64,000 nucleotides of DNA from contig NZ_JBBCIR010000007.1 in the NCBI RefSeq assembly GCF_037189885.1, forward strand, positions 70,218-134,217. Reading direction: 5' to 3'. The translations under genes and the position numbers were made by a program. Below the pieces are notes generated by a model that was not told the DNA's origin, did not search any database, and saw nothing but the letters and a program-made list of their open reading frames with translations. Positions 1-64,000 of this stretch are shown in pieces; position 1 is the first letter of the stretch; each line of letters begins with the position of its first letter. This DNA comes from Paludisphaera sp. GTDB lineage: Bacteria; Planctomycetota; Planctomycetia; Isosphaerales; Isosphaeraceae.

Positions 1-378
1 GCCGACGGCTACTCCCTGGTGCTGGGCGAGGGGCTCCCCGCCCTGCGGCGGAACCTCCGATCGGGCCTCTCCCTGGAATCGGCGATCATCGGGACATTCC
101 TGGCGATGATGGCGGAACACCCGGACACGCTCATCGCCCGCAAGCTGGGGCCGGACGCCGCGCGCGCGGCGTCGCGGCGCGCCCGCGAGGCGCTCGACTC
201 CGGCGCGAGCCCCGAGGCCCTCGCCGCGCTCGACGCCTGGCTCCGCGGCGACGGCCACCGCCGCAACCCCGGCGCGACCGCGGATCTGATCGCCGCCGTC
301 CTGTTCGCCGCCCTCCGCGAAGGGACCGTCTCCCTGCCGCGAGCCGTCGGCCCTGGGGCTTGGTCCGGTCGCGAGTAG
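1..378 (+). CDS. CitG-family triphosphoribosyl-dephospho-CoA synthase-like protein (C1-transfer cluster type), 5'-truncated by the window edge
   Basis: Frame 1 is open from base 1. Contains DTLIARKLG and the C-terminal RNPGATADLIAA motif typical of the CitG family, and sits next to other H4MPT/methanofuran genes. Confidence 0.8.
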   Translation, partial: ADGYSLVLGEGLPALRRNLRSGLSLESAIIGTFLAMMAEHPDTLIARKLGPDAARAASRRAREALDSGASPEALAALDAWLRGDGHRRNPGATADLIAAVLFAALREGTVSLPRAVGPGAWSGRE

Positions 379-432
379 CGCGTGAATATCCCCCCTCCCA
401 TCGCAGGCCGCAAGCCACAGGAATATCCAGAC

Positions 433-924
433 ATGCCCACGGCGTCGTACAAGGTCCGCGTCATCAAGGACGAGCTGGTCTTCTCGTCGGGACACTTCAT
501 CACGTTCAACGGCGACCACTGCGAGCGGATCCACGGCCACAACTACCGGGTCGCCGTGGAGGTCGACGGGCCGCTGGACGAGAACGCCTACGTCGTGGAC
601 TTCATCGCGCTACGCGACATGATGAAGGCCCTCGTCGCGGGACTTGACCACCGCATGCTCCTCCCCGGCGAGAGCCCGAGGATCCGCGTGACCGAGGAGG
701 GCCGCAACACCGTCGCGCGTTACGATGATCGGTTCTGGAGCTTCCCGACCGAGGAATGCGTCGTCCTGCCGATCGCCAACACCACGGCGGAACTCCTGGC
801 CCGCTACCTGGGCGACCGACTCCTCGCCGACATGAAGGCGCGCGGCTGGGCCGACCCCCGCGCCCTCCGCGTCGAGGTCGAGGAATGCTTCGGCCAATCG
901 GCCGAGGTCGAGCTAATCCCGTGA
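433..924 (+). CDS. 6-pyruvoyl-tetrahydropterin synthase (QueD/PTPS) family protein
   Basis: Motifs FSSGHF, CERIHGHNY and LDHRMLLP, plus NTTAELLA and VEVEE. Start chosen at ATG 433; the ORF track starts at 382. Confidence 0.88.
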   Translation: MPTASYKVRVIKDELVFSSGHFITFNGDHCERIHGHNYRVAVEVDGPLDENAYVVDFIALRDMMKALVAGLDHRMLLPGESPRIRVTEEGRNTVARYDDRFWSFPTEECVVLPIANTTAELLARYLGDRLLADMKARGWADPRALRVEVEECFGQSAEVELIP

Positions 925-1671
925 GGGCGCGTTGATTCGTTCGAGGGCGGCGCGGTCGATTCGGCCGTCGTGCAGCGCCGAGGCGACCAGGGCGGCGGAC
1001 GCCCCGCGGCGGCGGGCTTCGATCAGATCCGCCGCGCTCGCGACGCCGCCGCCGATGATCACCTGGACTTCGGGATGGCCGCAGGCGATCGATTCGAGCA
1101 GGGGGAACGTCCCGACGCCCGCTCCCCGCCCGACGCGCGCCAGGTCCAGCAGGATGACGCGCCGGACGCCGATCGCGACCAACCGCGAGGCAACCTCCGC
1201 GGCTTCGACGCGTCCCCAGGCGTCGGGCGTCGGCGTGATGGGGCGGCCGTCGCGGAGGTCCAGGCTGACGATCAGGCGGTCGGGCCCGGCCAGGTCGAGC
1301 ATCGCGGCGATCGCGTCGGGGCCCGAAGCGGTCTCCAGGCCCGCGACGACGCGCAGGCCGTCGATGGTCAGCAGCGGCGGGAGGTCGTCGGCCTCGCGCG
1401 CGCCGGCGTCCACCCAGAGGCTCGTCGCGATGGCCGCCAGGTCTCGGTAAAGCGGCAAGTCCCGTCCGCGCCCGGCGATGGCGTCCAGGTCGGCCAGGTA
1501 GAGCGGGGACGGGCCGAGGGCGTCGCGGAAGCCCCCCGCCAGTTCGCGCGGGTCGTCACCGGCGGCTATGATGCTCCGCACGGGCCGATATCGGGCCCGA
1601 TCGCCGCCGACGGCGTGGACCGCTCGCCCGCCGAGGACGTCGACGACCGGAACGACCTGGAAGTCTCGCAT
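913..1671 (-). CDS. HisA/HisF-related TIM-barrel protein (C1-transfer cluster type)
   Basis: N-terminal VVPVVDVLGGRAVHA, LYLADLDAI, WVDAG, VILLDLARVG and IIGGGV match the HisA/HisF-like family. Start at ATG 1671 (alternative 1695). Confidence 0.85.
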   Translation of the reverse strand: MRDFQVVPVVDVLGGRAVHAVGGDRARYRPVRSIIAAGDDPRELAGGFRDALGPSPLYLADLDAIAGRGRDLPLYRDLAAIATSLWVDAGAREADDLPPLLTIDGLRVVAGLETASGPDAIAAMLDLAGPDRLIVSLDLRDGRPITPTPDAWGRVEAAEVASRLVAIGVRRVILLDLARVGRGAGVGTFPLLESIACGHPEVQVIIGGGVASAADLIEARRRGASAALVASALHDGRIDRAALERINAPSRD

Positions 1672-3772
1672 GCTCAAGCCGTCGCCCCTATCCATCCTGA
1701 TTTATGAGCACATGACCGGCGGAGCCCTGGCCGGCGAGCCGGCTCCCGAATCGCTGGCGGCCGAGGGCGCCGCGATGCGCCGGGCGCTCGCCGCCGAGTT
1801 CGCCGCCGTCCGCCCCTGCCCGCGCGTGACGGTCGCCCTGGATCCTCGCCTGCCCGACGACCCGGGACCGTGGGAGACCGCCCGCGTCGACTCGGTCGAG
1901 CGGCTGGAGGAGCTTGCGCGGGCGTCGGATTGTACCCTGCTGATCGCGCCGGAGACCAACGGCGTGCTGGCGGGGCTGATCCGCCGCCTGGGTCGCGGCC
2001 CAACGCGGCTGATGAACGCCTCGTCCGAGGCCGTCGACCAGGCCGCCGACAAGTGTGCCTCGGCGCGTCGGCTGCGAAGCCATCGGCTGCCGACGCCTCG
2101 GTCGATCGTCCTCGATCCCGGCGACCTCCCGCCGGGCGACTGGCCCTATCCGGCCGTCGTGAAGCCCGTCGAAGGCGCGGGGTCGATCGACACGTTCCTG
2201 ATCGACGGGCCGGACGACTTCCCGAAGCTCCCCGCCGGCGTCCGTCGGCTGCTCCAGGAATTCGTCCCCGGGCGTCCGCTTTCCGCAACCTTCCTGGTCC
2301 GGCCCTTCCGCCGCCCCGGATTGCTCGCCCTCGGCGAACAGCGCGTGGAGATTATCGACGGCCGGTTCACTTACGGCGGCGGGAGGCTGCCGATCGCCGA
2401 GCTTGAGGCATTCGACGCCGGCCCGCTGATCAGGGCGTTGGAGGCGTTCCCCGGCCTGGACGGGCTGGTCGGCGTCGACTTCATCCTCGAACCGGGCGGA
2501 CGGATCGCGATCCTGGACGTCAACCCGCGCGCCACCACGTCCATCGTCGGTATTCTGGGCCTCGCGCGTCCGGGGAAGCTCGCGGAGTGCTGGTTGTTGG
2601 ACGAATCCGAGGATGAGTCCGATTGGCTCGACCGGATCAACGGCATCCGGGCCGACGTCGACCGCGAGGGGCCGATCGTCTTCGCCGCCGACGGCTCTAC
2701 GATCCGGCTCAAGGACTCGGAGGTCACCCGGACGACGCCGAAGGCCGCCGGCCCGTCGCCCCGCCGGCTGGCGGTCGACGTGGGGGGCGCAAACCTCAAG
2801 GCGGCGCACTCGGGGGGCGAGACCAGGTCGTCCCCCTTCGCCGTCTGGCGCGACCCGGATGGGCTGGCCGCGGCGCTCCGGGAGCTGGCGGCCGCGATGC
2901 CGGAGTTCGAGGGCGTCGCCGTCACGATGACCGCGGAGCTTTGCGACTGCTTCCAGACGAAGCGCGAGGGGGTCCGGCGGATCGTCGAGGCGGTCGTCGA
3001 TGCGTTCGGCGGGCATGACGTCCTGTTCTGGGGGACCGACGGCACGTTTCATGACGCCGGGGCGATCCTGCGGAGCCCATCCCTGGCGGCGGCCTCGAAC
3101 TGGCTGGCGTTGGCGACCGTCGCCGCGGGGCTCGCGGGCGAGGGGCCGGCGGTGCTGATCGACGTGGGGTCGACGACGACGGACATCATCCCGCTCGCCC
3201 GAGGTCGTGTCGCCGCCCGAGGCCGCGACGACACCGGGCGACTTCGCAACGGCGAGCTGGTCTACGCGGGCGTCGGGCGAACGCCGGTTTGCGCGCTCGC
3301 GGCGAGCCTCCGGTTCCAGGGCGCCGCGACGGGCCTCGCGGCCGAGCTGTTCGCGACGACTCGCGACGTCTACCTGCTGCTCGGCGACCTGCGCGGCGAC
3401 CCGGCCGACACGTCCACCGCCGACGGCCGACCCGCCGACCGCGCGCACGCCCGCGACCGCCTGGCTCGCATGGTGTGCGCCGATCGCGACTCGTGCTCGC
3501 TCGACGACGCGATCGAGCTGGCCCGCGCGGCCGACCGCGCGCTGTTCGACCGGCTGCTCTCCGAGGCGCGGCGGGCGTGCGAGGCGACCGTCGGGACGCC
3601 ATCGCTCGCGATCGTCTCCGGCTCGGGCGAATTCCTGGCGCGTCGCGTGGCCGAGGCACTCGTGGGCTCGTCGGGAGTAGTCCGGTCGCTCGGGGAACTC
3701 TGGGGGCCGGGAGGCTCGGAGGCAGCGTGCGCGCGGGCGCTGATCGAGCTGGCGGAGGCGCGCGATGGCTGA
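1670..3772 (+). CDS. Fused ATP-grasp ligase (MfnD-like) and hydantoinase/oxoprolinase-like H4MPT-linked C1 protein (MfnF-like)
   Basis: N-half has ILIYEHMTGG, LLIAPET, VVKPVEGAGS, LQEFVPG and DVNPRATTS (ATP-grasp). C-half has AVDVGGANLK, VTMTAELCDCF, AASNW, LIDVGSTTTDIIP and ELVYAGVGRTP. There is no stop codon between the halves. Confidence 0.8.
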   Translation: MLKPSPLSILIYEHMTGGALAGEPAPESLAAEGAAMRRALAAEFAAVRPCPRVTVALDPRLPDDPGPWETARVDSVERLEELARASDCTLLIAPETNGVLAGLIRRLGRGPTRLMNASSEAVDQAADKCASARRLRSHRLPTPRSIVLDPGDLPPGDWPYPAVVKPVEGAGSIDTFLIDGPDDFPKLPAGVRRLLQEFVPGRPLSATFLVRPFRRPGLLALGEQRVEIIDGRFTYGGGRLPIAELEAFDAGPLIRALEAFPGLDGLVGVDFILEPGGRIAILDVNPRATTSIVGILGLARPGKLAECWLLDESEDESDWLDRINGIRADVDREGPIVFAADGSTIRLKDSEVTRTTPKAAGPSPRRLAVDVGGANLKAAHSGGETRSSPFAVWRDPDGLAAALRELAAAMPEFEGVAVTMTAELCDCFQTKREGVRRIVEAVVDAFGGHDVLFWGTDGTFHDAGAILRSPSLAAASNWLALATVAAGLAGEGPAVLIDVGSTTTDIIPLARGRVAARGRDDTGRLRNGELVYAGVGRTPVCALAASLRFQGAATGLAAELFATTRDVYLLLGDLRGDPADTSTADGRPADRAHARDRLARMVCADRDSCSLDDAIELARAADRALFDRLLSEARRACEATVGTPSLAIVSGSGEFLARRVAEALVGSSGVVRSLGELWGPGGSEAACARALIELAEARDG

Positions 3773-4370
3773 CGTCCGCGCGGTCGTCGTCAAGGTCGGC
3801 GGCAGTTTGCTGGGGTGGGAAGGCCTGAGGGATCGGCTTTCGCGATGGCTCGCGACGATCGAGTCGCGCGGGGAGAACCCGGTGCTAATCGCGGGAGGCG
3901 GGCCGGTCGTCGACGCCTTGCGCCAACTCGACGCGGCGCACGGGCTGGGGGAGGAGGCAAGCCATCGCCTGGCGCTCCGTGGGATGGACGCCACGGCTCG
4001 CGTGCTGGCGGCGCTGGTGGCTCGCTCGCGGGTGGTCGAAATCCTGGGAGAGCTTCCCGACGTCTGGGCTGAAGGGGACCGGCCCATCCTGGCGCCGCGA
4101 CGGTTCTTGGAGGAGATCGACGAGCGGGCGGCGGATCCCCTGCCCCTCTCATGGGCGACGACGTCCGATTCGATCGCCGCGAGGGTGGCGGCCCATGTCG
4201 GCGCGCGGCTGGTGCTGCTCAAGAGCGGGCCGACCGCCGCGAGGACGCGCGGGGAGGCCGCGGCGGCCGGCTACGTCGATCCGGTCTTCCCGACGGCGTG
4301 CGCCGGGCTGTCACGGGTGGAGGCAGTCGACCTGCGCGACCCGCGATGGCCAGCGACCCGGCTCGATTGA
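3765..4370 (+). CDS. Amino-acid-kinase family protein (MfnE-like, methanofuran pathway)
   Basis: [19 protein letters not shown] and [11 protein letters not shown] motifs; overlaps the end of the upstream fusion gene. Confidence 0.82.
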
Positions 4371-4455
4371 CGGCCCCTCCTACCGCGAGCGCCGGGCGCG
4401 GGCTAAGATGTTCGCCGGACCTGGAGCCTTGGCGGTCGGGGGGGGCGAGCGGGCG

Positions 4456-4905
4456 ATGCGAGCGGTGATCCAACGGGTTTCGAAGGCGTCGGTCGAGGTC
4501 GGCGGCGAGGTCGTCGGCGCGATCGGCCGGGGGTGGCTGGTCCTGCTGGGGGTCGGCCGCGACGACACGCTGGACGACGCGGCGAGGCTCGCCGAGAAGG
4601 TCGTCAACCTCCGCGCCTTCGAGGACGAGGCCGGCAAGATGAACCGGAGCGTCGCCGACATCGACGGCGCGATCCTGGTCGTCAGCCAGTTCACCATCAT
4701 GGCGGACTGCCGCGCCGGGCGTCGTCCTGGCTTCTCCGACGCCGCGCCGCCGGAGCTGGCCGAGTCCCTGTATGAGGAGTTCGTCCGCCAGGTCGACGCC
4801 CTGGGCCGGCCCGTCGCGACCGGCCGATTCCGCGCCGAGATGGCCGTCTCGCTGGTGAACGACGGCCCGGTCACGTTCCTGCTGGACAGCCGCCGCCAGT
4901 TCTAG
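4456..4905 (+). CDS. dtd: D-aminoacyl-tRNA deacylase
   Basis: [13 protein letters not shown] start, VVSQFT, RRPGF and the C-terminal LVNDGPVT motif; 149 aa. Confidence 0.96.
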
Positions 4906-4930
4906 CGCGGCGCAACCCGAGACCTCTCCC

Positions 4931-6448
4931 ATGACCGAACTTCCGATCGTCCTGGGCCTCGATGTCGGCACCCAGAGCCTCCGCGCCGCGCTGGTGGATC
5001 TGGACGGCAAGACGATCGCGTACGGCGTCGAGCCGATCGAGACCGTCTACCCGCGACCCGCCTGGGCCGAGCAACGCCCCGTCGACTGGTGGGCCGCCGC
5101 GAAGTCGGCCACGCGCAAGGCGCTCGCGGCCGGGGACGTGAGCCCGGATCGCGTCGTCGCGATCGGGCTGGACGCGACTGCCTGTACGGTCGTCGCCTGC
5201 GACGCCGACGGCGAGCCGATCCGTCCGTCGCTCCTCTGGATGGACCAGCGGTCCCACCGCGAGGCCGACGAGATCAGCGCGACAAACGACCCCGGTTTGC
5301 GCTACTACTCCGGCCGGGTCTCGCCGGAATGGATGCTCCCCAAGGCGCTCTGGCTGAAGCGGAACGAGCCCGGCGTCTACGCCCGCGCCGATCGGGTCGT
5401 GGAATGCACCGACTGGATGATGCACCGGCTGACCGGCGAGTGGAGGCTGTCGCTTAATCATCTGGCGGTGAAGTGGAATTACGCCCGCCCGGACGGCGGC
5501 TGGCCGCTGGCGATGATGAAGGCCGTGGGCCTGGACGACCTGGTCTCGAAGTGGCCGGCGGAGATCCTGCCGCTGGGCAGGCAGGCCGGGAAGCTCTCCG
5601 CGAAGGCCGCCGCCGACCTCGGGCTGAACGCGGGGACGCCGGTCGCGCAGGGGGGGATCGACGCCTATCTCGGGATGCTCGGCCTGGGGGCGACGGGCGA
5701 CGGCGACGTGGCCGTGATCGTCGGCTCCAGCACCTGCCACCTGGCCCAGACGCGCGAGGGGGTCTTCGGCTCCGGCGCCGCCGGCTGCTACCCCGACGCG
5801 ACGGTCGAGGGGCTGTACACGATCGAGGCCGGGCAGACCGCGACCGGCTCCATCCTCGACTGGTACCGCCGCCATTTCGCCGGCCGGGAGCAGGCCGAGG
5901 CCGAGGCTCGCGGGGTGAACGTCTACAGCGTGCTCGACGAGCAGGCCGCGGCCGTCCCGCCGGGGTCGGATGGGCTGGTCGTCCGCGAGGACTGGCAGGG
6001 CAACCGCTCGCCGTACAAGAACCCGCAAGCTCGGGGCGCGATCGTCGGGCTGTCGCTGGCCCACGGCCCCGGCCACGTCTTCCGGGCGCTGTACGAGGCG
6101 ACCGCCATGGGGACGCGCGCCATCCTCGACGATTGCTCCCGCCACGGCCTGGGCGTGGAGCGGATCTTCATCGGCGGCGGCGGGGCGAAGTCGCCGCTTT
6201 GGCTGAAGATCCACGCGGACGTCCTCCAGAAGCCCATCCACCTGACTCGCGAGGGGGAGTCGTGCGCCCTGGGCTCCGCGATGTGCGCGGCCGTCGCCGC
6301 CGGAATCTACAAGGACTTCGACGAGGCCGCCGCCGCCATGGTGGCCGTCGAGCGCGTCGTCGAGCCCGACCCCGGGAACGCGGCGGCGTATGACGAGTTG
6401 TTCGCGCGTTACGCCGACCTGTACCGGCGGCTGAACGAGCCGGCGTGA
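4931..6448 (+). CDS. FGGY-family carbohydrate kinase (ribulokinase-like)
   Basis: LGLDVGTQSLRA, IGLDATACT, LWMDQR, GGIDA, WQGNRSP and IGGGGAKS motifs. Confidence 0.9.
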   Translation: MTELPIVLGLDVGTQSLRAALVDLDGKTIAYGVEPIETVYPRPAWAEQRPVDWWAAAKSATRKALAAGDVSPDRVVAIGLDATACTVVACDADGEPIRPSLLWMDQRSHREADEISATNDPGLRYYSGRVSPEWMLPKALWLKRNEPGVYARADRVVECTDWMMHRLTGEWRLSLNHLAVKWNYARPDGGWPLAMMKAVGLDDLVSKWPAEILPLGRQAGKLSAKAAADLGLNAGTPVAQGGIDAYLGMLGLGATGDGDVAVIVGSSTCHLAQTREGVFGSGAAGCYPDATVEGLYTIEAGQTATGSILDWYRRHFAGREQAEAEARGVNVYSVLDEQAAAVPPGSDGLVVREDWQGNRSPYKNPQARGAIVGLSLAHGPGHVFRALYEATAMGTRAILDDCSRHGLGVERIFIGGGGAKSPLWLKIHADVLQKPIHLTREGESCALGSAMCAAVAAGIYKDFDEAAAAMVAVERVVEPDPGNAAAYDELFARYADLYRRLNEPA

Positions 6449-6562
6449 GCCCGGCGGGGGGCGAGGTCGGATGCCGGCCGCGTCGGGATTTCGCAGGCCG
6501 GGTCTCCACCCGGCCTACGAGGACTTCGATCCCGTCGACCTCCGGTCGCGCCCCTCTTGGCC

Positions 6563-7831
6563 TCAGTCGGCGGCCGGCTTGAGCGGCTTCGCCGGGACGC
6601 CGGCCACCGTCGTCCCCGCCGGAACCTCGCCCCGAGGGACGACCGCCCCGGCGCCGATGACGGCGTTCGCGCCAACCTGGACGGGGGCGACGAGGACGGC
6701 GTTGGCGCCGACGCGGGCGCCGTCGCCGATGGTGGTGGGGTGCTTGCGCTCGCCGTCGAAGTTGGCGGTGATCGCGCCGCCGCCGATGTTGACGTCGCGG
6801 CCGACCTTGGCGTCGCCCAGGTAGGCCAGGTGGCGGGCGATCGTGCCGGAGTCCAGCGTCGAGCGGTTCACGTCGACGAACGAGCCGACCTCCACGTCGT
6901 CGGCCAGCGTCGTCCCCGATCGGATGTGCGCGAACGGGCCGATCTTGCAGCGCTCGCCGATGGTCACGACGCCGGTGATGACGCTGAACGGGTGGATCAG
7001 CGTGTCGCGGCCGATCTTCGCGCGGCCGTCGATGTAAGTGTTGCCGGGGTCGACGATCGAGACCCCCTCGGTCATCCAATGGTCCTGAATCCGGGCCTGC
7101 ATGATGGCCCCGGCCTGGGCCAGGTGCTGGCGGGTGTTGACGCCCAGGATGTCGTCGGCCGAGAGGACGTTGAGGGCCAGCACCTTGCCGCCGGCGCGCA
7201 GGAGCTGCTCGGGGGCGTCGGTCAGGTAGTACTCGCCCTGGGCGTTGCTGGTGCCGATCTGGTCGAGGGACGACCAGAGGGCCGGGGCGTCGAAGACGTA
7301 GCAGCTCGGGTTGACCTCGCGGATCGCGCGCTCCTCGGGGGAGCAGTCGCGCTCCTCGACGATGCGGAGGAAACGGCCGGCGGAGTCGCGGAGGATGCGG
7401 CCGAAGCCGGTCGGGTCGTCGACCTCGGCCGTCCCCAGCAGGCAAGGGGCGCCCTCCTTGCGCTGGCGCTCGAACAGGTCGGCCAGCGGCTCGGGGCGCA
7501 GGAGGGGCTCGTCGCCGACGAGGACCATGATCGGGCCGTCATACCCCTCCAGGAGCGGCCGGCAGACCTTCACGGCGTGGCCGGTGCCGAGTTGCTTGTC
7601 CTGGACGGCGAAGCGGATGTCGGGCTCGCCGTCGAGGGCGGCGTAGAGCTGGTCGGCCGCGTAGCCGACGACGACGATGATGGTCCTGGCGCCCGCGCCG
7701 CGGGCGGCGTCGACGACGTAGGAGATCATCGACCGGCCGCAGACCTCGTGCAGCACCTTCGCCCGGTCGGAATTCATCCGCTTCCCCTGGCCCGCCGCCA
7801 GGATGATCGCCACCGGCCCTTCGATCGCCAT
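6563..7831 (-). CDS. glmU: GlmU-like UDP-GlcNAc pyrophosphorylase / acetyltransferase
   Basis: IILAAGQGKRMNS, QLGTGHAV, NAQGEYYLTD, GVN, hexapeptide repeats, HLAYLGDA and ANFDG. Start at ATG 7831. Confidence 0.88.
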   Translation of the reverse strand: MAIEGPVAIILAAGQGKRMNSDRAKVLHEVCGRSMISYVVDAARGAGARTIIVVVGYAADQLYAALDGEPDIRFAVQDKQLGTGHAVKVCRPLLEGYDGPIMVLVGDEPLLRPEPLADLFERQRKEGAPCLLGTAEVDDPTGFGRILRDSAGRFLRIVEERDCSPEERAIREVNPSCYVFDAPALWSSLDQIGTSNAQGEYYLTDAPEQLLRAGGKVLALNVLSADDILGVNTRQHLAQAGAIMQARIQDHWMTEGVSIVDPGNTYIDGRAKIGRDTLIHPFSVITGVVTIGERCKIGPFAHIRSGTTLADDVEVGSFVDVNRSTLDSGTIARHLAYLGDAKVGRDVNIGGGAITANFDGERKHPTTIGDGARVGANAVLVAPVQVGANAVIGAGAVVPRGEVPAGTTVAGVPAKPLKPAAD

Positions 7832-8309
7832 GCCGTTACCCCTACCGCCGCCCAGGCGCGGTCCCGCGCCCTCCGTCGCCGCCGGGGCCGTTCCCCGGGG
7901 CCGTCGCATCATAAAGCCGCCGCGCCGAACACGTCAAACTCCCGGCGCCGCCCCGTTGCCCGTACGCCCCGTCCGCGAGGCGAAAGCTCCCAGGCCCCTT
8001 GTGATTTCACGACCCCGGTCGTCGTCGGAGGGGGTCAACGCCGCCAGGGCGTCGCAAGTCCCCTGAGCCCGGGAGCCTCGCGGCCATGAATCGCGTCGTC
8101 GTCCGCCTCGACGGGATCGGGAACGTCCCCGCCGACGACGACTTGCCCTCCGACCCGCGGATCGAGATGAATGCGGGCCGCCAAGACGGTTCGAGCCGGG
8201 AGGTCGGCCTCGACGGCGTCCGTCGGGCGTCGGCGCCGGTCGAAGGGACATGATCTCCCGCGACGCGCTGGGGGCGGGGCTGGACGACCATGCCTGGCGG
8301 GCCGCCCGC

Positions 8310-10142
8310 TCAGCCTCGCGACGAGTCCGCGCCTCGGCTCTCGGCGGGCTCGGGGACGCGCCGGGGCGTCGGGTCCTCGCCCTGGGGCGTCATGGCGGCG
8401 GGCTGGGTGCCCTCGTCGTCGGGGCCGATCATGGCGGAGAACTCGGCGTGGACGCGGGCGCGCTCGCGGTCGATCTGCTCGGCCGTGGCGCCAAGGCGGT
8501 GCAGCAGGGACTCGGTCATCGCCAGGGCGACCTCGCCCTCGCCGGAGAAGACGGCGTCGGCGCCGGCGTCGCGCATCTCGGCGACCTCGCGGAGGTAGGT
8601 CGTCCGGGCCAGGATGAAGACGTCCTTGTTGATCTCTCGGGCCAGCCGGATCGTCTCCTTGCCGCCGCTCATGGTGGAGCTGCTGAGGATCAGGGCGATC
8701 GCCCGATCGGCCCCGGCGTGCTCCAGGACCTCGCGGTGCATGGCGTCGCCGTAGAGGGCGCGGACGCCTTCCCCCTCCAGCCGCCGCACGGTCTCCATGT
8801 TCAGCTCGATGACGACCGGGTCGATCTGGTTCTCGCGCAGCAGCCGCGAGAGCGTCTTGCCGACCGGCCCGTAGCCGATCACCACCACGCGATGCCGCCC
8901 GGACTCCTCCGGGTCGTCCTCGTCGTGATGGACCCGGTTCTCCACCGGCGCGGGGTCCTTGACGAACCGCTTGAGGAACCGCTCCATCGTCCCGATCGTG
9001 CGATAGAGCATCGGGTTGAGCGTGATCGTGATGATGGCCGCCGCGATCAGCGCGTTGCTCGCCTCGTCGTCCAGGACCCCCAGGGCCTTGGCGCCGGCGG
9101 CCAGGATGAACGAGAACTCGCCGATCTGCGCCAGGATCGCGGCGATGGAGATGGCCGTCCGCAGGGGGTAGCCCATCATGTGGACAATGACCCACGCCGC
9201 CAGCGGCTTGCCGATCAGGATCACCGCCAGCGTGCCCGCCAGCAGGCCCGGCGACTCCCAGAGGGCGCGGGGGTTGAACAGCATGCCGACCGAGACGAAG
9301 AAGAGGACCGCGAAGGCGTCGCGCATCGGGAGGGCCTCGGTGGCCGCCCGTAGGCTGAACTGCGACCGGCCCACCACCATCCCGGCGAGGAACGCCCCGA
9401 GGGCCATCGAGACGTCGAAGACCTTCGCCGCCGTGACCGCGATCCCCAGGGCCGTCACCAGCACCGTCAGCGTGAACAGCTCGCGCGAGCGGGTCTCGGC
9501 CACGCGGTCGAGGATCCAGGGGATGATGCGGTCCCCGACCAGGAACGTCAGGGCCACCATCACGCCGACCTTGAACGACGCGGTCCCGACCCCCGCCAGC
9601 ATCACCGACGGCGAGTGGTCGCCCGGCCCGAACAGGGCCGGCAGCATCACCAGCGCGAGGACGGTGAAGAGATCCTCGACGACCAGCCAGCCCACCGCGA
9701 TGTGGCCGGTCTGCGTGTGGAGGTCGTCGTTGTCGGCCAGGACTCGCACCAGGACGACGGTGCTCGCCACCGAGATCGCCATGCCGAAGACCAGCCCCGC
9801 CGACCATCCCCATCCGTGGTGATGCCCCATCATCGCCCCGAGCGCCGTGGCCGTCAGGCTCTGGGCGATCGCGCCGGGGATCGCGACGCGGCGGACCGCC
9901 AGCAGTTCCTTGAGGTGGAACTGGAGCCCGACGCCGAACATCAGCAGGATCACGCCGATCTCGGCGAGCTGGTCCGCCAGGTGCTGGTCGGCCTGGAAGC
10001 CCGGCGTCGAGGGGCTGACGGCGACCCCCGCCAGCAGGTAGCCGACGATCGGCGAGAGCCGGAGCCGGAAGGTGATGTAGCCGCAGACGAGCGCCGCGGC
10101 CAGGCCGCCGGTGAGGGTCAGGATCAGGTCGATATTATGCAT
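8310..10142 (-). CDS. CPA2 cation:proton antiporter with C-terminal TrkA-N (KTN) domain (YbaL/KefC-like)
   Basis: About 13 hydrophobic segments, AEIGVILLMFGVGL, EDL, FFVSVGM, QIGEFSF, then VVVIGYGPVG and GDA. Confidence 0.92.
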   Translation of the reverse strand: MHNIDLILTLTGGLAAALVCGYITFRLRLSPIVGYLLAGVAVSPSTPGFQADQHLADQLAEIGVILLMFGVGLQFHLKELLAVRRVAIPGAIAQSLTATALGAMMGHHHGWGWSAGLVFGMAISVASTVVLVRVLADNDDLHTQTGHIAVGWLVVEDLFTVLALVMLPALFGPGDHSPSVMLAGVGTASFKVGVMVALTFLVGDRIIPWILDRVAETRSRELFTLTVLVTALGIAVTAAKVFDVSMALGAFLAGMVVGRSQFSLRAATEALPMRDAFAVLFFVSVGMLFNPRALWESPGLLAGTLAVILIGKPLAAWVIVHMMGYPLRTAISIAAILAQIGEFSFILAAGAKALGVLDDEASNALIAAAIITITLNPMLYRTIGTMERFLKRFVKDPAPVENRVHHDEDDPEESGRHRVVVIGYGPVGKTLSRLLRENQIDPVVIELNMETVRRLEGEGVRALYGDAMHREVLEHAGADRAIALILSSSTMSGGKETIRLAREINKDVFILARTTYLREVAEMRDAGADAVFSGEGEVALAMTESLLHRLGATAEQIDRERARVHAEFSAMIGPDDEGTQPAAMTPQGEDPTPRRVPEPAESRGADSSRG

Positions 10143-10382
10143 AAGGAACGTCCCCGCGGCGGATGGCCCATGTTTTCAGGTCCTCCCCCCTCGCGAGCAC
10201 GAACGGTTCGGCGCCCATTCCGGCCGGCCATTATGAGGGACGCCGCCCCCCCCGCACCAGAGCGATTGACGACGGATCCCGCGTCTTGAAGGCCGGGGCC
10301 GATTCTGTCAGACTAAGCCCGGCGCGCCGGACCCGGGGGTGGTCCGGGCGCGGCAACGAGCGCGGAAGGAGCGGGCCGGATC

Positions 10383-10670
10383 ATGTCGCTGTCGACCGAA
10401 GAGGTGGCCAAGGTCGCCGTGCTGGCGAGGCTGCGCCTCGCGCCGGAGGAATTGGAGACGTTCACCGGCCAGCTCAACGCGATCGTCGACTACGTCGCCC
10501 AGCTCCAGGCGCTGGACACGACGGGGGTCGAGCCGTTGGCCCACGGCGTCGAGGTGCGGAACGTCTTCCGCGACGACGCCCGCGGCCCCGCGCTCCCCCG
10601 CGAGGCGGCGCTGGCCAACGCGCCGAAGCGGAACGCGGAGAGCTTCCTCGTCCCCGCAGTCCTCGACTGA
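10383..10670 (+). CDS. gatC: Asp/Glu-tRNA amidotransferase subunit C
   Basis: EEVAKVAVLARL, RDD, LANAP and FLVPAV; 95 aa, upstream of gatA. Confidence 0.95.
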   Translation: MSLSTEEVAKVAVLARLRLAPEELETFTGQLNAIVDYVAQLQALDTTGVEPLAHGVEVRNVFRDDARGPALPREAALANAPKRNAESFLVPAVLD

Positions 10671-10719
10671 CCGTCCGTCCCCCAACGCCCGAAGCGCCCG
10701 AGCCGAGACCCCGCCCCCC

Positions 10720-12219
10720 ATGAACGACCTGCTCAAAGACGCGACCGTCACCTCCCTGCTGGCGAAGCTGGAAGCCCGGGAGGTCTCCAGCGAGGAACTC
10801 GTCCGGGCCTACGTCGACCGCGCCGGCGCCCTCGGGCGGCTCAACGTCTACGCCCATCTCGACGCCGACCGCGCCCTCGAACGCGCCCGGGCGATCGACG
10901 CCGACCGCGCCGCCGGCCGCCCCGTCGGGCCGCTGGGCGGCGTGCCGGTGGCGATCAAGGACGTCCTCTGCGTCGAGGGGGAGCCGACCACCTGCGGCAG
11001 CCGGATGCTCCGCGACTTCCGCCCCCCCTACGACGCGACGGCGATCGTCAAGCTGAGGGAGGCCGGCGCGGTCCTGTTCGGCAAGACGAACATGGACGAG
11101 TTCGCCATGGGCTCGTCCACCGAGAGCAGCTTCCACGGCCCGACGCTCAACCCCTGGGACGAGACGAGGATCCCCGGCGGTTCGTCCGGCGGCTCGGCCG
11201 CGGCGGTCGCCGCCGACCTGGCGCCGGCCTCGCTGGGGACCGACACCGGCGGCTCGATCCGCCAGCCGGCCTCCTTCTGCGGGGTCGTCGGGCTGAAGCC
11301 CACCTACGGCCGCGTCAGCCGCTACGGGCTGATCGCCTTCGCCAGCTCGCTCGACCAGATCGGCCCGTTCACCCACGACCTGGCCGACGCCGCCCTGCTC
11401 CTGAAGGTCATCTCCGGGCGCGACGAGCGCGACGCCACGAGCGTCGACCGGCCGGTGCCCGACTACTCGGCCTCGCTCGACCGGAAGCCGGAATCGCTGC
11501 GGATCGGCGTCGCCCGCGAGTTCTTCACCGAGGGGCTCGACCCCGAGGTCGAGTCGGCCGTCCGCGAGGCGATCCGGGTCTACGAGAAGGCCGGCGCGAG
11601 GATCAAGGAGGTCTCGCTGCCCCACTCCGGATACGGCATCCCGGTCTACTACATCGTGGCGCCGGCCGAGTGCTCCAGCAACCTCGCCCGCTACGACGGC
11701 ACCATCTTCGGCCACCGCGCCGAGGACTGGTCGCCCAGGTATCCCGGCGAGGAGGACCTGCACCCGCTGGTCCGCATGATGATGGCCAGCCGCGCCGAGG
11801 GCTTCGGCGCCGAGGTCAAGCGGCGGATCATGCTGGGGACGTTCGCCCTCTCCGCCGGCTACGCCGACCAGTACTACAACCAGGCGCTGAAGGTCCGCCG
11901 CCTGATCCGAGACGACTTCGACGCGGCGTTCCAGGACGTCGACGTGATCGTCGGCCCGACCTCCCCCACGCCGGCCTTCGAGCTGGGCGGGCGCTCCGAC
12001 GACCTGCTGTCGATGTACCTGTCGGACATCTACACGGTCACGGCGAACCTCGCCGGCATCCCCGGCCTCAGCGTCCCCTGCGGCCAGACGAAGACCGGCC
12101 TGCCGATCGGCCTGCAATTGCTGGCCCCGGCCTTCGCCGAGGAATCGCTGCTCCGCGCCGCCCGCGTCTTCGAGCGCGAGACCGACTGGCACCTGAGGCG
12201 GCCGGCGATCGGGTCATGA
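10720..12219 (+). CDS. gatA: Asp/Glu-tRNA amidotransferase subunit A
   Basis: Amidase signature: VAIKD, GKTNMDEFAMGSS, PGGSSGGSAAAVAA, LGTDTGGSIRQPA, KPTYGRVSRYG and EVKRRIMLG. Confidence 0.97.
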   Translation: MNDLLKDATVTSLLAKLEAREVSSEELVRAYVDRAGALGRLNVYAHLDADRALERARAIDADRAAGRPVGPLGGVPVAIKDVLCVEGEPTTCGSRMLRDFRPPYDATAIVKLREAGAVLFGKTNMDEFAMGSSTESSFHGPTLNPWDETRIPGGSSGGSAAAVAADLAPASLGTDTGGSIRQPASFCGVVGLKPTYGRVSRYGLIAFASSLDQIGPFTHDLADAALLLKVISGRDERDATSVDRPVPDYSASLDRKPESLRIGVAREFFTEGLDPEVESAVREAIRVYEKAGARIKEVSLPHSGYGIPVYYIVAPAECSSNLARYDGTIFGHRAEDWSPRYPGEEDLHPLVRMMMASRAEGFGAEVKRRIMLGTFALSAGYADQYYNQALKVRRLIRDDFDAAFQDVDVIVGPTSPTPAFELGGRSDDLLSMYLSDIYTVTANLAGIPGLSVPCGQTKTGLPIGLQLLAPAFAEESLLRAARVFERETDWHLRRPAIGS

Positions 12220-12426
12220 GCGAAGCCAGTGCCGGGACTGGTCCGAATCCGGGTCCCGGGCCGCCGGGGCGATCTCGATGCGCCCGGCCACTCGGAAACC
12301 GCCATCGACCGCGTCCGGGCCGACTTGAACAACTCCCGGGCCGCGACCGTCCCCCCGGGCGGGGGCGGGCCGCCCGATCGAACGCCACGACATATCCCAA
12401 GTGCCAGCACGCCGGACCACCGCCCC

Positions 12427-13911
12427 ATGAGCAGCCAACCCTACGACGTCGTCATCGGCCTCGAGATCCACGTCCAGCTCCAGACGGAGAGCAAGATGTT
12501 CTCCTGGGGGGGGACCGAGTTCGGGCTGCCGCCGAACACCCAGACCGACCCGGTCTCGCTCGGGATGCCCGGGACGCTGCCGGTGATGAACCGCAAGGCG
12601 TTCGAGCTGGCCCTCAAGACGGCCGTCGCGCTGGGGGCGAAGATCGCCCCGTTCACCAAGTGGGACCGCAAGAACTACTACTACCCGGACCTGCCGAAGA
12701 ACTACCAGGTCAGCCAGTACGACCTCCCCTTCTCCACCGGCGGGAAGCTGGACATCCCCCCCCGCAAGGACGGCGGCGGCGGCGGGCATTGCGCCCTGAC
12801 CCGCGTCCACCTGGAGGAGGACACCGGAAAGCTCACCCACGGCGTCGGCGAGCATTCGGAGATCGACCTCAACCGGGCCGGCATCCCGCTGCTGGAGATC
12901 GTCGGCGAGCCGGAGATCCGCTCGGCCGCCGACGCTCGCGGCTGCCTGGAGGAGCTTCGCCTGACGCTGCGCTACCTCGGCGTCTCCGACTGCGAGATGC
13001 AGGAGGGGTCGCTCCGCTGCGACGCCAACGTCAACCTCCACATCCATAAGGATGGCAGGACGATCGCCACGCCGATCGTCGAGATCAAGAACCTGAACAG
13101 CTTCCGCGCGGTCGAGAAGGCCATCAACTACGAGGCCGACCGCCAGTACGAGAAGTGGAAGCGGGACGGCCTGACGATCAAGGACGCCCCCAAGGGGACG
13201 TGGGGCTGGGACGACGACCTGGAGCGCACCAAGCCTCAGCGCGAGAAGGAGACGGCCGCCGACTACCGCTACTTCCCCGACCCGGACCTCGTGCCGGTCG
13301 TGGTCGACGAGGCCTGGCTGGAGCGGGTCCGCGCCTCGATCGGCGAGCTGCCGGCGGCGCGTCGCCGGCGGTACGAGACCGAGCACGGCCTGTCGGCCTA
13401 CGACGCCAACGTCCTCGTCGAGCAGGGGGACGACGTGGCCGCCTATTACGACGCCGTCGTGGCCGCGGGGGGGGAGCCGAAGCTGGCGAGCAACTGGATC
13501 CAGCAGGACGTCCTCCGGACGATGAAGGACCGGAAGGTCGCGATCGCCGAATTCCCCGTCAAGCCCGACGCGCTGGCCGACCTCATCGGCCGCGTCGGCC
13601 GCAAGGAGCTGAACACCAACCAGGGCCGCGAGGTCCTGGGCCGGATGATCGAGACCGGCGACCCGGCCGAGAAGGTCATCGAGCTGGGGGGCTACAAGAT
13701 GGTGTCGGACAACGACGCCATCGCGAAGGCCGTCGAGGCCGCGCTGGCCGCCAACCCGCAGGCGATCGCCGACCTGAAGGGGGGCAAGAAGAAGCCGGAG
13801 GCCGTCAAGGGCTTCCTCCGCGGCCAGGTGATGAAGCAGACCGGCGGCAAGGCCAATCCCGCGCTCGTCGGCGAGCTGTTGGAGGCCAGGCTGTCGGAAC
13901 TCCTCGCGTGA
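12427..13911 (+). CDS. gatB: Asp/Glu-tRNA amidotransferase subunit B
   Basis: VIGLEIHVQL, RKNYYYPDLPKNYQ, HLEED, NRAGIPLLEIV, LRCDANV, EIKNLNSF, YRYFPDPDL and GQVMK. Confidence 0.97.
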   Translation: MSSQPYDVVIGLEIHVQLQTESKMFSWGGTEFGLPPNTQTDPVSLGMPGTLPVMNRKAFELALKTAVALGAKIAPFTKWDRKNYYYPDLPKNYQVSQYDLPFSTGGKLDIPPRKDGGGGGHCALTRVHLEEDTGKLTHGVGEHSEIDLNRAGIPLLEIVGEPEIRSAADARGCLEELRLTLRYLGVSDCEMQEGSLRCDANVNLHIHKDGRTIATPIVEIKNLNSFRAVEKAINYEADRQYEKWKRDGLTIKDAPKGTWGWDDDLERTKPQREKETAADYRYFPDPDLVPVVVDEAWLERVRASIGELPAARRRRYETEHGLSAYDANVLVEQGDDVAAYYDAVVAAGGEPKLASNWIQQDVLRTMKDRKVAIAEFPVKPDALADLIGRVGRKELNTNQGREVLGRMIETGDPAEKVIELGGYKMVSDNDAIAKAVEAALAANPQAIADLKGGKKKPEAVKGFLRGQVMKQTGGKANPALVGELLEARLSELLA

Positions 13912-13928
13912 TGAAAGGGAGGACGACC

Positions 13929-14807
13929 GTGCAGGACCGGACCATCGACCGCAGGGGCTTCCTGGCGACCGCCGGGGCCCTGGCCGCCGCCTCGGCCCTG
14001 GGGGGGAGCGCCCGCGCCTCCGCCCCGACGCCCCCCGGCTGGAAGAAGGCCTACATGCTGGGCCAGACCAAGGGCCCCATCCTGCCCACGTTCCAGATGC
14101 TGAAGGAGGCCGGCTTCCAGGGCGTGGAGCTGATCAGCCCCAACCAGCTCGACCAGCGGGAGGTCCTCGACGCCCGCGACGAGACCGGCCTGGTCATCCA
14201 CGGGGTTAGCGGCGGCGCCCACTGGGCCAAGCCCCTGTCCGACCCCGACCCGGCCGTCGTCGCCGAGGGGGTCGCGGCGATCAAGCGGGAGTTCCTGGAC
14301 GTCAAGGCTTACGGCGGGGACACCGTGCTCGTCGTCCCGGCGGTCGTCACCAAGAAGGTCTCCTACCAGGAGGCCTGGGACCGGTCGCAGGAGCAGATTC
14401 GCGGGCTGATCCCGTTCGCCGAGGAGGCCGGGGTCAAGATCGCGATCGAGGAGGTCTGGAACAAGTTCCTCCTCAGCCCGCTGGAGTTCGCCCGCTACGT
14501 CGACGAGTTCGAGAGCCCGACCGTCGGCGCCTACTTCGACGTCGGCAACGTCGTCGAGTTCGGCTTCCCCGAGGAGTGGATCCGCACGCTGGGCAAGCGC
14601 ATCCTCAAGGTCCACATCAAGGAGTACGCCAAGCCCAAGCGGTTCGACTACAAGCTGGGCGACGGCGGCGAGATCGACTGGCCGGCCGTCAAGCAGGCCC
14701 TCGTCGACGTCGGCTACGACGGCTGGATCACCGCCGAGCTGGGCATCCCCGACCTGGCCGAGGCCAAGGACGTCGTCGCCCGCATGGACAAGCTCCTCTT
14801 CAGCTGA
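13929..14807 (+). CDS. Tat-exported sugar phosphate isomerase/epimerase (AP endonuclease 2 / xylose isomerase-like TIM barrel)
   Basis: GTG start after a GGGAGG Shine-Dalgarno. Twin-arginine signal DRRGFL...ARA, then IEEVWNKFL, YFDVGN, VHIKEY and WITAE. Confidence 0.88.
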   Translation: MQDRTIDRRGFLATAGALAAASALGGSARASAPTPPGWKKAYMLGQTKGPILPTFQMLKEAGFQGVELISPNQLDQREVLDARDETGLVIHGVSGGAHWAKPLSDPDPAVVAEGVAAIKREFLDVKAYGGDTVLVVPAVVTKKVSYQEAWDRSQEQIRGLIPFAEEAGVKIAIEEVWNKFLLSPLEFARYVDEFESPTVGAYFDVGNVVEFGFPEEWIRTLGKRILKVHIKEYAKPKRFDYKLGDGGEIDWPAVKQALVDVGYDGWITAELGIPDLAEAKDVVARMDKLLFS

Positions 14808-14845
14808 GTCGCCCACCGCGCCGGCGGGCGGATCCGTCCTGGGTC

Positions 14846-14932
14846 CGTTCGTCGGGCGCGACGAACAAAGCCAACGGCGCAAGCCCCATCAGGCCAAGGC
14901 TTTGACCGCGATTTTGGCTGGCTTCGTTCGTC
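14846..14932. repeat. Intergenic palindromic element (REP/MITE-like)
   Basis: 14-bp inverted repeat with one mismatch: GACGAACAAAGCCA (14860-14873) and TGGCTTCGTTCGTC (14919-14932). A smaller hairpin GTTCGTCG-ggcg-CGACGAAC overlaps its left arm. Confidence 0.5.
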
Positions 14933-15064
14933 AAAATCGAATGCATTGATCGCGTCTCCCCGCCGGGTCCAACGGTCCGACGCGTTTCGTTTATTGCGAA
15001 TGATCGCCGGGCAGGCTATCTTACGGATAGGAAAGCCGAGGGCGATCGGGGCGGGAGGCGACCC

Positions 15065-15508
15065 ATGAACGGCAGCGACGTGATCACGCCGACGAAGGCC
15101 GACGCGAGGCTCGCCGAGGAAGCGGGGCGGAAACTCGCGGCGCACCTGGGTCGGGGCGAGGGACTTCGAGTCGAGCTGACGGAGACGAGCGAGGAGTTGA
15201 GGCTCCCGCCGGTCGCCTTGCGACTTCTCGTCCGCGTCCTTGATGAGTTGGGGAGGGGCAACGCCGTCGAGCTGACTCCGGTCCGCGCCGAGCTGACGAC
15301 ACAGCAGGCGGCCGACCTGCTGAACGTCTCGCGGCCGCACCTGGTGAAGCTCCTGGACGAAGGGGCGATGCCCTCCCGCAAGGTCGGCACTCATCGGCGG
15401 GTTCGTCTCGCGGACGTCCTGGCGTTTCGAGACGAGTGGCACGCGCGGCGGCACGCCGCCCTGGACGAACTGACGGCGATGAGCCAGGACCTGGACATGG
15501 GCTACTGA
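15065..15508 (+). CDS. Excisionase-family (HTH_17) DNA-binding protein, putative antitoxin/regulator
   Basis: ELTTQQAADLLNVSRPHLVKLLDEGAMPSRKVGTHRRV; lies directly upstream of a PIN gene. Confidence 0.88.
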   Translation: MNGSDVITPTKADARLAEEAGRKLAAHLGRGEGLRVELTETSEELRLPPVALRLLVRVLDELGRGNAVELTPVRAELTTQQAADLLNVSRPHLVKLLDEGAMPSRKVGTHRRVRLADVLAFRDEWHARRHAALDELTAMSQDLDMGY

Positions 15509-15511
15509 CTC

Positions 15512-16078
15512 GTGGCCCCGACGGTCCTCTACGACGCTTGCGTGCTCTATCCGGCCCCGCTGCGCGACCTGCTGATGCGGCTCGCTCTGACGGGGCTGTT
15601 CCAGGCCCGCTGGACGGACGAGATCCACGACGAATGGACGCGGAACGTGGCGGCCAACCGGCCGGACATCACGGTCGACAGCCTGGATCGATGTCGGAAG
15701 TTGATGGACGACCACGTCCCGGACAGCCTCGTGGTCGGCTACGAGCATCTCATCCCAGGACTTACGCTCCCGGACCTGGACGATAGGCACGTGCTCGCGG
15801 CGGCGATCCACGGAGGCGCGGGGACGATCGTGACCTTCAACCTGGGTGACTTCCCGGCGTCCGTCCTGGATGGCTATCACATCCGGGCCATCCATCCGGA
15901 CCGCTTCGTCGTCCGCCTCTGGAGCGAATCGCCCGAGGCGATCCTGGAGGCCGCGCGTCGTCAGCGCCAGGCGTTGAGGAGACCGCCCAGGACCGCGGCC
16001 GAGTATCTGGCGACGCTCAGCCAGTGCCGCCTGACCGAGACGGTCGCATGCCTGCTGCCCTTTGAGCACGACATCTGA
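15512..16078 (+). CDS. PIN-domain protein (putative toxin)
   Basis: VLYDACVLYP...LRDLL, WTDEIHDEW, LPDLDDRHVLAAAI and IVTFNLGDFP; GTG start 3 bp after the upstream stop. Confidence 0.9.
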   Translation: MAPTVLYDACVLYPAPLRDLLMRLALTGLFQARWTDEIHDEWTRNVAANRPDITVDSLDRCRKLMDDHVPDSLVVGYEHLIPGLTLPDLDDRHVLAAAIHGGAGTIVTFNLGDFPASVLDGYHIRAIHPDRFVVRLWSESPEAILEAARRQRQALRRPPRTAAEYLATLSQCRLTETVACLLPFEHDI

Positions 16079-16355
16079 CGAGCCCCGATCGGCCCTGGCT
16101 CCGGGACGGGGATTCGATTCACGCGAATTGCCAAGGAGCCATTCCGGACGATCCACAGGTCGGCCTCCGAGATTTCATGGATCCGCCGAAAAAACTTGAT
16201 TCACGCGACGATCACGCGGCAGATTCGGCGCAAGTCTTTGTCGAGCGGCGACTCCGGGAATCGGGGGGAGATTCTCGGAAAAACGCATTCGCCGGGGGGG
16301 TGGATCGGCATAATGACATGAGGGGCGAACGGGAGCGGGAGGTACCGGTGTCACG

Positions 16356-17270
16356 ATGATCGATCGGGCGACGGACGCGAGCTTGTTGAGGCGCTTCGCC
16401 GAGCGCCGCGAGGAGGAAGCCTTCGCGGAACTGGTTGCGAGGCACGCGCCCAGGGTCCGTCGCGTCTGCCGGAGGTTCCTACACAGCGAGCACGACGTCG
16501 AGGACGTGGCGCAGGCGACGTTCCTCCTGCTGGCGAGGCGGGCCGGGGACGTGGCCTGGCGCGACTCGGTGGGGGGCTGGGTGCGCGACGCCGCCCGGCG
16601 CCTGGCGCTGAACGCCCGCTGCGAGATCGCCCGCCGGGGTCGACGCGAGACGCCCGTCTCCGCGTTCCGGCTCGGCGACGCCGGCGCCCTGCCCGACCCA
16701 GAATGCCCGCTCTCCACGTTCACCGACGAGATCGAACGTCGCGACGTCCGCCGGCTGATCGACGGCGCGATGGAGGAACTCCCCGAGAAATATCGCGCCC
16801 CCCTGGCCCTCTGCTACCTGGAAGGGAAGACGAACCACGAGGCCGCCGCCGCGCTGGGATATCCGGTCGGCTCGATCTCGCGACGGCTCGACCGCGCCCG
16901 CTCGTTGCTCCGCAAGCAACTCGTCGGACGGGGAGTCGCCCTGGCGCTGCTGGTCGCCGCCGCCGCGTGGATCGTCGCCGGTCCCGGGTCCGATCGGCGG
17001 CCGAGCCGGACGCTCCGCCCCGTCGGGGTCGCCGCGGCCGCCCCGTCCCCCGAGGATCGACGCGGGCTTACAGAACTTTTCGCGGCCCTGGAGCGTAAGG
17101 ACGGCCAAGGGCTGGACCGCGCCCGGTTCGACCGGGGCGTCTCCCACGCCGAGGCCCAGGGCGCGGAAGTCCGCCTCGCCGCGATCGACGCGGACCTCGA
17201 TCCACCCGGCGCCGCCGACGTCTCCCGACTGCTGGCGACCTGCGTCCGGTGTCATGGGGAGTACAGGTGA
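16356..17270 (+). CDS. ECF (sigma-70 family) sigma factor with a transmembrane segment and a C-terminal CxxCH heme-binding motif
   Basis: Sigma2: AFAELVARH...DVEDVAQATFLLLARRA. Sigma4: LPEKYRAPLALCYLEGKTNHEAAAALGYPVGSISRRLDRAR. Hydrophobic VALALLVAAAAWIVAG at about 16935-16982, and the protein ends in CVRCHGEYR-stop. Confidence 0.9.
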   Translation: MIDRATDASLLRRFAERREEEAFAELVARHAPRVRRVCRRFLHSEHDVEDVAQATFLLLARRAGDVAWRDSVGGWVRDAARRLALNARCEIARRGRRETPVSAFRLGDAGALPDPECPLSTFTDEIERRDVRRLIDGAMEELPEKYRAPLALCYLEGKTNHEAAAALGYPVGSISRRLDRARSLLRKQLVGRGVALALLVAAAAWIVAGPGSDRRPSRTLRPVGVAAAAPSPEDRRGLTELFAALERKDGQGLDRARFDRGVSHAEAQGAEVRLAAIDADLDPPGAADVSRLLATCVRCHGEYR

Positions 17271-17353
17271 CGTGGCGCGGAGGCCGGCGGGCCGTGGAAC
17301 CGGCGCCGGTTCATGTTCTTCGGACAACCGTCGGCGGCCCCGAAACCCGACGA

Positions 17354-17399
17354 CCCTCACCCGCCGCTGGCGCGGCTACCCTCTCCCGGCGGGAGAGGG
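17354..17399 (+). repeat. REP-like palindromic repeat (CCCTCACCC...CCCTCTCCC-n-GGGAGAGGG type)
   Basis: CCCTCACCCGCCGCTGGCGCGGCTACCCTCTCCCGGCGGGAGAGGG; related copies lie at 22977-23023 and 23117-23166. Confidence 0.65.
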
Positions 17400-17559
17400 G
17401 ACGAGAACAGACCCGGCCCCGGGCTCGCGCCCGCCGCGTCTCTGGCCTTCCGCAACGCTTTTGAAGTACGATGGATAAATCTCGGGCCGGCCCCAGGCGG
17501 GCCGCCCCGATCCCGCCCCGCTATCCCCGACCTCATCCACACCCGGCAGGTGCGACATC

Positions 17560-19713
17560 ATGGCGACGGCCACCAAGCAGCCCTCCAGCGCTTCTCCCGC
17601 GACGCCCGAAGGCGGGCGTTCGGTCTGGGGGAGGATCCTGGCGGCGATCGACGAGTTGTACAGGTTCCTCGCGTCGCTGAAGCTGGCCGTGCTGTCGCTC
17701 TCCAGCCTGGCGCTGGCGCTGGCGTTCGCGACGTGGTTCGAGTCGACCTACGGCACCAAGGCGGTCCAGGCGTTCGTCTATCAGAGCGCCTGGTTCTCGC
17801 TGCTGCTGGCGTTCCTGGCGATCAACATCCTCTGCGCGGCGACCATCCGGTTCCCCTGGAAGAAGCGTCAGACCGGGTTCGTCATCACGCATACCGGGCT
17901 GCTGGTGCTGATCGCCGGGTCGTACGTCCACTTCCAGTCGGGCGACGAGGGGCTGGTCGGGATGCAGGAGGGGGAGAGCCGCCGCGAGATGCTGCGGACC
18001 GACTTCCCCGTCTTCCGGCTCCGCGAGGTCGACCCGCACACGAGCCAGCCGACCGCGACCTACGCCATGCCGTTCGACGAGACCGGCCCGTTCCCCTGGG
18101 GGGACGGCCAGCCCCGCATCCGCAACATCTTCGACCTGACGGTGAACCGCCTCACCGGCGGCATGTTCCCCAGGCCCCACGACGAGGCGGACGTCCTCAG
18201 CCGCGAGGGGGATCCGTTCACGCTGGCCGTCCGCCAGTACCTGCCGGCCTCGGCCCCGGCCACCGTCCGCGAGCCCGATCCCAAGGGCCAGCCGATGGCC
18301 CGGATGCTCCTGAAGTTCAAGGGCCCCGGCATGCCGGAGGCCCGCGACGCCAACCCGGAAGACGCCGCCCAGTGGTTCAAGCTCGACCGCCGCTTCCAGC
18401 GCGTGGCGCGCAGCGGGGGCATGCCGACGCTGATGTCGTTCGCCCACGTCGACCGGCCCGAGTACGTCGAGGACTTCCTCAACCCCCCGCTCGACGCGAG
18501 CCCGACCGGCGTCGCCCGGTTCCGCTACGCCGACAAGGAGGGGAAGGAGCGGTCCTATGACTTCGTCCTGGAGACGAAGGCGGGCGAGTTCATCCCGCTC
18601 CCCGACAGCGACCTGAGCGTCTCGCTGGACAAGCTGGCCACCTTCCCCACCGGCGAGCTGGCCCGGACGGTGGGCGAGGACGCGATCCCGATCGCCGTCT
18701 TCGACATCAAGAAGGGGGACGGCGAGCCGATCGAGCACGTCGCGATGGGGGCGATGCCGATGTTCCCCAACGTGATCCCGCGGGCGACGGACGACGGCGG
18801 CAAGCCCCCCGAGGCGCTGGCGCGGATCCACCTGATGCTGCCGCCGGACCTCGACCCGCGCACCAGCTCGATGTTCGGCCAGATCGACGTGCTGGCCGCG
18901 CCGGGGGACAAGCTGTACTACCGCGCGTTCGGCCGGGGCAAGGACAACAAGCCCGAGCTGCGGTCGTCCGGGCCGGTGACGATCGGCAAGGAGATGAACG
19001 TCTTCGGCGGGGCCGACGCGGCGATGACGCTGACGTTCCAGGTGGCCGAGTACCACCCGTCGGCCGTCGAGCGGCGGATCTACCGCCCTGCGCTGGCGAT
19101 CGGCACCCAGATGGACGAGGCGCTGCCGGCCTGCCTGATCGACGTGACCGTCGATGGCGCGACCGAGTCGATCTGGCTGCAGCGCGGCGAGTCGCTGGAC
19201 GCCCCGCTGTACCGCCCGCTGCCGATCGGCGGCCGGTCGTTCGAGATCGCCTACGACGTGGACCGCAAGCCGCTGGGCTTCGAGCTGAAGCTGAAGGACT
19301 TCGAGGTCGGCTTCGAGCCCGGGACCGAGCAGCCGACGAAGTTCGTCAGCACGGTCGCCGTGGACGACCCCGGCCAGGCGGCGACGGAGGAGGAGCACGT
19401 CATCTCCATGAACGAGCCGATGACCCACCGGGGGCTGACGTTCTACCAGATGCGATATTCGCCGCTCGTCGACCCGAGGACGGGCCAGCGCACGGGCGAG
19501 TTCCAGTCGGTGTTCCAGGTCGGCAGCAACCCGGGCCGGCCGATCATCTACTTCGGCAGCCTGCTGGTCGTCCTCGGGACGTTCGCGCAGTTCTACATGC
19601 GGGCCGGCCTCTTCTCCGACGGCGGGCGTCGCGAGCGCGCCCTGGCGGCCAAGAAGGCGGGCCTCCCGCCGCCGGACGAGCCGGAGACGCGCCAGGCCGA
19701 GGAAGAGCTTTGA
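17560..19713 (+). CDS. resB: Cytochrome c biogenesis system II protein ResB/CcsB-like
   Basis: N-terminal TM helices (FLASLKLAV, YQSAWF, RFPWKKRQTGFVITHTGLLVLIAG), a large soluble domain ending ISMNEPMTHRGLTFYQ, then NPGRPIIYFGSLLVVLG; adjacent to ccsA. Confidence 0.82.
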   Translation: MATATKQPSSASPATPEGGRSVWGRILAAIDELYRFLASLKLAVLSLSSLALALAFATWFESTYGTKAVQAFVYQSAWFSLLLAFLAINILCAATIRFPWKKRQTGFVITHTGLLVLIAGSYVHFQSGDEGLVGMQEGESRREMLRTDFPVFRLREVDPHTSQPTATYAMPFDETGPFPWGDGQPRIRNIFDLTVNRLTGGMFPRPHDEADVLSREGDPFTLAVRQYLPASAPATVREPDPKGQPMARMLLKFKGPGMPEARDANPEDAAQWFKLDRRFQRVARSGGMPTLMSFAHVDRPEYVEDFLNPPLDASPTGVARFRYADKEGKERSYDFVLETKAGEFIPLPDSDLSVSLDKLATFPTGELARTVGEDAIPIAVFDIKKGDGEPIEHVAMGAMPMFPNVIPRATDDGGKPPEALARIHLMLPPDLDPRTSSMFGQIDVLAAPGDKLYYRAFGRGKDNKPELRSSGPVTIGKEMNVFGGADAAMTLTFQVAEYHPSAVERRIYRPALAIGTQMDEALPACLIDVTVDGATESIWLQRGESLDAPLYRPLPIGGRSFEIAYDVDRKPLGFELKLKDFEVGFEPGTEQPTKFVSTVAVDDPGQAATEEEHVISMNEPMTHRGLTFYQMRYSPLVDPRTGQRTGEFQSVFQVGSNPGRPIIYFGSLLVVLGTFAQFYMRAGLFSDGGRRERALAAKKAGLPPPDEPETRQAEEEL

Positions 19714-19814
19714 CGAGCGAGGCGACGCCCTCCCCCGCCCCCTCGGGGGGGACGCATCAAGCCAGTAGCATTTGCATGAGCCATCGAAACGCACGCCGCT
19801 CCGGGAGACACGCG

Positions 19815-22460
19815 ATGAGACCATACGGGCGATTCCTGACCAGCCTGGCCGCTTGCGGCCTATCGGGCCTGCTGGGGCTCGCGATCGCCGGGACGGCGAC
19901 GGCGGAGGAGGCCGCGGGGCCCGCCGGGGCCTCGGCGAAGCCGGGCCGGCTGGGCGACACCCCGGCCTACGATCGGGTCGGGCGGATCGCGGTCATGCAC
20001 CAGGGGCGCGTCAAGCCGCTGGACACCGTGGCGCGCGAGGAGGTCAAGCAGATCTTCGGCCGCGAGACGATCAAGCTGCTGGACGACCGCAACCAGGTCG
20101 TCGAGTCCTGGTCGCCGGTCGCCGCGTTCGTCGACTGGATCGTCCGGCCCGAGCACTGGGACTCGCAGCCGTTCATCCTGGTCGACTACCTGCCGCTGAA
20201 GCGCGAGATCCTCAAGAGCACGCTCAACGCGAAGTTCCTGGCGATCGCCGAGCGTCCCGAGACCCCCGACGCGGACAAGCAGGCCCTCGCCGCGCTGGCC
20301 GACGACGAGGACATCGACGCCGCCCGGCTCCGCGCCTTTTTGAGGACGGCGAAGATCGAGAAGGTCGACGCCGACGCCCTGGAGGCGATGGCGGCGAAGC
20401 TGGCGGAGGAGCACAAGTGGCTCTCGCCAGAGGAGCTGCGCGACGCGCGGATCCGCCACGGCGACCACGAGGAAGACTTCATGGCGTGGGTCTCCCAGCT
20501 CGACGAGCAGCGGCGCCAGTTCGACACCAGCCCGACCCTCGCGGCGCGGCTGACCGAGGTGGAGCGTCGCGCGGTCGAGGTTGGGCAGCGGCTGGCGACG
20601 TACATGGCGTACTCGGGCGACGAGATGCGGTCGGTCGGGCTGATCCGGATCATGCCCCGTCCGTTCGGCCCGGAGGCGTTCGCGTTCATCAAGGACGTCG
20701 TCGAGCGCGTGCGGTCGGACCGGAACCTCAGCCCGCGCGACCTGCCGCCGGTCGACTTCGACGCCCTGAAGGCGCTGGACACCTACCTCAACGACGTGCC
20801 GGGCGCCGACCGCCACGACCCGGGCGAGGACGCGGAGTTCGACCGGAAGTTCGCCGCGTACCTGGCCGAGAACTCGGTCTGGACGCCGCTGAAGGTCATG
20901 CTGAAGGCCGACCCCGAGACGCTGGTGAAGGCCGGCTACCCCGAGGCCCAGACCCGCGCGTTCCTGGACGCCTACGCGGCCTTCGTGGACGCCCAGAACA
21001 GGTACCCCGGCGAGGTGCCGCTGGAGACGGCCGACGCCCTGCTGACGGCCTCGCGGGAGCTGGGGCAGGCCGTAAACCCCGAGCACTACCCGACCGCGGC
21101 GAAGATGGACCGCGAGTGGCGGTTCAACGCCGTCAACCCGTTCTACCTGGCGCCATTCGCCTACGGCCTGGCGACCGTCCTCCTGGCGATCGCGCTGGGC
21201 TTCGCCGGCGGCCGCGTCGGCGAGATGGGGTCGTTCGGCCGGACGATCTACGGCGGAGGGATGCTCGGGCTGCTGGCCGGGATCGGCCTGGAGTGCTACG
21301 GCTTCTACGAGCGGGTTCTCATCACCGGATGGGCCCCGGTCACGAACATGTACGAGACGGTCATCTGGGTCGCCCTGGTGGCCGGCGTGATGGCCTTCAT
21401 CTTCGAGCTGATCTACCGCCGGACGTTCGCCGGGGTCGCCGGCTCGGCGGTGGCGCTGCTGGGGACGATCACGGCGGTGAACGTGCCGCTGCTGGACCCC
21501 AGCATCAAGAGCCTCCAGCCGGTGCTCCGCAGCAACCTCTGGCTGACGGTCCACGTCATCACCGAGGTCTCCAGCTACGCGGCGTTCGGCATGGCCTGGG
21601 CGCTGGGGCTGATCGCGACGCTCTTCTACCTGACGGCCACCTACCGTCGGTCGCCCTCCTACGGCGAACTGGCCTCGCCGCTGGTCCCGGGCTTCCCGCT
21701 CTTCACGGTGGGCTTCGGCGGGATGGCGGCGGGCTACGGGATGTTCGGGCCGGACTGGGCGATGTCCGACAACCTCTTCTATGCCTTCTCGACGATGGCC
21801 GCGATCGGCGGGACGATCTCGCTGGGGACGACGCTGGCCCTGGTCGGCGAGATGTTCAACCGGGCGACCTCGAACGTCGTCCGCGGCGAGCAGCCCTCCG
21901 CCACGGCCGATCCGATCGCCTCGCCCGGCCCCGACGCCCCGCGGCCCCGGCCGACGGTCGAGCAGATCCGCGCCATGGCCGCGCCGGCGACCCTGGACGC
22001 CCGCGGCGAGGCGATGCAGAGAACGGCCGCGGTGATCAAGCCGATCTCCAACTTCATCTACCGCTCGATGCAGGTCGGCGTCCTGCTGATCGCCGCCGGG
22101 ACCATCCTGGGCGGCGTCTGGGCCGACTACTCGTGGGGGCGGTTCTGGGGCTGGGATCCCAAGGAGGTCTGGGCGCTGATCACGCTCCTGGTGTACCTCG
22201 TGCCGCTGCACGGGCGGTTCGCCGGCTGGGTGAGCACGTTCGGCCTGGTCTTCTGGTCGGTCGCGTGCTTCCTGTCGGTCATCATGGCGTGGTACGGCGT
22301 GAACTTCGTGCTGGGCGTCGGCCTCCACAGCTACGGCTTCGTGGAAGGCGGCTCGCAGGGCGCGATGGGCCTGATCGTCTGCGGCGTCATGTCGCTGCCC
22401 CTGGGCGCCTGGTGGCGTCGCAAGCTGGCGAGCCTGCGTCCGGTCGAGACGGTGGCGTGA
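19815..22460 (+). CDS. ccsA: Cytochrome c biogenesis protein CcsA (large form with N-terminal extracytoplasmic domain)
   Basis: GRVKPLDT, APVTNMYET, PVLRSNLWLTVHV, the WWD signature WADYSWGRFWGWDPKEVW and the C-terminal GLHSYG. ATG 19815 follows GGGAGA. Confidence 0.93.
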   Translation: MRPYGRFLTSLAACGLSGLLGLAIAGTATAEEAAGPAGASAKPGRLGDTPAYDRVGRIAVMHQGRVKPLDTVAREEVKQIFGRETIKLLDDRNQVVESWSPVAAFVDWIVRPEHWDSQPFILVDYLPLKREILKSTLNAKFLAIAERPETPDADKQALAALADDEDIDAARLRAFLRTAKIEKVDADALEAMAAKLAEEHKWLSPEELRDARIRHGDHEEDFMAWVSQLDEQRRQFDTSPTLAARLTEVERRAVEVGQRLATYMAYSGDEMRSVGLIRIMPRPFGPEAFAFIKDVVERVRSDRNLSPRDLPPVDFDALKALDTYLNDVPGADRHDPGEDAEFDRKFAAYLAENSVWTPLKVMLKADPETLVKAGYPEAQTRAFLDAYAAFVDAQNRYPGEVPLETADALLTASRELGQAVNPEHYPTAAKMDREWRFNAVNPFYLAPFAYGLATVLLAIALGFAGGRVGEMGSFGRTIYGGGMLGLLAGIGLECYGFYERVLITGWAPVTNMYETVIWVALVAGVMAFIFELIYRRTFAGVAGSAVALLGTITAVNVPLLDPSIKSLQPVLRSNLWLTVHVITEVSSYAAFGMAWALGLIATLFYLTATYRRSPSYGELASPLVPGFPLFTVGFGGMAAGYGMFGPDWAMSDNLFYAFSTMAAIGGTISLGTTLALVGEMFNRATSNVVRGEQPSATADPIASPGPDAPRPRPTVEQIRAMAAPATLDARGEAMQRTAAVIKPISNFIYRSMQVGVLLIAAGTILGGVWADYSWGRFWGWDPKEVWALITLLVYLVPLHGRFAGWVSTFGLVFWSVACFLSVIMAWYGVNFVLGVGLHSYGFVEGGSQGAMGLIVCGVMSLPLGAWWRRKLASLRPVETVA

Positions 22461-22944
22461 AGACGACGACCGCCTGACCCGCGGGGGAGGCCGACTCCCC
22501 CGGCGGATTCTCCGCCAGCCCCCTCGCGAAGTCGATCCACGCGGCGAGGTCGAGCCCCAGCAACGCGGGCCCGGCCTCGCCGCGAGCCGTTTCGAAGTGC
22601 CCCGCCGCGCGCGTCGCCAGCGACCGGACGCCCCCCGGCCGCCCCTGCCGCGCCTTCACTCCGGCCGCCGCCAGCTTGATGAGCCCCTTCAGCACCATCG
22701 CGACCGGCCCCGCCCTGCCGTGGGCGTGCCACAGCGCCTCCCAGCGCTCGTGAGCCTCCCAGTAGAACCCGGCGTCGAACAGGTCGAAGCCGCGGAGGTA
22801 GGCGTCCGACTCGCGCCAGGCGTCGTCGACGATCGGCGCGGCGTCGATCGGCCCGCCGTCGTCGCCGGGTCGCGGCCGGCCGCCTCCGGGGACGTAGGTG
22901 GAGGACGGCAGCGGTCGCGGCTGGTATGCTCGGGGCGTTTCCAT
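22387..22944 (-). CDS. DUF309-family protein
   Basis: YLRGFDLFDAGFYWEAHERWEALW and LKGLIKLAAA motifs; converges on and overlaps the 3' end of ccsA. Confidence 0.8.
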   Translation of the reverse strand: METPRAYQPRPLPSSTYVPGGGRPRPGDDGGPIDAAPIVDDAWRESDAYLRGFDLFDAGFYWEAHERWEALWHAHGRAGPVAMVLKGLIKLAAAGVKARQGRPGGVRSLATRAAGHFETARGEAGPALLGLDLAAWIDFARGLAENPPGESASPAGQAVVVFTPPSRPDAGSPACDATRRPGAAT

Positions 22945-22976
22945 CGTCGCGAACTCCGAGGAGATAATCCCAACGG

Positions 22977-23166
22977 CCTTCTCCCCTGGAGGGAGAAGGT
23001 GGCCCGGAGGGCCGGATGAGGGGGCGCGAGCGGCACGAGCATCGGGGTACGAAGGGACCTCCCGAGGCAGTCGGCCTGGGCCGTGGTGTCGAAGTCCGAT
23101 GCTCCCCGCGCGCCTCCCCCTCATCTGACCGCTTCGCGGTCTGTCTTCCCCCTCCAGGGGGGAAGA
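22977..23166. repeat. Inverted pair of REP-like repeats enclosing a ~90-bp core (MITE/REP-doublet-like)
   Basis: CCTTCTCCCCTGGAGGGAGAAGGTGGCCCGGAGGGCCGGATGAGGGG (22977-23023) and the inverse-oriented CCCCTCATCTGACCGCTTCGCGGTCTGTCTTCCCCCTCCAGGGGGGAAGA (23117-23166). Confidence 0.65.
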
Positions 23167-23215
23167 GCGCGACAATCGCCCTTGATCCGCATTCGGTCCC
23201 GGAGCCGCGCGCCTG

Positions 23216-24613
23216 ATGTCGCAACCGCCCGTCTTCGTCGTCAACGCCGTGGGGATGACCCGACGGCTGCTGGAGCACGCACCTCGCCTCCGCTCGCTGG
23301 CCGAGGCCGGCTGGGCGCGGCCGCTGGAGGAGGTCCACCCGGCCGTCACCTGCACGGCGCAGGCCAGCCTGTTGACCGGCAAGCTCCCTCGGGACCACGG
23401 CATCGTCGCCAACGGCTGGCTGTTCCGCGATACCCGCGAGGTCCGATTCTGGCAGCAGTCCGCCGCGCTGGTCCAGGCCGAGACGATCGAGACGACGCTG
23501 CGCCGGCTCGGCCGGGATCGCGGCCGGCCGTTCAAGGTCGCCAAGCTGTTCTGGTGGTTCAACCAGGGCGCCGAGGTCGACCTGAGCGTCACGCCCAAGC
23601 CCTATTACGGCGCCGACGGCAACAAGGTCTTCGGCATTTCCGGCACCCCCGACGGCCTGTGCGAGCGCCTGGAATCGCGACTGGGCAAGTTCCCGTTCCA
23701 CACCTTCTGGGGGCCCAGCGCCGGGCTTCCATCCACCGCCTGGATCGCGAGGGCCGCCGCCGACGTCCTGCGCGACGACCGGCCCGACCTGACCTTCGTC
23801 TACCTGCCGCACCTGGACTACGAGCCCCAGCGCAAGGGGCCCTCCGGCTGCGACATGCCGAAACTCGTCCGCGAGCTGGACGACGCGGCGGCTCCGCTCC
23901 TGGACGCCGCCGCGTCCGTCGGCGCTCGCGTCTGGGTCGTCAGCGAGTACGGCCATCGCGACGTCTCCCGTCCCGTCCTGCTCAACCGCGCGCTGCGAAA
24001 GGGGGGCCTGCTCACCGTCCGCCCCGGCCCGTTCGGCGAGATGATCGACGCCTTCAACAGCCGCGCGCTCGCCGTGTGCGACCACCAGCACGCCCATGTT
24101 TATGTGCCGAACCCCGAGGATGTCCCCGCCGCGCGCGAGTTGATCGCCGCGCTGCCGGGCGTGGCGCGGGCGCTGGCCGGCGAGGAACGGGCGGAGATCG
24201 GCCTGGATCACGAGCGGTCCGGCGAGATCGTCGCCCTCTCGGAGCCAGACGCCTGGTTCGCCTACCCGTACTGGCTGGACGACGCGAACGCGCCGGACTT
24301 CGCGCGGACGATCGACATCCACCGCAAGCCGGGCTTCGACCCCTGCGAGATGTTCTTCGACCCCGCGCTCGCCTGGCCGAAGGGCCGCGCCATCCGTCGG
24401 CTGATCCAAAAGAAGCTGGGGTTCCGCGCGCTGTTCGACGTGGTGCCGCTCGACCCGAACCTCGTCCGAGGGGGCCACGGCCTCCCCGCCGACGACCCGC
24501 TCGACCGCCCCGTCCTGGTCGCCGACGGCCCCGCGCCGGGGGGCGACTCGCTCAAGACCACGGACTTTCGCGACCTGCTGCTGAACGCCGTCGCCCCGGA
24601 GGGTGCCCGATGA
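23216..24613 (+). CDS. Alkaline phosphatase superfamily nucleotide pyrophosphatase/phosphodiesterase (EboF-like)
   Basis: PAVTCTAQASLLTG, HGIVANGW, WQQS, YLPHLDY, VSEYG and DIHRKPGFDPCEMF. Confidence 0.85.
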   Translation: MSQPPVFVVNAVGMTRRLLEHAPRLRSLAEAGWARPLEEVHPAVTCTAQASLLTGKLPRDHGIVANGWLFRDTREVRFWQQSAALVQAETIETTLRRLGRDRGRPFKVAKLFWWFNQGAEVDLSVTPKPYYGADGNKVFGISGTPDGLCERLESRLGKFPFHTFWGPSAGLPSTAWIARAAADVLRDDRPDLTFVYLPHLDYEPQRKGPSGCDMPKLVRELDDAAAPLLDAAASVGARVWVVSEYGHRDVSRPVLLNRALRKGGLLTVRPGPFGEMIDAFNSRALAVCDHQHAHVYVPNPEDVPAARELIAALPGVARALAGEERAEIGLDHERSGEIVALSEPDAWFAYPYWLDDANAPDFARTIDIHRKPGFDPCEMFFDPALAWPKGRAIRRLIQKKLGFRALFDVVPLDPNLVRGGHGLPADDPLDRPVLVADGPAPGGDSLKTTDFRDLLLNAVAPEGAR

Positions 24614-26037
24614 GGATGAGAACGCTCGCCGCGCTGATCGCGCTGACGCTCCCCGCCCCCCTGCTCGCCGCGCCCGCGACGCCCGACCGGCCGAACGTCG
24701 TCGTGATCTTCTGCGACGACCTGGGCTACGCCGACCTGGGCTGCTTCGGCGCGACGAATTACGCCACGCCCAACCTCGACCGCATGGCCGCGGAGGGCGC
24801 GAAATTCACGGATTTCTACGTGGCGACCGCCGTCTGCTCGGCCTCGCGCGCGGCGCTCCTGACGGGCAGCTATCACGAGCGGGTCGGCATCCGGGGCGCG
24901 CTCGGCCCCAGGACGAACGTCGGGCTTTCTCACGCCGAGACGACGATGGCCGAGATGTTCCGCTCGGCCGGCTACGCGACCGGCATGGCCGGCAAGTGGC
25001 ACCTGGGCGCGCGGCCGTCGCAATCCCCGATCCATCACGGATTCGACGAGTTCCTCGGCCTCCCCTACTCCGGCGACATGTGGCCCCACCACCCCGAGCA
25101 CCCGGAGGGCTATCCGAAGCTCCCGCTGATCGAGGGGGATCGGCCGGCGATCGCCGACGTCACCGCCGAGATCCAGAAGTCGCTCACGACCCGATTCGCC
25201 GCCCGCGCGGTCGACTTCATCGGCCGCAACAAGGACCGGCCGTTCTTCTTCTACCTCGCCCCCAACATGCCCCACGTCCCGCTCTTCGTCCGCGACGACA
25301 ACGCCGGCAAGAGCGGCGCGGGGGCCTACGGCGACGTGATCCGCGAGATCGACGAGGCCGTCGGCTCGATCCTGTCGGCGCTTCGCGAGGCGGGGGTCGA
25401 CGACAGAACGCTGGTCGTCTTCACCTCCGACAACGGCCCCTGGCTGAGCTACGGCGACCACGGCGGCTCGGCCGGCCCGCTTCGCGAGGGGAAGGGGACG
25501 AGCTACGAGGGGGGCGTCCGCGTGCCGTTCCTGGCCCGATGGCCGGGCCATATCCCGGCGGGCCTCGTCCAGCCGCAGCCCGCGGCGACGATCGACCTGC
25601 TGCCGACGTTCGCCGCGATCGCCGGCGCCGAGCCCCCCGCCCCGCAGATCGACGGCCTGGACATCCGCCCGCTCCTGTTCGGCGAGCCCGACGCCCGGAG
25701 CCCCCACGAGGCCCTCTTCTTCTACTACGGCGCCGGCGAACTCCAGGCCATGCGGTTGGGCAAATGGAAGTTGATGTTCCCCCACGAAACCCGCACCATG
25801 CTAGGCCAGGCCCCCGGGCGCGGCGGCACGCCGGGCAAATACCGGCCGCTCGCCGTCGGCCTGGAGCTTTACGACCTCGATTCGGACGTCGGCGAGACGA
25901 ACAATCTAGCGGCCCAACACCCCGAGATTATCGCGCGCCTCCAGCAAACGGCCGACGCCATGCGCGCCCGCCTCGGCGACCGGCTAACCGGCCACGCCCC
26001 CGCCGAGGTCCGCCCCGCCGACACCGCGAGGGATTGA
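24610..26037 (+). CDS. Arylsulfatase-family sulfatase with signal peptide
   Basis: PNVVVIFCDDLGY, formylglycine motif CSASRAALLTG, GKWHLG, PHVP, FTSDNG, EGGVRVP and ELYDL. Confidence 0.93.
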   Translation: MRMRTLAALIALTLPAPLLAAPATPDRPNVVVIFCDDLGYADLGCFGATNYATPNLDRMAAEGAKFTDFYVATAVCSASRAALLTGSYHERVGIRGALGPRTNVGLSHAETTMAEMFRSAGYATGMAGKWHLGARPSQSPIHHGFDEFLGLPYSGDMWPHHPEHPEGYPKLPLIEGDRPAIADVTAEIQKSLTTRFAARAVDFIGRNKDRPFFFYLAPNMPHVPLFVRDDNAGKSGAGAYGDVIREIDEAVGSILSALREAGVDDRTLVVFTSDNGPWLSYGDHGGSAGPLREGKGTSYEGGVRVPFLARWPGHIPAGLVQPQPAATIDLLPTFAAIAGAEPPAPQIDGLDIRPLLFGEPDARSPHEALFFYYGAGELQAMRLGKWKLMFPHETRTMLGQAPGRGGTPGKYRPLAVGLELYDLDSDVGETNNLAAQHPEIIARLQQTADAMRARLGDRLTGHAPAEVRPADTARD

Positions 26038-26173
26038 CCATGGACCGCGGCCGCGCCGCGACGTTCGATCTCCGCACCGGCGTGCGGGGTCGCCCGTCGC
26101 GCGCGCCATATCCCCTGGCCCGCGCATCCCTGATTCGCCGACGGTCGAACGCACCCCTTGAGCGGCTCGAGCC

Positions 26174-26201
26174 TTGAACTCTCGCCGCGCGTCGCTATTC
26201 T
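26174..26201 (+). promoter_or_regulatory. Candidate sigma70 promoter for ric
   Basis: TTGAAC-N16-TATTCT about 85 bp upstream of the ric start, in an AT-richer patch. Confidence 0.35.
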
Positions 26202-26285
26202 GTATATCGAGGTGCAGATTATCGATTCTCGGCTTCCCCGGCGATCGAAGACGATTCGCGGGGCTGATGGAGGAGGGCGGCAACG

Positions 26286-27005
26286 ATGGCGATTGACGCG
26301 ACGCGGGCGGTCGGCGAACTGGTGGCCGAGAAGATTTCGAGGGCCTCGGTCTTCGATCGGTTCGGCCTGGATTATTGCTGTCATGGGCAGGTCGCGTTGG
26401 ACGAAGCGTGCCGGCGCAAGGGCGTGGCGGTGGGCGAGGTGGTCGCGGCGATCGCGGCCGACGACGCGGCGCCCCCGGCGGAGGACGAGCCCGATTACGC
26501 GAGCATGCCGCTGACGGAGCTTGCCGACCGGATCGTGTCGACCCACCACGCCCTCCTCCGGCGCGAGCTGCCGAGGCTCCATGAGCTGCTGTCCCGGGTC
26601 GTCAACGCGCACGCCGACCGCCACCCCGAGCTTCGCGAGGTCGCGACGACCTACGCGGCCTTCCGAGAGGAGCTGGATTCCCACCAATCGAAGGAGGAGC
26701 AAGTCCTCTTCCCGATGATCCGCGAGCTTGAGGCGGCTACCAGTTCTCCCAGCTTCCATTGCGGGAGCGTCGAGAACCCGGTCCGGGTCATGATGCACGA
26801 GCACGATTCCGCCGGCGCGGCGATCGCGCGGATGCGGGAGTTGACCGGCGACTTCGCGACGCCCCCCGACGGCTGCACGACTTACCAGGCCCTGATGGCC
26901 GGGCTGGCCGCCGTCGAGCACGACCTGCACCGCCACGTCCACAAGGAGAACAACATCCTCTTCCCCCGCGCCGTCGCCCTGGAAGCGAGTCTGGCCGGGG
27001 TTTGA
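26286..27005 (+). CDS. ric: Iron-sulfur cluster repair di-iron protein (Ric/YtfE/ScdA)
   Basis: FGLDYCCHG, IVSTHHALLRRELP, HQSKEEQVLFP, MMHEHD, TPPDGCTTY and HVHKENNILF. Confidence 0.95.
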   Translation: MAIDATRAVGELVAEKISRASVFDRFGLDYCCHGQVALDEACRRKGVAVGEVVAAIAADDAAPPAEDEPDYASMPLTELADRIVSTHHALLRRELPRLHELLSRVVNAHADRHPELREVATTYAAFREELDSHQSKEEQVLFPMIRELEAATSSPSFHCGSVENPVRVMMHEHDSAGAAIARMRELTGDFATPPDGCTTYQALMAGLAAVEHDLHRHVHKENNILFPRAVALEASLAGV

Positions 27006-27067
27006 CGCCTCCCGTTGCGATCCCCCGCCCCGCCACCGGGGCGCGGGATCGGCCTATCGCGGCCGGA

Positions 27068-27765
27068 TCAACGCCGGGACCTTTCGGGGATTGCATAGTA
27101 CGAATCCACGGCGGGCTGGCCGGTGTAGTTCGGGCCCGCCTGGTCGTCCGCCCCCAGGTAGCGATAGGGAAGGTTGAGGGTCCGAGGCCCCCGACCGGTC
27201 AGCAGCCGCCGCCTACGGTCATATGCCAGCCCGGCCCGGCGAAGGTCGGCGGCGAGCCGACCGCCGATCGATCTCCCGTCGGCGGCCTTCAGGCTGTGAA
27301 CGTCGAGGCTCGCCGCGAACTGGCCGTCCTCGGCCAGGCACGAGCCGGCGCGGGCGACCAGGCCCAGCTTGTCGCCGACGTAGTGCAGGGCGTGGACGCA
27401 GGTGACGAGGTCGAAGCTCCGGCCTGGCTGCCACCCTCGCAGCGACGCCTCGACCAGGCTCGGGCTCTCCATGCCAGGATCGATCGGCCGGAACATCCCC
27501 GCCAGGTCGACGCCGATGATATCCAGGTCGAGGCCTTCTTCCCGGGCGATCCGCGCGGCTTCGATCAAGGCCTTGCCCGAGCCGCGGCAGAGATCGAGCC
27601 AGGCGACCGGACCGCGATCGCTCGACGCGCTTTCAGCGCGTCGAGCGGGTTGAAGCCGAGTTCGCGGTCATAGCCGTTGGAACCGAGGAGGCCACGCTCC
27701 CGGTTCATCAGGCAGTTGGCGACGACCGACGACCGCTCCAGTCCCTCGTCGTCCTTGAGCCTCAC
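27068..27765 (-). pseudogene. Class I SAM-dependent methyltransferase interrupted by a 1-bp frameshift (or sequencing error)
   Basis: ORF 27565-27765 (ERSSVVANCLMNRERGL...ELGFNPL) continues in the -1 frame as GPVAWLDLCRGSGKALIEAA...FDLVTCVHALHY. Restoring one G near 27618 joins the two parts. Confidence 0.75.
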
Positions 27766-28805
27766 AGGAGTTGACGCCCGACCGGACCTCGGTCACCCCC
27801 GATCTCGCCGAGGAGTTCGTCCTCGGCCTCGTAGTCCAGCAGGCCGAGGCCATGCAAGGTCGTCGGCGGATTGGCCCGCTCCCAGGCGATCGTCATGGCC
27901 AATGCCTCGTCCGGCGGGGTCGTCTCGGCGTAATCCAACTCTCGACGGATGCGGCCGGAATCCATGTCGACATCCTGATTCATGTGGTAAGGGAGCGGGA
28001 TCCGCCCGACCGGCGCCGCGACGATCCTCCCCCGCCACCCGACGGCCTCGCCGATCCGGCGGACCCATCCGGCCTCGGTGAGCGAGTCCCGCTCGGCGAC
28101 GTTGTAGACCCGGCGCTCCGCCCGGTCGTCAACGACCGCGGTCGCGATCGCCGCCGCCACGTCCTCGACGTACCCGCGGGGGCACTTCCATCCGGCCATC
28201 GCCTCGTCGAGCACGATCGCCGGCCGCCCGTCGTCCATCCGCCTGATATACGCCGAGAGCCGTCGATAGGGGTCGCCGGGACCGTGGACCATGGGCAGCC
28301 TCAGGACCGTGCCGGGCAGGTCCGGCTCGCCCAGGATGACCCGCTCGACGGGGATCTTGTCGTAGGAGAAGAAAAAATCGTCCGGTCCCTCGGCCCGCGG
28401 GCGGAAGGGAAACAGGACCTCCCGCGACGGCGAATCCTCCGTCAACGGCGTCGGCTCGATCGGCCCGTCCTCGAACCCGATGAACCGCCCGTAGGCCCGG
28501 TACACGTCGCCGCTGGAGACGACGACCGCGCGGCGGGCCAACGCACGAAACGTCTCGACGAGCCCCAAGGCGTCGCCTTCGGTGAATGCGATCATATCCA
28601 CGACGACATCCGGTGCGAACCGACGGAACTCATCCACGCGCGACCCGAGATCGCGCCGGTCGCCCAGGATGCGCCCGACGCCAACCGGCAGCTCGGCCCG
28701 CGTCCGGCCCCGGTGGAACACCGCGACCTCATGCCCCATCCCGACCAGCCGCCGTGTAAGCGCGGGCCCGATGAAGTTCGTCCCGCCGATGAGCAGCACC
28801 CGCAT
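27762..28805 (-). CDS. NAD-dependent epimerase/dehydratase family protein
   Basis: MRVLLIGGTNFIG, VFHRG, GDR, VVDM, SSGDVY, YDK and LRLPMVHGP. Start follows GGAGG. Confidence 0.9.
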   Translation of the reverse strand: MRVLLIGGTNFIGPALTRRLVGMGHEVAVFHRGRTRAELPVGVGRILGDRRDLGSRVDEFRRFAPDVVVDMIAFTEGDALGLVETFRALARRAVVVSSGDVYRAYGRFIGFEDGPIEPTPLTEDSPSREVLFPFRPRAEGPDDFFFSYDKIPVERVILGEPDLPGTVLRLPMVHGPGDPYRRLSAYIRRMDDGRPAIVLDEAMAGWKCPRGYVEDVAAAIATAVVDDRAERRVYNVAERDSLTEAGWVRRIGEAVGWRGRIVAAPVGRIPLPYHMNQDVDMDSGRIRRELDYAETTPPDEALAMTIAWERANPPTTLHGLGLLDYEAEDELLGEIGGDRGPVGRQLL

Positions 28806-29037
28806 GCGACGCCCTCCAATCGGCCCATGATCCCTCGGCGGGCACCCTCGACCCATCGAAGATGGCCCTTGAGCCGTCAATCACCTCCGACGAGGAATGC
28901 GGCCAAGTCCCGAAATCGAATCGCCCCCCCGCTCGCCTCCAGATTTTCGTGGCTGCCTGGAGAAATCGATCATGCCCGTCGCCCCCGATGGCCGGAAACC
29001 ATGTCGACCGACCCCGTGGCTCGACATGAGCGCAACG

Positions 29038-29071
29038 AAAAAGCCCCCTCGCGGCAAACCGCGAGGGGGCT
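29038..29071 (-). terminator. Rho-independent terminator downstream of the tmRNA-like 3' end
   Basis: Perfect 13-bp stem AGCCCCCTCGCGG / CCGCGAGGGGGCT with a 4-nt loop, followed by a T-run on the minus strand. Confidence 0.85.
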
Positions 29072-29075
29072 GTCA

Positions 29076-29091
29076 GTGGAGGCGGCGGGAA
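29076..29091 (-). other. Attachment-site core: duplicated 3' end of tmRNA (ssrA) or a tRNA-Ala-like gene
   Basis: The minus strand reads TTCCCGCCGCCTCCAC, the T-stem/acceptor end with the U70 of the alanine G3:U70 pair. Upstream it diverges (CTCGTTTTG instead of GGGTTCGA), so only the 3' fragment is present. Confidence 0.75.
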
Positions 29092-29118
29092 CAAAACGAG
29101 GTCTCTCGATCTCTTGAA

Positions 29119-29175
29119 AATAAAGGACTTACGGCAATATGCGTCGTCCTTATCTGACACCTTATCTGACACCTT
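29119..29175. promoter_or_regulatory. att arm: IHF-like site plus tandem integrase arm-type repeats
   Basis: AATAAAGGACTTA (29119-29131) matches WATCAANNNNTTR except at one position. CCTTATCTGACA occurs twice in tandem followed by CCTT (29148-29175). Confidence 0.6.
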
Positions 29176-29286
29176 CACGAGACGGGTTTGAGGCGCCCTT
29201 CCTCCACCACGCCTCAAGAGAGAAGGTTGCCCGATAAAGTCGTCTCCTGGCATGATTACACGAGCGCCGAATTTCGGCAGGCACGA

Positions 29287-29595
29287 TCAACCGATCTGCT
29301 TGATCAGCCGGTCGAGCGTCTGATCGTCGAGCCCGGCGAGGACCCGGAACGCATCGGGGCGCTCGATCACCCGCCTCTTGATCGACTCGGGGATCTTCTC
29401 GGCCAGCAGCAGGAGTTCGTCGGGGTCCTCCCCCAAAGCCTCGGCGAGCTTCAGGATCGTCCCCTCGCTGGGATACCCGGCGAAGTCGAGCTTGCCGTTC
29501 TCGATCTTGCTGAGATACGTGAAATTGAGGCCGACTCGCTCGCCCAGGCAGGATATCGGACCGACACCAGGACGCTCACGCTCCAGCCGGTCCAC
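29287..29595 (-). pseudogene. XRE-family HTH regulator, N-terminus apparently lost
   Basis: ERVGLNFTYLSKIENGKLDF...LKLAEAL...DELLLLAEKIP is present, but the first HTH helix is replaced by unrelated sequence. Confidence 0.6.
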
Positions 29596-29597
29596 GT

Positions 29598-30540
29598 CGC
29601 CCGCCCTCGAAGCGGTACGACACGCCGATGGCGAAGAAGTCCTGCACCGACTACATCGGAGAACTCGGGCGGTTCTTCCGCTGGCTGCACCAGGCCGGCG
29701 AATTTCAGTGGCGGAAGCCCGAGGAGTACGACCTCATCCGCCGCCCGCCCCGTGAACTCGACGACGACATCGAGGAGGCCCAGGACGTCCCGGTCTGGGC
29801 CGTCAAGCTGAACAAGTAGGCCACGCCGATCGAGCAGACCTTCCTGCTCCTGGGCCTCAATTGCCCCTACGGGGCCGACCAGGCCGGCCGCCTCAGGATC
29901 AGACACCTCCATCTCGACGGCAAATCGCCCCACATCCGCCGCATCCGCAACAAGAAGAAGACCATCTCGATCCACCTCCTCTGGGGGCAGACCGCCGACG
30001 GCCTGTGGTGGGCTTCGGATCGGAGGCAGAAGGTCGAGGACGACATCCTGCTGCTCACCGAGAAAGGCCAGCCCTACTGGCGGAAGACCAAGGGCGGCAA
30101 CCGAGCTAAAGCGATCCCCGGACTCTGGGCCGACCTTTTGAGGAGGGTCCGGGTGGACCACCCCGACTTCCCGATGCTCCCCTTCAACTCGCTCCGGGAC
30201 ACCTCGGCCGACATGGTGCGGCAGTTGGTTGGCGAGGAGGTCGCCCTGTTGCACCTCGCCCACAAGCACCAGAGCAAGGACGAGAACCTTCGTCGATACA
30301 CCGACCCGGTCCGTAAGAAGCATTTCAAGGCTTTACGTCGTCTGGAGCGGAAGCTGTCGGTGGTGTTCACGGCGTCCGGGGACGCCCCCTGGGTCCGTCC
30401 CCCCAAGAACCACATGGGCAGGGCCAAGGGCGATAAGGTCCGGGAACTTCGGCGGCAGGGCGAGCCGCCCAAGATGATCGCCGCCAAACTGGAAATCTCG
30501 GTCGCATCGGTCTACAGGCTTGCTCGCTCCTCGGTTGAAT
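29598..30540 (+). pseudogene. Tyrosine recombinase/integrase remnant
   Basis: One frame reads YIGELGRFFRWL...KLNK-TAG(29817-29819)-ATPIEQTFLLLGLNCPYG...FNSLRDT...LAHK...RRYT and ends in a C-terminal HTH (PKMIAAKLEISVASVYRL). The N-terminal domain is missing and there is an in-frame stop. Confidence 0.75.
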
Positions 30541-30582
30541 CGAAGCCGTGGCATGCGACGACTTATCGCCCGGTCTACCAAG

Positions 30583-30611
30583 TTGAAAGGCTCACTCTGG
30601 CAGGTTACGCT
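30583..30611 (+). promoter_or_regulatory. Candidate sigma70 promoter of the DISARM operon
   Basis: TTGAAA-N17-TACGCT about 75 bp upstream of drmD, whose start follows GGAGGGG. Confidence 0.4.
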
Positions 30612-30685
30612 ATTTCAGCCACAATCACTCATTCAATTAGGTCGGTGCCGACCCAACACAAAAGCCGAAAGCTCGGAGGGGACCG

Positions 30686-33600
30686 ATGGCCACCACCCCG
30701 ACCACGGCCCCCGAACAGGGCCAACTCGTCAGCGTCCGGTCCCGCAACTGGATCGTCAACGAGGTCGCCCCGAGCACCCTCCCGGCGGGCGGCCTGGACG
30801 CCCTCGGCGGCGGCCAGACCCTCGTGTCGCTGGCGTCCGTCGAGGACGACGGCCTCGGCGAGGAGATCCGGGTCGTCTGGGAATTGGAGCCGGGCACCCG
30901 GATCAACGAGGACGTCGCCCTGCCCGAGCCCACCGGCTTCGACCCGCCCGACCAGTTGAACGCCTTCCTCGATGCCGTCCGCTGGGGTGCCTCCTCCTCG
31001 GCGGACGTCCGCAACATCCAGGCCCCGTTCCGCTCGGGCATCGACATCGAGGACTACCAGCTTGACCCGGTGGTCCGGGCCATTCAGATGCCTCGGGTCA
31101 ACCTCCTCGTGGCCGACGACGTGGGCCTGGGCAAGACCATCGAGGCCGGGATGGTCGCCCTGGAACTGATCATCCGCCACCGGGCCAGGAAGGTCCTGAT
31201 CGTCTGCCCGTCGTCGCTCCAGGTCCAGTGGAAGGAGCAGATGCGGGACAAGTTCGGGCTCGACTTCCGCATCGTCGGCGGCGAACTCATGAGGGAATTG
31301 CGGCGGGAGCGGGGCATCCACGTCAACCCGTGGAACCACTTCCCCCGCCTGATCACCTCCATCGACTTCCTCAAGCGGGAGCGGCCTCTGCGGATGTTCC
31401 GGGAGATCCTGCCAGGCCCGAACGACCCGCTCTATCCCCGCAAGTTCGACCTGCTGATCGTGGATGAGGCCCACAACTGCGCCCCGTCGGGCCGGGGCAA
31501 GTACGCCACCGACTCGCTCCGCACCAAGGCCCTGCGGCTTTTGGCCCCGCATTTCGAGCACAAGCTCTTCCTGACGGCCACGCCCCACAACGGCTACCCC
31601 GAGAGCTTCTCGGCCCTGCTGGAACTGCTCGACGACCAGCGGTTCGCCCGCAGCACGCCGCTCGACCGGAAGCAACTCGACGCCGTGATGGTGCGGCGGA
31701 TGAAGTCGGAGTTGCCTCCCCGCTGGGACGGCTCGCCACGGTTCCCCAAGAGGTCGCTGGAGCCGCTGGAGGTCCCCTACACGGACGAGGAGAAGGCGAT
31801 CCACGGCGTCCTCAAGCTCTACGCCGCCTTACGATCCAAGCGGGCTCAGGACGACGCCGAGTCGATGGCGACCGACTTCGTGCTCAAGACGCTCAAGAAG
31901 CGGCTGTTCTCCAGCCCGGCGGCGTTCCTCACGACGCTGAACAAGCACGAGGCATCCCTGCGGACGGCGACGAAACGGGCGAGCATGAAGCCGACGGTCG
32001 GCATCCTCAAGCGGGAGATCGACCGGATCGACGAGGACTACGCCGACGACGAGGAGTACGACGAGGCGACCGGCGATGCCGTCGAGGCCGCCACCCGGCT
32101 GTTCTCGGAGCCGAGCGACGAGGAACTGTCCCTGATCAAGCGGATGCGGGACTGGGCGGAACGGGCCTGCTCCCAGAACGACTCGAAGGCCCGCCAGTTG
32201 ATCGCCTGGCTGAAGGAGCACATCCGCCCGGACGGCCGGTGGACCGACGAGCGGGTCATCCTCTTCACCGAGTACCGGGCCACGCAGAAGTGGCTTTCGG
32301 AGGTCATGGCCTCGGAGGGGTTCGCCGGGCAGGACCGCATGACGTCCATGTACGGCGGGATGGACTCGAAGGCTCGTGAAGCGGTCAAGGCGGCGTTCCA
32401 GTCCTCGCCCGAGCAGAGCCCCGTGCGCATCCTGCTGGCGACCGACGCCGCCTCGGAGGGCCTGGACCTCCAGAACTTCTGCTCGAAGCTCGTCCACTAC
32501 GAGATCCCGTGGAACCCGAACCGAATGGAGCAGCGGAACGGGCGGATCGACCGGCACGGCCAGAAGTCCGACCGGGTGCGGGTCTTCCACTTCGTCTCGA
32601 AGGGCTACCGGGAGCGCCAGGGCCGGGCGTTCGAGGTCCCCGCCGGCGACCTCGAAGCCGACCTGGAATTCCTGATGCGGGTCGCCCAGAAGGTGGAGAA
32701 GATCCGGGAGGACCTGGGCAGCGTCGGGCAAGTCCTGGCCGACGACGTGGAGATGGCGATGCTGGGCCGGGGCTACAGCCTGGCCCGCACCGACACCGCC
32801 GAGCGGGGCTCCGAGCCCGTCCGCAAGATGCTCAAGTTCGAGAGGGACCTCGCCAAGCACATCCAGGCCCTCCTGGAGCAGTACCGAGAGACGCAGAAGG
32901 AACTGCGGCTCTCGCCCGCCAATGTCCAGAAGGTCGTCGAGGTGGGCCTGAAGCTCGCCCAGCAGCCCCCCTTGATCCCTGTCAAGAACTCGGGCGACAG
33001 GCCGATCTTCCGGCTGCCCGCCCTGCGGGGAAGCTGGGAGGCCAGCAGAGAGGGGCTGGAGCACCCGCACACGAAGGAGATCCGCCCGATCACCTTCGAC
33101 CCTGCGGCGTCGAACGGGCGGGACGGCGTGGTTCTGGTCCACCTGAACCACCGGCTGGTCCAGATGTGCCTGCGGCTCCTGCGGGCAGAGGTGTGGTCGG
33201 ACGCCGGTCGCAAGAAGATGCACCGGACCGAGGCCCGTGTCGTCCCCGACGCCGCCCTGCCGACCCCGGCGGTGATCGCCCACGCCCGCCTGGTTGTCAT
33301 CGGCGGCGACAGCCAGCGGCTCCACGAGGAGATCATCACGGCGGGCGGCTACCTGAAGGAGGGCCGGTTCAGCCGGATGAACGTGGGCCAGGTGTCCGAG
33401 GCGCTGTCGGCGGCGACCGACGAAGAGCCCTCGGAGGCGACGAAGAGGCGGTTCCTCAAGCTCTGGGCCGACCTCGCTCCGTCGCTCCAGCAGGCCCTGA
33501 CCGCCCGCATGAGCGACCGCTCCAAAGGTTTGGAGAAGCGGCTGCTCGAACGGGCCGCCAAGGAGGCCGGGGACATCGAGTCGATCCTGCTGGAGTTGAA

Positions 33601-33838
33601 GCGGCGGATCGAGGCCAAACTCGGCGACCCGGAGTACCAGCAACTTGAACTGTTCAGCGACCCGGAGCGGGACCAGTTCGAGCGTGACAAGGACTTCCTG
33701 CGGGACCGGGTGAAGCAGATCCCCGCCGAGATCGAGCGGGAGACGGCGGCGATCCGGGCTCGGTTCGCCGATCCGCAGGCCCGGATGTTCCCGGTGGCGG
33801 TGACGTTCTTGGTGCCGGAACGACTTCGAGAGGGTTAA
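30686..33838 (+). CDS. drmD: DISARM SNF2-like helicase DrmD
   Basis: GQLVSVRSRNW N-terminus, LDPVVRAIQMPRVNLLVADDVGLGKTIEAG, IVDEAH, LTATPHNG, ATDAASEGLDLQ and WNPNRMEQRNGRIDRHGQ; lies in an operon with drmMI/A/B/C. Confidence 0.92.
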   Translation: MATTPTTAPEQGQLVSVRSRNWIVNEVAPSTLPAGGLDALGGGQTLVSLASVEDDGLGEEIRVVWELEPGTRINEDVALPEPTGFDPPDQLNAFLDAVRWGASSSADVRNIQAPFRSGIDIEDYQLDPVVRAIQMPRVNLLVADDVGLGKTIEAGMVALELIIRHRARKVLIVCPSSLQVQWKEQMRDKFGLDFRIVGGELMRELRRERGIHVNPWNHFPRLITSIDFLKRERPLRMFREILPGPNDPLYPRKFDLLIVDEAHNCAPSGRGKYATDSLRTKALRLLAPHFEHKLFLTATPHNGYPESFSALLELLDDQRFARSTPLDRKQLDAVMVRRMKSELPPRWDGSPRFPKRSLEPLEVPYTDEEKAIHGVLKLYAALRSKRAQDDAESMATDFVLKTLKKRLFSSPAAFLTTLNKHEASLRTATKRASMKPTVGILKREIDRIDEDYADDEEYDEATGDAVEAATRLFSEPSDEELSLIKRMRDWAERACSQNDSKARQLIAWLKEHIRPDGRWTDERVILFTEYRATQKWLSEVMASEGFAGQDRMTSMYGGMDSKAREAVKAAFQSSPEQSPVRILLATDAASEGLDLQNFCSKLVHYEIPWNPNRMEQRNGRIDRHGQKSDRVRVFHFVSKGYRERQGRAFEVPAGDLEADLEFLMRVAQKVEKIREDLGSVGQVLADDVEMAMLGRGYSLARTDTAERGSEPVRKMLKFERDLAKHIQALLEQYRETQKELRLSPANVQKVVEVGLKLAQQPPLIPVKNSGDRPIFRLPALRGSWEASREGLEHPHTKEIRPITFDPAASNGRDGVVLVHLNHRLVQMCLRLLRAEVWSDAGRKKMHRTEARVVPDAALPTPAVIAHARLVVIGGDSQRLHEEIITAGGYLKEGRFSRMNVGQVSEALSAATDEEPSEATKRRFLKLWADLAPSLQQALTARMSDRSKGLEKRLLERAAKEAGDIESILLELKRRIEAKLGDPEYQQLELFSDPERDQFERDKDFLRDRVKQIPAEIERETAAIRARFADPQARMFPVAVTFLVPERLREG

Positions 33839-33840
33839 TC

Positions 33841-34344
33841 ATGCCTAATAAACCTAGTTTCGTTCTCCTGTCGAGGGATAAAGCGCAGGAATTGAAGCGT
33901 TTATGCCCTGCGGACGAATCTGAGCCCTGGTACAGGGTTATTCCGCAAGAGCAGATTCCCTCTGTCTTCCCAGCATCCTTTCGTTCCAAACTTGACCACG
34001 CCGTCATTATGGGATCTGGCGATGCCAATGGGATGACCTATCTCGTCGTCAACGCTCAGAGAATTGACGAGAAGGCGTCAGCCATTGATCAAGAACCCTT
34101 CGGGATGGTGTTCGACAACGGGGTGGCGAGTGAAAGTGGTGTTTTCGTTCACCACGGCGACTGGGCTGGACGGACGGAAAGTGGCGTGCCACCTGCATTT
34201 TGGGATCATGTCTCTGCAAGTGGCATCGGCAATTTTTATCCACCTCCCAGTTTGCCTCCGAACGCTTCAGGATCACTTCAAGACCTTGAGATGACGAGCA
34301 ATATGCATGCGTTCAATCAAACCCTAAAAAAGCTGCTCGGCTAA
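33841..34344 (+). CDS. Hypothetical protein (167 aa) inserted between drmD and drmMI
   Basis: Starts 2 bp after the drmD stop, is visibly AT-richer than its neighbours, and has no motif I recognise. Confidence 0.7.
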   Translation: MPNKPSFVLLSRDKAQELKRLCPADESEPWYRVIPQEQIPSVFPASFRSKLDHAVIMGSGDANGMTYLVVNAQRIDEKASAIDQEPFGMVFDNGVASESGVFVHHGDWAGRTESGVPPAFWDHVSASGIGNFYPPPSLPPNASGSLQDLEMTSNMHAFNQTLKKLLG

Positions 34345-34400
34345 TATCGGGCACTGTGGATCATCCAAAATTCAACGATTGCACTGTTAAGTAGGCCGCC

Positions 34401-37400
34401 ATGTCCATCGCCAAGCAGCACGCCGAGTGGCTGTCGCTCATCGAGGTCTCGGGGCCGTTCCTGAGCCTGCCGGTGCTCGTGCAGCGCTTCCCCCAAGGGA
34501 TGGAGGCTCACGATCCCGAGCACACCAAGGCGTTGCGGCAGGTCCACGAGGAGTGGGACCAGGACCAGAACGGCGACCGACCGGACCGGGCGATCCACCG
34601 GCAGTGGATCGACTGGGTGCTGCGAAATACGCTCGACCTGGGCGACGTGCTGGTCGAGGGGCAGGACATTCCGCAGACGCTCAAGGCCGACCTGCCCGAG
34701 CACGGCGAGACATTGCGACCCGACAAGGCCGTCATGGAGCCGGATGGCAGCCGGGCCAGGCTGCTGATCCAGACGTATCCGCTGAAGCAGAAATTGGGGC
34801 GGGTGGTCGAGGGGAAGCCGTGGGCGGCCTCGCCGGACACCCGGATGATGCAACTGCTGCACGACACGGGCGTGCGGCTGGGGCTGGTCACGAACGGCGA
34901 CCAGTGGATGCTGGTCGACGCCCCGAAGGGCGAGACGACCGGGTACGCCTCGTGGTTCGCACCGCTCTGGCTGGAGGAGCCGAAGACGCTCCAGGCGTTC
35001 CGCACCTTACTCGGCCTGCATCGGTTTTTCGGCGTGCCCGAGGAGGAGACGCTCGAACGGCTGCTGGCCCAGAGCGCCCAGGACCAGCAGGAAGTCACCG
35101 ACCAGCTTGGCTATCAGGTGCGGCGGGCGGTCGAGGTGCTCGTCTCGTCGATCGACAAGGCGAACCGGGACAGCGGCGGGTCGCTGCTGAAGGGCGTGCC
35201 CGAGCCGGTGCTGTATGAGGCCGCCCTGACGGTGATGATGCGGCTGGTGTTCCTGTTCTGCGCCGAAGAGCGGGACCTGCTCCTCCTGGGCGACGAACTT
35301 TACGACAGGAACTACGCCGTCTCGACCCTGCGGGAGCAGTTGCGGGGCACGGCCGCCGACTTCGGCGAGGAGGTCCTGGAGCGCCGCCACGATGCCTGGA
35401 GCCGCCTGCTGACGACGTTCCGGGCGGTGTACTCGGGCGTGCGGCACGACCGGCTGAAGATCCCCGCCTACAAGGGCAAGCTGTTCGACCCGGATCGGTT
35501 CCCATTCCTCGAAGGGCGGCCCGCCGGGACGAGATGGCAGGACACCCTCGGCCAGCCGCTCCCGGTCGATAACCGGACGGTCCTGCACCTCCTGGAGGCC
35601 CTTCAGGTGCTCCAGGTCAAGCTGCCGGGCGGGGGGCCGGCCACGCCCCGCAAGCTGAGCTTCCGGGCGCTCCAGATCACGCAGATCGGCCACGTCTACG
35701 AGGGCCTCCTGGACCACACGGCGGTCCGGGCGACCGAGCCGGTGCTGGGTCTGAGCGGGTCTCGGGATTCCGAGCCGGAGGTGCCGCTGGCCCGTCTGGA
35801 GACCCTGGCGGCGAAGGGCGAGGACGACCTGCTGAAGTTCGTCAAGGACGAGACGGGGCGGTCGTCAGTCGCCACGGTGAAGCGGCTTCTGGCCTCGAAG
35901 CTCGACGATCAGGCCCTCAGCCGGTTCCGCACGGCCTGCCAGGGGGACGAGCGGCTCTGGGAGCGGGCCAGGCCGTTCGCCGGGCTGGTGCGGCTCGACA
36001 CGTTCGACTACCCGGTGGTGATCCCGTCGGGCGGCGTCTACGTCACGGCGGGGACCGACCGGCGGTCGAGCGGCACGCACTACACGCCCGAGAGCCTGAC
36101 CGAGCCGATCGTCCGCCACACGCTGGAGCCCCTGGTCTACGTCGGGCCTGCCGAGGGGACGCCACGGGACCAGTGGCGGCTGAAGTCGGCGGCCGACCTG
36201 CTCGACCTGAAAATCTGCGACATGGCGTGCGGGAGCGGGGCGTTCCTGGTCCAGGTCTGCACCTACCTGTCGCTGCGGCTGCTCGAAGCGTGGGAGGAGG
36301 CCGAGCGGCGGGTCGAAGGCACGCCCCGAATCACGCCCTACGGCGAGGTCTCGAAGGGGCTGCCCGACGAGCAACTCATCCCCCTTGACCGCCAGGAGCG
36401 GGTGCTCTACGCCCGGCGGCTGGTGGCCGAGCGGTGCCCGTACGGTGTGGACAAGAACCCGCTGGCCGTCGAGATGGCGAAGCTGTCGCTCTGGCTGCTG
36501 ACGCTGGCGAAGGACAAGCCGTTCACGTTCCTCGACCACGCCATCCGGTGCGGCGACTCGCTGGTGGGCCTCAGCAGCATCGACCAGTTGCTCCGTTTCT
36601 CGATGTCGGAGAACGCCAAGGTCCGCCCGCTGATGGAGCAGCAGCGGCAGCAGATCGAGAGGCGACTCAACGCCACGATGCTGCTCCGCAGGCAAATCGA
36701 GACGGTGCCCTCGAACACGCCGCAGGACATCGAGCGGAAGACGCTGATGTTCGCCAACGTCGAGGATCAGAGGATGCGGCTCACCTACGCCGCCGACATG
36801 CTGCTGGCGGCGACCTGGGAGGCGAAGAACGCCAGCGAGTTAGAGTCGGCCCTGAATGGGATGCTGGCCGAGGTCGAGTACAAGTTCAAGGACCTGCCGG
36901 TCGTGCAACTGGAAGCGGAGGCGAAAGGGCGGCTGCGGAAGGCAGTGATCGAGGGCCGGTTCCACTGGGCGTTGGAGTTCCCCGAAGTATTCATGGACCG
37001 GGGGGGGTTCGATGCCTTTGTCTGCAACCCGCCGTTCATGGGCGGAAAGAAGATCACCGGGAACTTGGGGACCGACTACCGGGATTTCCTGGTTCAGCAC
37101 CTCGCTGGGGGGAAGCGTGGCAATGCCGACCTGTGCGCATACTTCACACTTCGTGGGGCTTCGCTGCTCCGGGAGGGGGGGCACTTCGGCTTCCTGGCGA
37201 CGAACACGATCGCCCAGGGGGACACCCGAGAGGTCGGTCTCGACCAGTTGACGACGTACGGCTTCGTCATCCCCCAAGCCGTCTCCAGCCGCCCCTGGCC
37301 GGGCGTGGCCAGCCTCGAAGTCGCCCACGTCTGGCTCCGGCGAGGACGCTGGAGTACGCCGTACTTCCTCGACGACAAGCCGGTGTCGGGCATCTCGCCG

Positions 37401-38516
37401 TTCCTCACCGAGACGGGTACGGTCTCCGGCCCACCCCATCGCCTCGTCGCCAATGCCGGGAAGTCGTTCCAGGGCTCAATCGTCCTGGGCATGGGCTTCG
37501 TGATCGAGCCGGACGAGGCCCAGCGGCTGATCGACAAGGACTCCCGCAATAAGGACGTCCTGTTCCCCTACCTCAACGGCGAGGACCTCAACTCCCGCAC
37601 CGACCAGTCCGCCAGCCGGTGGGTGATCAACTTCTTTGACTGGCCTTTAAGTCGGGAGACAGCCCCCGACGCCCACACAGGGCCAGTAGCGGCGGACTTT
37701 CCCGATTGTTTGGCGATTGTCCAAGAAAGGGTAAAACCGGAGCGTGACAAGCTCGGACAGAAGAAAGATTCGTCAGCACAGGGGTATGCCAGATTTTGGT
37801 GGCAGTACGGACGCAAGGGGGTGGAACTCTACCGGACCATCGCCGGGATGGAGCGAGTTTTAGCTGTCCCTCTCGTGTCCAAGCACATGATCACCTCTTG
37901 GCAGAATATCGATCAAGTTTTCTCGCACGCTCTCGGTGTCATCGCCTGCGACTCGGATTCGGAACTTTCAATAACTCAAAGCACTCTCCATGAAGAATGG
38001 TCCCGTTCCTGCGGGTCCACCCTTGAGACCCGGATGCGCTACACGCCTTCCGACTGCTTTGAGACTTTCCCCTTTCCAACTGGTTCTTACTCGCTTCTCG
38101 CTTCGATCGGCGAAGCCTACCACAGCCACCGCCGGCAGATCCTACTCTCCCGCCGGGAGGGCCTGACCAAGACCTACAACCGCTTCCACGACCCCGACGA
38201 AACCGCCGCCGACATTCAGGCGCTCCGTGACCTCCACGTTGAGATGGACCGGGCCGTCGCCGCTGCCTACGGCTGGTCCGACCTCGACCTCGGCCACGGC
38301 TTCCACGAGACCAGGCGGGGCACCCGGTTCACCATCGGCGAGTCGGCCCGCCGAGAGGTCCTCGCCCGCCTCCTGAAGCTCAACCACGAGCGATACGCCG
38401 AGGAGGTCGCCCAGGGCCTCCACGACAAGAAGAAGGGCAAGCCCGCCAAGGCTCCCCGGAAGCCGAGGGGGAAGGCGGCCTCCGAGCCGAGCCTCTTCGG
38501 CGAGGAGGACGGCTGA
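34401..38516 (+). CDS. drmMI: DISARM class I adenine DNA methyltransferase DrmMI (type IIG/Eco57I-like)
   Basis: MSIAKQHAEWLSLIEVSGPFLS N-terminus, GKLFDPDRFPFLEG, IGHVYEGLL, SGTHYTP, ICDMACGSGAFL (motif I), YGVDKNP, CNPPFMGG (motif IV) and YLNGEDLN. Confidence 0.9.
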   Translation: MSIAKQHAEWLSLIEVSGPFLSLPVLVQRFPQGMEAHDPEHTKALRQVHEEWDQDQNGDRPDRAIHRQWIDWVLRNTLDLGDVLVEGQDIPQTLKADLPEHGETLRPDKAVMEPDGSRARLLIQTYPLKQKLGRVVEGKPWAASPDTRMMQLLHDTGVRLGLVTNGDQWMLVDAPKGETTGYASWFAPLWLEEPKTLQAFRTLLGLHRFFGVPEEETLERLLAQSAQDQQEVTDQLGYQVRRAVEVLVSSIDKANRDSGGSLLKGVPEPVLYEAALTVMMRLVFLFCAEERDLLLLGDELYDRNYAVSTLREQLRGTAADFGEEVLERRHDAWSRLLTTFRAVYSGVRHDRLKIPAYKGKLFDPDRFPFLEGRPAGTRWQDTLGQPLPVDNRTVLHLLEALQVLQVKLPGGGPATPRKLSFRALQITQIGHVYEGLLDHTAVRATEPVLGLSGSRDSEPEVPLARLETLAAKGEDDLLKFVKDETGRSSVATVKRLLASKLDDQALSRFRTACQGDERLWERARPFAGLVRLDTFDYPVVIPSGGVYVTAGTDRRSSGTHYTPESLTEPIVRHTLEPLVYVGPAEGTPRDQWRLKSAADLLDLKICDMACGSGAFLVQVCTYLSLRLLEAWEEAERRVEGTPRITPYGEVSKGLPDEQLIPLDRQERVLYARRLVAERCPYGVDKNPLAVEMAKLSLWLLTLAKDKPFTFLDHAIRCGDSLVGLSSIDQLLRFSMSENAKVRPLMEQQRQQIERRLNATMLLRRQIETVPSNTPQDIERKTLMFANVEDQRMRLTYAADMLLAATWEAKNASELESALNGMLAEVEYKFKDLPVVQLEAEAKGRLRKAVIEGRFHWALEFPEVFMDRGGFDAFVCNPPFMGGKKITGNLGTDYRDFLVQHLAGGKRGNADLCAYFTLRGASLLREGGHFGFLATNTIAQGDTREVGLDQLTTYGFVIPQAVSSRPWPGVASLEVAHVWLRRGRWSTPYFLDDKPVSGISPFLTETGTVSGPPHRLVANAGKSFQGSIVLGMGFVIEPDEAQRLIDKDSRNKDVLFPYLNGEDLNSRTDQSASRWVINFFDWPLSRETAPDAHTGPVAADFPDCLAIVQERVKPERDKLGQKKDSSAQGYARFWWQYGRKGVELYRTIAGMERVLAVPLVSKHMITSWQNIDQVFSHALGVIACDSDSELSITQSTLHEEWSRSCGSTLETRMRYTPSDCFETFPFPTGSYSLLASIGEAYHSHRRQILLSRREGLTKTYNRFHDPDETAADIQALRDLHVEMDRAVAAAYGWSDLDLGHGFHETRRGTRFTIGESARREVLARLLKLNHERYAEEVAQGLHDKKKGKPAKAPRKPRGKAASEPSLFGEEDG

Positions 38517-40417
38517 TGGACACCAGCGCCATCCTCGCCGCCCTCAGCCTGGGCGAGGAGAAGGACTGGGAGTTCAAGGCGGCCAGGGGCGGCCTGCCGG
38601 GGAGCGTCTGGGACACCTACAGTGCGATGGCCAACACCGACGGCGGCGTCATCGTCCTCGGGGTCGCCCAGAAGGACGGTCGGTTCGCCGTCGAGGGCGT
38701 GCCCGACGCTTTGAAGATGAAGCAGGACTTCTGGAACCTCGCCAACAACCGGGGCAAGGTCAGCATCAACCTGCTCTCGAACGACGACGTGACGATCGAG
38801 ACGATCGACGGCCAGTCGGTCATCGTCGTCCGAATCCCCAGGGCCACCCGGCGTCAACGCCCGGTCTACGTCGGCCAGAACCCGATCGAGGGGACCTTCC
38901 GGCGCTACCAGGAGGGCGACTACCGCTGCTCCCACGACGAGGTGGGGCGGATGCTCGCCGACCAGGCCGAGGACCCGGCGGACGGCGAGATCCTCGAACA
39001 CTTCGGGATGGACGACCTCGATCCCGAAAGCCTGAACCAGTACCGCAACCGCTTCTCGGCCCGTGCCCCGGCCCACCCCTGGCTCGCCCTCGACGGGCGG
39101 GGCCTGCTGGAGAAGCTCGGCGGCTGGCGGACCGACCGGCCCACGGGCCAGCACGGGCTCACCGTCGCCGGGCTGCTGATGTTCGGCAAGGACGAGGCGA
39201 TCCGGGACCACTCGGCGATCCCGCAGTACCACGTCGATTACCGAGAGCGGCTCTCCGACGACCCCGAGGTCCGCTGGACGGACCGCCTCACGGGCGACGG
39301 GACGTGGACGGCGAACCTGTTCCAGTTCTACCAGCGAGTCCTCTCCCGCCTGTTCGCCGACCTCAAGGTGCCGTTCCAACTCCGGCCCGACATGTTCCGC
39401 AAGGACGAGACCATCGTCCACGAGGCGATCCGGGAGGCGCTGGTCAACGCCCTGATCCACGCCGACTACCGGGGCAAGGGTGGGATCGTGATAGAGAAGT
39501 ACCGGGACCGGATCACGCTGTCCAACCCCGGATCGCTGTTGCTCCCGGTCGAGCAACTCTTCCGGGGCGGGATCAGCGAGTGCCGGAACAAGTCGCTCCA
39601 GTTGATGTTCCAGCAGATCGGCGGCGGCGAGAAGGCCGGGTCGGGGATCGACAAGATCCGCCAGGGCTGGGCCTCCCAGAAGTGGCGGCTGCCCCTGATC
39701 CGGGAGACGACGAGGCCGGAACGGGTCAGCGTGGTCCTGCCGATGGTCAGCCTGCTGCCCCCTGCGTCCCTCGATAAGCTGCATCGGCTGCTAGGGGCGA
39801 AATTCGGCGGTCTGGGCCCCGAGGAGGTCCAGGCGCTCGTCACGGCGGACGTCGAGGGGGAGGTGACGAACTTCCGGCTCCGGCAGTTCTCCGACCGCCA
39901 CACGACCGACATCACGAAGCTGCTGCAAACCCTCGTCTCCAAAGGGCTTCTCGACAAGGACGGCTATGGTCGGGCTGCCACGTACCAGCTAGCCGGGCCG
40001 CTGGTCGCATTCATCACTCCGGCTACAGCCGAGGCGAGGTCCGGTCACAGGGGGCCGAACTCCGGTCATAAGACGGAGGGGTCCGGTCATAAGGGAGAGG
40101 AAGCTCCGGCCATAGACCCGGAGCACGACCCCGCCCTGCTGGCCATCGCCGAGCCCGCCCGCCTCAGCCCCCGCCTCAAGCCCGACGAGATGCGACCGAT
40201 CGTCCTGCGGCTTTGCGAGGATCGTTACTTGACCTTCCGCCAGCTTGCCACCCTCCTGGGCCGGGAGCCCGGCGGCCTCCAGCGTTGGACGCTCCGGCCC
40301 ATGGCGCAGGAAGGGCAACTGCGGCTCAAGTACCCGGAAACGCCCAATCACCCCCGCCAGGCGTATCGCAGCAGCCCAAGAAGTGCGGACGGCGGCGTAT
40401 CCGGCGAAGCGAGTTGA
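38516..40417 (+). CDS. AlbA_2 (Schlafen-like) + HATPase_c_4 + winged-helix protein
   Basis: EEKDWEFKAA...YSAMANTDGGVIVLG (AlbA_2), AIREALVNALIHADY, ITLSNPG, RNKSL and GSGIDK (HATPase_c_4), and a C-terminal HPRQAY. Coupled to drmMI through TGATG. Confidence 0.88.
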   Translation: MDTSAILAALSLGEEKDWEFKAARGGLPGSVWDTYSAMANTDGGVIVLGVAQKDGRFAVEGVPDALKMKQDFWNLANNRGKVSINLLSNDDVTIETIDGQSVIVVRIPRATRRQRPVYVGQNPIEGTFRRYQEGDYRCSHDEVGRMLADQAEDPADGEILEHFGMDDLDPESLNQYRNRFSARAPAHPWLALDGRGLLEKLGGWRTDRPTGQHGLTVAGLLMFGKDEAIRDHSAIPQYHVDYRERLSDDPEVRWTDRLTGDGTWTANLFQFYQRVLSRLFADLKVPFQLRPDMFRKDETIVHEAIREALVNALIHADYRGKGGIVIEKYRDRITLSNPGSLLLPVEQLFRGGISECRNKSLQLMFQQIGGGEKAGSGIDKIRQGWASQKWRLPLIRETTRPERVSVVLPMVSLLPPASLDKLHRLLGAKFGGLGPEEVQALVTADVEGEVTNFRLRQFSDRHTTDITKLLQTLVSKGLLDKDGYGRAATYQLAGPLVAFITPATAEARSGHRGPNSGHKTEGSGHKGEEAPAIDPEHDPALLAIAEPARLSPRLKPDEMRPIVLRLCEDRYLTFRQLATLLGREPGGLQRWTLRPMAQEGQLRLKYPETPNHPRQAYRSSPRSADGGVSGEAS

Positions 40418-40684
40418 GGGACTATCATGCCGCAGATATGTCCCACGCCGGCAATCCCAACACTGGCCTCGCAGGAGGAGATGACCGTCGAGGGACATCG
40501 AAGACCTGTCTGCGGCGATGAGGACAAAGTCCCCTATCGTATCAGGGAAGAATCCAGGTCGCTATGTGGTGTTAGCGCTTCCGCCGACGAAGAAGCCATA
40601 ACGTAGTTGATATCCTCTGCCAGACCCCGGCCATACCGACTCTTCCTCCAATCCGGCGGTCCGTTGTGCATCAAAAGGGTTGTT

Positions 40685-42178
40685 ATGATTCCCGATCATC
40701 CGAACCTCAGGGATTCGCTTGCGGCGTTGAGCTTGGAGGAGGTGAAAGAGCTTCCCCCCTCAGGAGAGCATCTCGTTATCTGCGATAAGAGCCAACGGCG
40801 AGAGGCGGATGGGACGTTCTTCGCCGACCTCACGGAGGTCGTTCTGAAGCAGTCGGAGGGAGTGCCGGTCAGGCTGAACGGACTCGTGGAGAAGGTCGCC
40901 GAGTCGCTCCATCGTGCAGGTCACGCACACGTCGAGCCGAAGACCCCCGGCAGACGAGCCTTTGGCTCGATAATCCTGGCCTTCGCCGCATTAAGACGAG
41001 AGTCTCGGGACGGTACGCTCGATTCGTTGAACCAGATCCTTGAGAAGATCGGCGAGACGAGAGTCACCCAATGGGCCGTGTTGAAAACCCCTTGGACTGA
41101 GCCCGAGAAATACAATTTCGGAGACTTCGAATTCGGCGTAATGGATTCGGACCTGCTCCGGCACCGCTCGGAGAGGGCAGGCAGCGACTTTGCGCAACGG
41201 TATGGGGATGAATTTCGAGGCCGTCTGGCCCTCCGGCGTGATGATCGCACCATCAGATTTGCGAACTTCCGTGCAATCAAGCGGTTCCCTGTGTTGACGT
41301 CGCCTTCTTCGCTGGCCTACAGGCTGCTTGACGATTACTTCGGTCTCCTCTCGGATGCGGAGCGACGGCGATTCCTCACTGATCTCGATCAGCAGCAGGC
41401 AATCTACGGGGCGGCAGGGCTCGGCACGATCCCCTCCGATTTTTTGCGGAAAGCCGATGCCTTCATGGACTGGATCGCCGTGTTCACGACTCAGCAACGT
41501 GGTGTCGGATGGGTCGTCCCCACGGGGGGGATTCCCACGATGCACGTCACCTCGCCAGGGGAGCTGGCGAAAGGGCGTGCAGAGATCGAGGCTGGCTTGA
41601 GGATCTCGGAGTGGGGCACGAAGGGGCTGGACGGCACCATCCAACTCTTCGCAGAGTACCTCTACACGGCGAGGAACTTTGAAGATGACGGGCGCATTGA
41701 GGAAGCGCTCCTCCATTCCGTCTTTGCGCTCGATCTGCTCCTCGGGGGCGAATCGGGCGAGTCGCTCACTGCCGCACTCGCAGGACGTGCCGCAATGGTG
41801 TCACATATGGCGCTGGGGAAGGACTTCGACGAGGTCGACCGATTCGTTCGCCAAAGCTATGACATGCGTAGTGGATATGTGCATCGTGGTGAGCGAGGGA
41901 ATCTGTCTGAGTCGTCGAGAGACTCTTTGGTCGATCGTTACTCACGGCTGAAGGCGATTTGCCGGGCCGTGCTCGGGGCCGCTTGCTTCGCCAGGGTCCA
42001 ACCCTGGAGCGACCATCCGGATGCGAAGAGGATTTGGCTTGGTCGTATTGATATACTTATAAAAAAGCGTGATATAGGGCAAAGTCTCGACGCTGACGAG
42101 GTTGGGACGCTCGGCTTGGACAAATGCGACCTAGATCACGGGAAGATCCCTGGCGTCACGATTCGCTGGGCGAGATGA
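40685..42178 (+). CDS. HEPN-domain protein (Apea-like HEPN), putative RNase
   Basis: C-terminal ALLHSVFALDLLL...LAGRAA...VRQSYDMRSGYVHRG with an R-x4-H motif at 41867-41884. AT-richer than the flanks. Start at ATG 40685; the ORF track starts at TTG 40607. Confidence 0.72.
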   Translation: MIPDHPNLRDSLAALSLEEVKELPPSGEHLVICDKSQRREADGTFFADLTEVVLKQSEGVPVRLNGLVEKVAESLHRAGHAHVEPKTPGRRAFGSIILAFAALRRESRDGTLDSLNQILEKIGETRVTQWAVLKTPWTEPEKYNFGDFEFGVMDSDLLRHRSERAGSDFAQRYGDEFRGRLALRRDDRTIRFANFRAIKRFPVLTSPSSLAYRLLDDYFGLLSDAERRRFLTDLDQQQAIYGAAGLGTIPSDFLRKADAFMDWIAVFTTQQRGVGWVVPTGGIPTMHVTSPGELAKGRAEIEAGLRISEWGTKGLDGTIQLFAEYLYTARNFEDDGRIEEALLHSVFALDLLLGGESGESLTAALAGRAAMVSHMALGKDFDEVDRFVRQSYDMRSGYVHRGERGNLSESSRDSLVDRYSRLKAICRAVLGAACFARVQPWSDHPDAKRIWLGRIDILIKKRDIGQSLDADEVGTLGLDKCDLDHGKIPGVTIRWAR

Positions 42179-42234
42179 CGACGGATCATCGATCGATTTT
42201 ATTCACGGGTTTAATGAAGCAAGGCTGCGAGGAC

Positions 42235-45200
42235 ATGGCTCAAACGGCCCTTAAACAAGCCGTCCCCTCCTCCCTCGAACTCCGGAACCTGCTGGAGGAA
42301 ATGGCGGTCCGGGAACTCCGTGGACCCGTCCAGGGGGAGGAGGAAGAGGTCCCCGGACGCATACGGGACCGCTACCTCGTCGGCATCCTCGCCCCACGCC
42401 AGCGGGCCGAGGGCGAGGCCCCGCCCCTGTTCGACCGCCCCGCCGCCCCGCCCGCCGAGGATGACGACACGCAGGAAGGCGACCTACCGCCCGGCGACGA
42501 CATGGCGGTCGAGGGGTCCGGGCGGGGCAACCTCGGGGGCGACGACGGCCCGACCGAGCGGACGCCCTCGCTGTCCAAGGCCGTCTTCCCCTCGTCGCTG
42601 GGCCTCTCATTCTGCGTCCCGCTCGACGTCCCCTCCCTGAAGGTTACGCCCCGCTGGGGCCGCTACGACAAGGCCCCCAGCGCCTTCGAGACCAACCCCA
42701 AGACCGGGACCCCGAAGCGGGTCTGGAAGCGCCAGCCCTGCGGCACGTCCCACGAGGTCCCGCTGGAGGCCGGGCCGGTCGGCCCCATCGTTGCAGACGA
42801 GGCGTTCCCCGACGCCAAGGTCCGGGGGCTGATCCGCCGCCGCACCGACCACTGGAGCGTCACCCTCTTCCTGGTCAACGAGGGGGTCGAGCCGCCGCCG
42901 CCCAACCGGGAACGCACCTGGATGTTCCAGTGCGAACTGGCGGTCGAGGCCCCCGACGGCTCGCCGGTCTTCCACAAGCGGTTCGCCCGGATCGACCTGG
43001 ACGGCACCGACGAGGCGTACAAGCAGGAGGCTGACATGCTGGCGATGATCTATCGTCGCCACGTCGAGTTTGCCGTCGGCCACGGCACGGCGGTCCACGC
43101 CGACCTGGACCCGGCGGACCCCAACCGGGCCTCCCGGATCACGACCAGGGCCATCCCCAGCTACGAGATCCCCAAGACCACCCCGCCGACCGTCGAGGAT
43201 GCCGACCGGAACCCCGCATTCGCCAAGCTGGACGGGCTCGTCCTGGACATGAAGCTCCTGCACGAGACGCCCCAGGCCGGGCTCCGTGCCAGGCTGGAGC
43301 CGCTGGTCTTCGCCTACCGGGAGTGGATCAGGCTGGAGAAGGCGAGGATCGATGACCCCGCCGAGAACCTCGACCACTTCAAGTCGGTGGCGAGGACGGC
43401 CATCGAGCGGTGCGAGAAGACGCTCAGGCGGATCGAGGAGGGGCTCGACCTGCTGGTGTCCGACCCGCAGGTGGCCGACGCCTTCCGGTTCATGAACCAG
43501 GCCATGTGGCTCCAGCGGACCCGCTCGCTCTTCTCCGAGGGCGTCCGGCGAGGCCGGGACATCGACTACAACGACGTGGACGTCCCGAAGAACCGCTCCT
43601 GGTATCCCTTCCAGTTGGCGTTCATCCTGCTGAACCTCCCCGGCCTCTCCCGGCTCGACCACCCCGACCGGGCCGAGAGCCCCGACGCCGTGGCCGACCT
43701 CCTCTGGTTCCCGACCGGCGGCGGCAAGACCGAAGCCTACCTCGGCCTGACGGCCTTCACCGTCGCCATCCGCCGCCTCCAGGGGGTCGTGGAGGGCCGC
43801 TCGGGCGAGGACGGGATCGCCGTCCTGATGCGGTACACCCTGCGGCTGCTGACCCTCCAGCAGTTCCAGCGGGCGACGACCCTGATCTGCGCCTGCGAGG
43901 TCATCCGCCACCAGGCCGAGGCACGGGGCGACCACCGCTGGGGCACGACGCCGTTCCGCATCGGGCTCTGGGTCGGCTCGGCCTCGACCCCGAACCGCAC
44001 GGCCCACGGCGAGGAGGCGCTCAAGACCGCCACCGGCAGCGCCGACAAGAAGCGGCACGGGGCCGTCGGCGGAAGCGGGTCGCCCCACCAGTTGACCAAC
44101 TGCCCCTGGTGCGGCTCGAAGATCGACTTCACGCCCCGCTGCTACCACATCGAGACCGCCAGCAAGGGGCGGGGCCGCACCTTCGTCTACTGCGGCGACA
44201 AGTTCGGCCAGTGCGCCTTCAGCCGGCGGCAGTCCCCCGACGAGGGCCTGCCGATCCTGGTCGTCGATGAGGAGATTTACCGGCGGCTGCCCTGCCTGCT
44301 GATCGCCACGGTGGACAAGTTCGCCCAGATGCCGTGGAAGGGCGAGGTCGAGATGCTCTTCGGCCAGGTGGACGGCCTCTGCGAGCGGCACGGGTTCCGG
44401 TCTCCTGAGATCGACGACGCCGGGAGCCACCCGAAGAGCAAGGACGGCAAGTTCCCTCCCGCCCGCACGGTCCCGGCCAATACGCTGCGGCCCCCGGACC
44501 TGATCATCCAGGACGAGTTGCACTTGATCAGCGGCCCGCTCGGGACGCTGGTGGGCCTCTACGAGACGGCCATCGACCGCCTCTGCTCGTGGAAGGTCGG
44601 CGGCAAGGTCGTCCGGCCCAAGCTGATTGCCTCGACGGCGACGATCCGCCAGGCCAGGGATCAGGTCCACGCCTTGTTCATGCGGGACACCAGCGTCTTC
44701 CCGCCCAACGGCCTGGACGTGCGGGACAACTTCTTCTCGCTCCAACGCCCCTCGACCGAGGCCACGCCGGGCCGGAAGTACATCGGGATCTGCGCCCCCG
44801 GACGCAACTTGCGGAACTGCCTGATCCGCACCTACGTGACGATGCTCTCGGCGGCCCAGGTCCTCTTCGACGAGCACGGGGAAGCCTCCGACTCGTGGAT
44901 GACCCTGGTGGGCTACTTCAACAGCCTGCGGGAACTCGGCGGCATGCGGCGGATGGTCGATGACGACGTGCGGACCCGCCTGGGCAAGATGGCCGAGTGG
45001 GGCCTCGCCAAGCGCATCCTGTACTCGCCCGACTCGGTGAAGGAGTTGACCTCCCGGCTCGGCTCGGCGGCGATCCCCGAGACGCTGGACCGGCTGGAGA
45101 ACGTCTTCGACCCGGCGATGGAGGAGAAACGGAAGGAGGCCGGGCGGACGCACACCCGCCCCACGGACCTGAAGCCCCGCCCGCTCGACGTGCTGCTGGC

Positions 45201-45918
45201 GACGAACATGATCTCCGTCGGCGTGGACGTGCCGAGGCTGGGGCTGATGGTGTGCAGCGGCCAGCCCAAGACGACCTCCGAGTACATCCAGGCCACCAGC
45301 CGGGTCGGGCGGAAGTTCCCCGGCCTGGTCGTCACGGTCTACAACTGGGCTCGACCGAGAGACCTGAGCCACTTCGAGACCTTCGAGCACTACCACGCCA
45401 CGTTCTACCAGCACGTCGAGGCCCTTTCGGTCACGCCCTTCTCCGAGGGGTCGATCTACCGGGGGCTTTCCGCCCTCTTAGTCTCGCTCGTCCGGCTGCG
45501 GGGCTTCGAGTTCAACAAGAACGAGGCGGCGATGCGGATGGCGACCGACTCGACACACCCGTTCGTCCAGGAGGCGATCGACTGGATCGTGCGACGGGCG
45601 AGGCTCGTGGGCGGCAACGAGGTGGCCACGAAGGTCGAGGCGGAACTGAGGCAGAAGGTGGACCACTGGCAGAAGCGGGCCTTGCGGCTCTCCGGCGGCA
45701 GTCGGCTCGGCTACGAGGGCAAGAAGGACAGCGAGACGGTCGGCCTGCTGCAAAAACCGGGGATCGAGGCGTGGGACGAGTACACCTGCCTGAACTCGCT
45801 CCGGGAGGTCGAGCCGACCTCCTTCCTGATCCTGGACGATCACAACCTGGACGACGAGGCCGACTTCATGAACGTGGCCCAGGGCGACGGGGAGGTTGCC
45901 GATGAACAAGGGGCGTGA
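42235..45918 (+). CDS. drmA: DISARM helicase DrmA
   Basis: RYLVGILAP, FAVGHGTAV, WYPFQLAFIL, LWFPTGGGKTEAYLG, LRLLTLQQFQRA, IIQDELHLISGPLG, ATNMISVGVDV and EYIQATSRVGR. Confidence 0.93.
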   Translation: MAQTALKQAVPSSLELRNLLEEMAVRELRGPVQGEEEEVPGRIRDRYLVGILAPRQRAEGEAPPLFDRPAAPPAEDDDTQEGDLPPGDDMAVEGSGRGNLGGDDGPTERTPSLSKAVFPSSLGLSFCVPLDVPSLKVTPRWGRYDKAPSAFETNPKTGTPKRVWKRQPCGTSHEVPLEAGPVGPIVADEAFPDAKVRGLIRRRTDHWSVTLFLVNEGVEPPPPNRERTWMFQCELAVEAPDGSPVFHKRFARIDLDGTDEAYKQEADMLAMIYRRHVEFAVGHGTAVHADLDPADPNRASRITTRAIPSYEIPKTTPPTVEDADRNPAFAKLDGLVLDMKLLHETPQAGLRARLEPLVFAYREWIRLEKARIDDPAENLDHFKSVARTAIERCEKTLRRIEEGLDLLVSDPQVADAFRFMNQAMWLQRTRSLFSEGVRRGRDIDYNDVDVPKNRSWYPFQLAFILLNLPGLSRLDHPDRAESPDAVADLLWFPTGGGKTEAYLGLTAFTVAIRRLQGVVEGRSGEDGIAVLMRYTLRLLTLQQFQRATTLICACEVIRHQAEARGDHRWGTTPFRIGLWVGSASTPNRTAHGEEALKTATGSADKKRHGAVGGSGSPHQLTNCPWCGSKIDFTPRCYHIETASKGRGRTFVYCGDKFGQCAFSRRQSPDEGLPILVVDEEIYRRLPCLLIATVDKFAQMPWKGEVEMLFGQVDGLCERHGFRSPEIDDAGSHPKSKDGKFPPARTVPANTLRPPDLIIQDELHLISGPLGTLVGLYETAIDRLCSWKVGGKVVRPKLIASTATIRQARDQVHALFMRDTSVFPPNGLDVRDNFFSLQRPSTEATPGRKYIGICAPGRNLRNCLIRTYVTMLSAAQVLFDEHGEASDSWMTLVGYFNSLRELGGMRRMVDDDVRTRLGKMAEWGLAKRILYSPDSVKELTSRLGSAAIPETLDRLENVFDPAMEEKRKEAGRTHTRPTDLKPRPLDVLLATNMISVGVDVPRLGLMVCSGQPKTTSEYIQATSRVGRKFPGLVVTVYNWARPRDLSHFETFEHYHATFYQHVEALSVTPFSEGSIYRGLSALLVSLVRLRGFEFNKNEAAMRMATDSTHPFVQEAIDWIVRRARLVGGNEVATKVEAELRQKVDHWQKRALRLSGGSRLGYEGKKDSETVGLLQKPGIEAWDEYTCLNSLREVEPTSFLILDDHNLDDEADFMNVAQGDGEVADEQGA

Positions 45919-47806
45919 CAAGCCACGGGTCGGCGAACTTCGGCCCAGCCAGATGCTCACGACGTTCGGAGTCGGCTCGGTCGTCGATCTGCCGCATCTC
46001 TCGGTCATGGTCATGGGGCTGGAAGACTGGCCCATCAGCGACTTCCGAGAGTTGACCGAGGAGCGGCTCCTGGCGTCGATGCGCAACGTCCTCGGGGCGC
46101 AGGTCAACGCCCTCCGTTCCCCGCCGATCGTGCCCGACACGGACCGCACGAACCCGTTCGAGGAGCAGTCGTACGTGGGGGTGCCGGTGGCCCCGTTCCC
46201 CCGGTGGATGCTCTGCCCCCGCTGCCGCCGCCTGGCCCCGCTGAGCAGCAACCAGTTCGCCCTGAAGCCGGACCCCTATCGGCCCGACCGGGTGAAATAC
46301 GTCCACGAGAATTGCCGCTACCCCGGCAAGCTCCCCACCGCCGTCCCGGCCCGCTTCGTGGTGGCCTGCAAGAACGGCCACCTCGACGACTTCCCCTGGG
46401 TGAACTTCGTCCACGGGGGCGGCCCGCCGGACCACCCCTACAAGCTCCAACTCCTGGAGGTGGGGCCGTCCGGGGAGGCGGCGGACATCTACGTCCGCTG
46501 CGAGACCTGCAACACGTCCCGCCCCATGTCGGACGCCTTCAAGCTCCACGACGGCGACCTGCCCGCCTGCCGGGGGCGGCGGCCCCACCTACGGGACTTC
46601 GACGAGGACGGCTGCAAGGACGAGCAGGGCCAGCCGATCCGGGTCCGGGCGATGACGCAGGGGGCCTCCAACACATGGTTCCCGATCCTGCTCTCGGCCC
46701 TCTCGATCCCGCAAAGCTCGAACCTGCTCAAGCAACTCGTGGTCGACCGCTGGAGCGACCTCTACGACATCGAGGGCGAGGGGGACATCGCCAAGCTGCG
46801 CCGTCGCAACCTCCTGCGGGACTTCTCCGACTTCCCGGACGCCGACCTGTGGGCGGCGATCCGGGAGCGGCAGATGGGGAGCGAAGAGGCGACGGTCGAG
46901 GACGTGGCCGACCTGAAAACCCCGGAATGGCAAATCTTCTCCAATCCCGACGGTGCCCAGAGGACGAACGACTTCCGGCTCCGGCAGGTCTCGGCCCCTC
47001 GCCGCTTCGCCGGATTCTTCGAGAAGGTCGTGCTGGTCGAGCGGGTGCGTGAGGTGCGGGCCTTGATCGGCTTCACCCGGATCGAGTCGCCCGGCGATTA
47101 CGAGAGCCCGGCGGACTTCCCCGAGGCCCAGCGGATGCGAGTCGCCCGAGGCAAGACGACCTGGGTCCCGGCCGGCGAGATCCGGGGCGAGGGGATCTTC
47201 TTTCAATTCTCCGAGACGGAGGTGGAGGGCTGGCTCGCACGGGTCCAGCGTCTCAACATGGAGTTCTTCGCCGCCCACAAGCAGTGGAGGACGGGCCGTG
47301 GCCTGACGCCGCCCGAGGAGGGCTTCCCCGGCCTGCGGTTCGTGCTCCTGCACTCGTTCGCCCACGCCCTGATCCGGCAGCTTTCGCTGGAGTCCGGATA
47401 CACGGCGGCCTCGCTCCGGGAGCGGATCTACTCCCGGAATCCGGGAACCGACCGCCCCGAGATGGCGGGCGTGCTGATCTACACCGGGGCTCCCGACAGC
47501 GAGGGGACGCTCGGCGGCCTGGTGTCGCTCGGGGAACCGGCGGTCCTGGAACGTCACCTGAGGCAGGCGTTGGACTCGATGCGGCTCTGCTCCAGCGACC
47601 CCCTGTGCGCCGAGCACCATCCGGGCAAGGAAGGTACGTCGCTGCACGGGGCGTCGTGCCACGCCTGCCTGTTCGCCTCGGAGACCTCGTGCGAGCGGGG
47701 GAACAAGTATTTGGACCGCACGGTTTTGGTGCCGACGGTGGACCGGGAACAGTTCGCCTTCTTCCGGGATAGTCAAGGAGCCCCGAGCGGCTCTTCCTCT
47801 TGCTGA
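45902..47806 (+). CDS. drmB: DISARM DUF1998 protein DrmB
   Basis: GELRPSQMLTTFGVG, PARFVVACKNGHLDDFPW, LLHSFAHALIR, GTLGGL and the Cys cluster CSSDPLC...HGASCHACLFASETSCERGN. Confidence 0.93.
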   Translation: MNKGRDKPRVGELRPSQMLTTFGVGSVVDLPHLSVMVMGLEDWPISDFRELTEERLLASMRNVLGAQVNALRSPPIVPDTDRTNPFEEQSYVGVPVAPFPRWMLCPRCRRLAPLSSNQFALKPDPYRPDRVKYVHENCRYPGKLPTAVPARFVVACKNGHLDDFPWVNFVHGGGPPDHPYKLQLLEVGPSGEAADIYVRCETCNTSRPMSDAFKLHDGDLPACRGRRPHLRDFDEDGCKDEQGQPIRVRAMTQGASNTWFPILLSALSIPQSSNLLKQLVVDRWSDLYDIEGEGDIAKLRRRNLLRDFSDFPDADLWAAIRERQMGSEEATVEDVADLKTPEWQIFSNPDGAQRTNDFRLRQVSAPRRFAGFFEKVVLVERVREVRALIGFTRIESPGDYESPADFPEAQRMRVARGKTTWVPAGEIRGEGIFFQFSETEVEGWLARVQRLNMEFFAAHKQWRTGRGLTPPEEGFPGLRFVLLHSFAHALIRQLSLESGYTAASLRERIYSRNPGTDRPEMAGVLIYTGAPDSEGTLGGLVSLGEPAVLERHLRQALDSMRLCSSDPLCAEHHPGKEGTSLHGASCHACLFASETSCERGNKYLDRTVLVPTVDREQFAFFRDSQGAPSGSSSC

Positions 47807-47816
47807 GCGAATCGCC

Positions 47817-48605
47817 ATGGCCGCCACCCCAGCCCTCATCGAGGCCGTGACGAAGCTCGCCTGCGGCGTGCCGGTCGATGTCGTCGATCGGGTGGCCCAG
47901 GTCATCTCGGCGTGCGACCCCGCCGAGGCCCGGCGGCGGATCGCCGACGCCGTGCCCCATGCTCGCCACCGCAGCCTGGCCCTTGGGTTCCTCGACGCCT
48001 GGCTCGCCGAGGGACCGGGCGTCACGGCGGCCGAGGTGTCCATCTCCCTCCAGACGGCGGCCCACCTCAACCGCCGGAGGGGTCGGGAGCAGTCGGTCGA
48101 GTTGGCGTGGACCGGCCCACGATGCCGGTCGATCCCGCACCGCCACACCGAGCAGGCGATCCTCCAGGTGCTCGACTCTGCGAGGTCCCGCCTCCTCCTA
48201 GTCAGCTACGCCGTCTACTCGATCCCGAACATCCGAGATGCCGTCGTCCGGGCCGCCCGGCGGGGCGTCGTGATCGAGGTCGTGGTCGAGACGCCCGACC
48301 GGCTCGAAGGGCACGGCACGTACAGCACGCTCCAGGCCCTCGGCGAGGACGTGGCCGCCTGCTCGAAGGTCTACGTCTGGCCCAGTGAGGAGAGGGGCCG
48401 GAGCGGGGGCAAGCCCGGCATCCTGCACGTCAAGTGCGTCGTGGCCGACGGTCGCTGGCTGTTCCTCTCCTCGGCGAACCTGACGGAGTACGCCTTCACC
48501 GTCAACATGGAGCTTGGCCTCCTCTTGACGGGGGGATGCCTGCCGGGCCAGGTCGAGGGCCTCTTCGATCGGCTGATCGAGGACGGGATTCTGGTCAAGG
48601 CGTGA
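47817..48605 (+). CDS. drmC: DISARM phospholipase D-family nuclease DrmC
   Basis: VELAWTGP, LLVSYAVY, HxKxxxxD motif LHVKCVVAD, SSANLT and NMELG. Confidence 0.92.
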   Translation: MAATPALIEAVTKLACGVPVDVVDRVAQVISACDPAEARRRIADAVPHARHRSLALGFLDAWLAEGPGVTAAEVSISLQTAAHLNRRRGREQSVELAWTGPRCRSIPHRHTEQAILQVLDSARSRLLLVSYAVYSIPNIRDAVVRAARRGVVIEVVVETPDRLEGHGTYSTLQALGEDVAACSKVYVWPSEERGRSGGKPGILHVKCVVADGRWLFLSSANLTEYAFTVNMELGLLLTGGCLPGQVEGLFDRLIEDGILVKA

Positions 48606-48679
48606 AGCCCGGAAGGAACAATCAGGCTGGTCAAGGATTTGCGACGTCAGCAAGACGGCCGATAGGCGGACCTTTGCCA

Positions 48680-50983
48680 ATGCTCGACGACCGGATCAAA
48701 TCTCGCATCCTGGACGACCACAGGCGGCTGACCGCCGACGGGAAGCTCTTCCCGAGGCCGAAGCTCGACGAGTTCTACAAGAACTTCCGCTCCCGGTTCG
48801 GCCCAGACCAGTTGGCGGGCCTCGACGGCGAGCGTCTGCTCGAAGCCATGCACGGCCACGGCGGCAAGGACAGCATGGTCTACTGGCTGGAGTTCAAGAA
48901 CGACGACGAGTTCCCCGGACGCTTCGGCAGCATCGCCGGGGGCAGCGCCTTCAAGTTCGGCATCTTCCGCAGCAAGGAGACCGGGACCTGGGTGACGGGC
49001 TCCCCGACCAAGGTCGTCGAGTTGTCGGTCCCCCAGGCCGTCGAGGTCGCCCGCAAGCACCGGGACCAACTGATCCGGGGGACCGAGCGGCTCGGCGGGC
49101 TCCCCGACCTCGCCGACGACGCCGAGTACCGGGGCCTCCAGGAAGACCTCGGGCGGATCGCCCCGTCGGTCAACGACCTGGCCTGGGGCCACAAATACTT
49201 CTCCCTGATGCACCCTGAGAAGCTCGACGACTATCACAACCCCGACTACCAGCGGTTCCACCTCGTCAAGATGCTCCAGGTCCCTCCCGAGGGCGAGGGC
49301 CGCTACCTCTGCGCCGGTCGCTTCGTGGCCGCCGCCCACGAACTCGGCATCCCGATCAATCACCTGACGACGACCCTCAATCACCACGACGGGGAGCCGC
49401 ACGCCTACTGGCGGGTCGGCACATCCGACGGGACGCAGCCGAGGAATCGCTGGCCGTTCATGCGGGACGGGTCCTGCGTGGCGATCGGCTGGCCCGACCT
49501 GGGCGACCTGTCCAATTTCGAGAAGGACGCCGCCTCCAAGGAGAGGCTGGTCAATCTGCTCGGCGAGCGCTATCCCGGCACCCCGCAGCAGGTCGGGAGG
49601 GCGGCCGCCCAGGTCCTCAACTTCGCCAGGGGGATCGCCGAGGGCGACGTCGTCCTCGCCTGCGACGGCCAGTCCGTCCTGGGCGTCGGTCGTATCGTCG
49701 GGGCGTACGCCCACGATCCCGCCTCCGACTTCCCCCACCGCCGGGCAGTCGAGTGGCTCTCGCTGGACGAGTGGAGGATGCCCGAGCCCGAGGGGCTCCA
49801 GACGACCGTCCACCGGCTCAGGAAGGCCCCGGCCAACCTCGTCGAGGCCGAGGAGCGTTCGCTCGACGGCCCTGTCGTCGCCCGGCCCCCGATCACGGTG
49901 CCGAACAAGACGGGCGGCGGGTCCGTGCCCCGCCCCGTGGGAGTTCCCGGTCGCATCCAGGCCGTGCTCGAACGCAAGGGCCAGGCGATCCTCTACGGGC
50001 CTCCGGGCACCGGCAAGACGTACTGGGCCGAGCGGACGGCGCTCGACCTCGCCTCATACTCGCTGGGCGGGAAGCCCTTCCACGGGCTGTCGGACGGCGA
50101 GAAGGCCGAGGTGGCGGGCGGACTCAATGCTGTGGGGGCCGTCCGCATGGTGAGCTTCCACCCGGCCTACGGCTACGAGGACTTCATCGAGGGCTACCGC
50201 CCCAAATTGCACGAGGGGCGGATGACTTTCGTCCTCCGGGACGGGATCTTCAAGCTGCTATGCCGGGACGCCGAGGCCCGGCCCGATCGCCCCTTCGTCC
50301 TGATCATCGACGAAATCAACCGGGGCGACATCCCACGCATCTTCGGCGAACTGCTGACCGTCATCGAGAAGGACAAGCGGGGCAAGTCGGTCATCCTGCC
50401 GCTGAGCCGGGCGGCCTTCCGGGTGCCCCCGAACGTCCTCCTCATCGGGACGATGAACACGGCGGACCGCTCGGTCGCCCTTCTCGACACCGCCCTGCGG
50501 CGTCGGTTCGGGTTCGTCGAGTTGATGCCGGACGTCACGCTCCTGGAGGGGACGGCGGTCGCCGACATCCCGCTGGGTCCCTGGCTGGAGGCGCTCAACC
50601 GCCGGATCTGCGAGCACGTCGGGCGGGACGCCCGCAACCTCCAGGTCGGCCACTCGTTCCTCATGGAGGCGGGCAGGCCCGTCCGGGATGCCGCCCGGTT
50701 CTTCCGGGTCGTCCGGGACGAGATCATCCCGCTGCTGGAGGAGTATTGCTACGAGGACTTCGACGCCCTTCACGCCATCCTTGGGGGCGGGTTGGTCGAT
50801 CTCCCGAACCGGGCGGTCCGCCACGACTTGTTCGAGGAGCCGACGGGGCCGGAACTCGTCCAGGCGCTCCTGGCCCCGTGCCCCGAGGTGCTGACCTCGC
50901 TCAAGGCCGTGACGAGTCTCGGGGAGGGCGAGGCCGAGATCGACGAGGGCGAGGAGGAGCCCGATGCGGGGTCGCCGTCGTGA
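48680..50983 (+). CDS. mcrB: McrB-family AAA+ GTPase with composite N-terminal recognition region
   Basis: ILYGPPGTGKT, VSFHPAYGYEDFIEG, IIDEINRG, MNTADRS and ALRRRF. The N-terminal region includes an EVE/PUA-like segment (VAIGW...GDVVL...LGVGRIVG...HRRAVEW). Confidence 0.92.
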   Translation: MLDDRIKSRILDDHRRLTADGKLFPRPKLDEFYKNFRSRFGPDQLAGLDGERLLEAMHGHGGKDSMVYWLEFKNDDEFPGRFGSIAGGSAFKFGIFRSKETGTWVTGSPTKVVELSVPQAVEVARKHRDQLIRGTERLGGLPDLADDAEYRGLQEDLGRIAPSVNDLAWGHKYFSLMHPEKLDDYHNPDYQRFHLVKMLQVPPEGEGRYLCAGRFVAAAHELGIPINHLTTTLNHHDGEPHAYWRVGTSDGTQPRNRWPFMRDGSCVAIGWPDLGDLSNFEKDAASKERLVNLLGERYPGTPQQVGRAAAQVLNFARGIAEGDVVLACDGQSVLGVGRIVGAYAHDPASDFPHRRAVEWLSLDEWRMPEPEGLQTTVHRLRKAPANLVEAEERSLDGPVVARPPITVPNKTGGGSVPRPVGVPGRIQAVLERKGQAILYGPPGTGKTYWAERTALDLASYSLGGKPFHGLSDGEKAEVAGGLNAVGAVRMVSFHPAYGYEDFIEGYRPKLHEGRMTFVLRDGIFKLLCRDAEARPDRPFVLIIDEINRGDIPRIFGELLTVIEKDKRGKSVILPLSRAAFRVPPNVLLIGTMNTADRSVALLDTALRRRFGFVELMPDVTLLEGTAVADIPLGPWLEALNRRICEHVGRDARNLQVGHSFLMEAGRPVRDAARFFRVVRDEIIPLLEEYCYEDFDALHAILGGGLVDLPNRAVRHDLFEEPTGPELVQALLAPCPEVLTSLKAVTSLGEGEAEIDEGEEEPDAGSPS

Positions 50984-52281
50984 CGGGCCACGCCCTCCGG
51001 CTCGCCGAGTGGCGTACGATCCCCCCCGATCCGGGGAGCCCGACGGAGGGCGTCAGCCTCGGGGATGAGCCCTCCGTGCGAGAGACCGCCCGCCGCCTGA
51101 CCGAGAGCGGCATGCTGGAGGTCCAGGAACTTCGCACGGGCTTGTCCGTGCGTTCGACTTCCTTCGTCGGGCGGGTGCGACTTGGGGCGATCGACGTCAC
51201 GATCGTCCCCAAGCTGCGGACCGTGGCCCTGCTGAGGCTGCTCCGCTACGCCTACGGGCTGCGGGACCTCCACCTCCTCCCCACCGCCGCCCACGCCACG
51301 CAGGACTTCGGCTTCCAGGACCTCCTGATCTCTCAGTTGGCCGAGGAGGCGCAGGAACTCGTGGCGAGTGGCCTCCGGCGGGGATACCTGCGGCGGGATG
51401 AGGACTTGGCCTCGCCCCGAGGTCGCATCGATTTCCGGGCGTTGGCCGGTCGGGGTGCCCTCGTGGAGGCGACCCTGCCGTGCGCCCACCACCGCCGTGA
51501 TGAAGATCGGCTGATCAACCGGGTCCTGCTGGCGGGCCTTCGACTGGCGGCATCTCTAGCCGGAGACCGAGGGCTGCGGTCCAGGCTCGGGCGGCTCGGC
51601 GACCGGCTCGGCGAGACGGTCACATCGGTCCGGCTCGACCGCCAGGTGTTCGTGCGACTGGAGGCCGAGATGGACCGCACGACCGGGGCCTACGAGCCCG
51701 CCGTCTCGATCATCCGCATCCTCCAGGAGGGCGGCGGCCTCTCCCTGGATGAGGGCGAGGCCGGGCCACCTTTGCCCGGCTTCCTCTTCGACATGAACCG
51801 ATTCTTCCAGGCGTTGCTGGGGAAGTTCCTGGCGGACAATCTGCCGGAATATACGGTCCGCCCCGAACATCGACTCAAGGGCATGCTCGCCTACGTCCCC
51901 GGCTGGAACCCCCGGCACGCCCAGGCCCCGACGCCCCGACCGGATTTCGTGGTGACTCAAGGGGCGAACGTCGTGGCGGTCCTGGATGCGAAGTATCGGG
52001 ACCTCTGGGAGAACCCGCTGCCCAGGGACATGCTCTACCAGCTTGCGATGTATGCGATGGGCCACGAGGGCGGGACGGCCACCATCCTCTATCCGACAGC
52101 CCACGCCCAGGCGACTGAGGCCCGGATCGAAGTGAGGGACCCAGTGAACGCAGGGAGGAGAGCACTCGTCGCCCTGCGGGCGGTCGATCTGGAGGAACTC
52201 GAAGGGCTCGTGTCGGCCAAGCCGACGGCCTCGATCCTCCGGCAGAGGATTACCTTTGCCCATCGACTCGCCTTCGGATAA
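50980..52281 (+). CDS. mcrC: McrC-family PD-(D/E)xK nuclease subunit
   Basis: SFVGRV, PRGRIDF, NRVL, LFDMNRFFQ, RPDFVV...VLDAKYR and MLYQLAMY. GTGA overlap with mcrB. Confidence 0.9.
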   Translation: MTGHALRLAEWRTIPPDPGSPTEGVSLGDEPSVRETARRLTESGMLEVQELRTGLSVRSTSFVGRVRLGAIDVTIVPKLRTVALLRLLRYAYGLRDLHLLPTAAHATQDFGFQDLLISQLAEEAQELVASGLRRGYLRRDEDLASPRGRIDFRALAGRGALVEATLPCAHHRRDEDRLINRVLLAGLRLAASLAGDRGLRSRLGRLGDRLGETVTSVRLDRQVFVRLEAEMDRTTGAYEPAVSIIRILQEGGGLSLDEGEAGPPLPGFLFDMNRFFQALLGKFLADNLPEYTVRPEHRLKGMLAYVPGWNPRHAQAPTPRPDFVVTQGANVVAVLDAKYRDLWENPLPRDMLYQLAMYAMGHEGGTATILYPTAHAQATEARIEVRDPVNAGRRALVALRAVDLEELEGLVSAKPTASILRQRITFAHRLAFG

Positions 52282-52366
52282 GAGAACCAAGGTGGCTTAC
52301 GATAGTGGACGGTCAGGGTCCGGTGAATCCGTGGGCTTCGAGCCGTTTAACAACCGAGGCCGGGCG

Positions 52367-53476
52367 ATGTTGAAGCTCCCCGTGATGACGCCCCACACGG
52401 CGGCGAAGCACCTCCTCCTGAAGCGGTATCTCGATCGCTGGTTCCCGATCCTCGGCAAGGGCGACAGGTCGATCAACTACATCGACGGCTTCGCCGGCCC
52501 CGGCGAGTACCAGGACGGGGAGGAGGGATCGCCCCAGGTCGCCATCGGGGCGGCCAAGGCCCACGTCGACCGGGGGACGCTCGCCCCGGACGTCCAGATC
52601 GACTTCACCTTCGTCGAGGCCGACCCCCATTCCGCCGAGAACCTCCGATCCAAGCTCTCGGCCCTGACCTTGCCGCCCTCCTTCACCTGGAGCGTTGTCC
52701 CCGGCGAGTTCGCCGAGGTCATCGGGGCCGAACTCGACCAGATCGAGAGGTCGGGGACGGCACTCGCACCGACCTTCGCCTTCGTGGACCCGTTCGGGTT
52801 CAGCGGCATCCCCCTGGACCTGATGGCCCGAATCCTCCGCTACCCGAAGTGCGAGGTCTTCGTCAACGTGATGGTCGAGTTCATCAATCGCTTCCTCGAA
52901 CACCCGAACGAGCAGGTCGTCGCCCACTTCCCGCAGACCTTCGGGACCGACGAGGTGCTGGAGATCCCGAGTCGTCTGGGGGACCGGGTGGCGGCGATCC
53001 TGGCTCTGTACCGCAGCCAACTGGGGACGCTGGCGAGGTACGTCGGTCGGTTCGACATGCACGGCAGGCGGGACCGGAAGACCTATTCGCTCTTCTTCGC
53101 CTCGAACCACCCGAGGGGCTTCGAGAAGATGAAGGAGGCGATGTGGTCGGTGGACAAGGCCCAGGGGTCGAGGTTCTCGGACGCCGACCCCGGCGAGTCC
53201 TACGCCTTCGAGTTGTTCCCCTTCTGGCCGCTCTGGGACCAATTGCTCGCCCGGTTCGCCGGGCAGCGGGTCCCCATGGAGGACGTCGAGCGGTTCGTGG
53301 TCGAGGAGACCGATTTCCTGCCGACGCACGCCCGCACCATCTTCAAGGAATGCGAGCGGAAGGGCGATCTGGTTGCCGAGTCTGCGCCCGGATATCGCCG
53401 ACCGCCGGGGACGTACAAGTCGGACCGGGTGTTCATCGGGTTCCCGAGTCGGGACGTGAGGCGGGGGCTCTTCTAA
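52367..53476 (+). CDS. tcmP: Three-Cys-motif partner protein TcmP (SAM-binding fold)
   Basis: HTAAKHLLLKRYL, YIDGFAGPGEY, TFAFVDPFG, EVFVNVM, YSLFFASNHPRGFEKMKEAMW; adjacent to a DUF5131 gene. Confidence 0.85.
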   Translation: MLKLPVMTPHTAAKHLLLKRYLDRWFPILGKGDRSINYIDGFAGPGEYQDGEEGSPQVAIGAAKAHVDRGTLAPDVQIDFTFVEADPHSAENLRSKLSALTLPPSFTWSVVPGEFAEVIGAELDQIERSGTALAPTFAFVDPFGFSGIPLDLMARILRYPKCEVFVNVMVEFINRFLEHPNEQVVAHFPQTFGTDEVLEIPSRLGDRVAAILALYRSQLGTLARYVGRFDMHGRRDRKTYSLFFASNHPRGFEKMKEAMWSVDKAQGSRFSDADPGESYAFELFPFWPLWDQLLARFAGQRVPMEDVERFVVEETDFLPTHARTIFKECERKGDLVAESAPGYRRPPGTYKSDRVFIGFPSRDVRRGLF

Positions 53477-53571
53477 ACCGGCGGTCGAGGCCCAGGGAGC
53501 CCTCCGTCCAGTGGTGGCTTCCCGGCATGCCGCCGATGGGGCCGCCGGGTTCGGGGCGATACGGAGATCGC

Positions 53572-54588
53572 CTATCCATCGACATCCCGCCTCGCCCGCC
53601 GGGTCGCCCATGCCTTGAGGGCCGCCTCACGACGCTTGTCGGCCCGCCCGTCGGGTCCTCGGGTCGAGGGTCCGCTCGTGTCCACCTCCGGGTGGTCCTC
53701 TCGGGACCCCCAACTCCGATCCTGAGCGGACCAGTCGGCCTGGTCGATCGCCGGCCCGATGGGCATCTCCCGCACCCGTAGCTCCTCCGGCCACTCCGAC
53801 CAGTCCCCGGCGTGGCCGTCCTCGAACGACATGCGTCGGCCGTCCCGGACGACCACCGAGCCGAGTTGCTTGAGGAAGTAGCTCACGCCCTCGGCCCGGC
53901 AGAGCCCGATCAGGTCCACGGCCCAGGCCATGTCGAAGGGGCGTGCCTGCCGGCCCGACTCGCCGCCCTGGATCACCCAGTCGAGCTTCGGCAGCCAACG
54001 TCTCAGGTCGATGGGCTCGACCTGAGGCTCGACCGAGAGGAAGCGTGTCGTCCGGGGCGTGCCGACCTTGAGAAGGTTCTTGATCCGGCTGGTCGTCGCC
54101 TGGGTGGTGATGCTGGTCCCGGCCCAGAGGTTGTCCGGCCACTCGATCCCCCGATCCCGGAGCCAGGACGAGAACTGGGCCATCCGCTCGGGACGCTTCG
54201 TCAGCCAGAGCCAGCGATGACGCCGCCCAGGGCCATCGGCGACGTTGGCGACGATCTCGTCATGCAGGTACTCGAACTCCACCGACGAGGACAAGGAGTC
54301 GCTCATGTCCGAAACGAAAACGGTGCGGGGCAGCCCGTCGAGCCAGGGCTTGTCGGGGCGGCGCTTGCCCGTGAGGTCGGAGTAAGAGGCGGCCTGGGCC
54401 ATGCGGCCCGGAAACATCGTGACCTCCTCGAAGGTCGGAGCATAGCCCTGGGTCACGCCCCCGAAGCGAGCATGGAGCGTCCCGGCGTAGCACGAACGCC
54501 GGAGCGAGCCCCATATCTCGCATCCGTCGCACCCCATGGTGGGATTCACGGTGCTGTCGCACCATTGGATTTTCGTCTTCACGGCCAT
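53572..54588 (-). CDS. DUF5131 (phage Gp37/Gp68-like) protein
   Basis: TKIQWCDSTVNPTMGCDGC...CYA, FVSDMSD, LWLTKRP, NLWAGTS, FLSVEP, DWVIQGGESG and FLKQLG. ATG 54588 follows GGAG. Confidence 0.88.
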   Translation of the reverse strand: MAVKTKIQWCDSTVNPTMGCDGCEIWGSLRRSCYAGTLHARFGGVTQGYAPTFEEVTMFPGRMAQAASYSDLTGKRRPDKPWLDGLPRTVFVSDMSDSLSSSVEFEYLHDEIVANVADGPGRRHRWLWLTKRPERMAQFSSWLRDRGIEWPDNLWAGTSITTQATTSRIKNLLKVGTPRTTRFLSVEPQVEPIDLRRWLPKLDWVIQGGESGRQARPFDMAWAVDLIGLCRAEGVSYFLKQLGSVVVRDGRRMSFEDGHAGDWSEWPEELRVREMPIGPAIDQADWSAQDRSWGSREDHPEVDTSGPSTRGPDGRADKRREAALKAWATRRARRDVDG

Positions 54589-54792
54589 ATCGAGAACTCC
54601 TCGTCGCAGTGTACTTTGCGCTAGTGGGATGCGAAAGAGACGAAGCCTTGCTTCGACTTTGCCGGCGAACGGCGTGATCTTGGTCACGATCAGCTTTCGG
54701 GAACGACCCGTCGGTCGGGCTCTCGGAAGCACGAGCGAAATGAGAGGGACGGACGGTGGATGGAATCGATATCCGACCCGCCGCCCTCGGAA

Positions 54793-55659
54793 TCAGGAGA
54801 GGATGCTCTGGACCTCGCCGTCCGGGCCGTCGTCGGCGTGTACCATGTAGCTGTGGACGAAGATCCGCTTCCTCTGCGAGCGGCCCGGCCCGTACGGCTG
54901 CATCTTCCAGTGGCCACGACGCCGGTGCCTCCTCTGGCGATGACCGGCAAGCCCATCGATGCCGTCCGTCGCAGGGCTCGTGGCACGGAGGATCAGGTCG
55001 AGATCCTGGATGACGACTTCCTGGGCGTCACGGGCGGCGAGCCGGGCCATGCGGCCGTCATGATGGGACTTGCGCCGTCGTTTCTCGGCTCGGGCGTCCA
55101 GGGGGAGGATTCGCACGCCACGCTCGACGGCGAAGAGGCAGAGGTTGATGACGATCCTTGCGACCGAGACTACTTTCTGGAATTCGACGGCACCGGGTCG
55201 TTCCTCCCCTTCGATGAAGACGCTCTCCGAGAGACTCTTTTCGATCGTCTCGCCGGGGGGAGAATTGATCTGCAATTGCGTCGTGTTCGTCACGCCGTGG
55301 TGCCCCGCTCTTGGCTCGTCGAAGAGGATGATATGGATGGGGCAGCCGGGCATCCAGGTGCTCGTCGCAATACGATCCTTGGAGCCGTCGAAGAGCGTCC
55401 CCGGCAGGATGACGCCGAGACCGTCATAGGGCTGGGCGTACTTATTCGCATCGATTCGGAGTTGAACATTCTTCAGCACGTCGCAAAGCCGTGCCGACGG
55501 CCTCATGACCTTCGCCCCGCCTTCGAGCATCAAGGCTGTGCAAAACAAGGTCGTCCGCTCATGCTTGGCGAGAGCGAGGCGTCCCAAAGTCATCGGGTCC
55601 CGGTTAAGGGCCGTGGCGAGATCGATCAGATCGGCAGGCATGTATTCCGTCAGATTCAA
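54793..55659 (-). CDS. Hypothetical phage-like protein with C-terminal HRRRGHW motif
   Basis: 288-aa ORF in the co-directional minus-strand cluster; C-terminus RRHRRRGHWKMQPYGPGRSQRKRIFVHSY. Confidence 0.7.
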   Translation of the reverse strand: MNLTEYMPADLIDLATALNRDPMTLGRLALAKHERTTLFCTALMLEGGAKVMRPSARLCDVLKNVQLRIDANKYAQPYDGLGVILPGTLFDGSKDRIATSTWMPGCPIHIILFDEPRAGHHGVTNTTQLQINSPPGETIEKSLSESVFIEGEERPGAVEFQKVVSVARIVINLCLFAVERGVRILPLDARAEKRRRKSHHDGRMARLAARDAQEVVIQDLDLILRATSPATDGIDGLAGHRQRRHRRRGHWKMQPYGPGRSQRKRIFVHSYMVHADDGPDGEVQSILS

Positions 55660-55695
55660 GGCGTCGGCCCTCTCTAGGTCGGTAGTTGAAGGTCG

Positions 55696-56523
55696 TCAGT
55701 TGGAGGCACCGCCCCGTCGCTCTCGGCGGTGCCTCCCGATCGCCGCCAGGCAGGCGGCGGCGATCTGGCGGGCGAGCGTTAGGTGCCGCTCGTCGAGGCC
55801 GGCGGGGTCGGTCCCGCCCGCCGCTGCGGCGATCTCGGCGATCGTCGCCGAGGTTCGATCGGGGAAGAACGTGTCGATGAATTGGTCCGTCCCCGGCTCG
55901 CAGTTGCCCGCCTTGAGCGAGTCCCGCCTGGTCACGACGACGTGGCCCACGTCCGAGAGGTCGTGACGGGCCAGTTTCCCCATCAGCCGCTCCAGCCGGG
56001 CTCGCCGTGCCTCACGGATGCGGCGACGTCGCTCGTCCTTCTCCTCCTGGGGGACCGCTTGGTTCCGCATCTTCCGCCGGAGCCCCGCCGCCGCCCTGGC
56101 GGCGTCCCCGCCGGGGAGGTGGTACGACGTGCCGCTCGGACGATGGCGGGCGACCCAGCCCGTCTCGGCCCGGATCGAGAGCCCCCGGCCTTGGCGGACC
56201 CAGGAGGCCGGATACGCATCGACTTCGCCGACCCGCACGACTCGGCCGGCGTGGGTCGTGAGGAGTCCGTCCAGCACGGCGAGCCCACGGGCATGGACCG
56301 ACCGCCGCCAGGACGGGCTGACGGTGACGCCGACTTCGAGGTCGGTGCCCGACCAGGCATGCCTGCGGTGCCAGACCTTACGACTGCGGGCGGACGCCTT
56401 CGGCTCGTCGCCGATGGAGACCGTGATCTCGTTCCCGCCGCCGACCCAGCCGGAACCGGCGAGTCGATAATTGGCCCGGAAGAGGCTTGCGACCTCTTGC
56501 ACCAACGTCTTCTTCTTCGCCAT
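55696..56523 (-). CDS. Hypothetical protein
   Basis: ATG 56523 follows GAGGAAGG; 275 aa; C-terminal VTRRDSLKAGNCEPGTDQF segment. Confidence 0.7.
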   Translation of the reverse strand: MAKKKTLVQEVASLFRANYRLAGSGWVGGGNEITVSIGDEPKASARSRKVWHRRHAWSGTDLEVGVTVSPSWRRSVHARGLAVLDGLLTTHAGRVVRVGEVDAYPASWVRQGRGLSIRAETGWVARHRPSGTSYHLPGGDAARAAAGLRRKMRNQAVPQEEKDERRRRIREARRARLERLMGKLARHDLSDVGHVVVTRRDSLKAGNCEPGTDQFIDTFFPDRTSATIAEIAAAAGGTDPAGLDERHLTLARQIAAACLAAIGRHRRERRGGASN

Positions 56524-56789
56524 GGACGTACCTTCCTCGCCCTCCCCGTCGGGGAGTTCGTCGATGATGGACCTTGGGCCGGGGATGAAGTCCCCTGGCA
56601 CCGTTCTGCGGCGGGGCCTCCTACCTGCGGAGACCTCTTACCGCCGAGCATCTCGAATCGTTGCGTTGCCGAGCGGGCCGACCGGCAGGCACGTCGGTTC
56701 GTCCCCTCCCTGGGGCCGGGATCACGTCACGTTCGCCGTCGGACGAAGCCCGCACGGCGGGATGGCCGCACGGGGCAAACCCCACGGCA

Positions 56790-57833
56790 TCAGTCCCGGA
56801 CCTCCAGCCCGAGCTTCCGCCGGATGTGCTCGTCTCGGGCGACGGCCCGGTGTGCCCTATAGAGCGGCTCGTGGGGCTTGAGGCTGCGGATGAGGTCCCG
56901 CTGCTCGGGGACGGCGTGTTCGATCGCCTCCTCGACGAACCGCTCCCGCTCTCCGGGCGTCAAGGATGCCCAGAACCTAGAGACCTTCTCCTCGTCGAGT
57001 CGCCTGGCACGCTTGATCGACTCTTCTCGGGCACGACGTTCTCTCTCCTCGGAGTGGCGGGCCGCCTTCTCCCCGGCACGCCGTAGCTCCTCGGGCAACG
57101 CCCAGTCCTCACGGATGGACGAGACTAGCGTGGCGGCCCTGTCCTTCGGCTTGCGGTGCGGCAGCGCCTCGATCTGCCGGGAGACTTGGTCGTCCCCGAA
57201 CTTGCTGGCAAGCGCCTCGGCGACGGAGCGGGTGACGCCCGAGCCGACCAATTGCTCCACTGTTGACGACGTGGCCGTCGTCCGGCTCCCTGCGTCGGGC
57301 TCCTCCCTCCCTTGCTCATTCCCAACAACATCTCTCTTGGGCTTTGGTTCCCGGTCCTGCGCCGGGCCTGGGTCTGTTGTTGTTGATCTGCGTCTTCCTC
57401 TATCTGGCGAGTCTGAGTCGGGTGCATTGCACTGCGAGCGCAGTGATTTGCGCCGGGCTTCGCCTCGGCCGGGGCCGGGGTCCTCCGGGGCCTCGGGGAC
57501 GCCCGCTCCCGCTCCTCCTGGGGCCTCGCCCTCCCGCCAGACGAGCACGATCCGACGCCCCGTCTTGACGGAGGGGTCCGGCTCGAAGCGAATCCAGCCG
57601 TGGCCTTTCAGGCTCGTCATCCACATCTGGATCGTCCTGACCCCATGTCCCATGACCTCGGCGAGTTTCTCGACGGAGACCCAGGTGGACGAGTCGGACC
57701 AGGCGAAATCCAGGATCACCCCAAGGAGCACCTTGGCACCGTGGGGGATGGTGTCGTCCTTGAGGACGGCCACCGGGATCGGCGAGAAGCGGAGGGGGTT
57801 CGGGGCGGACGGCGTAGGATCGGTGCGGGCCAT
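56790..57833 (-). CDS. Helix-turn-helix protein resembling phage/ICE replication initiators
   Basis: N-terminal winged HTH (IPHGAKVLLGVI...WVSVEKLAEVMGHGVRTIQMWMTSLKGHGWI), a low-complexity linker and a C-terminal helical domain (QIEALPHRKPKDRAATLVSSIREDW). Confidence 0.6.
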   Translation of the reverse strand: MARTDPTPSAPNPLRFSPIPVAVLKDDTIPHGAKVLLGVILDFAWSDSSTWVSVEKLAEVMGHGVRTIQMWMTSLKGHGWIRFEPDPSVKTGRRIVLVWREGEAPGGAGAGVPEAPEDPGPGRGEARRKSLRSQCNAPDSDSPDRGRRRSTTTDPGPAQDREPKPKRDVVGNEQGREEPDAGSRTTATSSTVEQLVGSGVTRSVAEALASKFGDDQVSRQIEALPHRKPKDRAATLVSSIREDWALPEELRRAGEKAARHSEERERRAREESIKRARRLDEEKVSRFWASLTPGERERFVEEAIEHAVPEQRDLIRSLKPHEPLYRAHRAVARDEHIRRKLGLEVRD

Positions 57834-57923
57834 GAGGGGGGCCTCCGGGTCGATAAGGTGGAAATGAAAACCGGCGGCAAGGGCCGCCAGGGAACGGTCG
57901 TTGGGTGCCGTGGACGGCGGGCA

Positions 57924-58835
57924 TCAAGACCCCGATTCGTCGAGGAGTCGCCGACGGTAGGCGTCGTGGGCGTCCGAGAGTCGGCGCTCGGCCAGCCGGT
58001 GGTACGGCTCGTGGACCTCGAAGCCGAGGTAATACCTGTCCGCCAGGAGGGCCGACTTGCAGGTGGTCGCCGCACCGGCCAGGGGATCGAGCACGACGTC
58101 GAGGGGGCGAGACCAGGAGAGGATCAGGTCTCGGGCGAGCGCCTCCGGCATCAGGGCCGGGTGCTCGAAGGCGTAGCGATCCGTCGCCGTCGCCCGGCCG
58201 CCGGTCGTGTATCTCCAGATGCTCGGCCGAGCGCCGAAGGGCTTGGTCAGGACCTTCTTGGTCGTGCTGATCACCCCGGCCCGGTCCCGTGTCGAGTAGC
58301 GGAGGAGCTTCCCGGCGTGCTTGTTCGGCTTGTCCCGGATGAGGTTGATGGACCTCGGCCTGCCCTTCGAGAAGACGAACACGAACTCGGGACTCACGCC
58401 GTAGCGGACCGGGTTGATGCCCCTCGTGACCTGCTTCTCGATGATCAGCGTGTTGTGCAGGCGGAACCCGAGGCCCATGAAGTAGAGCGCCTGCCGAAAG
58501 CTCGTGCCCGTCTGGCGGCCCTTGGCGATCTGGTCCTGGACGTTCCAGCAGACGATCCCGCCGGGCATCGTCACACGCCAGAGTTCCAGGGCCACCAGCA
58601 TGAACTTCTCGAAGTCCCAGGGGTGGTCGCCGTAGGACCGGATCGAGTCGAAGGGCGGCGAGGTGGCGCTCAGGGGGATGCAGTCGTCGGGGAGCGACCG
58701 CAGCCCGTCCACGGCGTCCACGCACTCGATCCGGTTGCGGACCGGGCAGTGCGTCTCCTGAAGGATGGGCTTCCGGGGGTTGCGGGCTGTGCGTCGGGCT
58801 TGGGCGGTTCGAGGCGGGAGGGGCAGGCATGCCAT
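57924..58835 (-). CDS. Beta-class amino DNA methyltransferase (N4-cytosine/N6-adenine)
   Basis: Motif IV TSPPF precedes motif I VLDPLAGAATT; also HPALMPEALA and YLGFE. ATG 58835 follows AGAGG. Confidence 0.88.
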   Translation of the reverse strand: MACLPLPPRTAQARRTARNPRKPILQETHCPVRNRIECVDAVDGLRSLPDDCIPLSATSPPFDSIRSYGDHPWDFEKFMLVALELWRVTMPGGIVCWNVQDQIAKGRQTGTSFRQALYFMGLGFRLHNTLIIEKQVTRGINPVRYGVSPEFVFVFSKGRPRSINLIRDKPNKHAGKLLRYSTRDRAGVISTTKKVLTKPFGARPSIWRYTTGGRATATDRYAFEHPALMPEALARDLILSWSRPLDVVLDPLAGAATTCKSALLADRYYLGFEVHEPYHRLAERRLSDAHDAYRRRLLDESGS

Positions 58836-59030
58836 GTGGCACCTCTTGGTCATGGGCACCAGCAATGAAACGAGCCGCCCGGCTGGTGCGTCCGGGGCGG
58901 CTCGGGGGGTGGTTGCGGTCTTGGTCGAGGAGTCAAACACGAACGGGCCTCGGGGTTGGTCCCAAGGCCCGTCACGGCCGCCGACTTGTTCGTGTGGAGT
59001 CCAGGAGGCGTCTCCGATGCGGAAGCCACC

Positions 59031-59768
59031 TCATGCGGCGTCACGCCGGGCGATGGAATCCCGCAGGGTGTGGAGGAGGCCGGAGGCCCGGTCCAGGAGA
59101 TCCAGCGCCCCGGCGTCCAGCCCGCCTACTTTGCCGACCTCCTCCAGGGCTCGAACGACCTTGGCGAGGATCTCCTTCGACGTCGGGGGAGCGGACGGGG
59201 CGGTGGCCCTGCCGGGTTGTTTGTTCTCGGCGTTGCGGGCCGGCGTCGAGGCCGAGACGACCGCCGATTCGTTGGGTTCCGCCTGCGGGGTCCGCTGCGG
59301 CCCGGCGTCCCCAGCCACGACCGTCGGCTCCGGCTTCGGAGCCTTGTCGGTCTCGGCTCCCGTTTCGGGCTTCGCCCCAGTGGGGGCCTTGGGCTTCCGG
59401 TTGAGGATTCCGAGCTTCTCCAGGGCCTCGGTCTTGCTCGTGAACTCGTCGAGCCGCTCGAAGGTGACGGCGTTGAAGAATTTGCGGGCGTAGCTGTCGG
59501 TCGTGGTGCTGACGCCGATCTCCTTCAGGGTCTTCCCCCACTCGCCCATCGGCCGGCGGCGGTACAGGTAGGCCAGCATCTCGCCCAGCTTGTGGAAGTC
59601 CTGGATGACCCGGCGCTTCCGGTCGAGGATCGCACGGACGTGGCCGTCCACGGACCTGGCGTACTTGCGGGCGGCGGCGATAAGCTGTTCGTCCGAGGAG
59701 CCCTCGTCGGGCGTGACGGGGACGGCGGGCATCTCAATGGTGACAACAGTGGCGTTGTGGTCGATCAT
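59031..59768 (-). CDS. Hypothetical protein, DUF3102-like N-terminal region
   Basis: KLGEMLAYL...GEWGKTLKEIGVSTTTDSYARKFF resembles DUF3102 proteins, followed by a Pro/Ala-rich linker. Start follows GGAG. Confidence 0.55.
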   Translation of the reverse strand: MIDHNATVVTIEMPAVPVTPDEGSSDEQLIAAARKYARSVDGHVRAILDRKRRVIQDFHKLGEMLAYLYRRRPMGEWGKTLKEIGVSTTTDSYARKFFNAVTFERLDEFTSKTEALEKLGILNRKPKAPTGAKPETGAETDKAPKPEPTVVAGDAGPQRTPQAEPNESAVVSASTPARNAENKQPGRATAPSAPPTSKEILAKVVRALEEVGKVGGLDAGALDLLDRASGLLHTLRDSIARRDAA

Positions 59769-59898
59769 GGCTGGCGCTCCTGAATCAGAAAACGACGAGG
59801 CAGGACGGCCCGGCCCCCGGCGACGAGCCGAGGCGGGCGGTCTCGAACATGATGCGTAACGATCCGGCCGTGAGGCCCCAACCCCTTGGATTCAGCCG

Positions 59899-60609
59899 AT
59901 GTCAGAACCGACCATGGCCGAGGGCGGTGATGCTCGGCCCCAAGGCGTGAGCGGATCGCTCAGGGGGGCGATCAAGGAGTCCGGCATCTCGATCAGCGAA
60001 CTGGCGAGGCGCACCGGGGTCGCCCGGCAGGCGATCAACCGCTTCCTCTCGGGGGAGAGGGGCTTGACCACCGAGACCGTGGACAAGCTCTGCGAGGAAC
60101 TCGGGTTGGAATTGGTGCCGGCGAAGGCAGCCAAAGGGCCACCTCCCTCGCATATCGAAGTCGCCCCCTCCCCCGAGCAAGACGTGAAGGCCCAGAGGGT
60201 TTCAGATGAACTTGCACTGTTCAGATGCAAATACTTCCTGTCCAAACTCGACGACAGGAACGCTTTCTCGTACAACCCCATCTGGAGCGACATCATCAGG
60301 AGGACCAGGCATAGTTTGCCGATGTTCCATTTCTTGATGGAAGTCCGAGGCTTCGGCAGCGACAAGCAAAGGGCCGCCGTTCTGTGCTTGGTATTGTCGA
60401 TCCTGGAGATGAATCCGAACTGCGAGAAGCTGCTGGCCAACGAGCACCTGCCGGGCTTCCTGCGCTATCTTGTCACCCAGGCCGAAGACCCGCTGTGCAT
60501 CGGCTCGCTGGGGGCCGTCCTCGACACAAGCCACATCTACGCCTGGATTAACACCTTGCCCGACCCTGAGCCGGACGAGCATGATGCGGAAGACGAGTGG
60601 ATCGGCTGA
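59899..60609 (+). CDS. XRE-family HTH regulator with unknown C-terminal domain (paralog 1)
   Basis: AIKESGISISELARRTGVARQAINRFLSGERGLTTETVDKLCEELGLEL; divergent from the minus-strand cluster. Confidence 0.8.
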   Translation: MSEPTMAEGGDARPQGVSGSLRGAIKESGISISELARRTGVARQAINRFLSGERGLTTETVDKLCEELGLELVPAKAAKGPPPSHIEVAPSPEQDVKAQRVSDELALFRCKYFLSKLDDRNAFSYNPIWSDIIRRTRHSLPMFHFLMEVRGFGSDKQRAAVLCLVLSILEMNPNCEKLLANEHLPGFLRYLVTQAEDPLCIGSLGAVLDTSHIYAWINTLPDPEPDEHDAEDEWIG

Positions 60610-60772
60610 CGTCAGATGGCGTCACTCCGGGTCTACCAAGCAGGGTGCCACGACTGTTAGTGCCAATCGGCACAGCGATTGGCTGCATTCAAACATTGTG
60701 CCAGGTGTGTCGTCTTGAGTAACTCCGATGAGATTGCACCTCCCACAAGGTTGATTTGAGGGACTCGATTCC

Positions 60773-61516
60773 GTGGAAAGTGGCCAGACCGGAGGAGAGA
60801 AAGGGGACCGCCGTCGTCTCGCCGACGTCCTGAAGCGGGCGATCGATGGGTCGGGGTTGAGCCACTATGAACTGGGCAAACGGGCGGGGGTCGCATCGCA
60901 GGGCATCATGCGGTTCGCACGGGGACAGCGGGGCCTCACCCTCGACGTGGCAGATCGCCTCTGCGAGGCGCTGGGCCTGACGCTCTACTCCGAGCGCAAA
61001 ATTCGCCGTCTTCGTGCCAGGCTGCGGCGAGCCGAATCGGGTGACGAGCCCCCTCTCCCCGCCGGGGAGATGTACTCACACCAGACGATCTATAGAGCAC
61101 CTGAGCGCCCCGGTTCCGTTTCGGCGGGCCTCGCCGAACTTCGGGCGAGGCACTGGCTGAGGAGTTGGTGCCTCGGAGACACGAGCCGTTGGAACTACCT
61201 CAGCCACATGTGGCCGGAGGTCGATCGCTCGAACCGGCCGCTCTACAAGCTGTACCTGTCCTTGATGCACGAGGAAGGCGATCGAGGGGACCGCCTCGAT
61301 TATTTCGTGTCCTGCCTTATGGAACTCAACCCGCTGCGTGATCAAATCCTTAAGTTGCCCCAACTTGTCCAGGCCGTCGAAATCGTCCTGGATCAGGTCG
61401 ATTCGACGTGGGCTTGTGGCCCGCTGGGAGCCAAGCTGACACCCGAGGACGTTGAACGCATCATCAAGAGCAGCACACTCGCTTCTGATGGCCAAGGACC
61501 TCAGGATGGGGACTGA
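60773..61516 (+). CDS. XRE-family HTH regulator with unknown C-terminal domain (paralog 2)
   Basis: AIDGSGLSHYELGKRAGVASQGIMRFARGQRGLTLDVADRLCEALGLTL. Confidence 0.8.
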   Translation: MESGQTGGEKGDRRRLADVLKRAIDGSGLSHYELGKRAGVASQGIMRFARGQRGLTLDVADRLCEALGLTLYSERKIRRLRARLRRAESGDEPPLPAGEMYSHQTIYRAPERPGSVSAGLAELRARHWLRSWCLGDTSRWNYLSHMWPEVDRSNRPLYKLYLSLMHEEGDRGDRLDYFVSCLMELNPLRDQILKLPQLVQAVEIVLDQVDSTWACGPLGAKLTPEDVERIIKSSTLASDGQGPQDGD

Positions 61517-61690
61517 TCAGCCCGATTCACGCATGGATGTTTTCTCAGAGTGAAAGAGAGCCGCCGAGGTCGCCGAGTGTGCCTGGGCGACCAGATTTGA
61601 AACCAACGCTCATCGACGAACCGGCGATCGAAAAGGTCGAGGGACCAGACGGCGGCAAGGGAGCGTCCTGCTCTCCGCCCTCGCCACGCT

Positions 61691-61725
61691 TGAGACCTCC
61701 GATCCTCTGAGACTTGAGACTCTCA
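61691..61725. repeat. TGAGAC hexamer cluster downstream of the ATPase gene
   Basis: TGAGAC at 61691, 61708 and 61715, then inverted TCTCA at 61721. A matching TGAGACaTGAGAC lies at 62741-62753. Confidence 0.5.
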
Positions 61726-61743
61726 GGCGGCGTCCTCCAGTGC

Positions 61744-62709
61744 TTATCGGTCCTTCACCTCCTTATCTGATGGGACCATGACCTCCTCCGCCTGAGGTGC
61801 TGACTGCTTTGCGGCCCGCCTCGGCCTCGCCCTCCTCGCCACGACCAGCCCGGCCGCCCGCTCCCTCTCCCGCAGTTCCTTCGTGTACCTGAAGTAGGTC
61901 GCCCTCGACATCCCGGTCAGCGAGCAGAACCTGGCGAACCGCTCGGACTCGGCGACCAGGCTGGCGTCGTTGCGGATGTCGTCGAGGATCTTGAGGTGAT
62001 CGGGGGGCTCGATCTGCTCTTCGAGCCAGGACTGCCAGTCCAGCTTCGCCCGCTTGAGCTTCAGGGCGTGGACGTAGAGCCGCTGGCTGGGCTGGTGTAT
62101 GCGGCCCAGCCGCTCGCCGATGAACCCGTAGACCGCCTCGTCCTGGAACCACCGGCCCGCCTCCTTGTGGACCTCGGCCGGGGGTGGGGCGAAACGGACC
62201 AGGATGCCCCGGTCTTCGAGCGCCCCGAGGTTGCGGTCGAGGCCCTCCCACTCGTTGGCCACGATGCAGACCTGGGACTTCGTGTCGAACTCCCTGGGGA
62301 CGCCCTGGGCGGCTAGCTCCTTGCTGGTCGTGTGCCAGGCGACCTTGCGGACCGGGCGGCTGTCCGTGACGGCCTTCAGGACCGAGACTGCCTGTTTGTC
62401 CTTGTAGAGTTGGTCCACGTCGTCGAAGACGATCGGGGCGTCCCTGTATCGATAGAGGTTGGCATATATTTGGATGCCCGTCGCCCGGCTGTTGATCCAG
62501 CGTGCGTGTCCCTTGAGCCCCTTCGACTCCTCGGAGTGCGGGCGGCCGTCGGCCTCGGTGGGGAAGTCCGGGAGCAGTTCGGCGAGGGAGGTGCTCTTCC
62601 CCACGCCGGGCGGCCCCACGAGGATCAGGCATTCGAGCTTCTCGGTGGCGAACGCCTTGCAGAAGCGCCTCAGGTCGTCGTACGTCGGGATCAGGATCGG
62701 CTTGGCCAT
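61744..62709 (-). CDS. P-loop ATPase with C-terminal helix-turn-helix
   Basis: Walker A ILVGPPGVGKST, Walker B IVFDDVD, LKAVTDS, CIVAN, ALEDRG, and C-terminal TGMSRATYFRY. Confidence 0.8.
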   Translation of the reverse strand: MAKPILIPTYDDLRRFCKAFATEKLECLILVGPPGVGKSTSLAELLPDFPTEADGRPHSEESKGLKGHARWINSRATGIQIYANLYRYRDAPIVFDDVDQLYKDKQAVSVLKAVTDSRPVRKVAWHTTSKELAAQGVPREFDTKSQVCIVANEWEGLDRNLGALEDRGILVRFAPPPAEVHKEAGRWFQDEAVYGFIGERLGRIHQPSQRLYVHALKLKRAKLDWQSWLEEQIEPPDHLKILDDIRNDASLVAESERFARFCSLTGMSRATYFRYTKELRERERAAGLVVARRARPRRAAKQSAPQAEEVMVPSDKEVKDR

Positions 62710-62740
62710 CGGTCGAATCACTCTATGTTGCGGAATTCAT

Positions 62741-62753
62741 TGAGACATGAGAC
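62741..62753. repeat. TGAGAC-N-TGAGAC tandem upstream of the ATPase gene
   Basis: TGAGACATGAGAC, about 30 bp upstream of the ATPase start on the minus strand. Confidence 0.5.
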
Positions 62754-63094
62754 CGGAGGACCGCCCTCCTTGAACGTCGTCTCGTCTGTCCGGGCGGAAC
62801 CTTACCGGCCTGAAAGAGAAAGAGATAGGCCGCCTTTCGGCCTTTCGAACGTCTTCGTCCCACCCGGCGTGATGAGGACGTCCTGACGGTGAGCCGCATT
62901 CACGGTCTAAATGACTCGATGACTCATCTCCAGGCCCGATCGCAACGAACCTCCCGTTCATCGTCGATCGCCAGCGGGGCCTCCACCGCTCCTGGCCGAT
63001 GGACCCAACCTCTTCCTCGGCAATATCCAAAAAAACTCCCTCCGGGCGTGAGAATTCGATCTAGGTTCGCTATGTAAAGGAGGGAGGCGAAGCA

Positions 63095-63334
63095 ATGAAA
63101 CTTCTTGATTGGATTGATGTGGAGCGTGAGACGGGCGTCTCGAAGCATCGCATAAAATACGCCCTGGACAGGCGCAGGATCGGCGGGATCGCCAAGGTGC
63201 GTGGGGCCTACGTGTTCACGCAGGATGACGTCGTGATGATCAGGTCCTACTTCGCCGAGGCGAAGCCGTGGCAACGGATCGCCAACACCATGATCAGCAG
63301 CACGGAAGTGGAGGGCGATAATGAGAAAGGTTGA
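63095..63334 (+). CDS. Small HTH DNA-binding protein (excisionase/MerR-like)
   Basis: DVERETGVSKHRIKYAL...GAYVFTQDDV; strong AAGGAGG Shine-Dalgarno upstream. Confidence 0.65.
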   Translation: MKLLDWIDVERETGVSKHRIKYALDRRRIGGIAKVRGAYVFTQDDVVMIRSYFAEAKPWQRIANTMISSTEVEGDNEKG

Positions 63335-63337
63335 AGC

Positions 63338-63763
63338 ATGACCCTATCGTATGTCACGCAGAGCAGGCTCGGGTCTTGGTTCGGGATCTCCTCGATCAAG
63401 GTCGGCAAGATCCTGGTCATGAACGGGCTCAAGGATTGCCACGGTGCGACCCGGATGGCCGTCGCCGGGGGTTACGCCAAGGAGGCCCAGACCAAGGAGA
63501 AACTCCCCTTCTGGGTCTGGGACGCCACGAGGGTCTCCTTGATCCTCGACGAGGCCCTCGGCGGCGTCGGGACGTCGTTCATCGACGAACTGGTGGTCCA
63601 GGTCGGCGAGGCGCTCGCCGAAGCTCACGGCCTCCGGGAAGGGGGCAACGACTTCGTGGCCGAACTGATCGAGGACCAGGCCCTGGCGGGCGTGCCGCCG
63701 GGGCTCGTCGGGCTGCTCCGTGGGCGGCTCTCACAAGAAACGAAGCAAACAATAGGAGCGTGA
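63338..63763 (+). CDS. Hypothetical protein, possibly winged-helix
   Basis: TQSRLGSWFGISSIKVGKILVMNGL; starts 3 bp after the upstream stop. Confidence 0.6.
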   Translation: MTLSYVTQSRLGSWFGISSIKVGKILVMNGLKDCHGATRMAVAGGYAKEAQTKEKLPFWVWDATRVSLILDEALGGVGTSFIDELVVQVGEALAEAHGLREGGNDFVAELIEDQALAGVPPGLVGLLRGRLSQETKQTIGA

Positions 63764-63768
63764 ACGAC

Positions 63769-63800
63769 GACGGCCACGGGGGCCTAATCCCGTGGCCGTC
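63769..63800. other. Perfect 12-bp hairpin between genes
   Basis: GACGGCCACGGG-ggcctaat-CCCGTGGCCGTC, with no U-tract on either strand. Confidence 0.55.
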
Positions 63801-63821
63801 CGATTGCAGCGTCACTCAACA

Positions 63822-64000
63822 ATGACTGATTATATAGTAGAATGTAAAAAACACAAAACCAAAGCTGATGGCCCGTCCGACCCGGATTTCTTCGGTCGTG
63901 GAATCGAAGACGGGGAGAAGAAGGCCAAGATCGACAAGGCGATGCCCCGCTTGCGGGACCTCTACCCCGACGACCTGGAACGATACCTGGAGTTGTTCGT
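63822..64000 (+). CDS. Hypothetical protein, 3'-truncated by the window edge (absent from the ORF track)
   Basis: ATG 63822 opens MTDYIVECKKHKTKADGPSDPDFFGRGIEDGEKKAKIDKAMPRLRDLYPDDLERYLELF with no stop before the end of the window. Confidence 0.6.
   Translation, partial: MTDYIVECKKHKTKADGPSDPDFFGRGIEDGEKKAKIDKAMPRLRDLYPDDLERYLELF

Follow-up and report, generated by a model that had tools for sequence, protein, structure and literature searches.

Can a sigma factor report on the machinery that attaches haem to cytochromes c? The question arises from a 64,000-nucleotide stretch of Paludisphaera sp. DNA (the window), in which a gene for an ECF sigma factor that ends in a CxxCH haem-c attachment motif lies directly upstream of the genes for the CcsBA cytochrome c synthetase. 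A preliminary description of this stretch, made from the sequence alone, had proposed a one-component sigma factor whose external, cytochrome c'-like domain is a substrate of the CcsBA that it regulates, with the apo or holo state of the domain, or its binding of NO or CO, controlling sigma activity or release. We examined the protein, its relatives and their loci computationally. The features of the locus are collected in Table 1.

Results

The first gene encodes a protein whose C-terminus reads ...LLATCVRCHGEYR-TGA, with CVRCHGEYR as the last residues before the stop. Both sigma regions score above their Pfam cut-offs, which for the region 4 models are 25.7 bits (PF08281, Sigma70_r4_2, matching residues 133-184) and 24.1 bits (PF04545), and TIGR02937 gives 80.6 bits against a cut-off of 42.9. 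The linker between the two regions is only ~45 residues, short and ECF (group 4)-like, and a Pfam scan revealed no sigma1, sigma3 or further sigma domains in the 304-aa protein. With sigma2 and sigma4 above thresholds, the protein belongs to the ECF (group 4) sigma-70 factors, and the reading frame and Pfam scores bear out the intact domains noted earlier. We found no adjacent anti-sigma factor gene: the next gene encodes ResB, and the preceding genes are a PIN/HTH pair. The same genome encodes paralogous ECFs, many with unrelated membrane-spanning extensions.

The next two co-directional genes are ccsB/resB and ccsA, as had been described; the identifications come from PF05140, PF01578 and the WWD motif, which reads WGRFWGWDPKE in the CcsA translation. 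CcsA also scores 146.9 bits with TIGR03144. Its start is uncertain, perhaps the ATG at 19812, and relatives align only from residue 30-54 on. Genome-wide, we found one ResB and one full-size CcsA; the second PF01578 protein, on contig C54, has 298 aa. Since the sigma gene fronts the genome's only haem-attaching (system II) genes, it may report on that machinery.

Table 1. Features of the sigma factor and ccsBA locus, in window coordinates
Feature	Position	Strand	Details
Conserved promoter-like element upstream of sigma gene	16278..16314	+	GAAAAACGCATTCG-N10-GGATCGGCATAAT
Membrane-tethered ECF sigma factor gene with cytochrome-c-like tail	16356..17270	+	304 aa; open reading frame and translation
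Sigma-70 region 2	16431..16616	+	residues 26-87; PF04542 (Sigma70_r2) 38 bits, cut-off 24
Sigma-70 region 4	16752..16916	+	residues 133-187; PF08281 44.1 bits, PF04545 34.4 bits
Single predicted transmembrane helix	16932..16982	+	GVALALLVAAAAWIVAG; residues 193-209; hydropathy, flank charges
Linker, Pro/Ala/Arg-rich, poorly conserved	16983..17060	+	residues 210-235; alignments
Predicted extracytoplasmic helical domain, a class II cytochrome c-like four-helix bundle reduced to three helices	17061..17267	+	residues 236-304
CxxCH haem-c attachment motif	17241..17255	+	C296, C299, H300; 4 residues before stop; read in sequence
Weak terminator-like hairpin 3' of sigma gene	17297..17312	+	consensus scan: 2 sites in region vs 0.7 expected
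Conserved promoter-like element before resB	17441..17472	+	TCTGGCC-N19-TACGAT; ~90 nt upstream of start codon
ccsB/resB, system II cytochrome c synthetase subunit	17560..19713	+	717 aa; PF05140 77.9 bits
ccsA, system II cytochrome c synthetase subunit, long N-terminal extension	19710..22460	+	PF01578 96 bits, residues 545-868

The preliminary description had placed a C-terminal extension behind one hydrophobic segment. We recovered this segment, with a mean Kyte-Doolittle value of 2.16 over 19 residues and ~95 residues beyond it, and in an AlphaFold model of the 116-aa C-terminal piece of the protein it forms a helix (residues 2-20 of the piece). Its flanks carry 6 K/R on the N-side and 4 on the C-side; in 27 orthologues, the helix has a mean Kyte-Doolittle value of 2.1 and the flanks average 5.7 K/R on the N-side versus 2.6 on the C-side. 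This single helix, with its positive-inside flanks (more K/R on the sigma side), predicts that the tail lies outside the cytoplasmic membrane, as the earlier proposal supposed. Stand-alone homologues of the tail bear signal or lipoprotein leaders. In every one of the 27 orthologues, the hydrophobic helix starts 10-15 residues past the sigma4 HTH motif, and in the window protein ~10 residues past it, which leaves no space for a cytoplasmic anti-sigma domain. The linker that follows has pLDDT below 50 in AlphaFold and the highest dN of all regions.

The CxxCH motif is invariant across homologues, being present in all 14 sequences of one alignment (A4), all 31 of another (A7) and 45 of 46 profile matches; the sole match lacking it, a protein of 2384 aa, falls outside the family. 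It is kept in more than 40 clusters at 50% identity. Since such a motif is improbable within 304 aa and is invariant in every homologue, we regard a chance origin as excluded on sequence grounds. Homologues thus conserve the C-terminal CxxCH; the "xxYR" that had been read as a signature after it proved to be present only in the window's nearest relatives, and the endings elsewhere in the family are VALH, VAMR or, most often, xxFR(Q). In the family alignments, the invariant tail residues are only C, C, H and a few Leu, and no second metal-binding or CxxC-type motif is conserved. Tail dN/dS is 0.27-0.44, versus 0.12-0.21 for the sigma part. For the window-type tail domain it is 0.27-0.33; this reduced tail remains under purifying selection (dN/dS about 0.3).

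What is the tail? The only non-sigma Pfam match in the window protein is to PF01322 (Cytochrome C'), at a sub-threshold 13.2 bits (E 0.18; the gathering score is 26.5 bits). The same model is the sole non-sigma match in seven of seven full-length relatives, also below threshold (15.6-25.2 bits). A tail profile picked up secreted, stand-alone proteins of planctomycetes (E 2e-10 to 6e-8 per genome), and three of five stand-alone homologues tested exceeded the PF01322 threshold (31.8, 31.8 and 31.1 bits); the protein P0051 scores 60.3 bits with this model. A profile search of the PDB returned class II cytochromes and designed helical repeats and nothing else (cb562, 9e-4; 4cx9, 0.011; cytochromes c' 1bbh, 0.017, and 1cpq, 0.018). 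AlphaFold predicted a four-helix bundle for a long-form relative (G001; pLDDT 82.6, pTM 0.74), with a cytochrome cb562 variant as the best Foldseek match (E 0.25, prob 0.84). Together, the sub-threshold PF01322 matches, the transitive link to stand-alone members, the class II matches in the PDB and the four-helix model strongly support membership of the tail in the class II cytochrome c (c'/c556/b562) superfamily, although it is chiefly the final one or two helices that resemble cytochromes c' in sequence. We consider the layout (sigma module, membrane helix, outside tail) and the cytochrome ancestry of the tail highly probable. That the tail carries covalent haem is, judging from its sequence, somewhat more probable than its absence.

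The window's tail is a reduced version of this domain. Alignments of its clade show a ~22-residue gap relative to the long forms, and the tail lacks the conserved Trp and both conserved Met and has gained a His. AlphaFold gave three helices for this short form, a poor model (pLDDT 61.7). Thus, the proposed likeness to cytochrome c' holds at the superfamily level, and structure prediction yielded the four-helix bundle in the long-form relative, but the window domain is a shortened three-helix derivative and not a full cytochrome c'. At ~70 residues, it is indeed shorter than a four-helix cytochrome c', as the preliminary description had cautioned. Because it falls below every family threshold, is ~22 residues short, has lost Trp and Met and models poorly, the window tail could be losing function.

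A candidate distal Met is conserved in 20 of 27 orthologues; in the Paludisphaera clade, it is replaced by Thr/Val and His264 is invariant. The Met of most members and the His264 of the window's clade could be sixth haem ligands. Since most members keep Met, and the window's clade has His264, the suggested five-coordinate, NO/CO-binding haem is not indicated. The ric gene, which had been mentioned as nearby, is present ~9 kb from the sigma locus (26286-27005; ScdA_N and Hemerythrin), but unrelated phosphodiesterase and sulfatase genes intervene.

A first search returned only 6 clusters; profile searches then revealed that the family is present throughout the Isosphaeraceae. All 30 best loci, from 13 genera, carry the sigma-cytochrome-tail fusion, and orthologues of the fused gene are known from 14 genera of this family. 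Synteny with ccsBA is conserved: resB is directly downstream in 26 of the 29 informative loci among these 30 best, and the order sigma gene, resB is found in all 7 close loci. Loci L070-L077 have this order too, with ccsA after resB. Only in one genus (g22; genomes G029, G525 and G526) is the fused sigma gene not adjacent to resB, and the gene holds its position directly upstream of the cytochrome c synthetase in 13 of 14 genera. In one orthologue (L074), the tail is out of frame.

Both the sigma gene and resB are preceded by conserved promoter-like elements. The family consensus of the sigma-gene element is an A/T-rich stretch followed by TTGCATTYG-N~16-GGCATWAT, and both its position and its sequence are kept across 27 orthologous loci of many genera. 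The window's genome has a single copy; among the 12 relatives searched, 7 have exactly one, in each case before the sigma gene (a reversed control gave 1 match in total). A conserved element that is single-copy per genome would suit a small autoregulated regulon. Its sequence has no AAC/CGT signature of the usual ECF kind and resembles a variant sigma-70 promoter. The resB element (family consensus TCTGGYC-N17-18-TAGAAT) is present in most of 19 distinct intergenic regions. Its -10 (TAGAAT) is of the housekeeping type, as before tRNA genes of the same genome, its -35 is unlike TTGACA, and similar sites also precede unrelated genes. We found no motif shared between the two elements, and neither matches a classical ECF promoter (AAC ... 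CGT). The hairpin between the genes is not conserved in relatives, whose intergenic regions span 42 to 722 bp. M50 site-2 proteases are encoded at at least 5 loci in the genome, which permits a release mechanism but is not specific evidence for proteolysis.

Discussion

The best explanation overall, which we hold tentatively at somewhat under even chances, is a one-component membrane-tethered ECF sigma factor that would be released in a haem-dependent manner and feed back on ccsBA. CcsBA, the synthetase encoded immediately downstream, would take the tail as a substrate. With haem attached, the tail would be folded and protease-resistant, and the sigma factor would be parked at the membrane, where it would probably be non-functional, since sigma4 is only ~10 residues from the bilayer. 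If haem attachment failed because CcsBA, haem or reduced thiols ran short, the apo-tail would be degraded; periplasmic apocytochromes generally are. A site-2 protease would then cleave the membrane helix, and the freed sigma factor would transcribe from the single-copy promoter of its own gene, reading through into ccsB-ccsA and adding to a constitutive internal resB promoter. Control of ccsBA by this sigma factor, and its sensing of haem attachment to its own tail, are what we infer from sequence and gene order, and the feedback loop on cytochrome c maturation is a possibility that we rate a little lower than the explanation as a whole. Against the loop, resB has its own promoter-like element, with a housekeeping -10 and no motif shared with the sigma gene, and in genus g22 the fused gene lies apart from resB. 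Also against the explanation, the window tail scores only 13.2 bits, is reduced and models poorly.

The tail could instead be a stable holo-cytochrome whose redox state, or binding of O2, NO or CO, controls sigma release. The closeness of ccsBA would then serve just to mature the sensor, or would mean that both belong to one respiratory regulon. The case for a class II cytochrome c domain serves this alternative equally well. Cytochromes c' bind NO and CO, and within the family the distal side seems to have changed (Met to Thr/Val, with His264), which suggests that ligation matters. A neighbouring ric gene would also fit, but it is set apart by unrelated genes. With Met or His as candidate ligands, the haem of most members is more likely six-coordinate, a poor gas binder, and we find no support for NO/CO sensing. 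As a haem-based redox or ligand sensor also gives no account of why, in 13 of 14 genera, the gene stays directly upstream of a housekeeping cytochrome c synthetase, we consider it unlikely, though less so than the two alternatives that follow.

One of these dispenses with haem: C, C and H would form a redox-active dithiol or a metal site reporting the extracytoplasmic thiol-redox state. System II requires reduced apocytochrome thiols, so a thiol sensor beside ccsBA would be sensible, and that only C, C, H and a few Leu are invariant, with other conserved bundle residues lost in the window's clade, is in keeping with it. However, a CxxCH that ends the final helix of a class II-like bundle, in the same compartment as CcsBA, is just the setting for haem attachment, homologous stand-alone proteins pass the cytochrome c' model, and no second metal-binding or CxxC-type motif is conserved; we judge this reading improbable. 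Equally improbable to us is that the fusion is an evolutionary leftover, in which an ECF gene landed in a gene for a small membrane-anchored cytochrome that formerly lay before resB, so that the tail is a mere membrane tether that senses nothing, or the protein is regulated otherwise. C-terminal extensions of planctomycete ECFs have been proposed to arise from duplicated ECFs inserting into coding regions (Pinto and da Fonseca, 2020; PMC7671368), and the leftover scenario matches this process. The many paralogous ECFs with unrelated extensions, the shortened window tail and the out-of-frame tail of L074 also speak for it. Yet the fusion is old (14 genera), its tail is under purifying selection (dN/dS 0.27-0.44) and its CxxCH is invariant in more than 40 clusters, which is more than a mere tether would need.

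How does the favoured architecture, a tethered sigma factor with a cytochrome-like tail, compare with known systems? Fused ECFs released by regulated intramembrane proteolysis include IutY of Pseudomonas putida (ECF243), SCO4117 of Streptomyces coelicolor (ECF52), ECF48 and ECF53 (PMC8999054). Like the IutY/ECF52 type, the window protein unites in one polypeptide a sigma2-sigma4 module, a membrane-spanning segment and an extracytoplasmic domain, and it has no separate anti-sigma gene; by analogy, proteolytic release would be the expected activation. Unlike that type, it has no cytoplasmic domain of the anti-sigma (ASD/ZAS) or zinc-finger kind between sigma4 and its membrane helix, and the outside domain of its family is a cytochrome-c-like bundle rather than FecR-like or carbohydrate-binding.

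With class II cytochromes c (c', c556, b562/cb562; PF01322), the tail shares a predicted all-alpha up-down bundle, a predicted location outside the membrane, a single CxxCH in the last helix near the C-terminus, and a sequence resemblance in the final two helices that is weak but recurs consistently. It differs in length (~90-100 residues in long forms and ~70 in the window, versus ~125-130) and in its candidate distal ligands, a Met that lies in helix 3 or ahead of helix 1, or His264 for the clade of the window, which are unlike the five-coordinate c' pattern. Moreover, the domain is part of a transcription factor instead of a free electron carrier, and it scores below the Pfam threshold.

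Periplasmic c-type haem sensors are known among chemoreceptors and kinases, such as the PAS-haem-c domains of Geobacter GSU0582 and GSU0935 and Desulfovibrio DcrA. They too place haem c (putative here) in the extracytoplasmic sensor domain of a membrane-bound signalling protein, but with a PAS-like fold and MCP or kinase output, whereas here a four-helix bundle would act on a directly fused sigma factor. The proposed scheme also resembles that of pro-sigma-K in Bacillus subtilis, which a pro-sequence keeps inactive at the membrane until the site-2 protease SpoIVFB, an intramembrane metalloprotease, frees it; its pro-sequence is N-terminal, short and cofactor-free, and release answers to a developmental checkpoint rather than to the state of an outside domain. 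In the literature searched, we found no description of a sigma factor-cytochrome architecture.

The sigma-cytochrome fusion is thus a variant of the membrane-tethered ECF that is directly testable. In this Paludisphaera-like planctomycete, a sigma factor that switches genes may report on the machinery that attaches haem to cytochromes c.

A sigma factor gene precedes the only cytochrome c synthetase of the genome

The domains that define ECF sigma factors place the protein encoded upstream of resB among them, and the sole NCBIfam model that it matched was the general ECF superfamily model. The preliminary description of the locus (a sigma factor ending in CxxCH, followed by genes for ResB/CcsB and CcsA) had all coordinates right. 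When we searched the whole assembly by tblastn, we found no second ResB and no second full-size CcsA, and recovered one additional short PF01578 protein on another contig. Thus, the one cytochrome c synthetase that the organism has, the system II enzyme CcsBA, is encoded behind the sigma gene.

Features of the sigma factor locus (nucleotide positions are those of the window; residues are those of the sigma factor)
Feature	Position	Strand	Details
Sigma-gene promoter-like element	16278-16314		A/T-rich stretch, TTGCATTYG, ~16 bases, GGCATWAT; kept in 27 loci
ECF sigma factor gene	16356..17270	+	ORF of 304 residues; C-terminal end LLATCVRCHGEYR-TGA
Sigma70_r2	residues 26-87		Pfam, over cut-off
Sigma70_r4_2	residues 133-184		Pfam, over cut-off
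Hydrophobic segment	residues 193-209		GVALALLVAAAAWIVAG
Pro/Ala/Arg-rich linker, then ~70 helical residues	C-terminal to the hydrophobic segment		CxxCH 4 residues ahead of the stop
resB promoter-like element	~90-100 nt upstream of resB		TCTGGYC-N17-18-TAGAAT; kept in most loci
ResB/CcsB gene	17560..19713	+	Next gene after the sigma gene
CcsA gene	19710..22460	+	After ResB; WGRFWGWD motif

Fusion is the norm among the ECFs of this genome. The ten closest ECF paralogues (on contigs C64, C24, C72, C3, C35, C45, C55, C54, C10, and C27) all carry C-terminal extensions of 300-900 residues that include hydrophobic segments; the outside domains are unrelated, and one extension terminates in a thioredoxin-like WCGPC domain.

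Several other features of the neighborhood were apparent. CcsA has an N-terminal extension of ~540 residues (window 19710-21340) that contains no Pfam family and is kept in relatives starting at about residue 30-54. The gene ccsA is annotated from a TTG that overlaps the resB stop, possibly in error; an ATG at 19812 lies ahead of a signal-like segment. On the other side, a likely toxin-antitoxin pair (HTH_17, 147 aa, and PIN_3, 188 aa; window 15065-16078) sits between a gene for a xylose-isomerase-like TIM-barrel protein (end 14807) and the sigma gene. Since the TIM-barrel gene is immediately 5′ of the sigma gene in two Paludisphaera relatives (loci L005 and L006), the pair seems to have been inserted recently. 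The ric/ScdA-type di-iron repair gene that had been offered as context is present beyond phosphodiesterase and sulfatase genes (window 26286-27005; ScdA_N and Hemerythrin domains) and is not evidently connected with the sigma locus.

The tail is predicted to lie outside the membrane

We compared the membrane segment across 27 orthologues, taking for each the 19-residue stretch of highest hydrophobicity. This stretch had a mean Kyte-Doolittle value of 2.1 and began 10-15 residues past the sigma4 HTH motif (19 in one orthologue). The 15 residues before it contained a mean of 5.7 Lys/Arg, compared to 2.6 in the 15 residues after it. With the sigma module necessarily in the cytoplasm, an external location is predicted for the tail, as originally proposed, and tail homologues that carry export signals agree with this location.

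This spacing leaves no space for an anti-sigma domain and would place sigma4 nearly on the membrane. In having a one-protein tether, the protein resembles membrane-tethered fused ECFs such as IutY and may work as they do, by release. In contrast to ECFs of the IutY type, which have a cytoplasmic anti-sigma domain, the window protein has none. IutY and other fused ECFs are activated by being cut free (PMC8999054). The arrangement suggests that the tethered sigma factor is inactive and needs to be cut free; several M50 site-2 proteases are encoded in the genome.

The tail probably belongs to the class II cytochrome c superfamily

To the window tail, the sole Pfam match was PF01322 (Cytochrome C′), with an E value of 0.18. 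PF01322 was also the sole non-sigma family in 7/7 full-length relatives (E 3.6e-5 to 0.033; 15.6-25.2 bits, where the gathering score is 26.5 bits), and the match always covered the final 45-50 model positions. Signal or lipoprotein leaders are present on the stand-alone planctomycete proteins that the tail profile found, and three of five exceeded the PF01322 threshold (31.8, 31.8, and 31.1 bits), with the other two within one bit. An exported metagenome protein of 582 aa (P0051) contains three ~190-residue repeats, each with a terminal cytochrome c′-like CxxCH domain, and scored 60 bits. Metal_resist (PF13801), which matched 2/9 tails and did not recur in the broader family, was dropped as an identity for the tail and attributed to helical bias.

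Comparison of tail profiles with all PDB sequences returned designed helical repeats, which reflect composition bias, and otherwise class II cytochromes only. These were cytochrome cb562 variants (from E 9e-4, some with full-length alignments), "cytochrome c, class II" 4cx9 (E 0.011), and cytochromes c′ 1bbh (0.017) and 1cpq (0.018). They were reached only by the broader profiles (A6 and A7); the close-clade alignment (A2) gave no match in this search. As the AlphaFold model of the window tail (three helices, pLDDT 61.7) was too poor for a fold search, we used the tail of a Paludisphaera relative with the long form (G001), which was modeled as four helices (pLDDT 82.6, pTM 0.74). The top Foldseek match of this model in the PDB was a cytochrome cb562 variant (E 0.25, probability 0.84, TM ~0.5).

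No single one of these lines is significant alone, as four-helix bundles are common. Taken together, and with the transitive link through the stand-alone proteins, they make it likely that the tail belongs to the class II cytochrome c superfamily. The resemblance to cytochrome c′ noted at the outset is therefore likely at the level of the superfamily, while the tail, which scores below threshold, is not a member of PF01322 in the strict sense.

The fusion and its linkage to ccsBA are conserved in Isosphaeraceae

A word-indexed search with the tail alone recovered six clusters, 54-90% identical, all with C[VM][RQ]CH plus four residues at the end, and a first scan of relatives gave the misleading picture that the tail occurs in only part of the genus. 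These close clusters, with matches in one genus, suggested a genus-restricted oddity, a reading overturned by the DNA upstream of resB and by profile searches. When the DNA 5′ of resB was read in relatives, the fusion turned up again in two more genomes from the genus, and also in a different genus, each time with a tail that is longer and has diverged more. A tail profile run against 1.84 billion representatives gave 46 hits, at least 27 of which have ECF region 4 ahead of the tail. The remaining hits were mostly fragments cut at the N-terminus that share the linker; three (P0034, P0050, and P0051) were stand-alone exported proteins. CxxCH is conserved, a point on which the preliminary description had made its reading depend: it was at the aligned place in every hit but one, a 2384-aa protein without the motif, which is not a family member.

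The A7 profile, built from 31 tails, matched in 93/121 genomes of the same taxonomic family, Isosphaeraceae, with stand-alone paralogues among the matches. In all 30 best loci (13 genera), the tail was fused to an orthologous sigma module with 48-71% identity to window residues 1-190. Synteny with ccsBA was likewise borne out, as ResB was immediately 3′ in 26/29 loci (the best 30 minus one cut by a contig end). The three exceptions all belong to one genus (g22), in which resB is located elsewhere. In named Paludisphaera and Isosphaeraceae loci, the gene order was sigma gene, ResB, CcsA; the relatives within the genus include Paludisphaera soli JC670. The architecture, conservation, and synteny of the fusion are shown by these data, and a cytochrome ancestry of the tail is well supported. 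At one locus (L074; MAG MFD02579.bin.2.29, 5737-6972), the sigma gene runs on in a reading frame that lacks the cytochrome tail and CxxCH; the tail has either truly been lost there or is masked by a frameshift error of the long-read MAG.

A profile scan of 401 genomes across the phylum, in which few candidates were scored per genome and weak members may be missed, found no ECF fusion; the matches were stand-alone exported proteins or fusions with a phosphatase-like domain. In the latter (L031-L035, L037, and L038, from other planctomycete families), an exported dual-specificity-phosphatase-like domain (HCHHGxHRGP) is joined to a C-terminal cytochrome c′-like domain ending in CxxCHxxYR, a second signaling-type fusion with the same haem domain.

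The window carries a reduced form of the tail

Compared to the wider family, the window protein and its nearest relatives lack ~22 residues in the alignment, from the end of helix 2 to the start of helix 3. The earlier caveat that the outside domain is shorter than a full four-helix cytochrome c′ was apt. The window clade also lacks a Trp that is nearly invariant in the wider family and both Met residues conserved elsewhere, the one of an AMxPF motif ahead of helix 1 and the one of an EMR motif within helix 3. In place of the lost Met residues, the clade has an invariant His264 in helix 2, which we rejected as a universal distal ligand because it is confined to the Paludisphaera clade.

Two expectations drawn from cytochrome c′ did not extend to the family. 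The terminal xxYR, taken as a signature, is found in the nearest relatives only, the usual ending being CHxxFR(Q). On sequence grounds, the conserved Met/His ligand candidates argue against a c′-like five-coordinate, gas-binding haem as the general state.

For the tail, dN/dS was 0.33 against a metagenome orthologue, 0.27 against a long-form relative, and 0.31-0.44 in other pairs, compared to 0.12-0.21 for the sigma part. By these ratios, the window tail is not freely decaying.

Separate promoter-like elements precede the sigma gene and resB

The element upstream of the sigma gene is present in a single copy in the window's genome. In 12 relatives, the pattern occurred once per genome in 7, always at the sigma gene, while a reversed control gave 1 hit in total. 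The -10 of the resB element is the housekeeping -10 seen in tRNA promoters of the same genome (TTGACA-N17-TAnAAT), and its -35 is non-consensus but conserved. We looked for a motif common to the two upstream regions and found none, and the classical ECF signature is absent from both elements. Since the sigma-upstream motif is single-copy and resB-type sites also occur ahead of unrelated genes, we rejected regulon inference from either. The simplest reading of these sequences is a constitutive resB promoter and a specific, possibly autoregulated sigma-gene promoter that could read through. A search for transcriptomes of isolates found none; metatranscriptome contigs of relatives give piecemeal coverage of resB, the spacer, and the 3′ end of the sigma gene, and so show expression rather than operon structure.

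The 20 bases ahead of the resB start (CCCGGCAGGTGCGACATC-ATG; window 17530-17559 and orthologous loci) hardly vary between genera. This conservation exceeds that of typical leader sequences, and the stretch may be a translational control element.

A decoy-substrate model and its alternatives

The model that we favor, although we regard it as possible rather than probable, makes the sigma factor a c-type cytochrome in its own right and a decoy substrate of CcsBA, such that failed haem attachment would free sigma and boost ccsBA. CcsBA would put haem onto the tail, and the stable holo-tail would hold the sigma factor at the membrane. The apo-tail would be destabilized and degraded, as apocytochromes are in maturation mutants. 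The transmembrane helix would then be cut, and the freed sigma factor would raise transcription of its own gene and, via read-through, of ccsBA. Haem attachment, proteolysis, and the target genes of the sigma factor are steps that we infer. The unlinked arrangement in one genus (g22) and the separate resB promoter weigh against this model and call for caution.

Alternatively, the tail could be a true haem redox or ligand sensor, but the tight linkage to ccsBA leads us to favor a decoy substrate over a general sensor. It could also sense thiols or metals without haem. Finally, it could be a functionless relic of ECF insertion into a cytochrome gene, matching the route by which planctomycete ECF extensions are proposed to originate (PMC7671368); the purifying selection on the tail and the invariant CxxCH argue otherwise.

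A literature search turned up no ECF extended by a cytochrome c, although one could be an unnamed entry in the group supplement of the ECF re-classification; within the literature searched, a sensor domain of this kind is not reported for sigma factors. The decoy model has no counterpart known to us, neither another sigma factor that carries covalent haem nor another feedback on cytochrome c maturation through a built-in substrate. Little is understood of how bacteria adjust their capacity for cytochrome c maturation to demand, and system II genes are usually regarded as housekeeping. Here, one taxonomic family has fused a transcription factor to a cytochrome-c-like miniature and placed its gene ahead of the sole haem-attachment machinery. 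If the decoy model is true, a decoy substrate reads out the product quality of that machinery, and a haem-c domain is added to the sensor modules known from ECF sigma factors. With so minimal a tether, lacking an anti-sigma domain, the protein would also be a clean model for sigma activation by release alone. If the feedback idea is wrong, a cytochrome-bearing sigma factor would still represent a new type of sensor for redox state or ligands outside the cytoplasm.

Follow-up and report, generated by a model that had tools for sequence, protein, structure and literature searches.

The window analysed here, a stretch of 64,000 nucleotides, carries the genes and features listed in Table 1; its host genome is a soil MAG. 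All the genes lie on the + strand, in agreement with the gene order and single orientation given by the original prediction. PADLOC and Pfam recognized the drmA, drmB and drmC core triplet as well as drmD and drmMI: as had been proposed, the operon is a complete class I DISARM. Independent loci show the same families, at 35-74% identity, in matching operon positions; judged from these sequences, the arrangement is not due to chance.

Table 1. Genes and features of the DISARM operon (positions in the window)
Feature	Position	Strand	Description
drmD	30686..33838	+	SNF2 helicase, 1050 aa; PADLOC DrmD PDLC02621 1415 bits; Pfam SNF2-rel_dom + Helicase_C
orf167	33841..34344	+	small gene, 167 aa, in variable drmD-drmMI slot; no family match
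drmMI	34401..38516	+	N6-adenine methylase, 1371 aa; PADLOC DrmMI PDLC02643 1794 bits; Pfam Eco57I + MmeI
Schlafen(AlbA_2)-GHKL ATPase gene	38516..40417	+	633 aa, presumed C-terminal wHTH; 'Schlatpase'-type prokaryotic Schlafen
Ex4ExK Schlafen catalytic motif	38555..38578	+	E14-E19-K21, EEKDWEFK; from translation
Spacer	40418..40684		267 bp, upstream of HEPN candidate gene
HEPN candidate gene	40685..42178	+	497 aa; N-terminal alpha/beta region and C-terminal ApeA-like HEPN domain (predicted)
Predicted HEPN domain	41582..42094	+	residues ~300-470, all-helical; AF2 and profile comparisons
R-x4-H motif RSGYVH	41867..41884	+	R395, H400; residues 395-400 of the 497-aa protein
drmA (helicase)	42235..45918	+	PADLOC DrmA 1064 bits; Pfam Helicase_C; start 42175, 42214 or 42235
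drmB (MZB/DUF1998)	45896..47806	+	PADLOC DrmB 263 bits; Pfam MZB
drmC (PLD nuclease)	47817..48605	+	PADLOC DrmC 208 bits; Pfam PLDc_2

Gene junctions and the drmMI-drmA slot

The TGATG coupling announced between drmMI and the AlbA_2 gene is real: the TGA stop covers positions 38514-38516 and the ATG positions 38516-38518. For the HEPN candidate gene, a TTG start at 40607 was rejected in favour of the ATG at 40685; the 497-aa product is recorded letter for letter, and the size of its relatives (490-500 aa) fits this start. A start at 40685 leaves, behind the AlbA_2 gene, a spacer of lower G+C content (0.57); scanning it revealed neither a consensus promoter nor a + strand terminator. Related loci are built differently, with a 4-nt overlap between the Schlafen gene and drmA. 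As for drmA, a start at 42124 is disfavoured; the PADLOC DrmA match begins at residue 46 of the corresponding ORF. The most likely start is the ATG at 42235, or else 42214 or 42175: drmA relatives align from residues 3-10 counted from 42235, and the in-frame ATG at 42175 overlaps the stop codon of the HEPN candidate gene as ATGA.

Class I DISARM loci from the host's phylum, 17 in all, were sampled without bait. The drmMI-drmA gap contained inserts in 10 of them (~59%), with cargo types that include HEPN_MAE_28990+GmrSD_N, TIR+SIR2-like, beta-CASP/RMMBL, Macro, EEP, AAA_21 and HNH. We conclude that the drmMI-drmA junction is a general slot for varied effector-like cargo in class I DISARM. Given this slot, the five canonical genes listed in the original prediction are not the full picture. 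The pair made of the Schlafen-GHKL gene and the HEPN candidate was found together nowhere else, which means that the two do not form a two-gene module. The inserts are nonetheless not random passengers, since members of each family turn up again in DISARM and in type I R-M operons.

The Schlafen-GHKL gene and its neighbours

The product of the first insert gave Pfam matches to SLFN_AlbA_2 (PF04326; residues 14-138, E 1.5e-11, 45.3 bits versus a cut-off of 25.3) and to HATPase_c_4 (PF13749, GHKL; residues 324-399, E 2.7e-12, 47 bits versus a cut-off of 26), and the GHKL N-box EALVNALIH was found. The PADLOC model for SLFN-containing pAgo matches residues 33-342. The nuclease motif is intact and corresponds to the Ex4(E/D)xK Schlafen motif defined previously (10.1101/2025.07.24.666596); 119 of 121 close homologues retain it as E-x4-[ED]-x-K. 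The assignment of this protein to the Schlafen type was therefore right. Of its three predicted domains, AlbA_2 and HATPase_c_4 were confirmed by Pfam; the wHTH was not detected in the window protein, the Pfam scan giving no HTH and only Fic-like_C (E 0.14). A C-terminal wHTH is presumed, from the HTH_24 match (E 1e-8) of a relative in locus L053 and from the literature (10.64898/2026.05.29.728809); >90% of the proteins with Schlafen-GHKL architecture are reported to carry an HTH. This architecture, to which the window protein belongs, is the commonest among bacterial Schlafens; for the HisKinase-HTH Schlafen class, no published mechanism was found in the searched literature.

The six nearest relatives whose gene neighbourhood is readable (55-74% identity) all belong to class I DISARM and are directly followed by drmA. 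The same position, immediately 5' of drmA, was found for the four sampled metagenomic relatives (65-74% identity), with a clean 4-nt Schlafen/drmA overlap in three of these loci, and for a relative from genome G016 (58% identity). Two more Schlafen-GHKL lineages, at 24-27% identity, are directly upstream of drmA-family genes. Relatives at 38-53% identity are found in type I R-M operons in the order hsdM-hsdS-Schlafen-hsdR: in loci L020, L021 and L025 the Schlafen relative overlaps hsdR by 4 nt, and on pMEGA of Pseudoalteromonas translucida the two are 53 nt apart. On a Burkholderia plasmid, a Schlafen relative stands alone.

The Schlafen-GHKL gene of the window has a GC3 of 0.90, equal to that of the drm genes, and is present as a single copy in its own genome. 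By composition it is native, and its lineage conserves it as a companion of drmA: it is long resident in this DISARM lineage and normally placed directly 5' of drmA and translationally coupled to it. Most DISARM I loci are devoid of the Schlafen gene, which makes it dispensable for DISARM. No report of Schlafen-GHKL as a drmA companion in class I DISARM was found in the searched literature.

The 497-aa HEPN candidate

The RSGYVH sequence of the second insert is present as predicted, and no column other than its R395 and H400 is invariant among 140 diverse family members (16-53% identity). The AF2 model of the full protein (pLDDT 83) has an N-terminal half predicted to be alpha/beta; that of the C-terminal domain alone (pLDDT 91) is all-alpha. 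The protein matches no family model of Pfam, NCBIfam, PADLOC or PHROG: its score against HEPN_Apea (PF18739) is 12.2 bits, below the gathering threshold of 24.4 (E 0.25), and a six-frame PF18739 search of its own genome did not recover the gene. HEPN_Apea is the only Pfam family matched repeatedly by its relatives (6 of 60 at E<=0.1, best E 3.5e-5). ApeA was also the top PDB profile match of the domain (E 0.037), with the motifs aligned at the catalytic R502 motif, and hhalign against eight bona fide HEPN_Apea domains gave a P of 1.6e-4 and a probability of 50%, for the C-terminal half of the domain only. The best Foldseek matches include the HEPN proteins 2hsb (prob 0.82), 4nqf, Csm6 6tug and AbiV 9bj7, none of them significant (all E>0.2, TM<=0.45); the full-length profile versus PDB gave only noise. 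Of the HEPN identity initially put forward, the R-x4-H dyad holds; the fold falls short of statistical proof, with a Pfam score below the cut-off, Foldseek matches at E>0.2 only and an hhalign probability of 50%.

The R-x4-H dyad could serve another purpose, e.g. ligand binding, the helical domain around it being HEPN-like in appearance only and devoid of RNase activity. Such a view draws on the non-significant Pfam and Foldseek results, on an hhalign alignment confined to the motif-bearing half and on the full-length profile, but it has to accommodate two sole invariant residues at exactly the x4 spacing, the repeated matches to HEPN_Apea and to the R502 motif of ApeA, the enrichment of HEPN proteins among the best fold matches and a genomic context of defence; we regard it as unlikely. 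Judging from its invariant dyad and from weak but convergent ApeA-type links, the 497-aa protein very probably carries a HEPN domain.

The family is rare and undescribed: 323 clusters were found at E<=1e-3, the clusters, about 320, being those formed at 50% identity. Four of the 13 examined family loci are in DISARM I, at three operon positions, and on one contig a 36-aa DrmD relic lies just upstream of the family member. The remaining loci lie in type I R-M islands or in defence islands of other kinds, with neighbours including Shedu, SIR2 and AIPR, so that the family is outside DISARM in most cases. In the window, the gene has a foreign composition (GC3 0.68). The two inserts are therefore not equivalent: the Schlafen gene is native to the lineage and the HEPN candidate gene was acquired separately from it. 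With its own 267-bp spacer, its composition and its mostly non-DISARM loci, the HEPN candidate may act without any link to DISARM.

Possible functions of the two inserts

From the gene identities, motifs, positional conservation and composition observed here, we infer RNase activity, latency and a possible coupling to the Drm proteins, and we favour, as the more probable explanation, a class I DISARM in which two independent RNase-type modules in the drmMI-drmA slot would constitute a second, translation-arresting layer. The Schlafen-GHKL protein would most likely be a latent tRNA/RNA nuclease acting through Ex4ExK, its activity being controlled both by oligomerisation, itself ATP-dependent, and by a signal tied to foreign DNA or the motor complex. 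The 497-aa protein would most likely be a stand-alone abortive-infection RNase, with the N-terminal alpha/beta region as presumed sensor. When the DNA-level defence of DISARM fails or is inhibited, both proteins would arrest translation.

Several known systems offer points of comparison. Bacterial Schlafens are phage-activated tRNases, and those tested require the Schlafen catalytic motif for defence (10.1101/2025.07.24.666596); SLFN-pAgo owes its ATP-dependent tetramerisation to the GHKL domain and its tRNA cleavage to the Schlafen domain (10.64898/2026.05.29.728809). The window Schlafen shares SLFN_AlbA_2 and PF13749, the Ex4(E/D)xK motif and a defence-island context with the prokaryotic GHKL-HTH Schlafens ('Schlatpase' supradomain; Taboada et al. 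2025, 10.1101/2025.07.24.666596), but it has no fused Argonaute, NACHT or Ig-like sensor and accompanies drmA. The Schlafen-GHKL module is documented in type I R-M operons, stand-alone or fused, and in Poribacteria it can be fused to the specificity subunit HsdS. Schlafen and HEPN auxiliary effectors have been described, and read as a suicidal second line, in BREX and BREX-related systems (NAR 2026, PMC12839542); the scope of that survey was BREX and DUF499 systems, not DISARM, and its HEPN family differs from that of the window candidate, which is unmodelled. Embedded genes are frequent in BREX, DISARM and type I R-M, 96.7% of them being co-oriented (Payne et al. 2024, 'guilt by embedding', 10.1101/2024.01.29.577857). 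The same study validated the HEPN candidate HEC-08, in which defence depends on the Rx4-6H histidine; HEC-08, a DUF3644 HEPN with zinc fingers, belongs to another family than the window candidate, and neither window protein matches the PDC or HEC models of PADLOC v2.0.0. ApeA, a tRNase that cuts the anticodon loop upon activation by infection-derived dinucleotides (10.64898/2026.01.26.701840), resembles the 497-aa protein as a single protein with an N-terminal non-catalytic region, a C-terminal HEPN (HEPN_Apea; PDB 9HXI), the same local motif context (YDxRSxYVHxG versus IYRTRNLIVHTG) and a defence context. The ApeA defence system was however rejected as the identity of the 497-aa protein: the homology is marginal and limited to half of the domain, PADLOC gives no ApeA match, the N-terminal and Mid domains of ApeA are mainly helical whereas the N-terminal part here is predicted alpha/beta, and the sizes differ (about 593 versus 497 aa).

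PrrC is an anticodon nuclease of the EcoprrI type Ic R-M locus, built of an ABC-ATPase-like N-domain and its own nuclease domain, and kept latent by binding to the R-M complex. Here too, RNase-type genes are nested in the operon, behind the specificity/methylase genes and ahead of the motor/restriction gene: both inserts lie between drmMI and drmA, and the Schlafen relatives fill exactly the hsdS-X-hsdR slot. There is no sequence relationship, neither window protein having PrrC domains according to Pfam and PADLOC, and latency by complex binding, shown for PrrC, is a conjecture for the window genes. By this analogy, a guard role might be inferred for either insert. In a more tentative version, the Schlafen-GHKL-wHTH module might serve generally as a PrrC-like guard bound to the motor subunit (DrmA, HsdR), and the 497-aa protein might represent a new ApeA-like family of sensor RNases; the tRNase would then be restrained by the motor complex until motor stalling or phage anti-restriction proteins set it free. 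This proposal is based on the position of the Schlafen gene directly 5' of the motor gene, usually coupled to it, in both system types, and on the recruitment of at least three divergent Schlafen lineages to that position. PrrC is named as the embedded-gene paradigm in the study of Payne et al. (10.1101/2024.01.29.577857).

Both genes could also be autonomous single-gene defences, with no dependence on Drm proteins, for which DISARM is a safe harbour ensuring co-transfer and co-expression. Many of the genes embedded in BREX, DISARM and type I R-M work alone once cloned (10.1101/2024.01.29.577857), ApeA and RorSlfn5 suffice on their own as sensors and effectors, the slot cargo is very heterogeneous, the 497-aa family has varied neighbours, and a Schlafen relative can stand alone, as on the Burkholderia plasmid. 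Harbouring alone would predict less order than the Schlafen clade displays: its precise place, just ahead of the motor gene and most often overlapping it by 4 nt, is kept in three divergent lineages and in two system types unrelated to each other. For the two genes together, simple co-location is rather doubtful; taken separately, it is quite likely for the HEPN candidate gene and less so for the Schlafen gene. The latter might instead encode a DNA-binding regulator or specificity accessory, with a Schlafen domain that binds nucleic acid without cleaving it. Databases do label its relatives 'transcriptional regulator', 'putative DNA binding domain-containing protein' or 'RNA-binding domain-containing protein', and the frequent HTH, presumed here as a wHTH, and the HsdS fusions of Poribacteria leave room for regulation. 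Yet the near-complete conservation of Ex4ExK among homologues, the need for the catalytic motif in tested Schlafens, and the usual location of regulators at the start of defence operons, not between methylase and helicase genes, make this quite improbable.

Our favoured explanation, that of a second layer, does not overturn current ideas: the locus is a clear example, with precedents, of putative back-up effectors housed by a restriction-like system. DISARM embedding and the Schlafen/HEPN back-up effectors of BREX were already published, and these concepts are here extended to DISARM, a system whose mechanism is poorly understood and whose canonical gene list hides the frequency of extra effectors. 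The conserved presence of Schlafen-GHKL, the commonest bacterial Schlafen class, beside the motor gene in a DISARM lineage and in type I R-M designates DrmA/DrmB or HsdR as partner candidates. Should it truly act as a guard, the PrrC paradigm, a single case, would be widened to thousands of loci. The 497-aa candidate family, with its clear predicted catalytic residues, is an addition to defence-gene catalogues, and the drmMI-drmA hotspot permits cheap mining of new effectors. The drmD-drmMI position also holds unrelated genes in other loci; in the window it is occupied by orf167, which is without match in Pfam, NCBIfam, PADLOC or PHROGs and has a GC3 of 0.53 versus ~0.9 in the drm genes.

The class I DISARM operon and its surroundings

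Eight successive + strand ORFs, assigned with PADLOC and Pfam (see table), constitute the operon, and no component of a class I DISARM system is missing from it. The original prediction was borne out as to the order drmD-orf-drmMI-AlbA_2-HEPN-drmA-drmB-drmC on one strand, the TGATG junction, where one base belongs both to the stop of drmMI and to the ATG that follows (38514-38518), and the RSGYVH motif, at residues 395-400 of the 497-aa protein; its start codons for the HEPN candidate and drmA did not stand. The G+C content of the window is ~70% and falls to ~0.65 from ~28 kb on. The presence of McrB and McrC after drmC indicates that the region is a defence island extending past DISARM. A consensus scan over the operon revealed no promoter and no + strand terminator, which is weak evidence at 70% G+C. 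The sequencing runs containing the window sequence were DNA metagenome runs only.

Features of the window and of comparison loci carrying class I DISARM
Sequence	Feature	Position	Strand	Remarks
Window	drmD	30686-33838	+	PADLOC/Pfam
Window	orf167 (167 aa)	33841-34344	+	unassignable; no family match in four libraries
Window	drmMI	34401-38516	+	PADLOC/Pfam
Window	Schlafen gene (633 aa)	38516-40417	+	SLFN_AlbA_2, residues 14-138; HATPase_c_4, residues 324-399
Window	HEPN candidate (497 aa)	40685-42178	+	start ATG 40685; no PADLOC/Pfam family match
Window	drmA	probable start 42235	+	PADLOC/Pfam
Window	drmB	45896-47806	+	PADLOC/Pfam
Window	drmC	47817-48605	+	PADLOC/Pfam
Window	McrB (AAA_5) + McrC	~48600-52281		directly after drmC
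Window	DUF5131 gene	53572-54732	-	convergent; after GMT-wHTH-containing gene 52256-53476
L004/L005	HEPN family			drmMI-140aa-HEPN-four opposite-strand genes-drmA
L008	HEPN family			drmD-HEPN-two small genes-drmMI
P0007 contig	HEPN family			HEPN-56 nt-drmA-drmB-drmC; 56-nt spacing as in the window
L036	drmMI-drmA gap	5424-7520		CAP12-type TIR + SIR2-like gene
L041	drmMI-drmA gap	1505-3272		HEPN_MAE_28990 + GmrSD_N
L047	drmMI-drmA gap	12330-14165		beta-CASP/RMMBL nuclease
L049	drmMI-drmA gap	1356-2723		Macro-domain protein

A TTG at 40607 was rejected as start of the HEPN candidate: a record of exactly the 497-aa product from ATG 40685 exists, and related proteins measure 490-500 aa. The retained start leaves a 267-bp spacer after the Schlafen gene. 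For drmA, 42235 is favoured as the probable start because the DrmA proteins of relatives align from residues 3-10 counted from it; other in-frame ATGs lie at 42214 and 42175. The latter overlaps the TGA stop of the HEPN candidate as ATGA (42175-42178), and the two genes would be translationally coupled if drmA started there. Just past the Schlafen stop, at 40469-40485, 17 nt repeat this junction imperfectly (82% identity). As to insertion scars around the HEPN cassette, only short imperfect repeats were found, none convincing.

The Schlafen gene and its relatives

The N-terminus of the translated Schlafen gene, GEEKDWEFK, carries E14-x4-E19-x-K21. The Ex4(E/D)xK motif, kept in 119 of 121 close homologues, is the catalytic motif of human SLFN11 and bacterial Schlafens, and its mutation in RorSlfn5 abolishes phage defence and tRNA cleavage (10.1101/2025.07.24.666596). 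The commonest bacterial Schlafen architecture is Schlafen plus GHKL ATPase (PF13749) plus HTH (HisKinase 34%, HisKinase-HTH 19%; 10.1101/2025.07.24.666596). This architecture was named the 'Schlatpase' supradomain in a preprint on SLFN-pAgo, where tRNA is cleaved by the Schlafen domain and ATP-dependent tetramerisation is driven by the GHKL domain (10.64898/2026.05.29.728809); the PADLOC model of SLFN-bearing pAgo matches residues 33-342 of the window protein. The family is large (>4400 clusters, ~60% identity across phyla), its members being mostly mis-named 'RecG' or 'transcriptional regulator', and the gene has a patchy distribution: among 401 genomes of the Planctomycetota, 9 contain close relatives.

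The four metagenomic relatives sampled (65-74% identity) all lie in class I DISARM, directly upstream of drmA, and so does that of genome G016 (58%). A clean 4-nt overlap between the Schlafen gene and drmA was found in L028, L029 and L030, and also in L027, whose drmA is decayed. Divergent Schlafen-GHKL proteins at two loci (L035 of G038 and L053 of G018), 24-27% identical to the window protein and to each other, keep Ex4(E/D)xK and are also encoded directly upstream of drmA-family genes. Relatives of 38-53% identity are embedded in type I R-M as hsdM-hsdS-Schlafen-hsdR, with a 4-nt overlap with hsdR in L020, L021 and L025; the same order, with a 53-nt gap, occurs on plasmid pMEGA of Pseudoalteromonas translucida TAC125. 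The hsdS-X-hsdR slot is the position of PrrC in the prr locus.

The GC3 of the Schlafen gene is 0.90 versus 0.88-0.95 for the drm genes. Together with the positions of the relatives, this composition argues that it is no casual insert: it has long resided beside the motor gene (drmA or hsdR) as a facultative companion. The reading as a random passenger was not borne out for this gene or for the HEPN candidate; both families are found repeatedly in DISARM and type I R-M. In the window, the Schlafen-drmA coupling is interrupted by the HEPN candidate. Two of the DISARM systems carrying a relative are decaying: in L029 (5800-8920) drmMI is split by an IS element with a DDE_5 transposase, and in L027 (10905-12356) only fragments remain of drmA and drmB. 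In both, the Schlafen gene is full-length, which suggests that it may outlive its host system.

The HEPN candidate: family, fold and genomic positions

The 497-aa protein has no family in Pfam, NCBIfam, PADLOC or PHROG; its sole Pfam match, to HEPN_Apea, is sub-threshold (E 0.25) and covers the region of the motif. An exhaustive phmmer search (E<=1e-3) gave a family of 323 clusters (50% identity), nearly all of 450-510 aa, with a close subfamily of ~35 clusters, all unnamed. The MRSxYVHRG block is invariant in 24 close members, and R395 and H400 are the only invariant columns in 140 members of 16-53% identity. The AlphaFold model (pLDDT 83) is alpha/beta in its N-terminal half and wholly helical in its C-terminal part; modelled alone, the C-terminal domain reaches pLDDT 91.

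The HEPN fold announced by the original prediction received several weak links from profile and structure searches, all in the same direction, but none of the Foldseek matches was significant. Of the Pfam families, HEPN_Apea alone was matched by several of the relatives, 6 out of 60, with a best E of 3.5e-5. The top PDB match of the C-terminal profile (A3), a weak one (E 0.037), is the defence protein Ec2ApeA, whose catalytic segment IYRTRNLIVHTG, with catalytic residue R502, was aligned with YDxRSxYVHxG of the family. Comparison by hhalign with eight bona fide HEPN_Apea domains from genomes of the same phylum aligned the motifs with P 1.6e-4, at a probability of only 50% and over the C-terminal half of the domain only. 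The best Foldseek matches of the C-terminal domain include the HEPN proteins 2hsb, 4nqf, Csm6 and AbiV. The A3 profile gave no signal by hhalign against a HEPN_MAE_28990 protein, an uninformative comparison with one sequence only; searches of PDB with the full-length profiles A1 and A4 yielded nothing or just antibody noise; and Foldseek with the full model found no meaningful match in PDB and BFVD (phytochrome matches, TM ~0.1). The links are singly weak and all convergent, and the protein is quite probably a HEPN protein. It is not ApeA itself, given the absence of a PADLOC match, its different N-terminal architecture and its shorter length.

Could the HEPN ORF be a split-off N-terminus of drmA? 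The idea came from the best-matching PADLOC DrmA model, PDLC02567, of which the window DrmA (ORF 42124-45918) covers only positions 541-1733 out of 1750; the longer N-terminus of the model implies that some DrmA proteins have an extension of ~540 residues that is absent in the window. The HEPN ORF has no match to PDLC02567, and the protein matches its own family over the full length and also occurs away from drmA; the idea was thus ruled out. The two inserts were also considered as a toxin-antitoxin or other two-gene module. This was rejected, their joint occurrence being confined to the window. Nor does the HEPN gene have a conserved partner, antitoxin-like or other: the small ORFs beside it in L004, L008, L007 and L028 are mutually unrelated and have no counterpart in the window.

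Scans of genomes and metagenomes with the A1 profile gave at least two genomic and at least four metagenomic loci. Among the 13 HEPN-family loci examined, window included, four (L009, L001, L002 and L033) were uninformative. Four (the window, L004/L005, L008 and the P0007 contig; see table) were in class I DISARM, at three different operon positions. Two were in type I R-M: L006, beside hsdR, and L003, where a Shedu gene is present as well. The remaining three (L007, L031 and L032) were in other defence neighbourhoods, which include Dnd-like genes, SIR2_2, AIPR and a deaminase. P0004, the closest relative, is flanked by a gene of >1113 aa and by a second gene in the same orientation, at distances of 74 and 54 nt, an arrangement consistent with drmMI and drmA. 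The family was absent from the plasmid records searched. The GC3 of the window gene (0.68) and the G+C of the spacer (0.57) indicate, on composition, that its acquisition was separate from that of the operon. In L003, whose contig has no DISARM, a 36-aa relic 83% identical to DrmD residues 117-151 (9850-9957) stands immediately upstream of the HEPN-family gene and looks like the footprint of a past DISARM embedding.

Possible role of the inserts and cargo slots of class I DISARM

Embedded co-oriented genes are frequent in BREX, DISARM and type I R-M, and several, including one for a HEPN protein, have been validated (10.1101/2024.01.29.577857). In a 2026 survey, HEPN proteins and Schlafens with a minimal histidine kinase and wHTH were found nested in BREX-type operons and read as back-up suicidal effectors (PMC12839542); the Schlafen-GHKL module is also exchanged with type I R-M (10.64898/2026.05.29.728809). 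In view of these reports, the two inserts do not represent a novel type of system: they are a further, well-supported case of a phenomenon already known. What they add is a drmA-linked Schlafen clade and a HEPN family without existing model: the candidate models of PADLOC v2.0.0 matched neither insert, and no paper tying DISARM to Schlafen proteins or to the 497-aa family was found in the literature searched.

From the identities, motifs, positions and composition observed for both inserts, we infer a mechanism in which they would be latent RNases that halt translation when infection advances despite DISARM. If the Schlafen protein follows the published examples, its GHKL domain would control oligomerisation and its Schlafen domain would cleave tRNA. 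The fixed slot 5' of the motor gene in two types of systems suggests that the protein is made in stoichiometry with the motor complex, which perhaps also controls it. ApeA is a self-contained sensor-effector: its non-catalytic part binds an infection-derived ligand, its HEPN dimer cuts anticodon loops, and 5'-phosphorylated deoxydinucleotides activate it (10.64898/2026.01.26.701840). It would be the closest analogy for the HEPN candidate, with sensor and effector in one protein, and the latter may well act independently of DISARM.

Of the 401 genomes of the phylum, 42 have DrmA. For 20 DrmA loci the sequence upstream was taken, and drmMI and drmA were both visible in 17. In this bait-free sample, G016 included, drmMI abuts drmA in 7 loci and 1.7-8 kb of cargo separates them in 10: Schlafen-GHKL; HEPN_MAE_28990 + GmrSD_N + CBS; CAP12-type TIR + SIR2-like; HATPase_c_3 + methyltransferase; EEP nuclease; beta-CASP/RMMBL; Macro domain; AAA_21 (AbiEii/OLD-like); HNH; and unknowns. 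The drmMI-drmA junction is thus a general cargo slot, and a rich source for effector mining. The drmD-drmMI junction is a second, variable one: in the window, orf167 has a GC3 of 0.53 versus ~0.9 for its neighbours, and elsewhere unrelated 270- and 282-aa genes, a Peptidase_U49 (Lit-like) gene (L030) or the HEPN family (L008) are found. A further candidate effector is the 648-aa gene, without Pfam match, that fills the drmMI-drmA gap of L044 in G370 (1631-3577, - strand).
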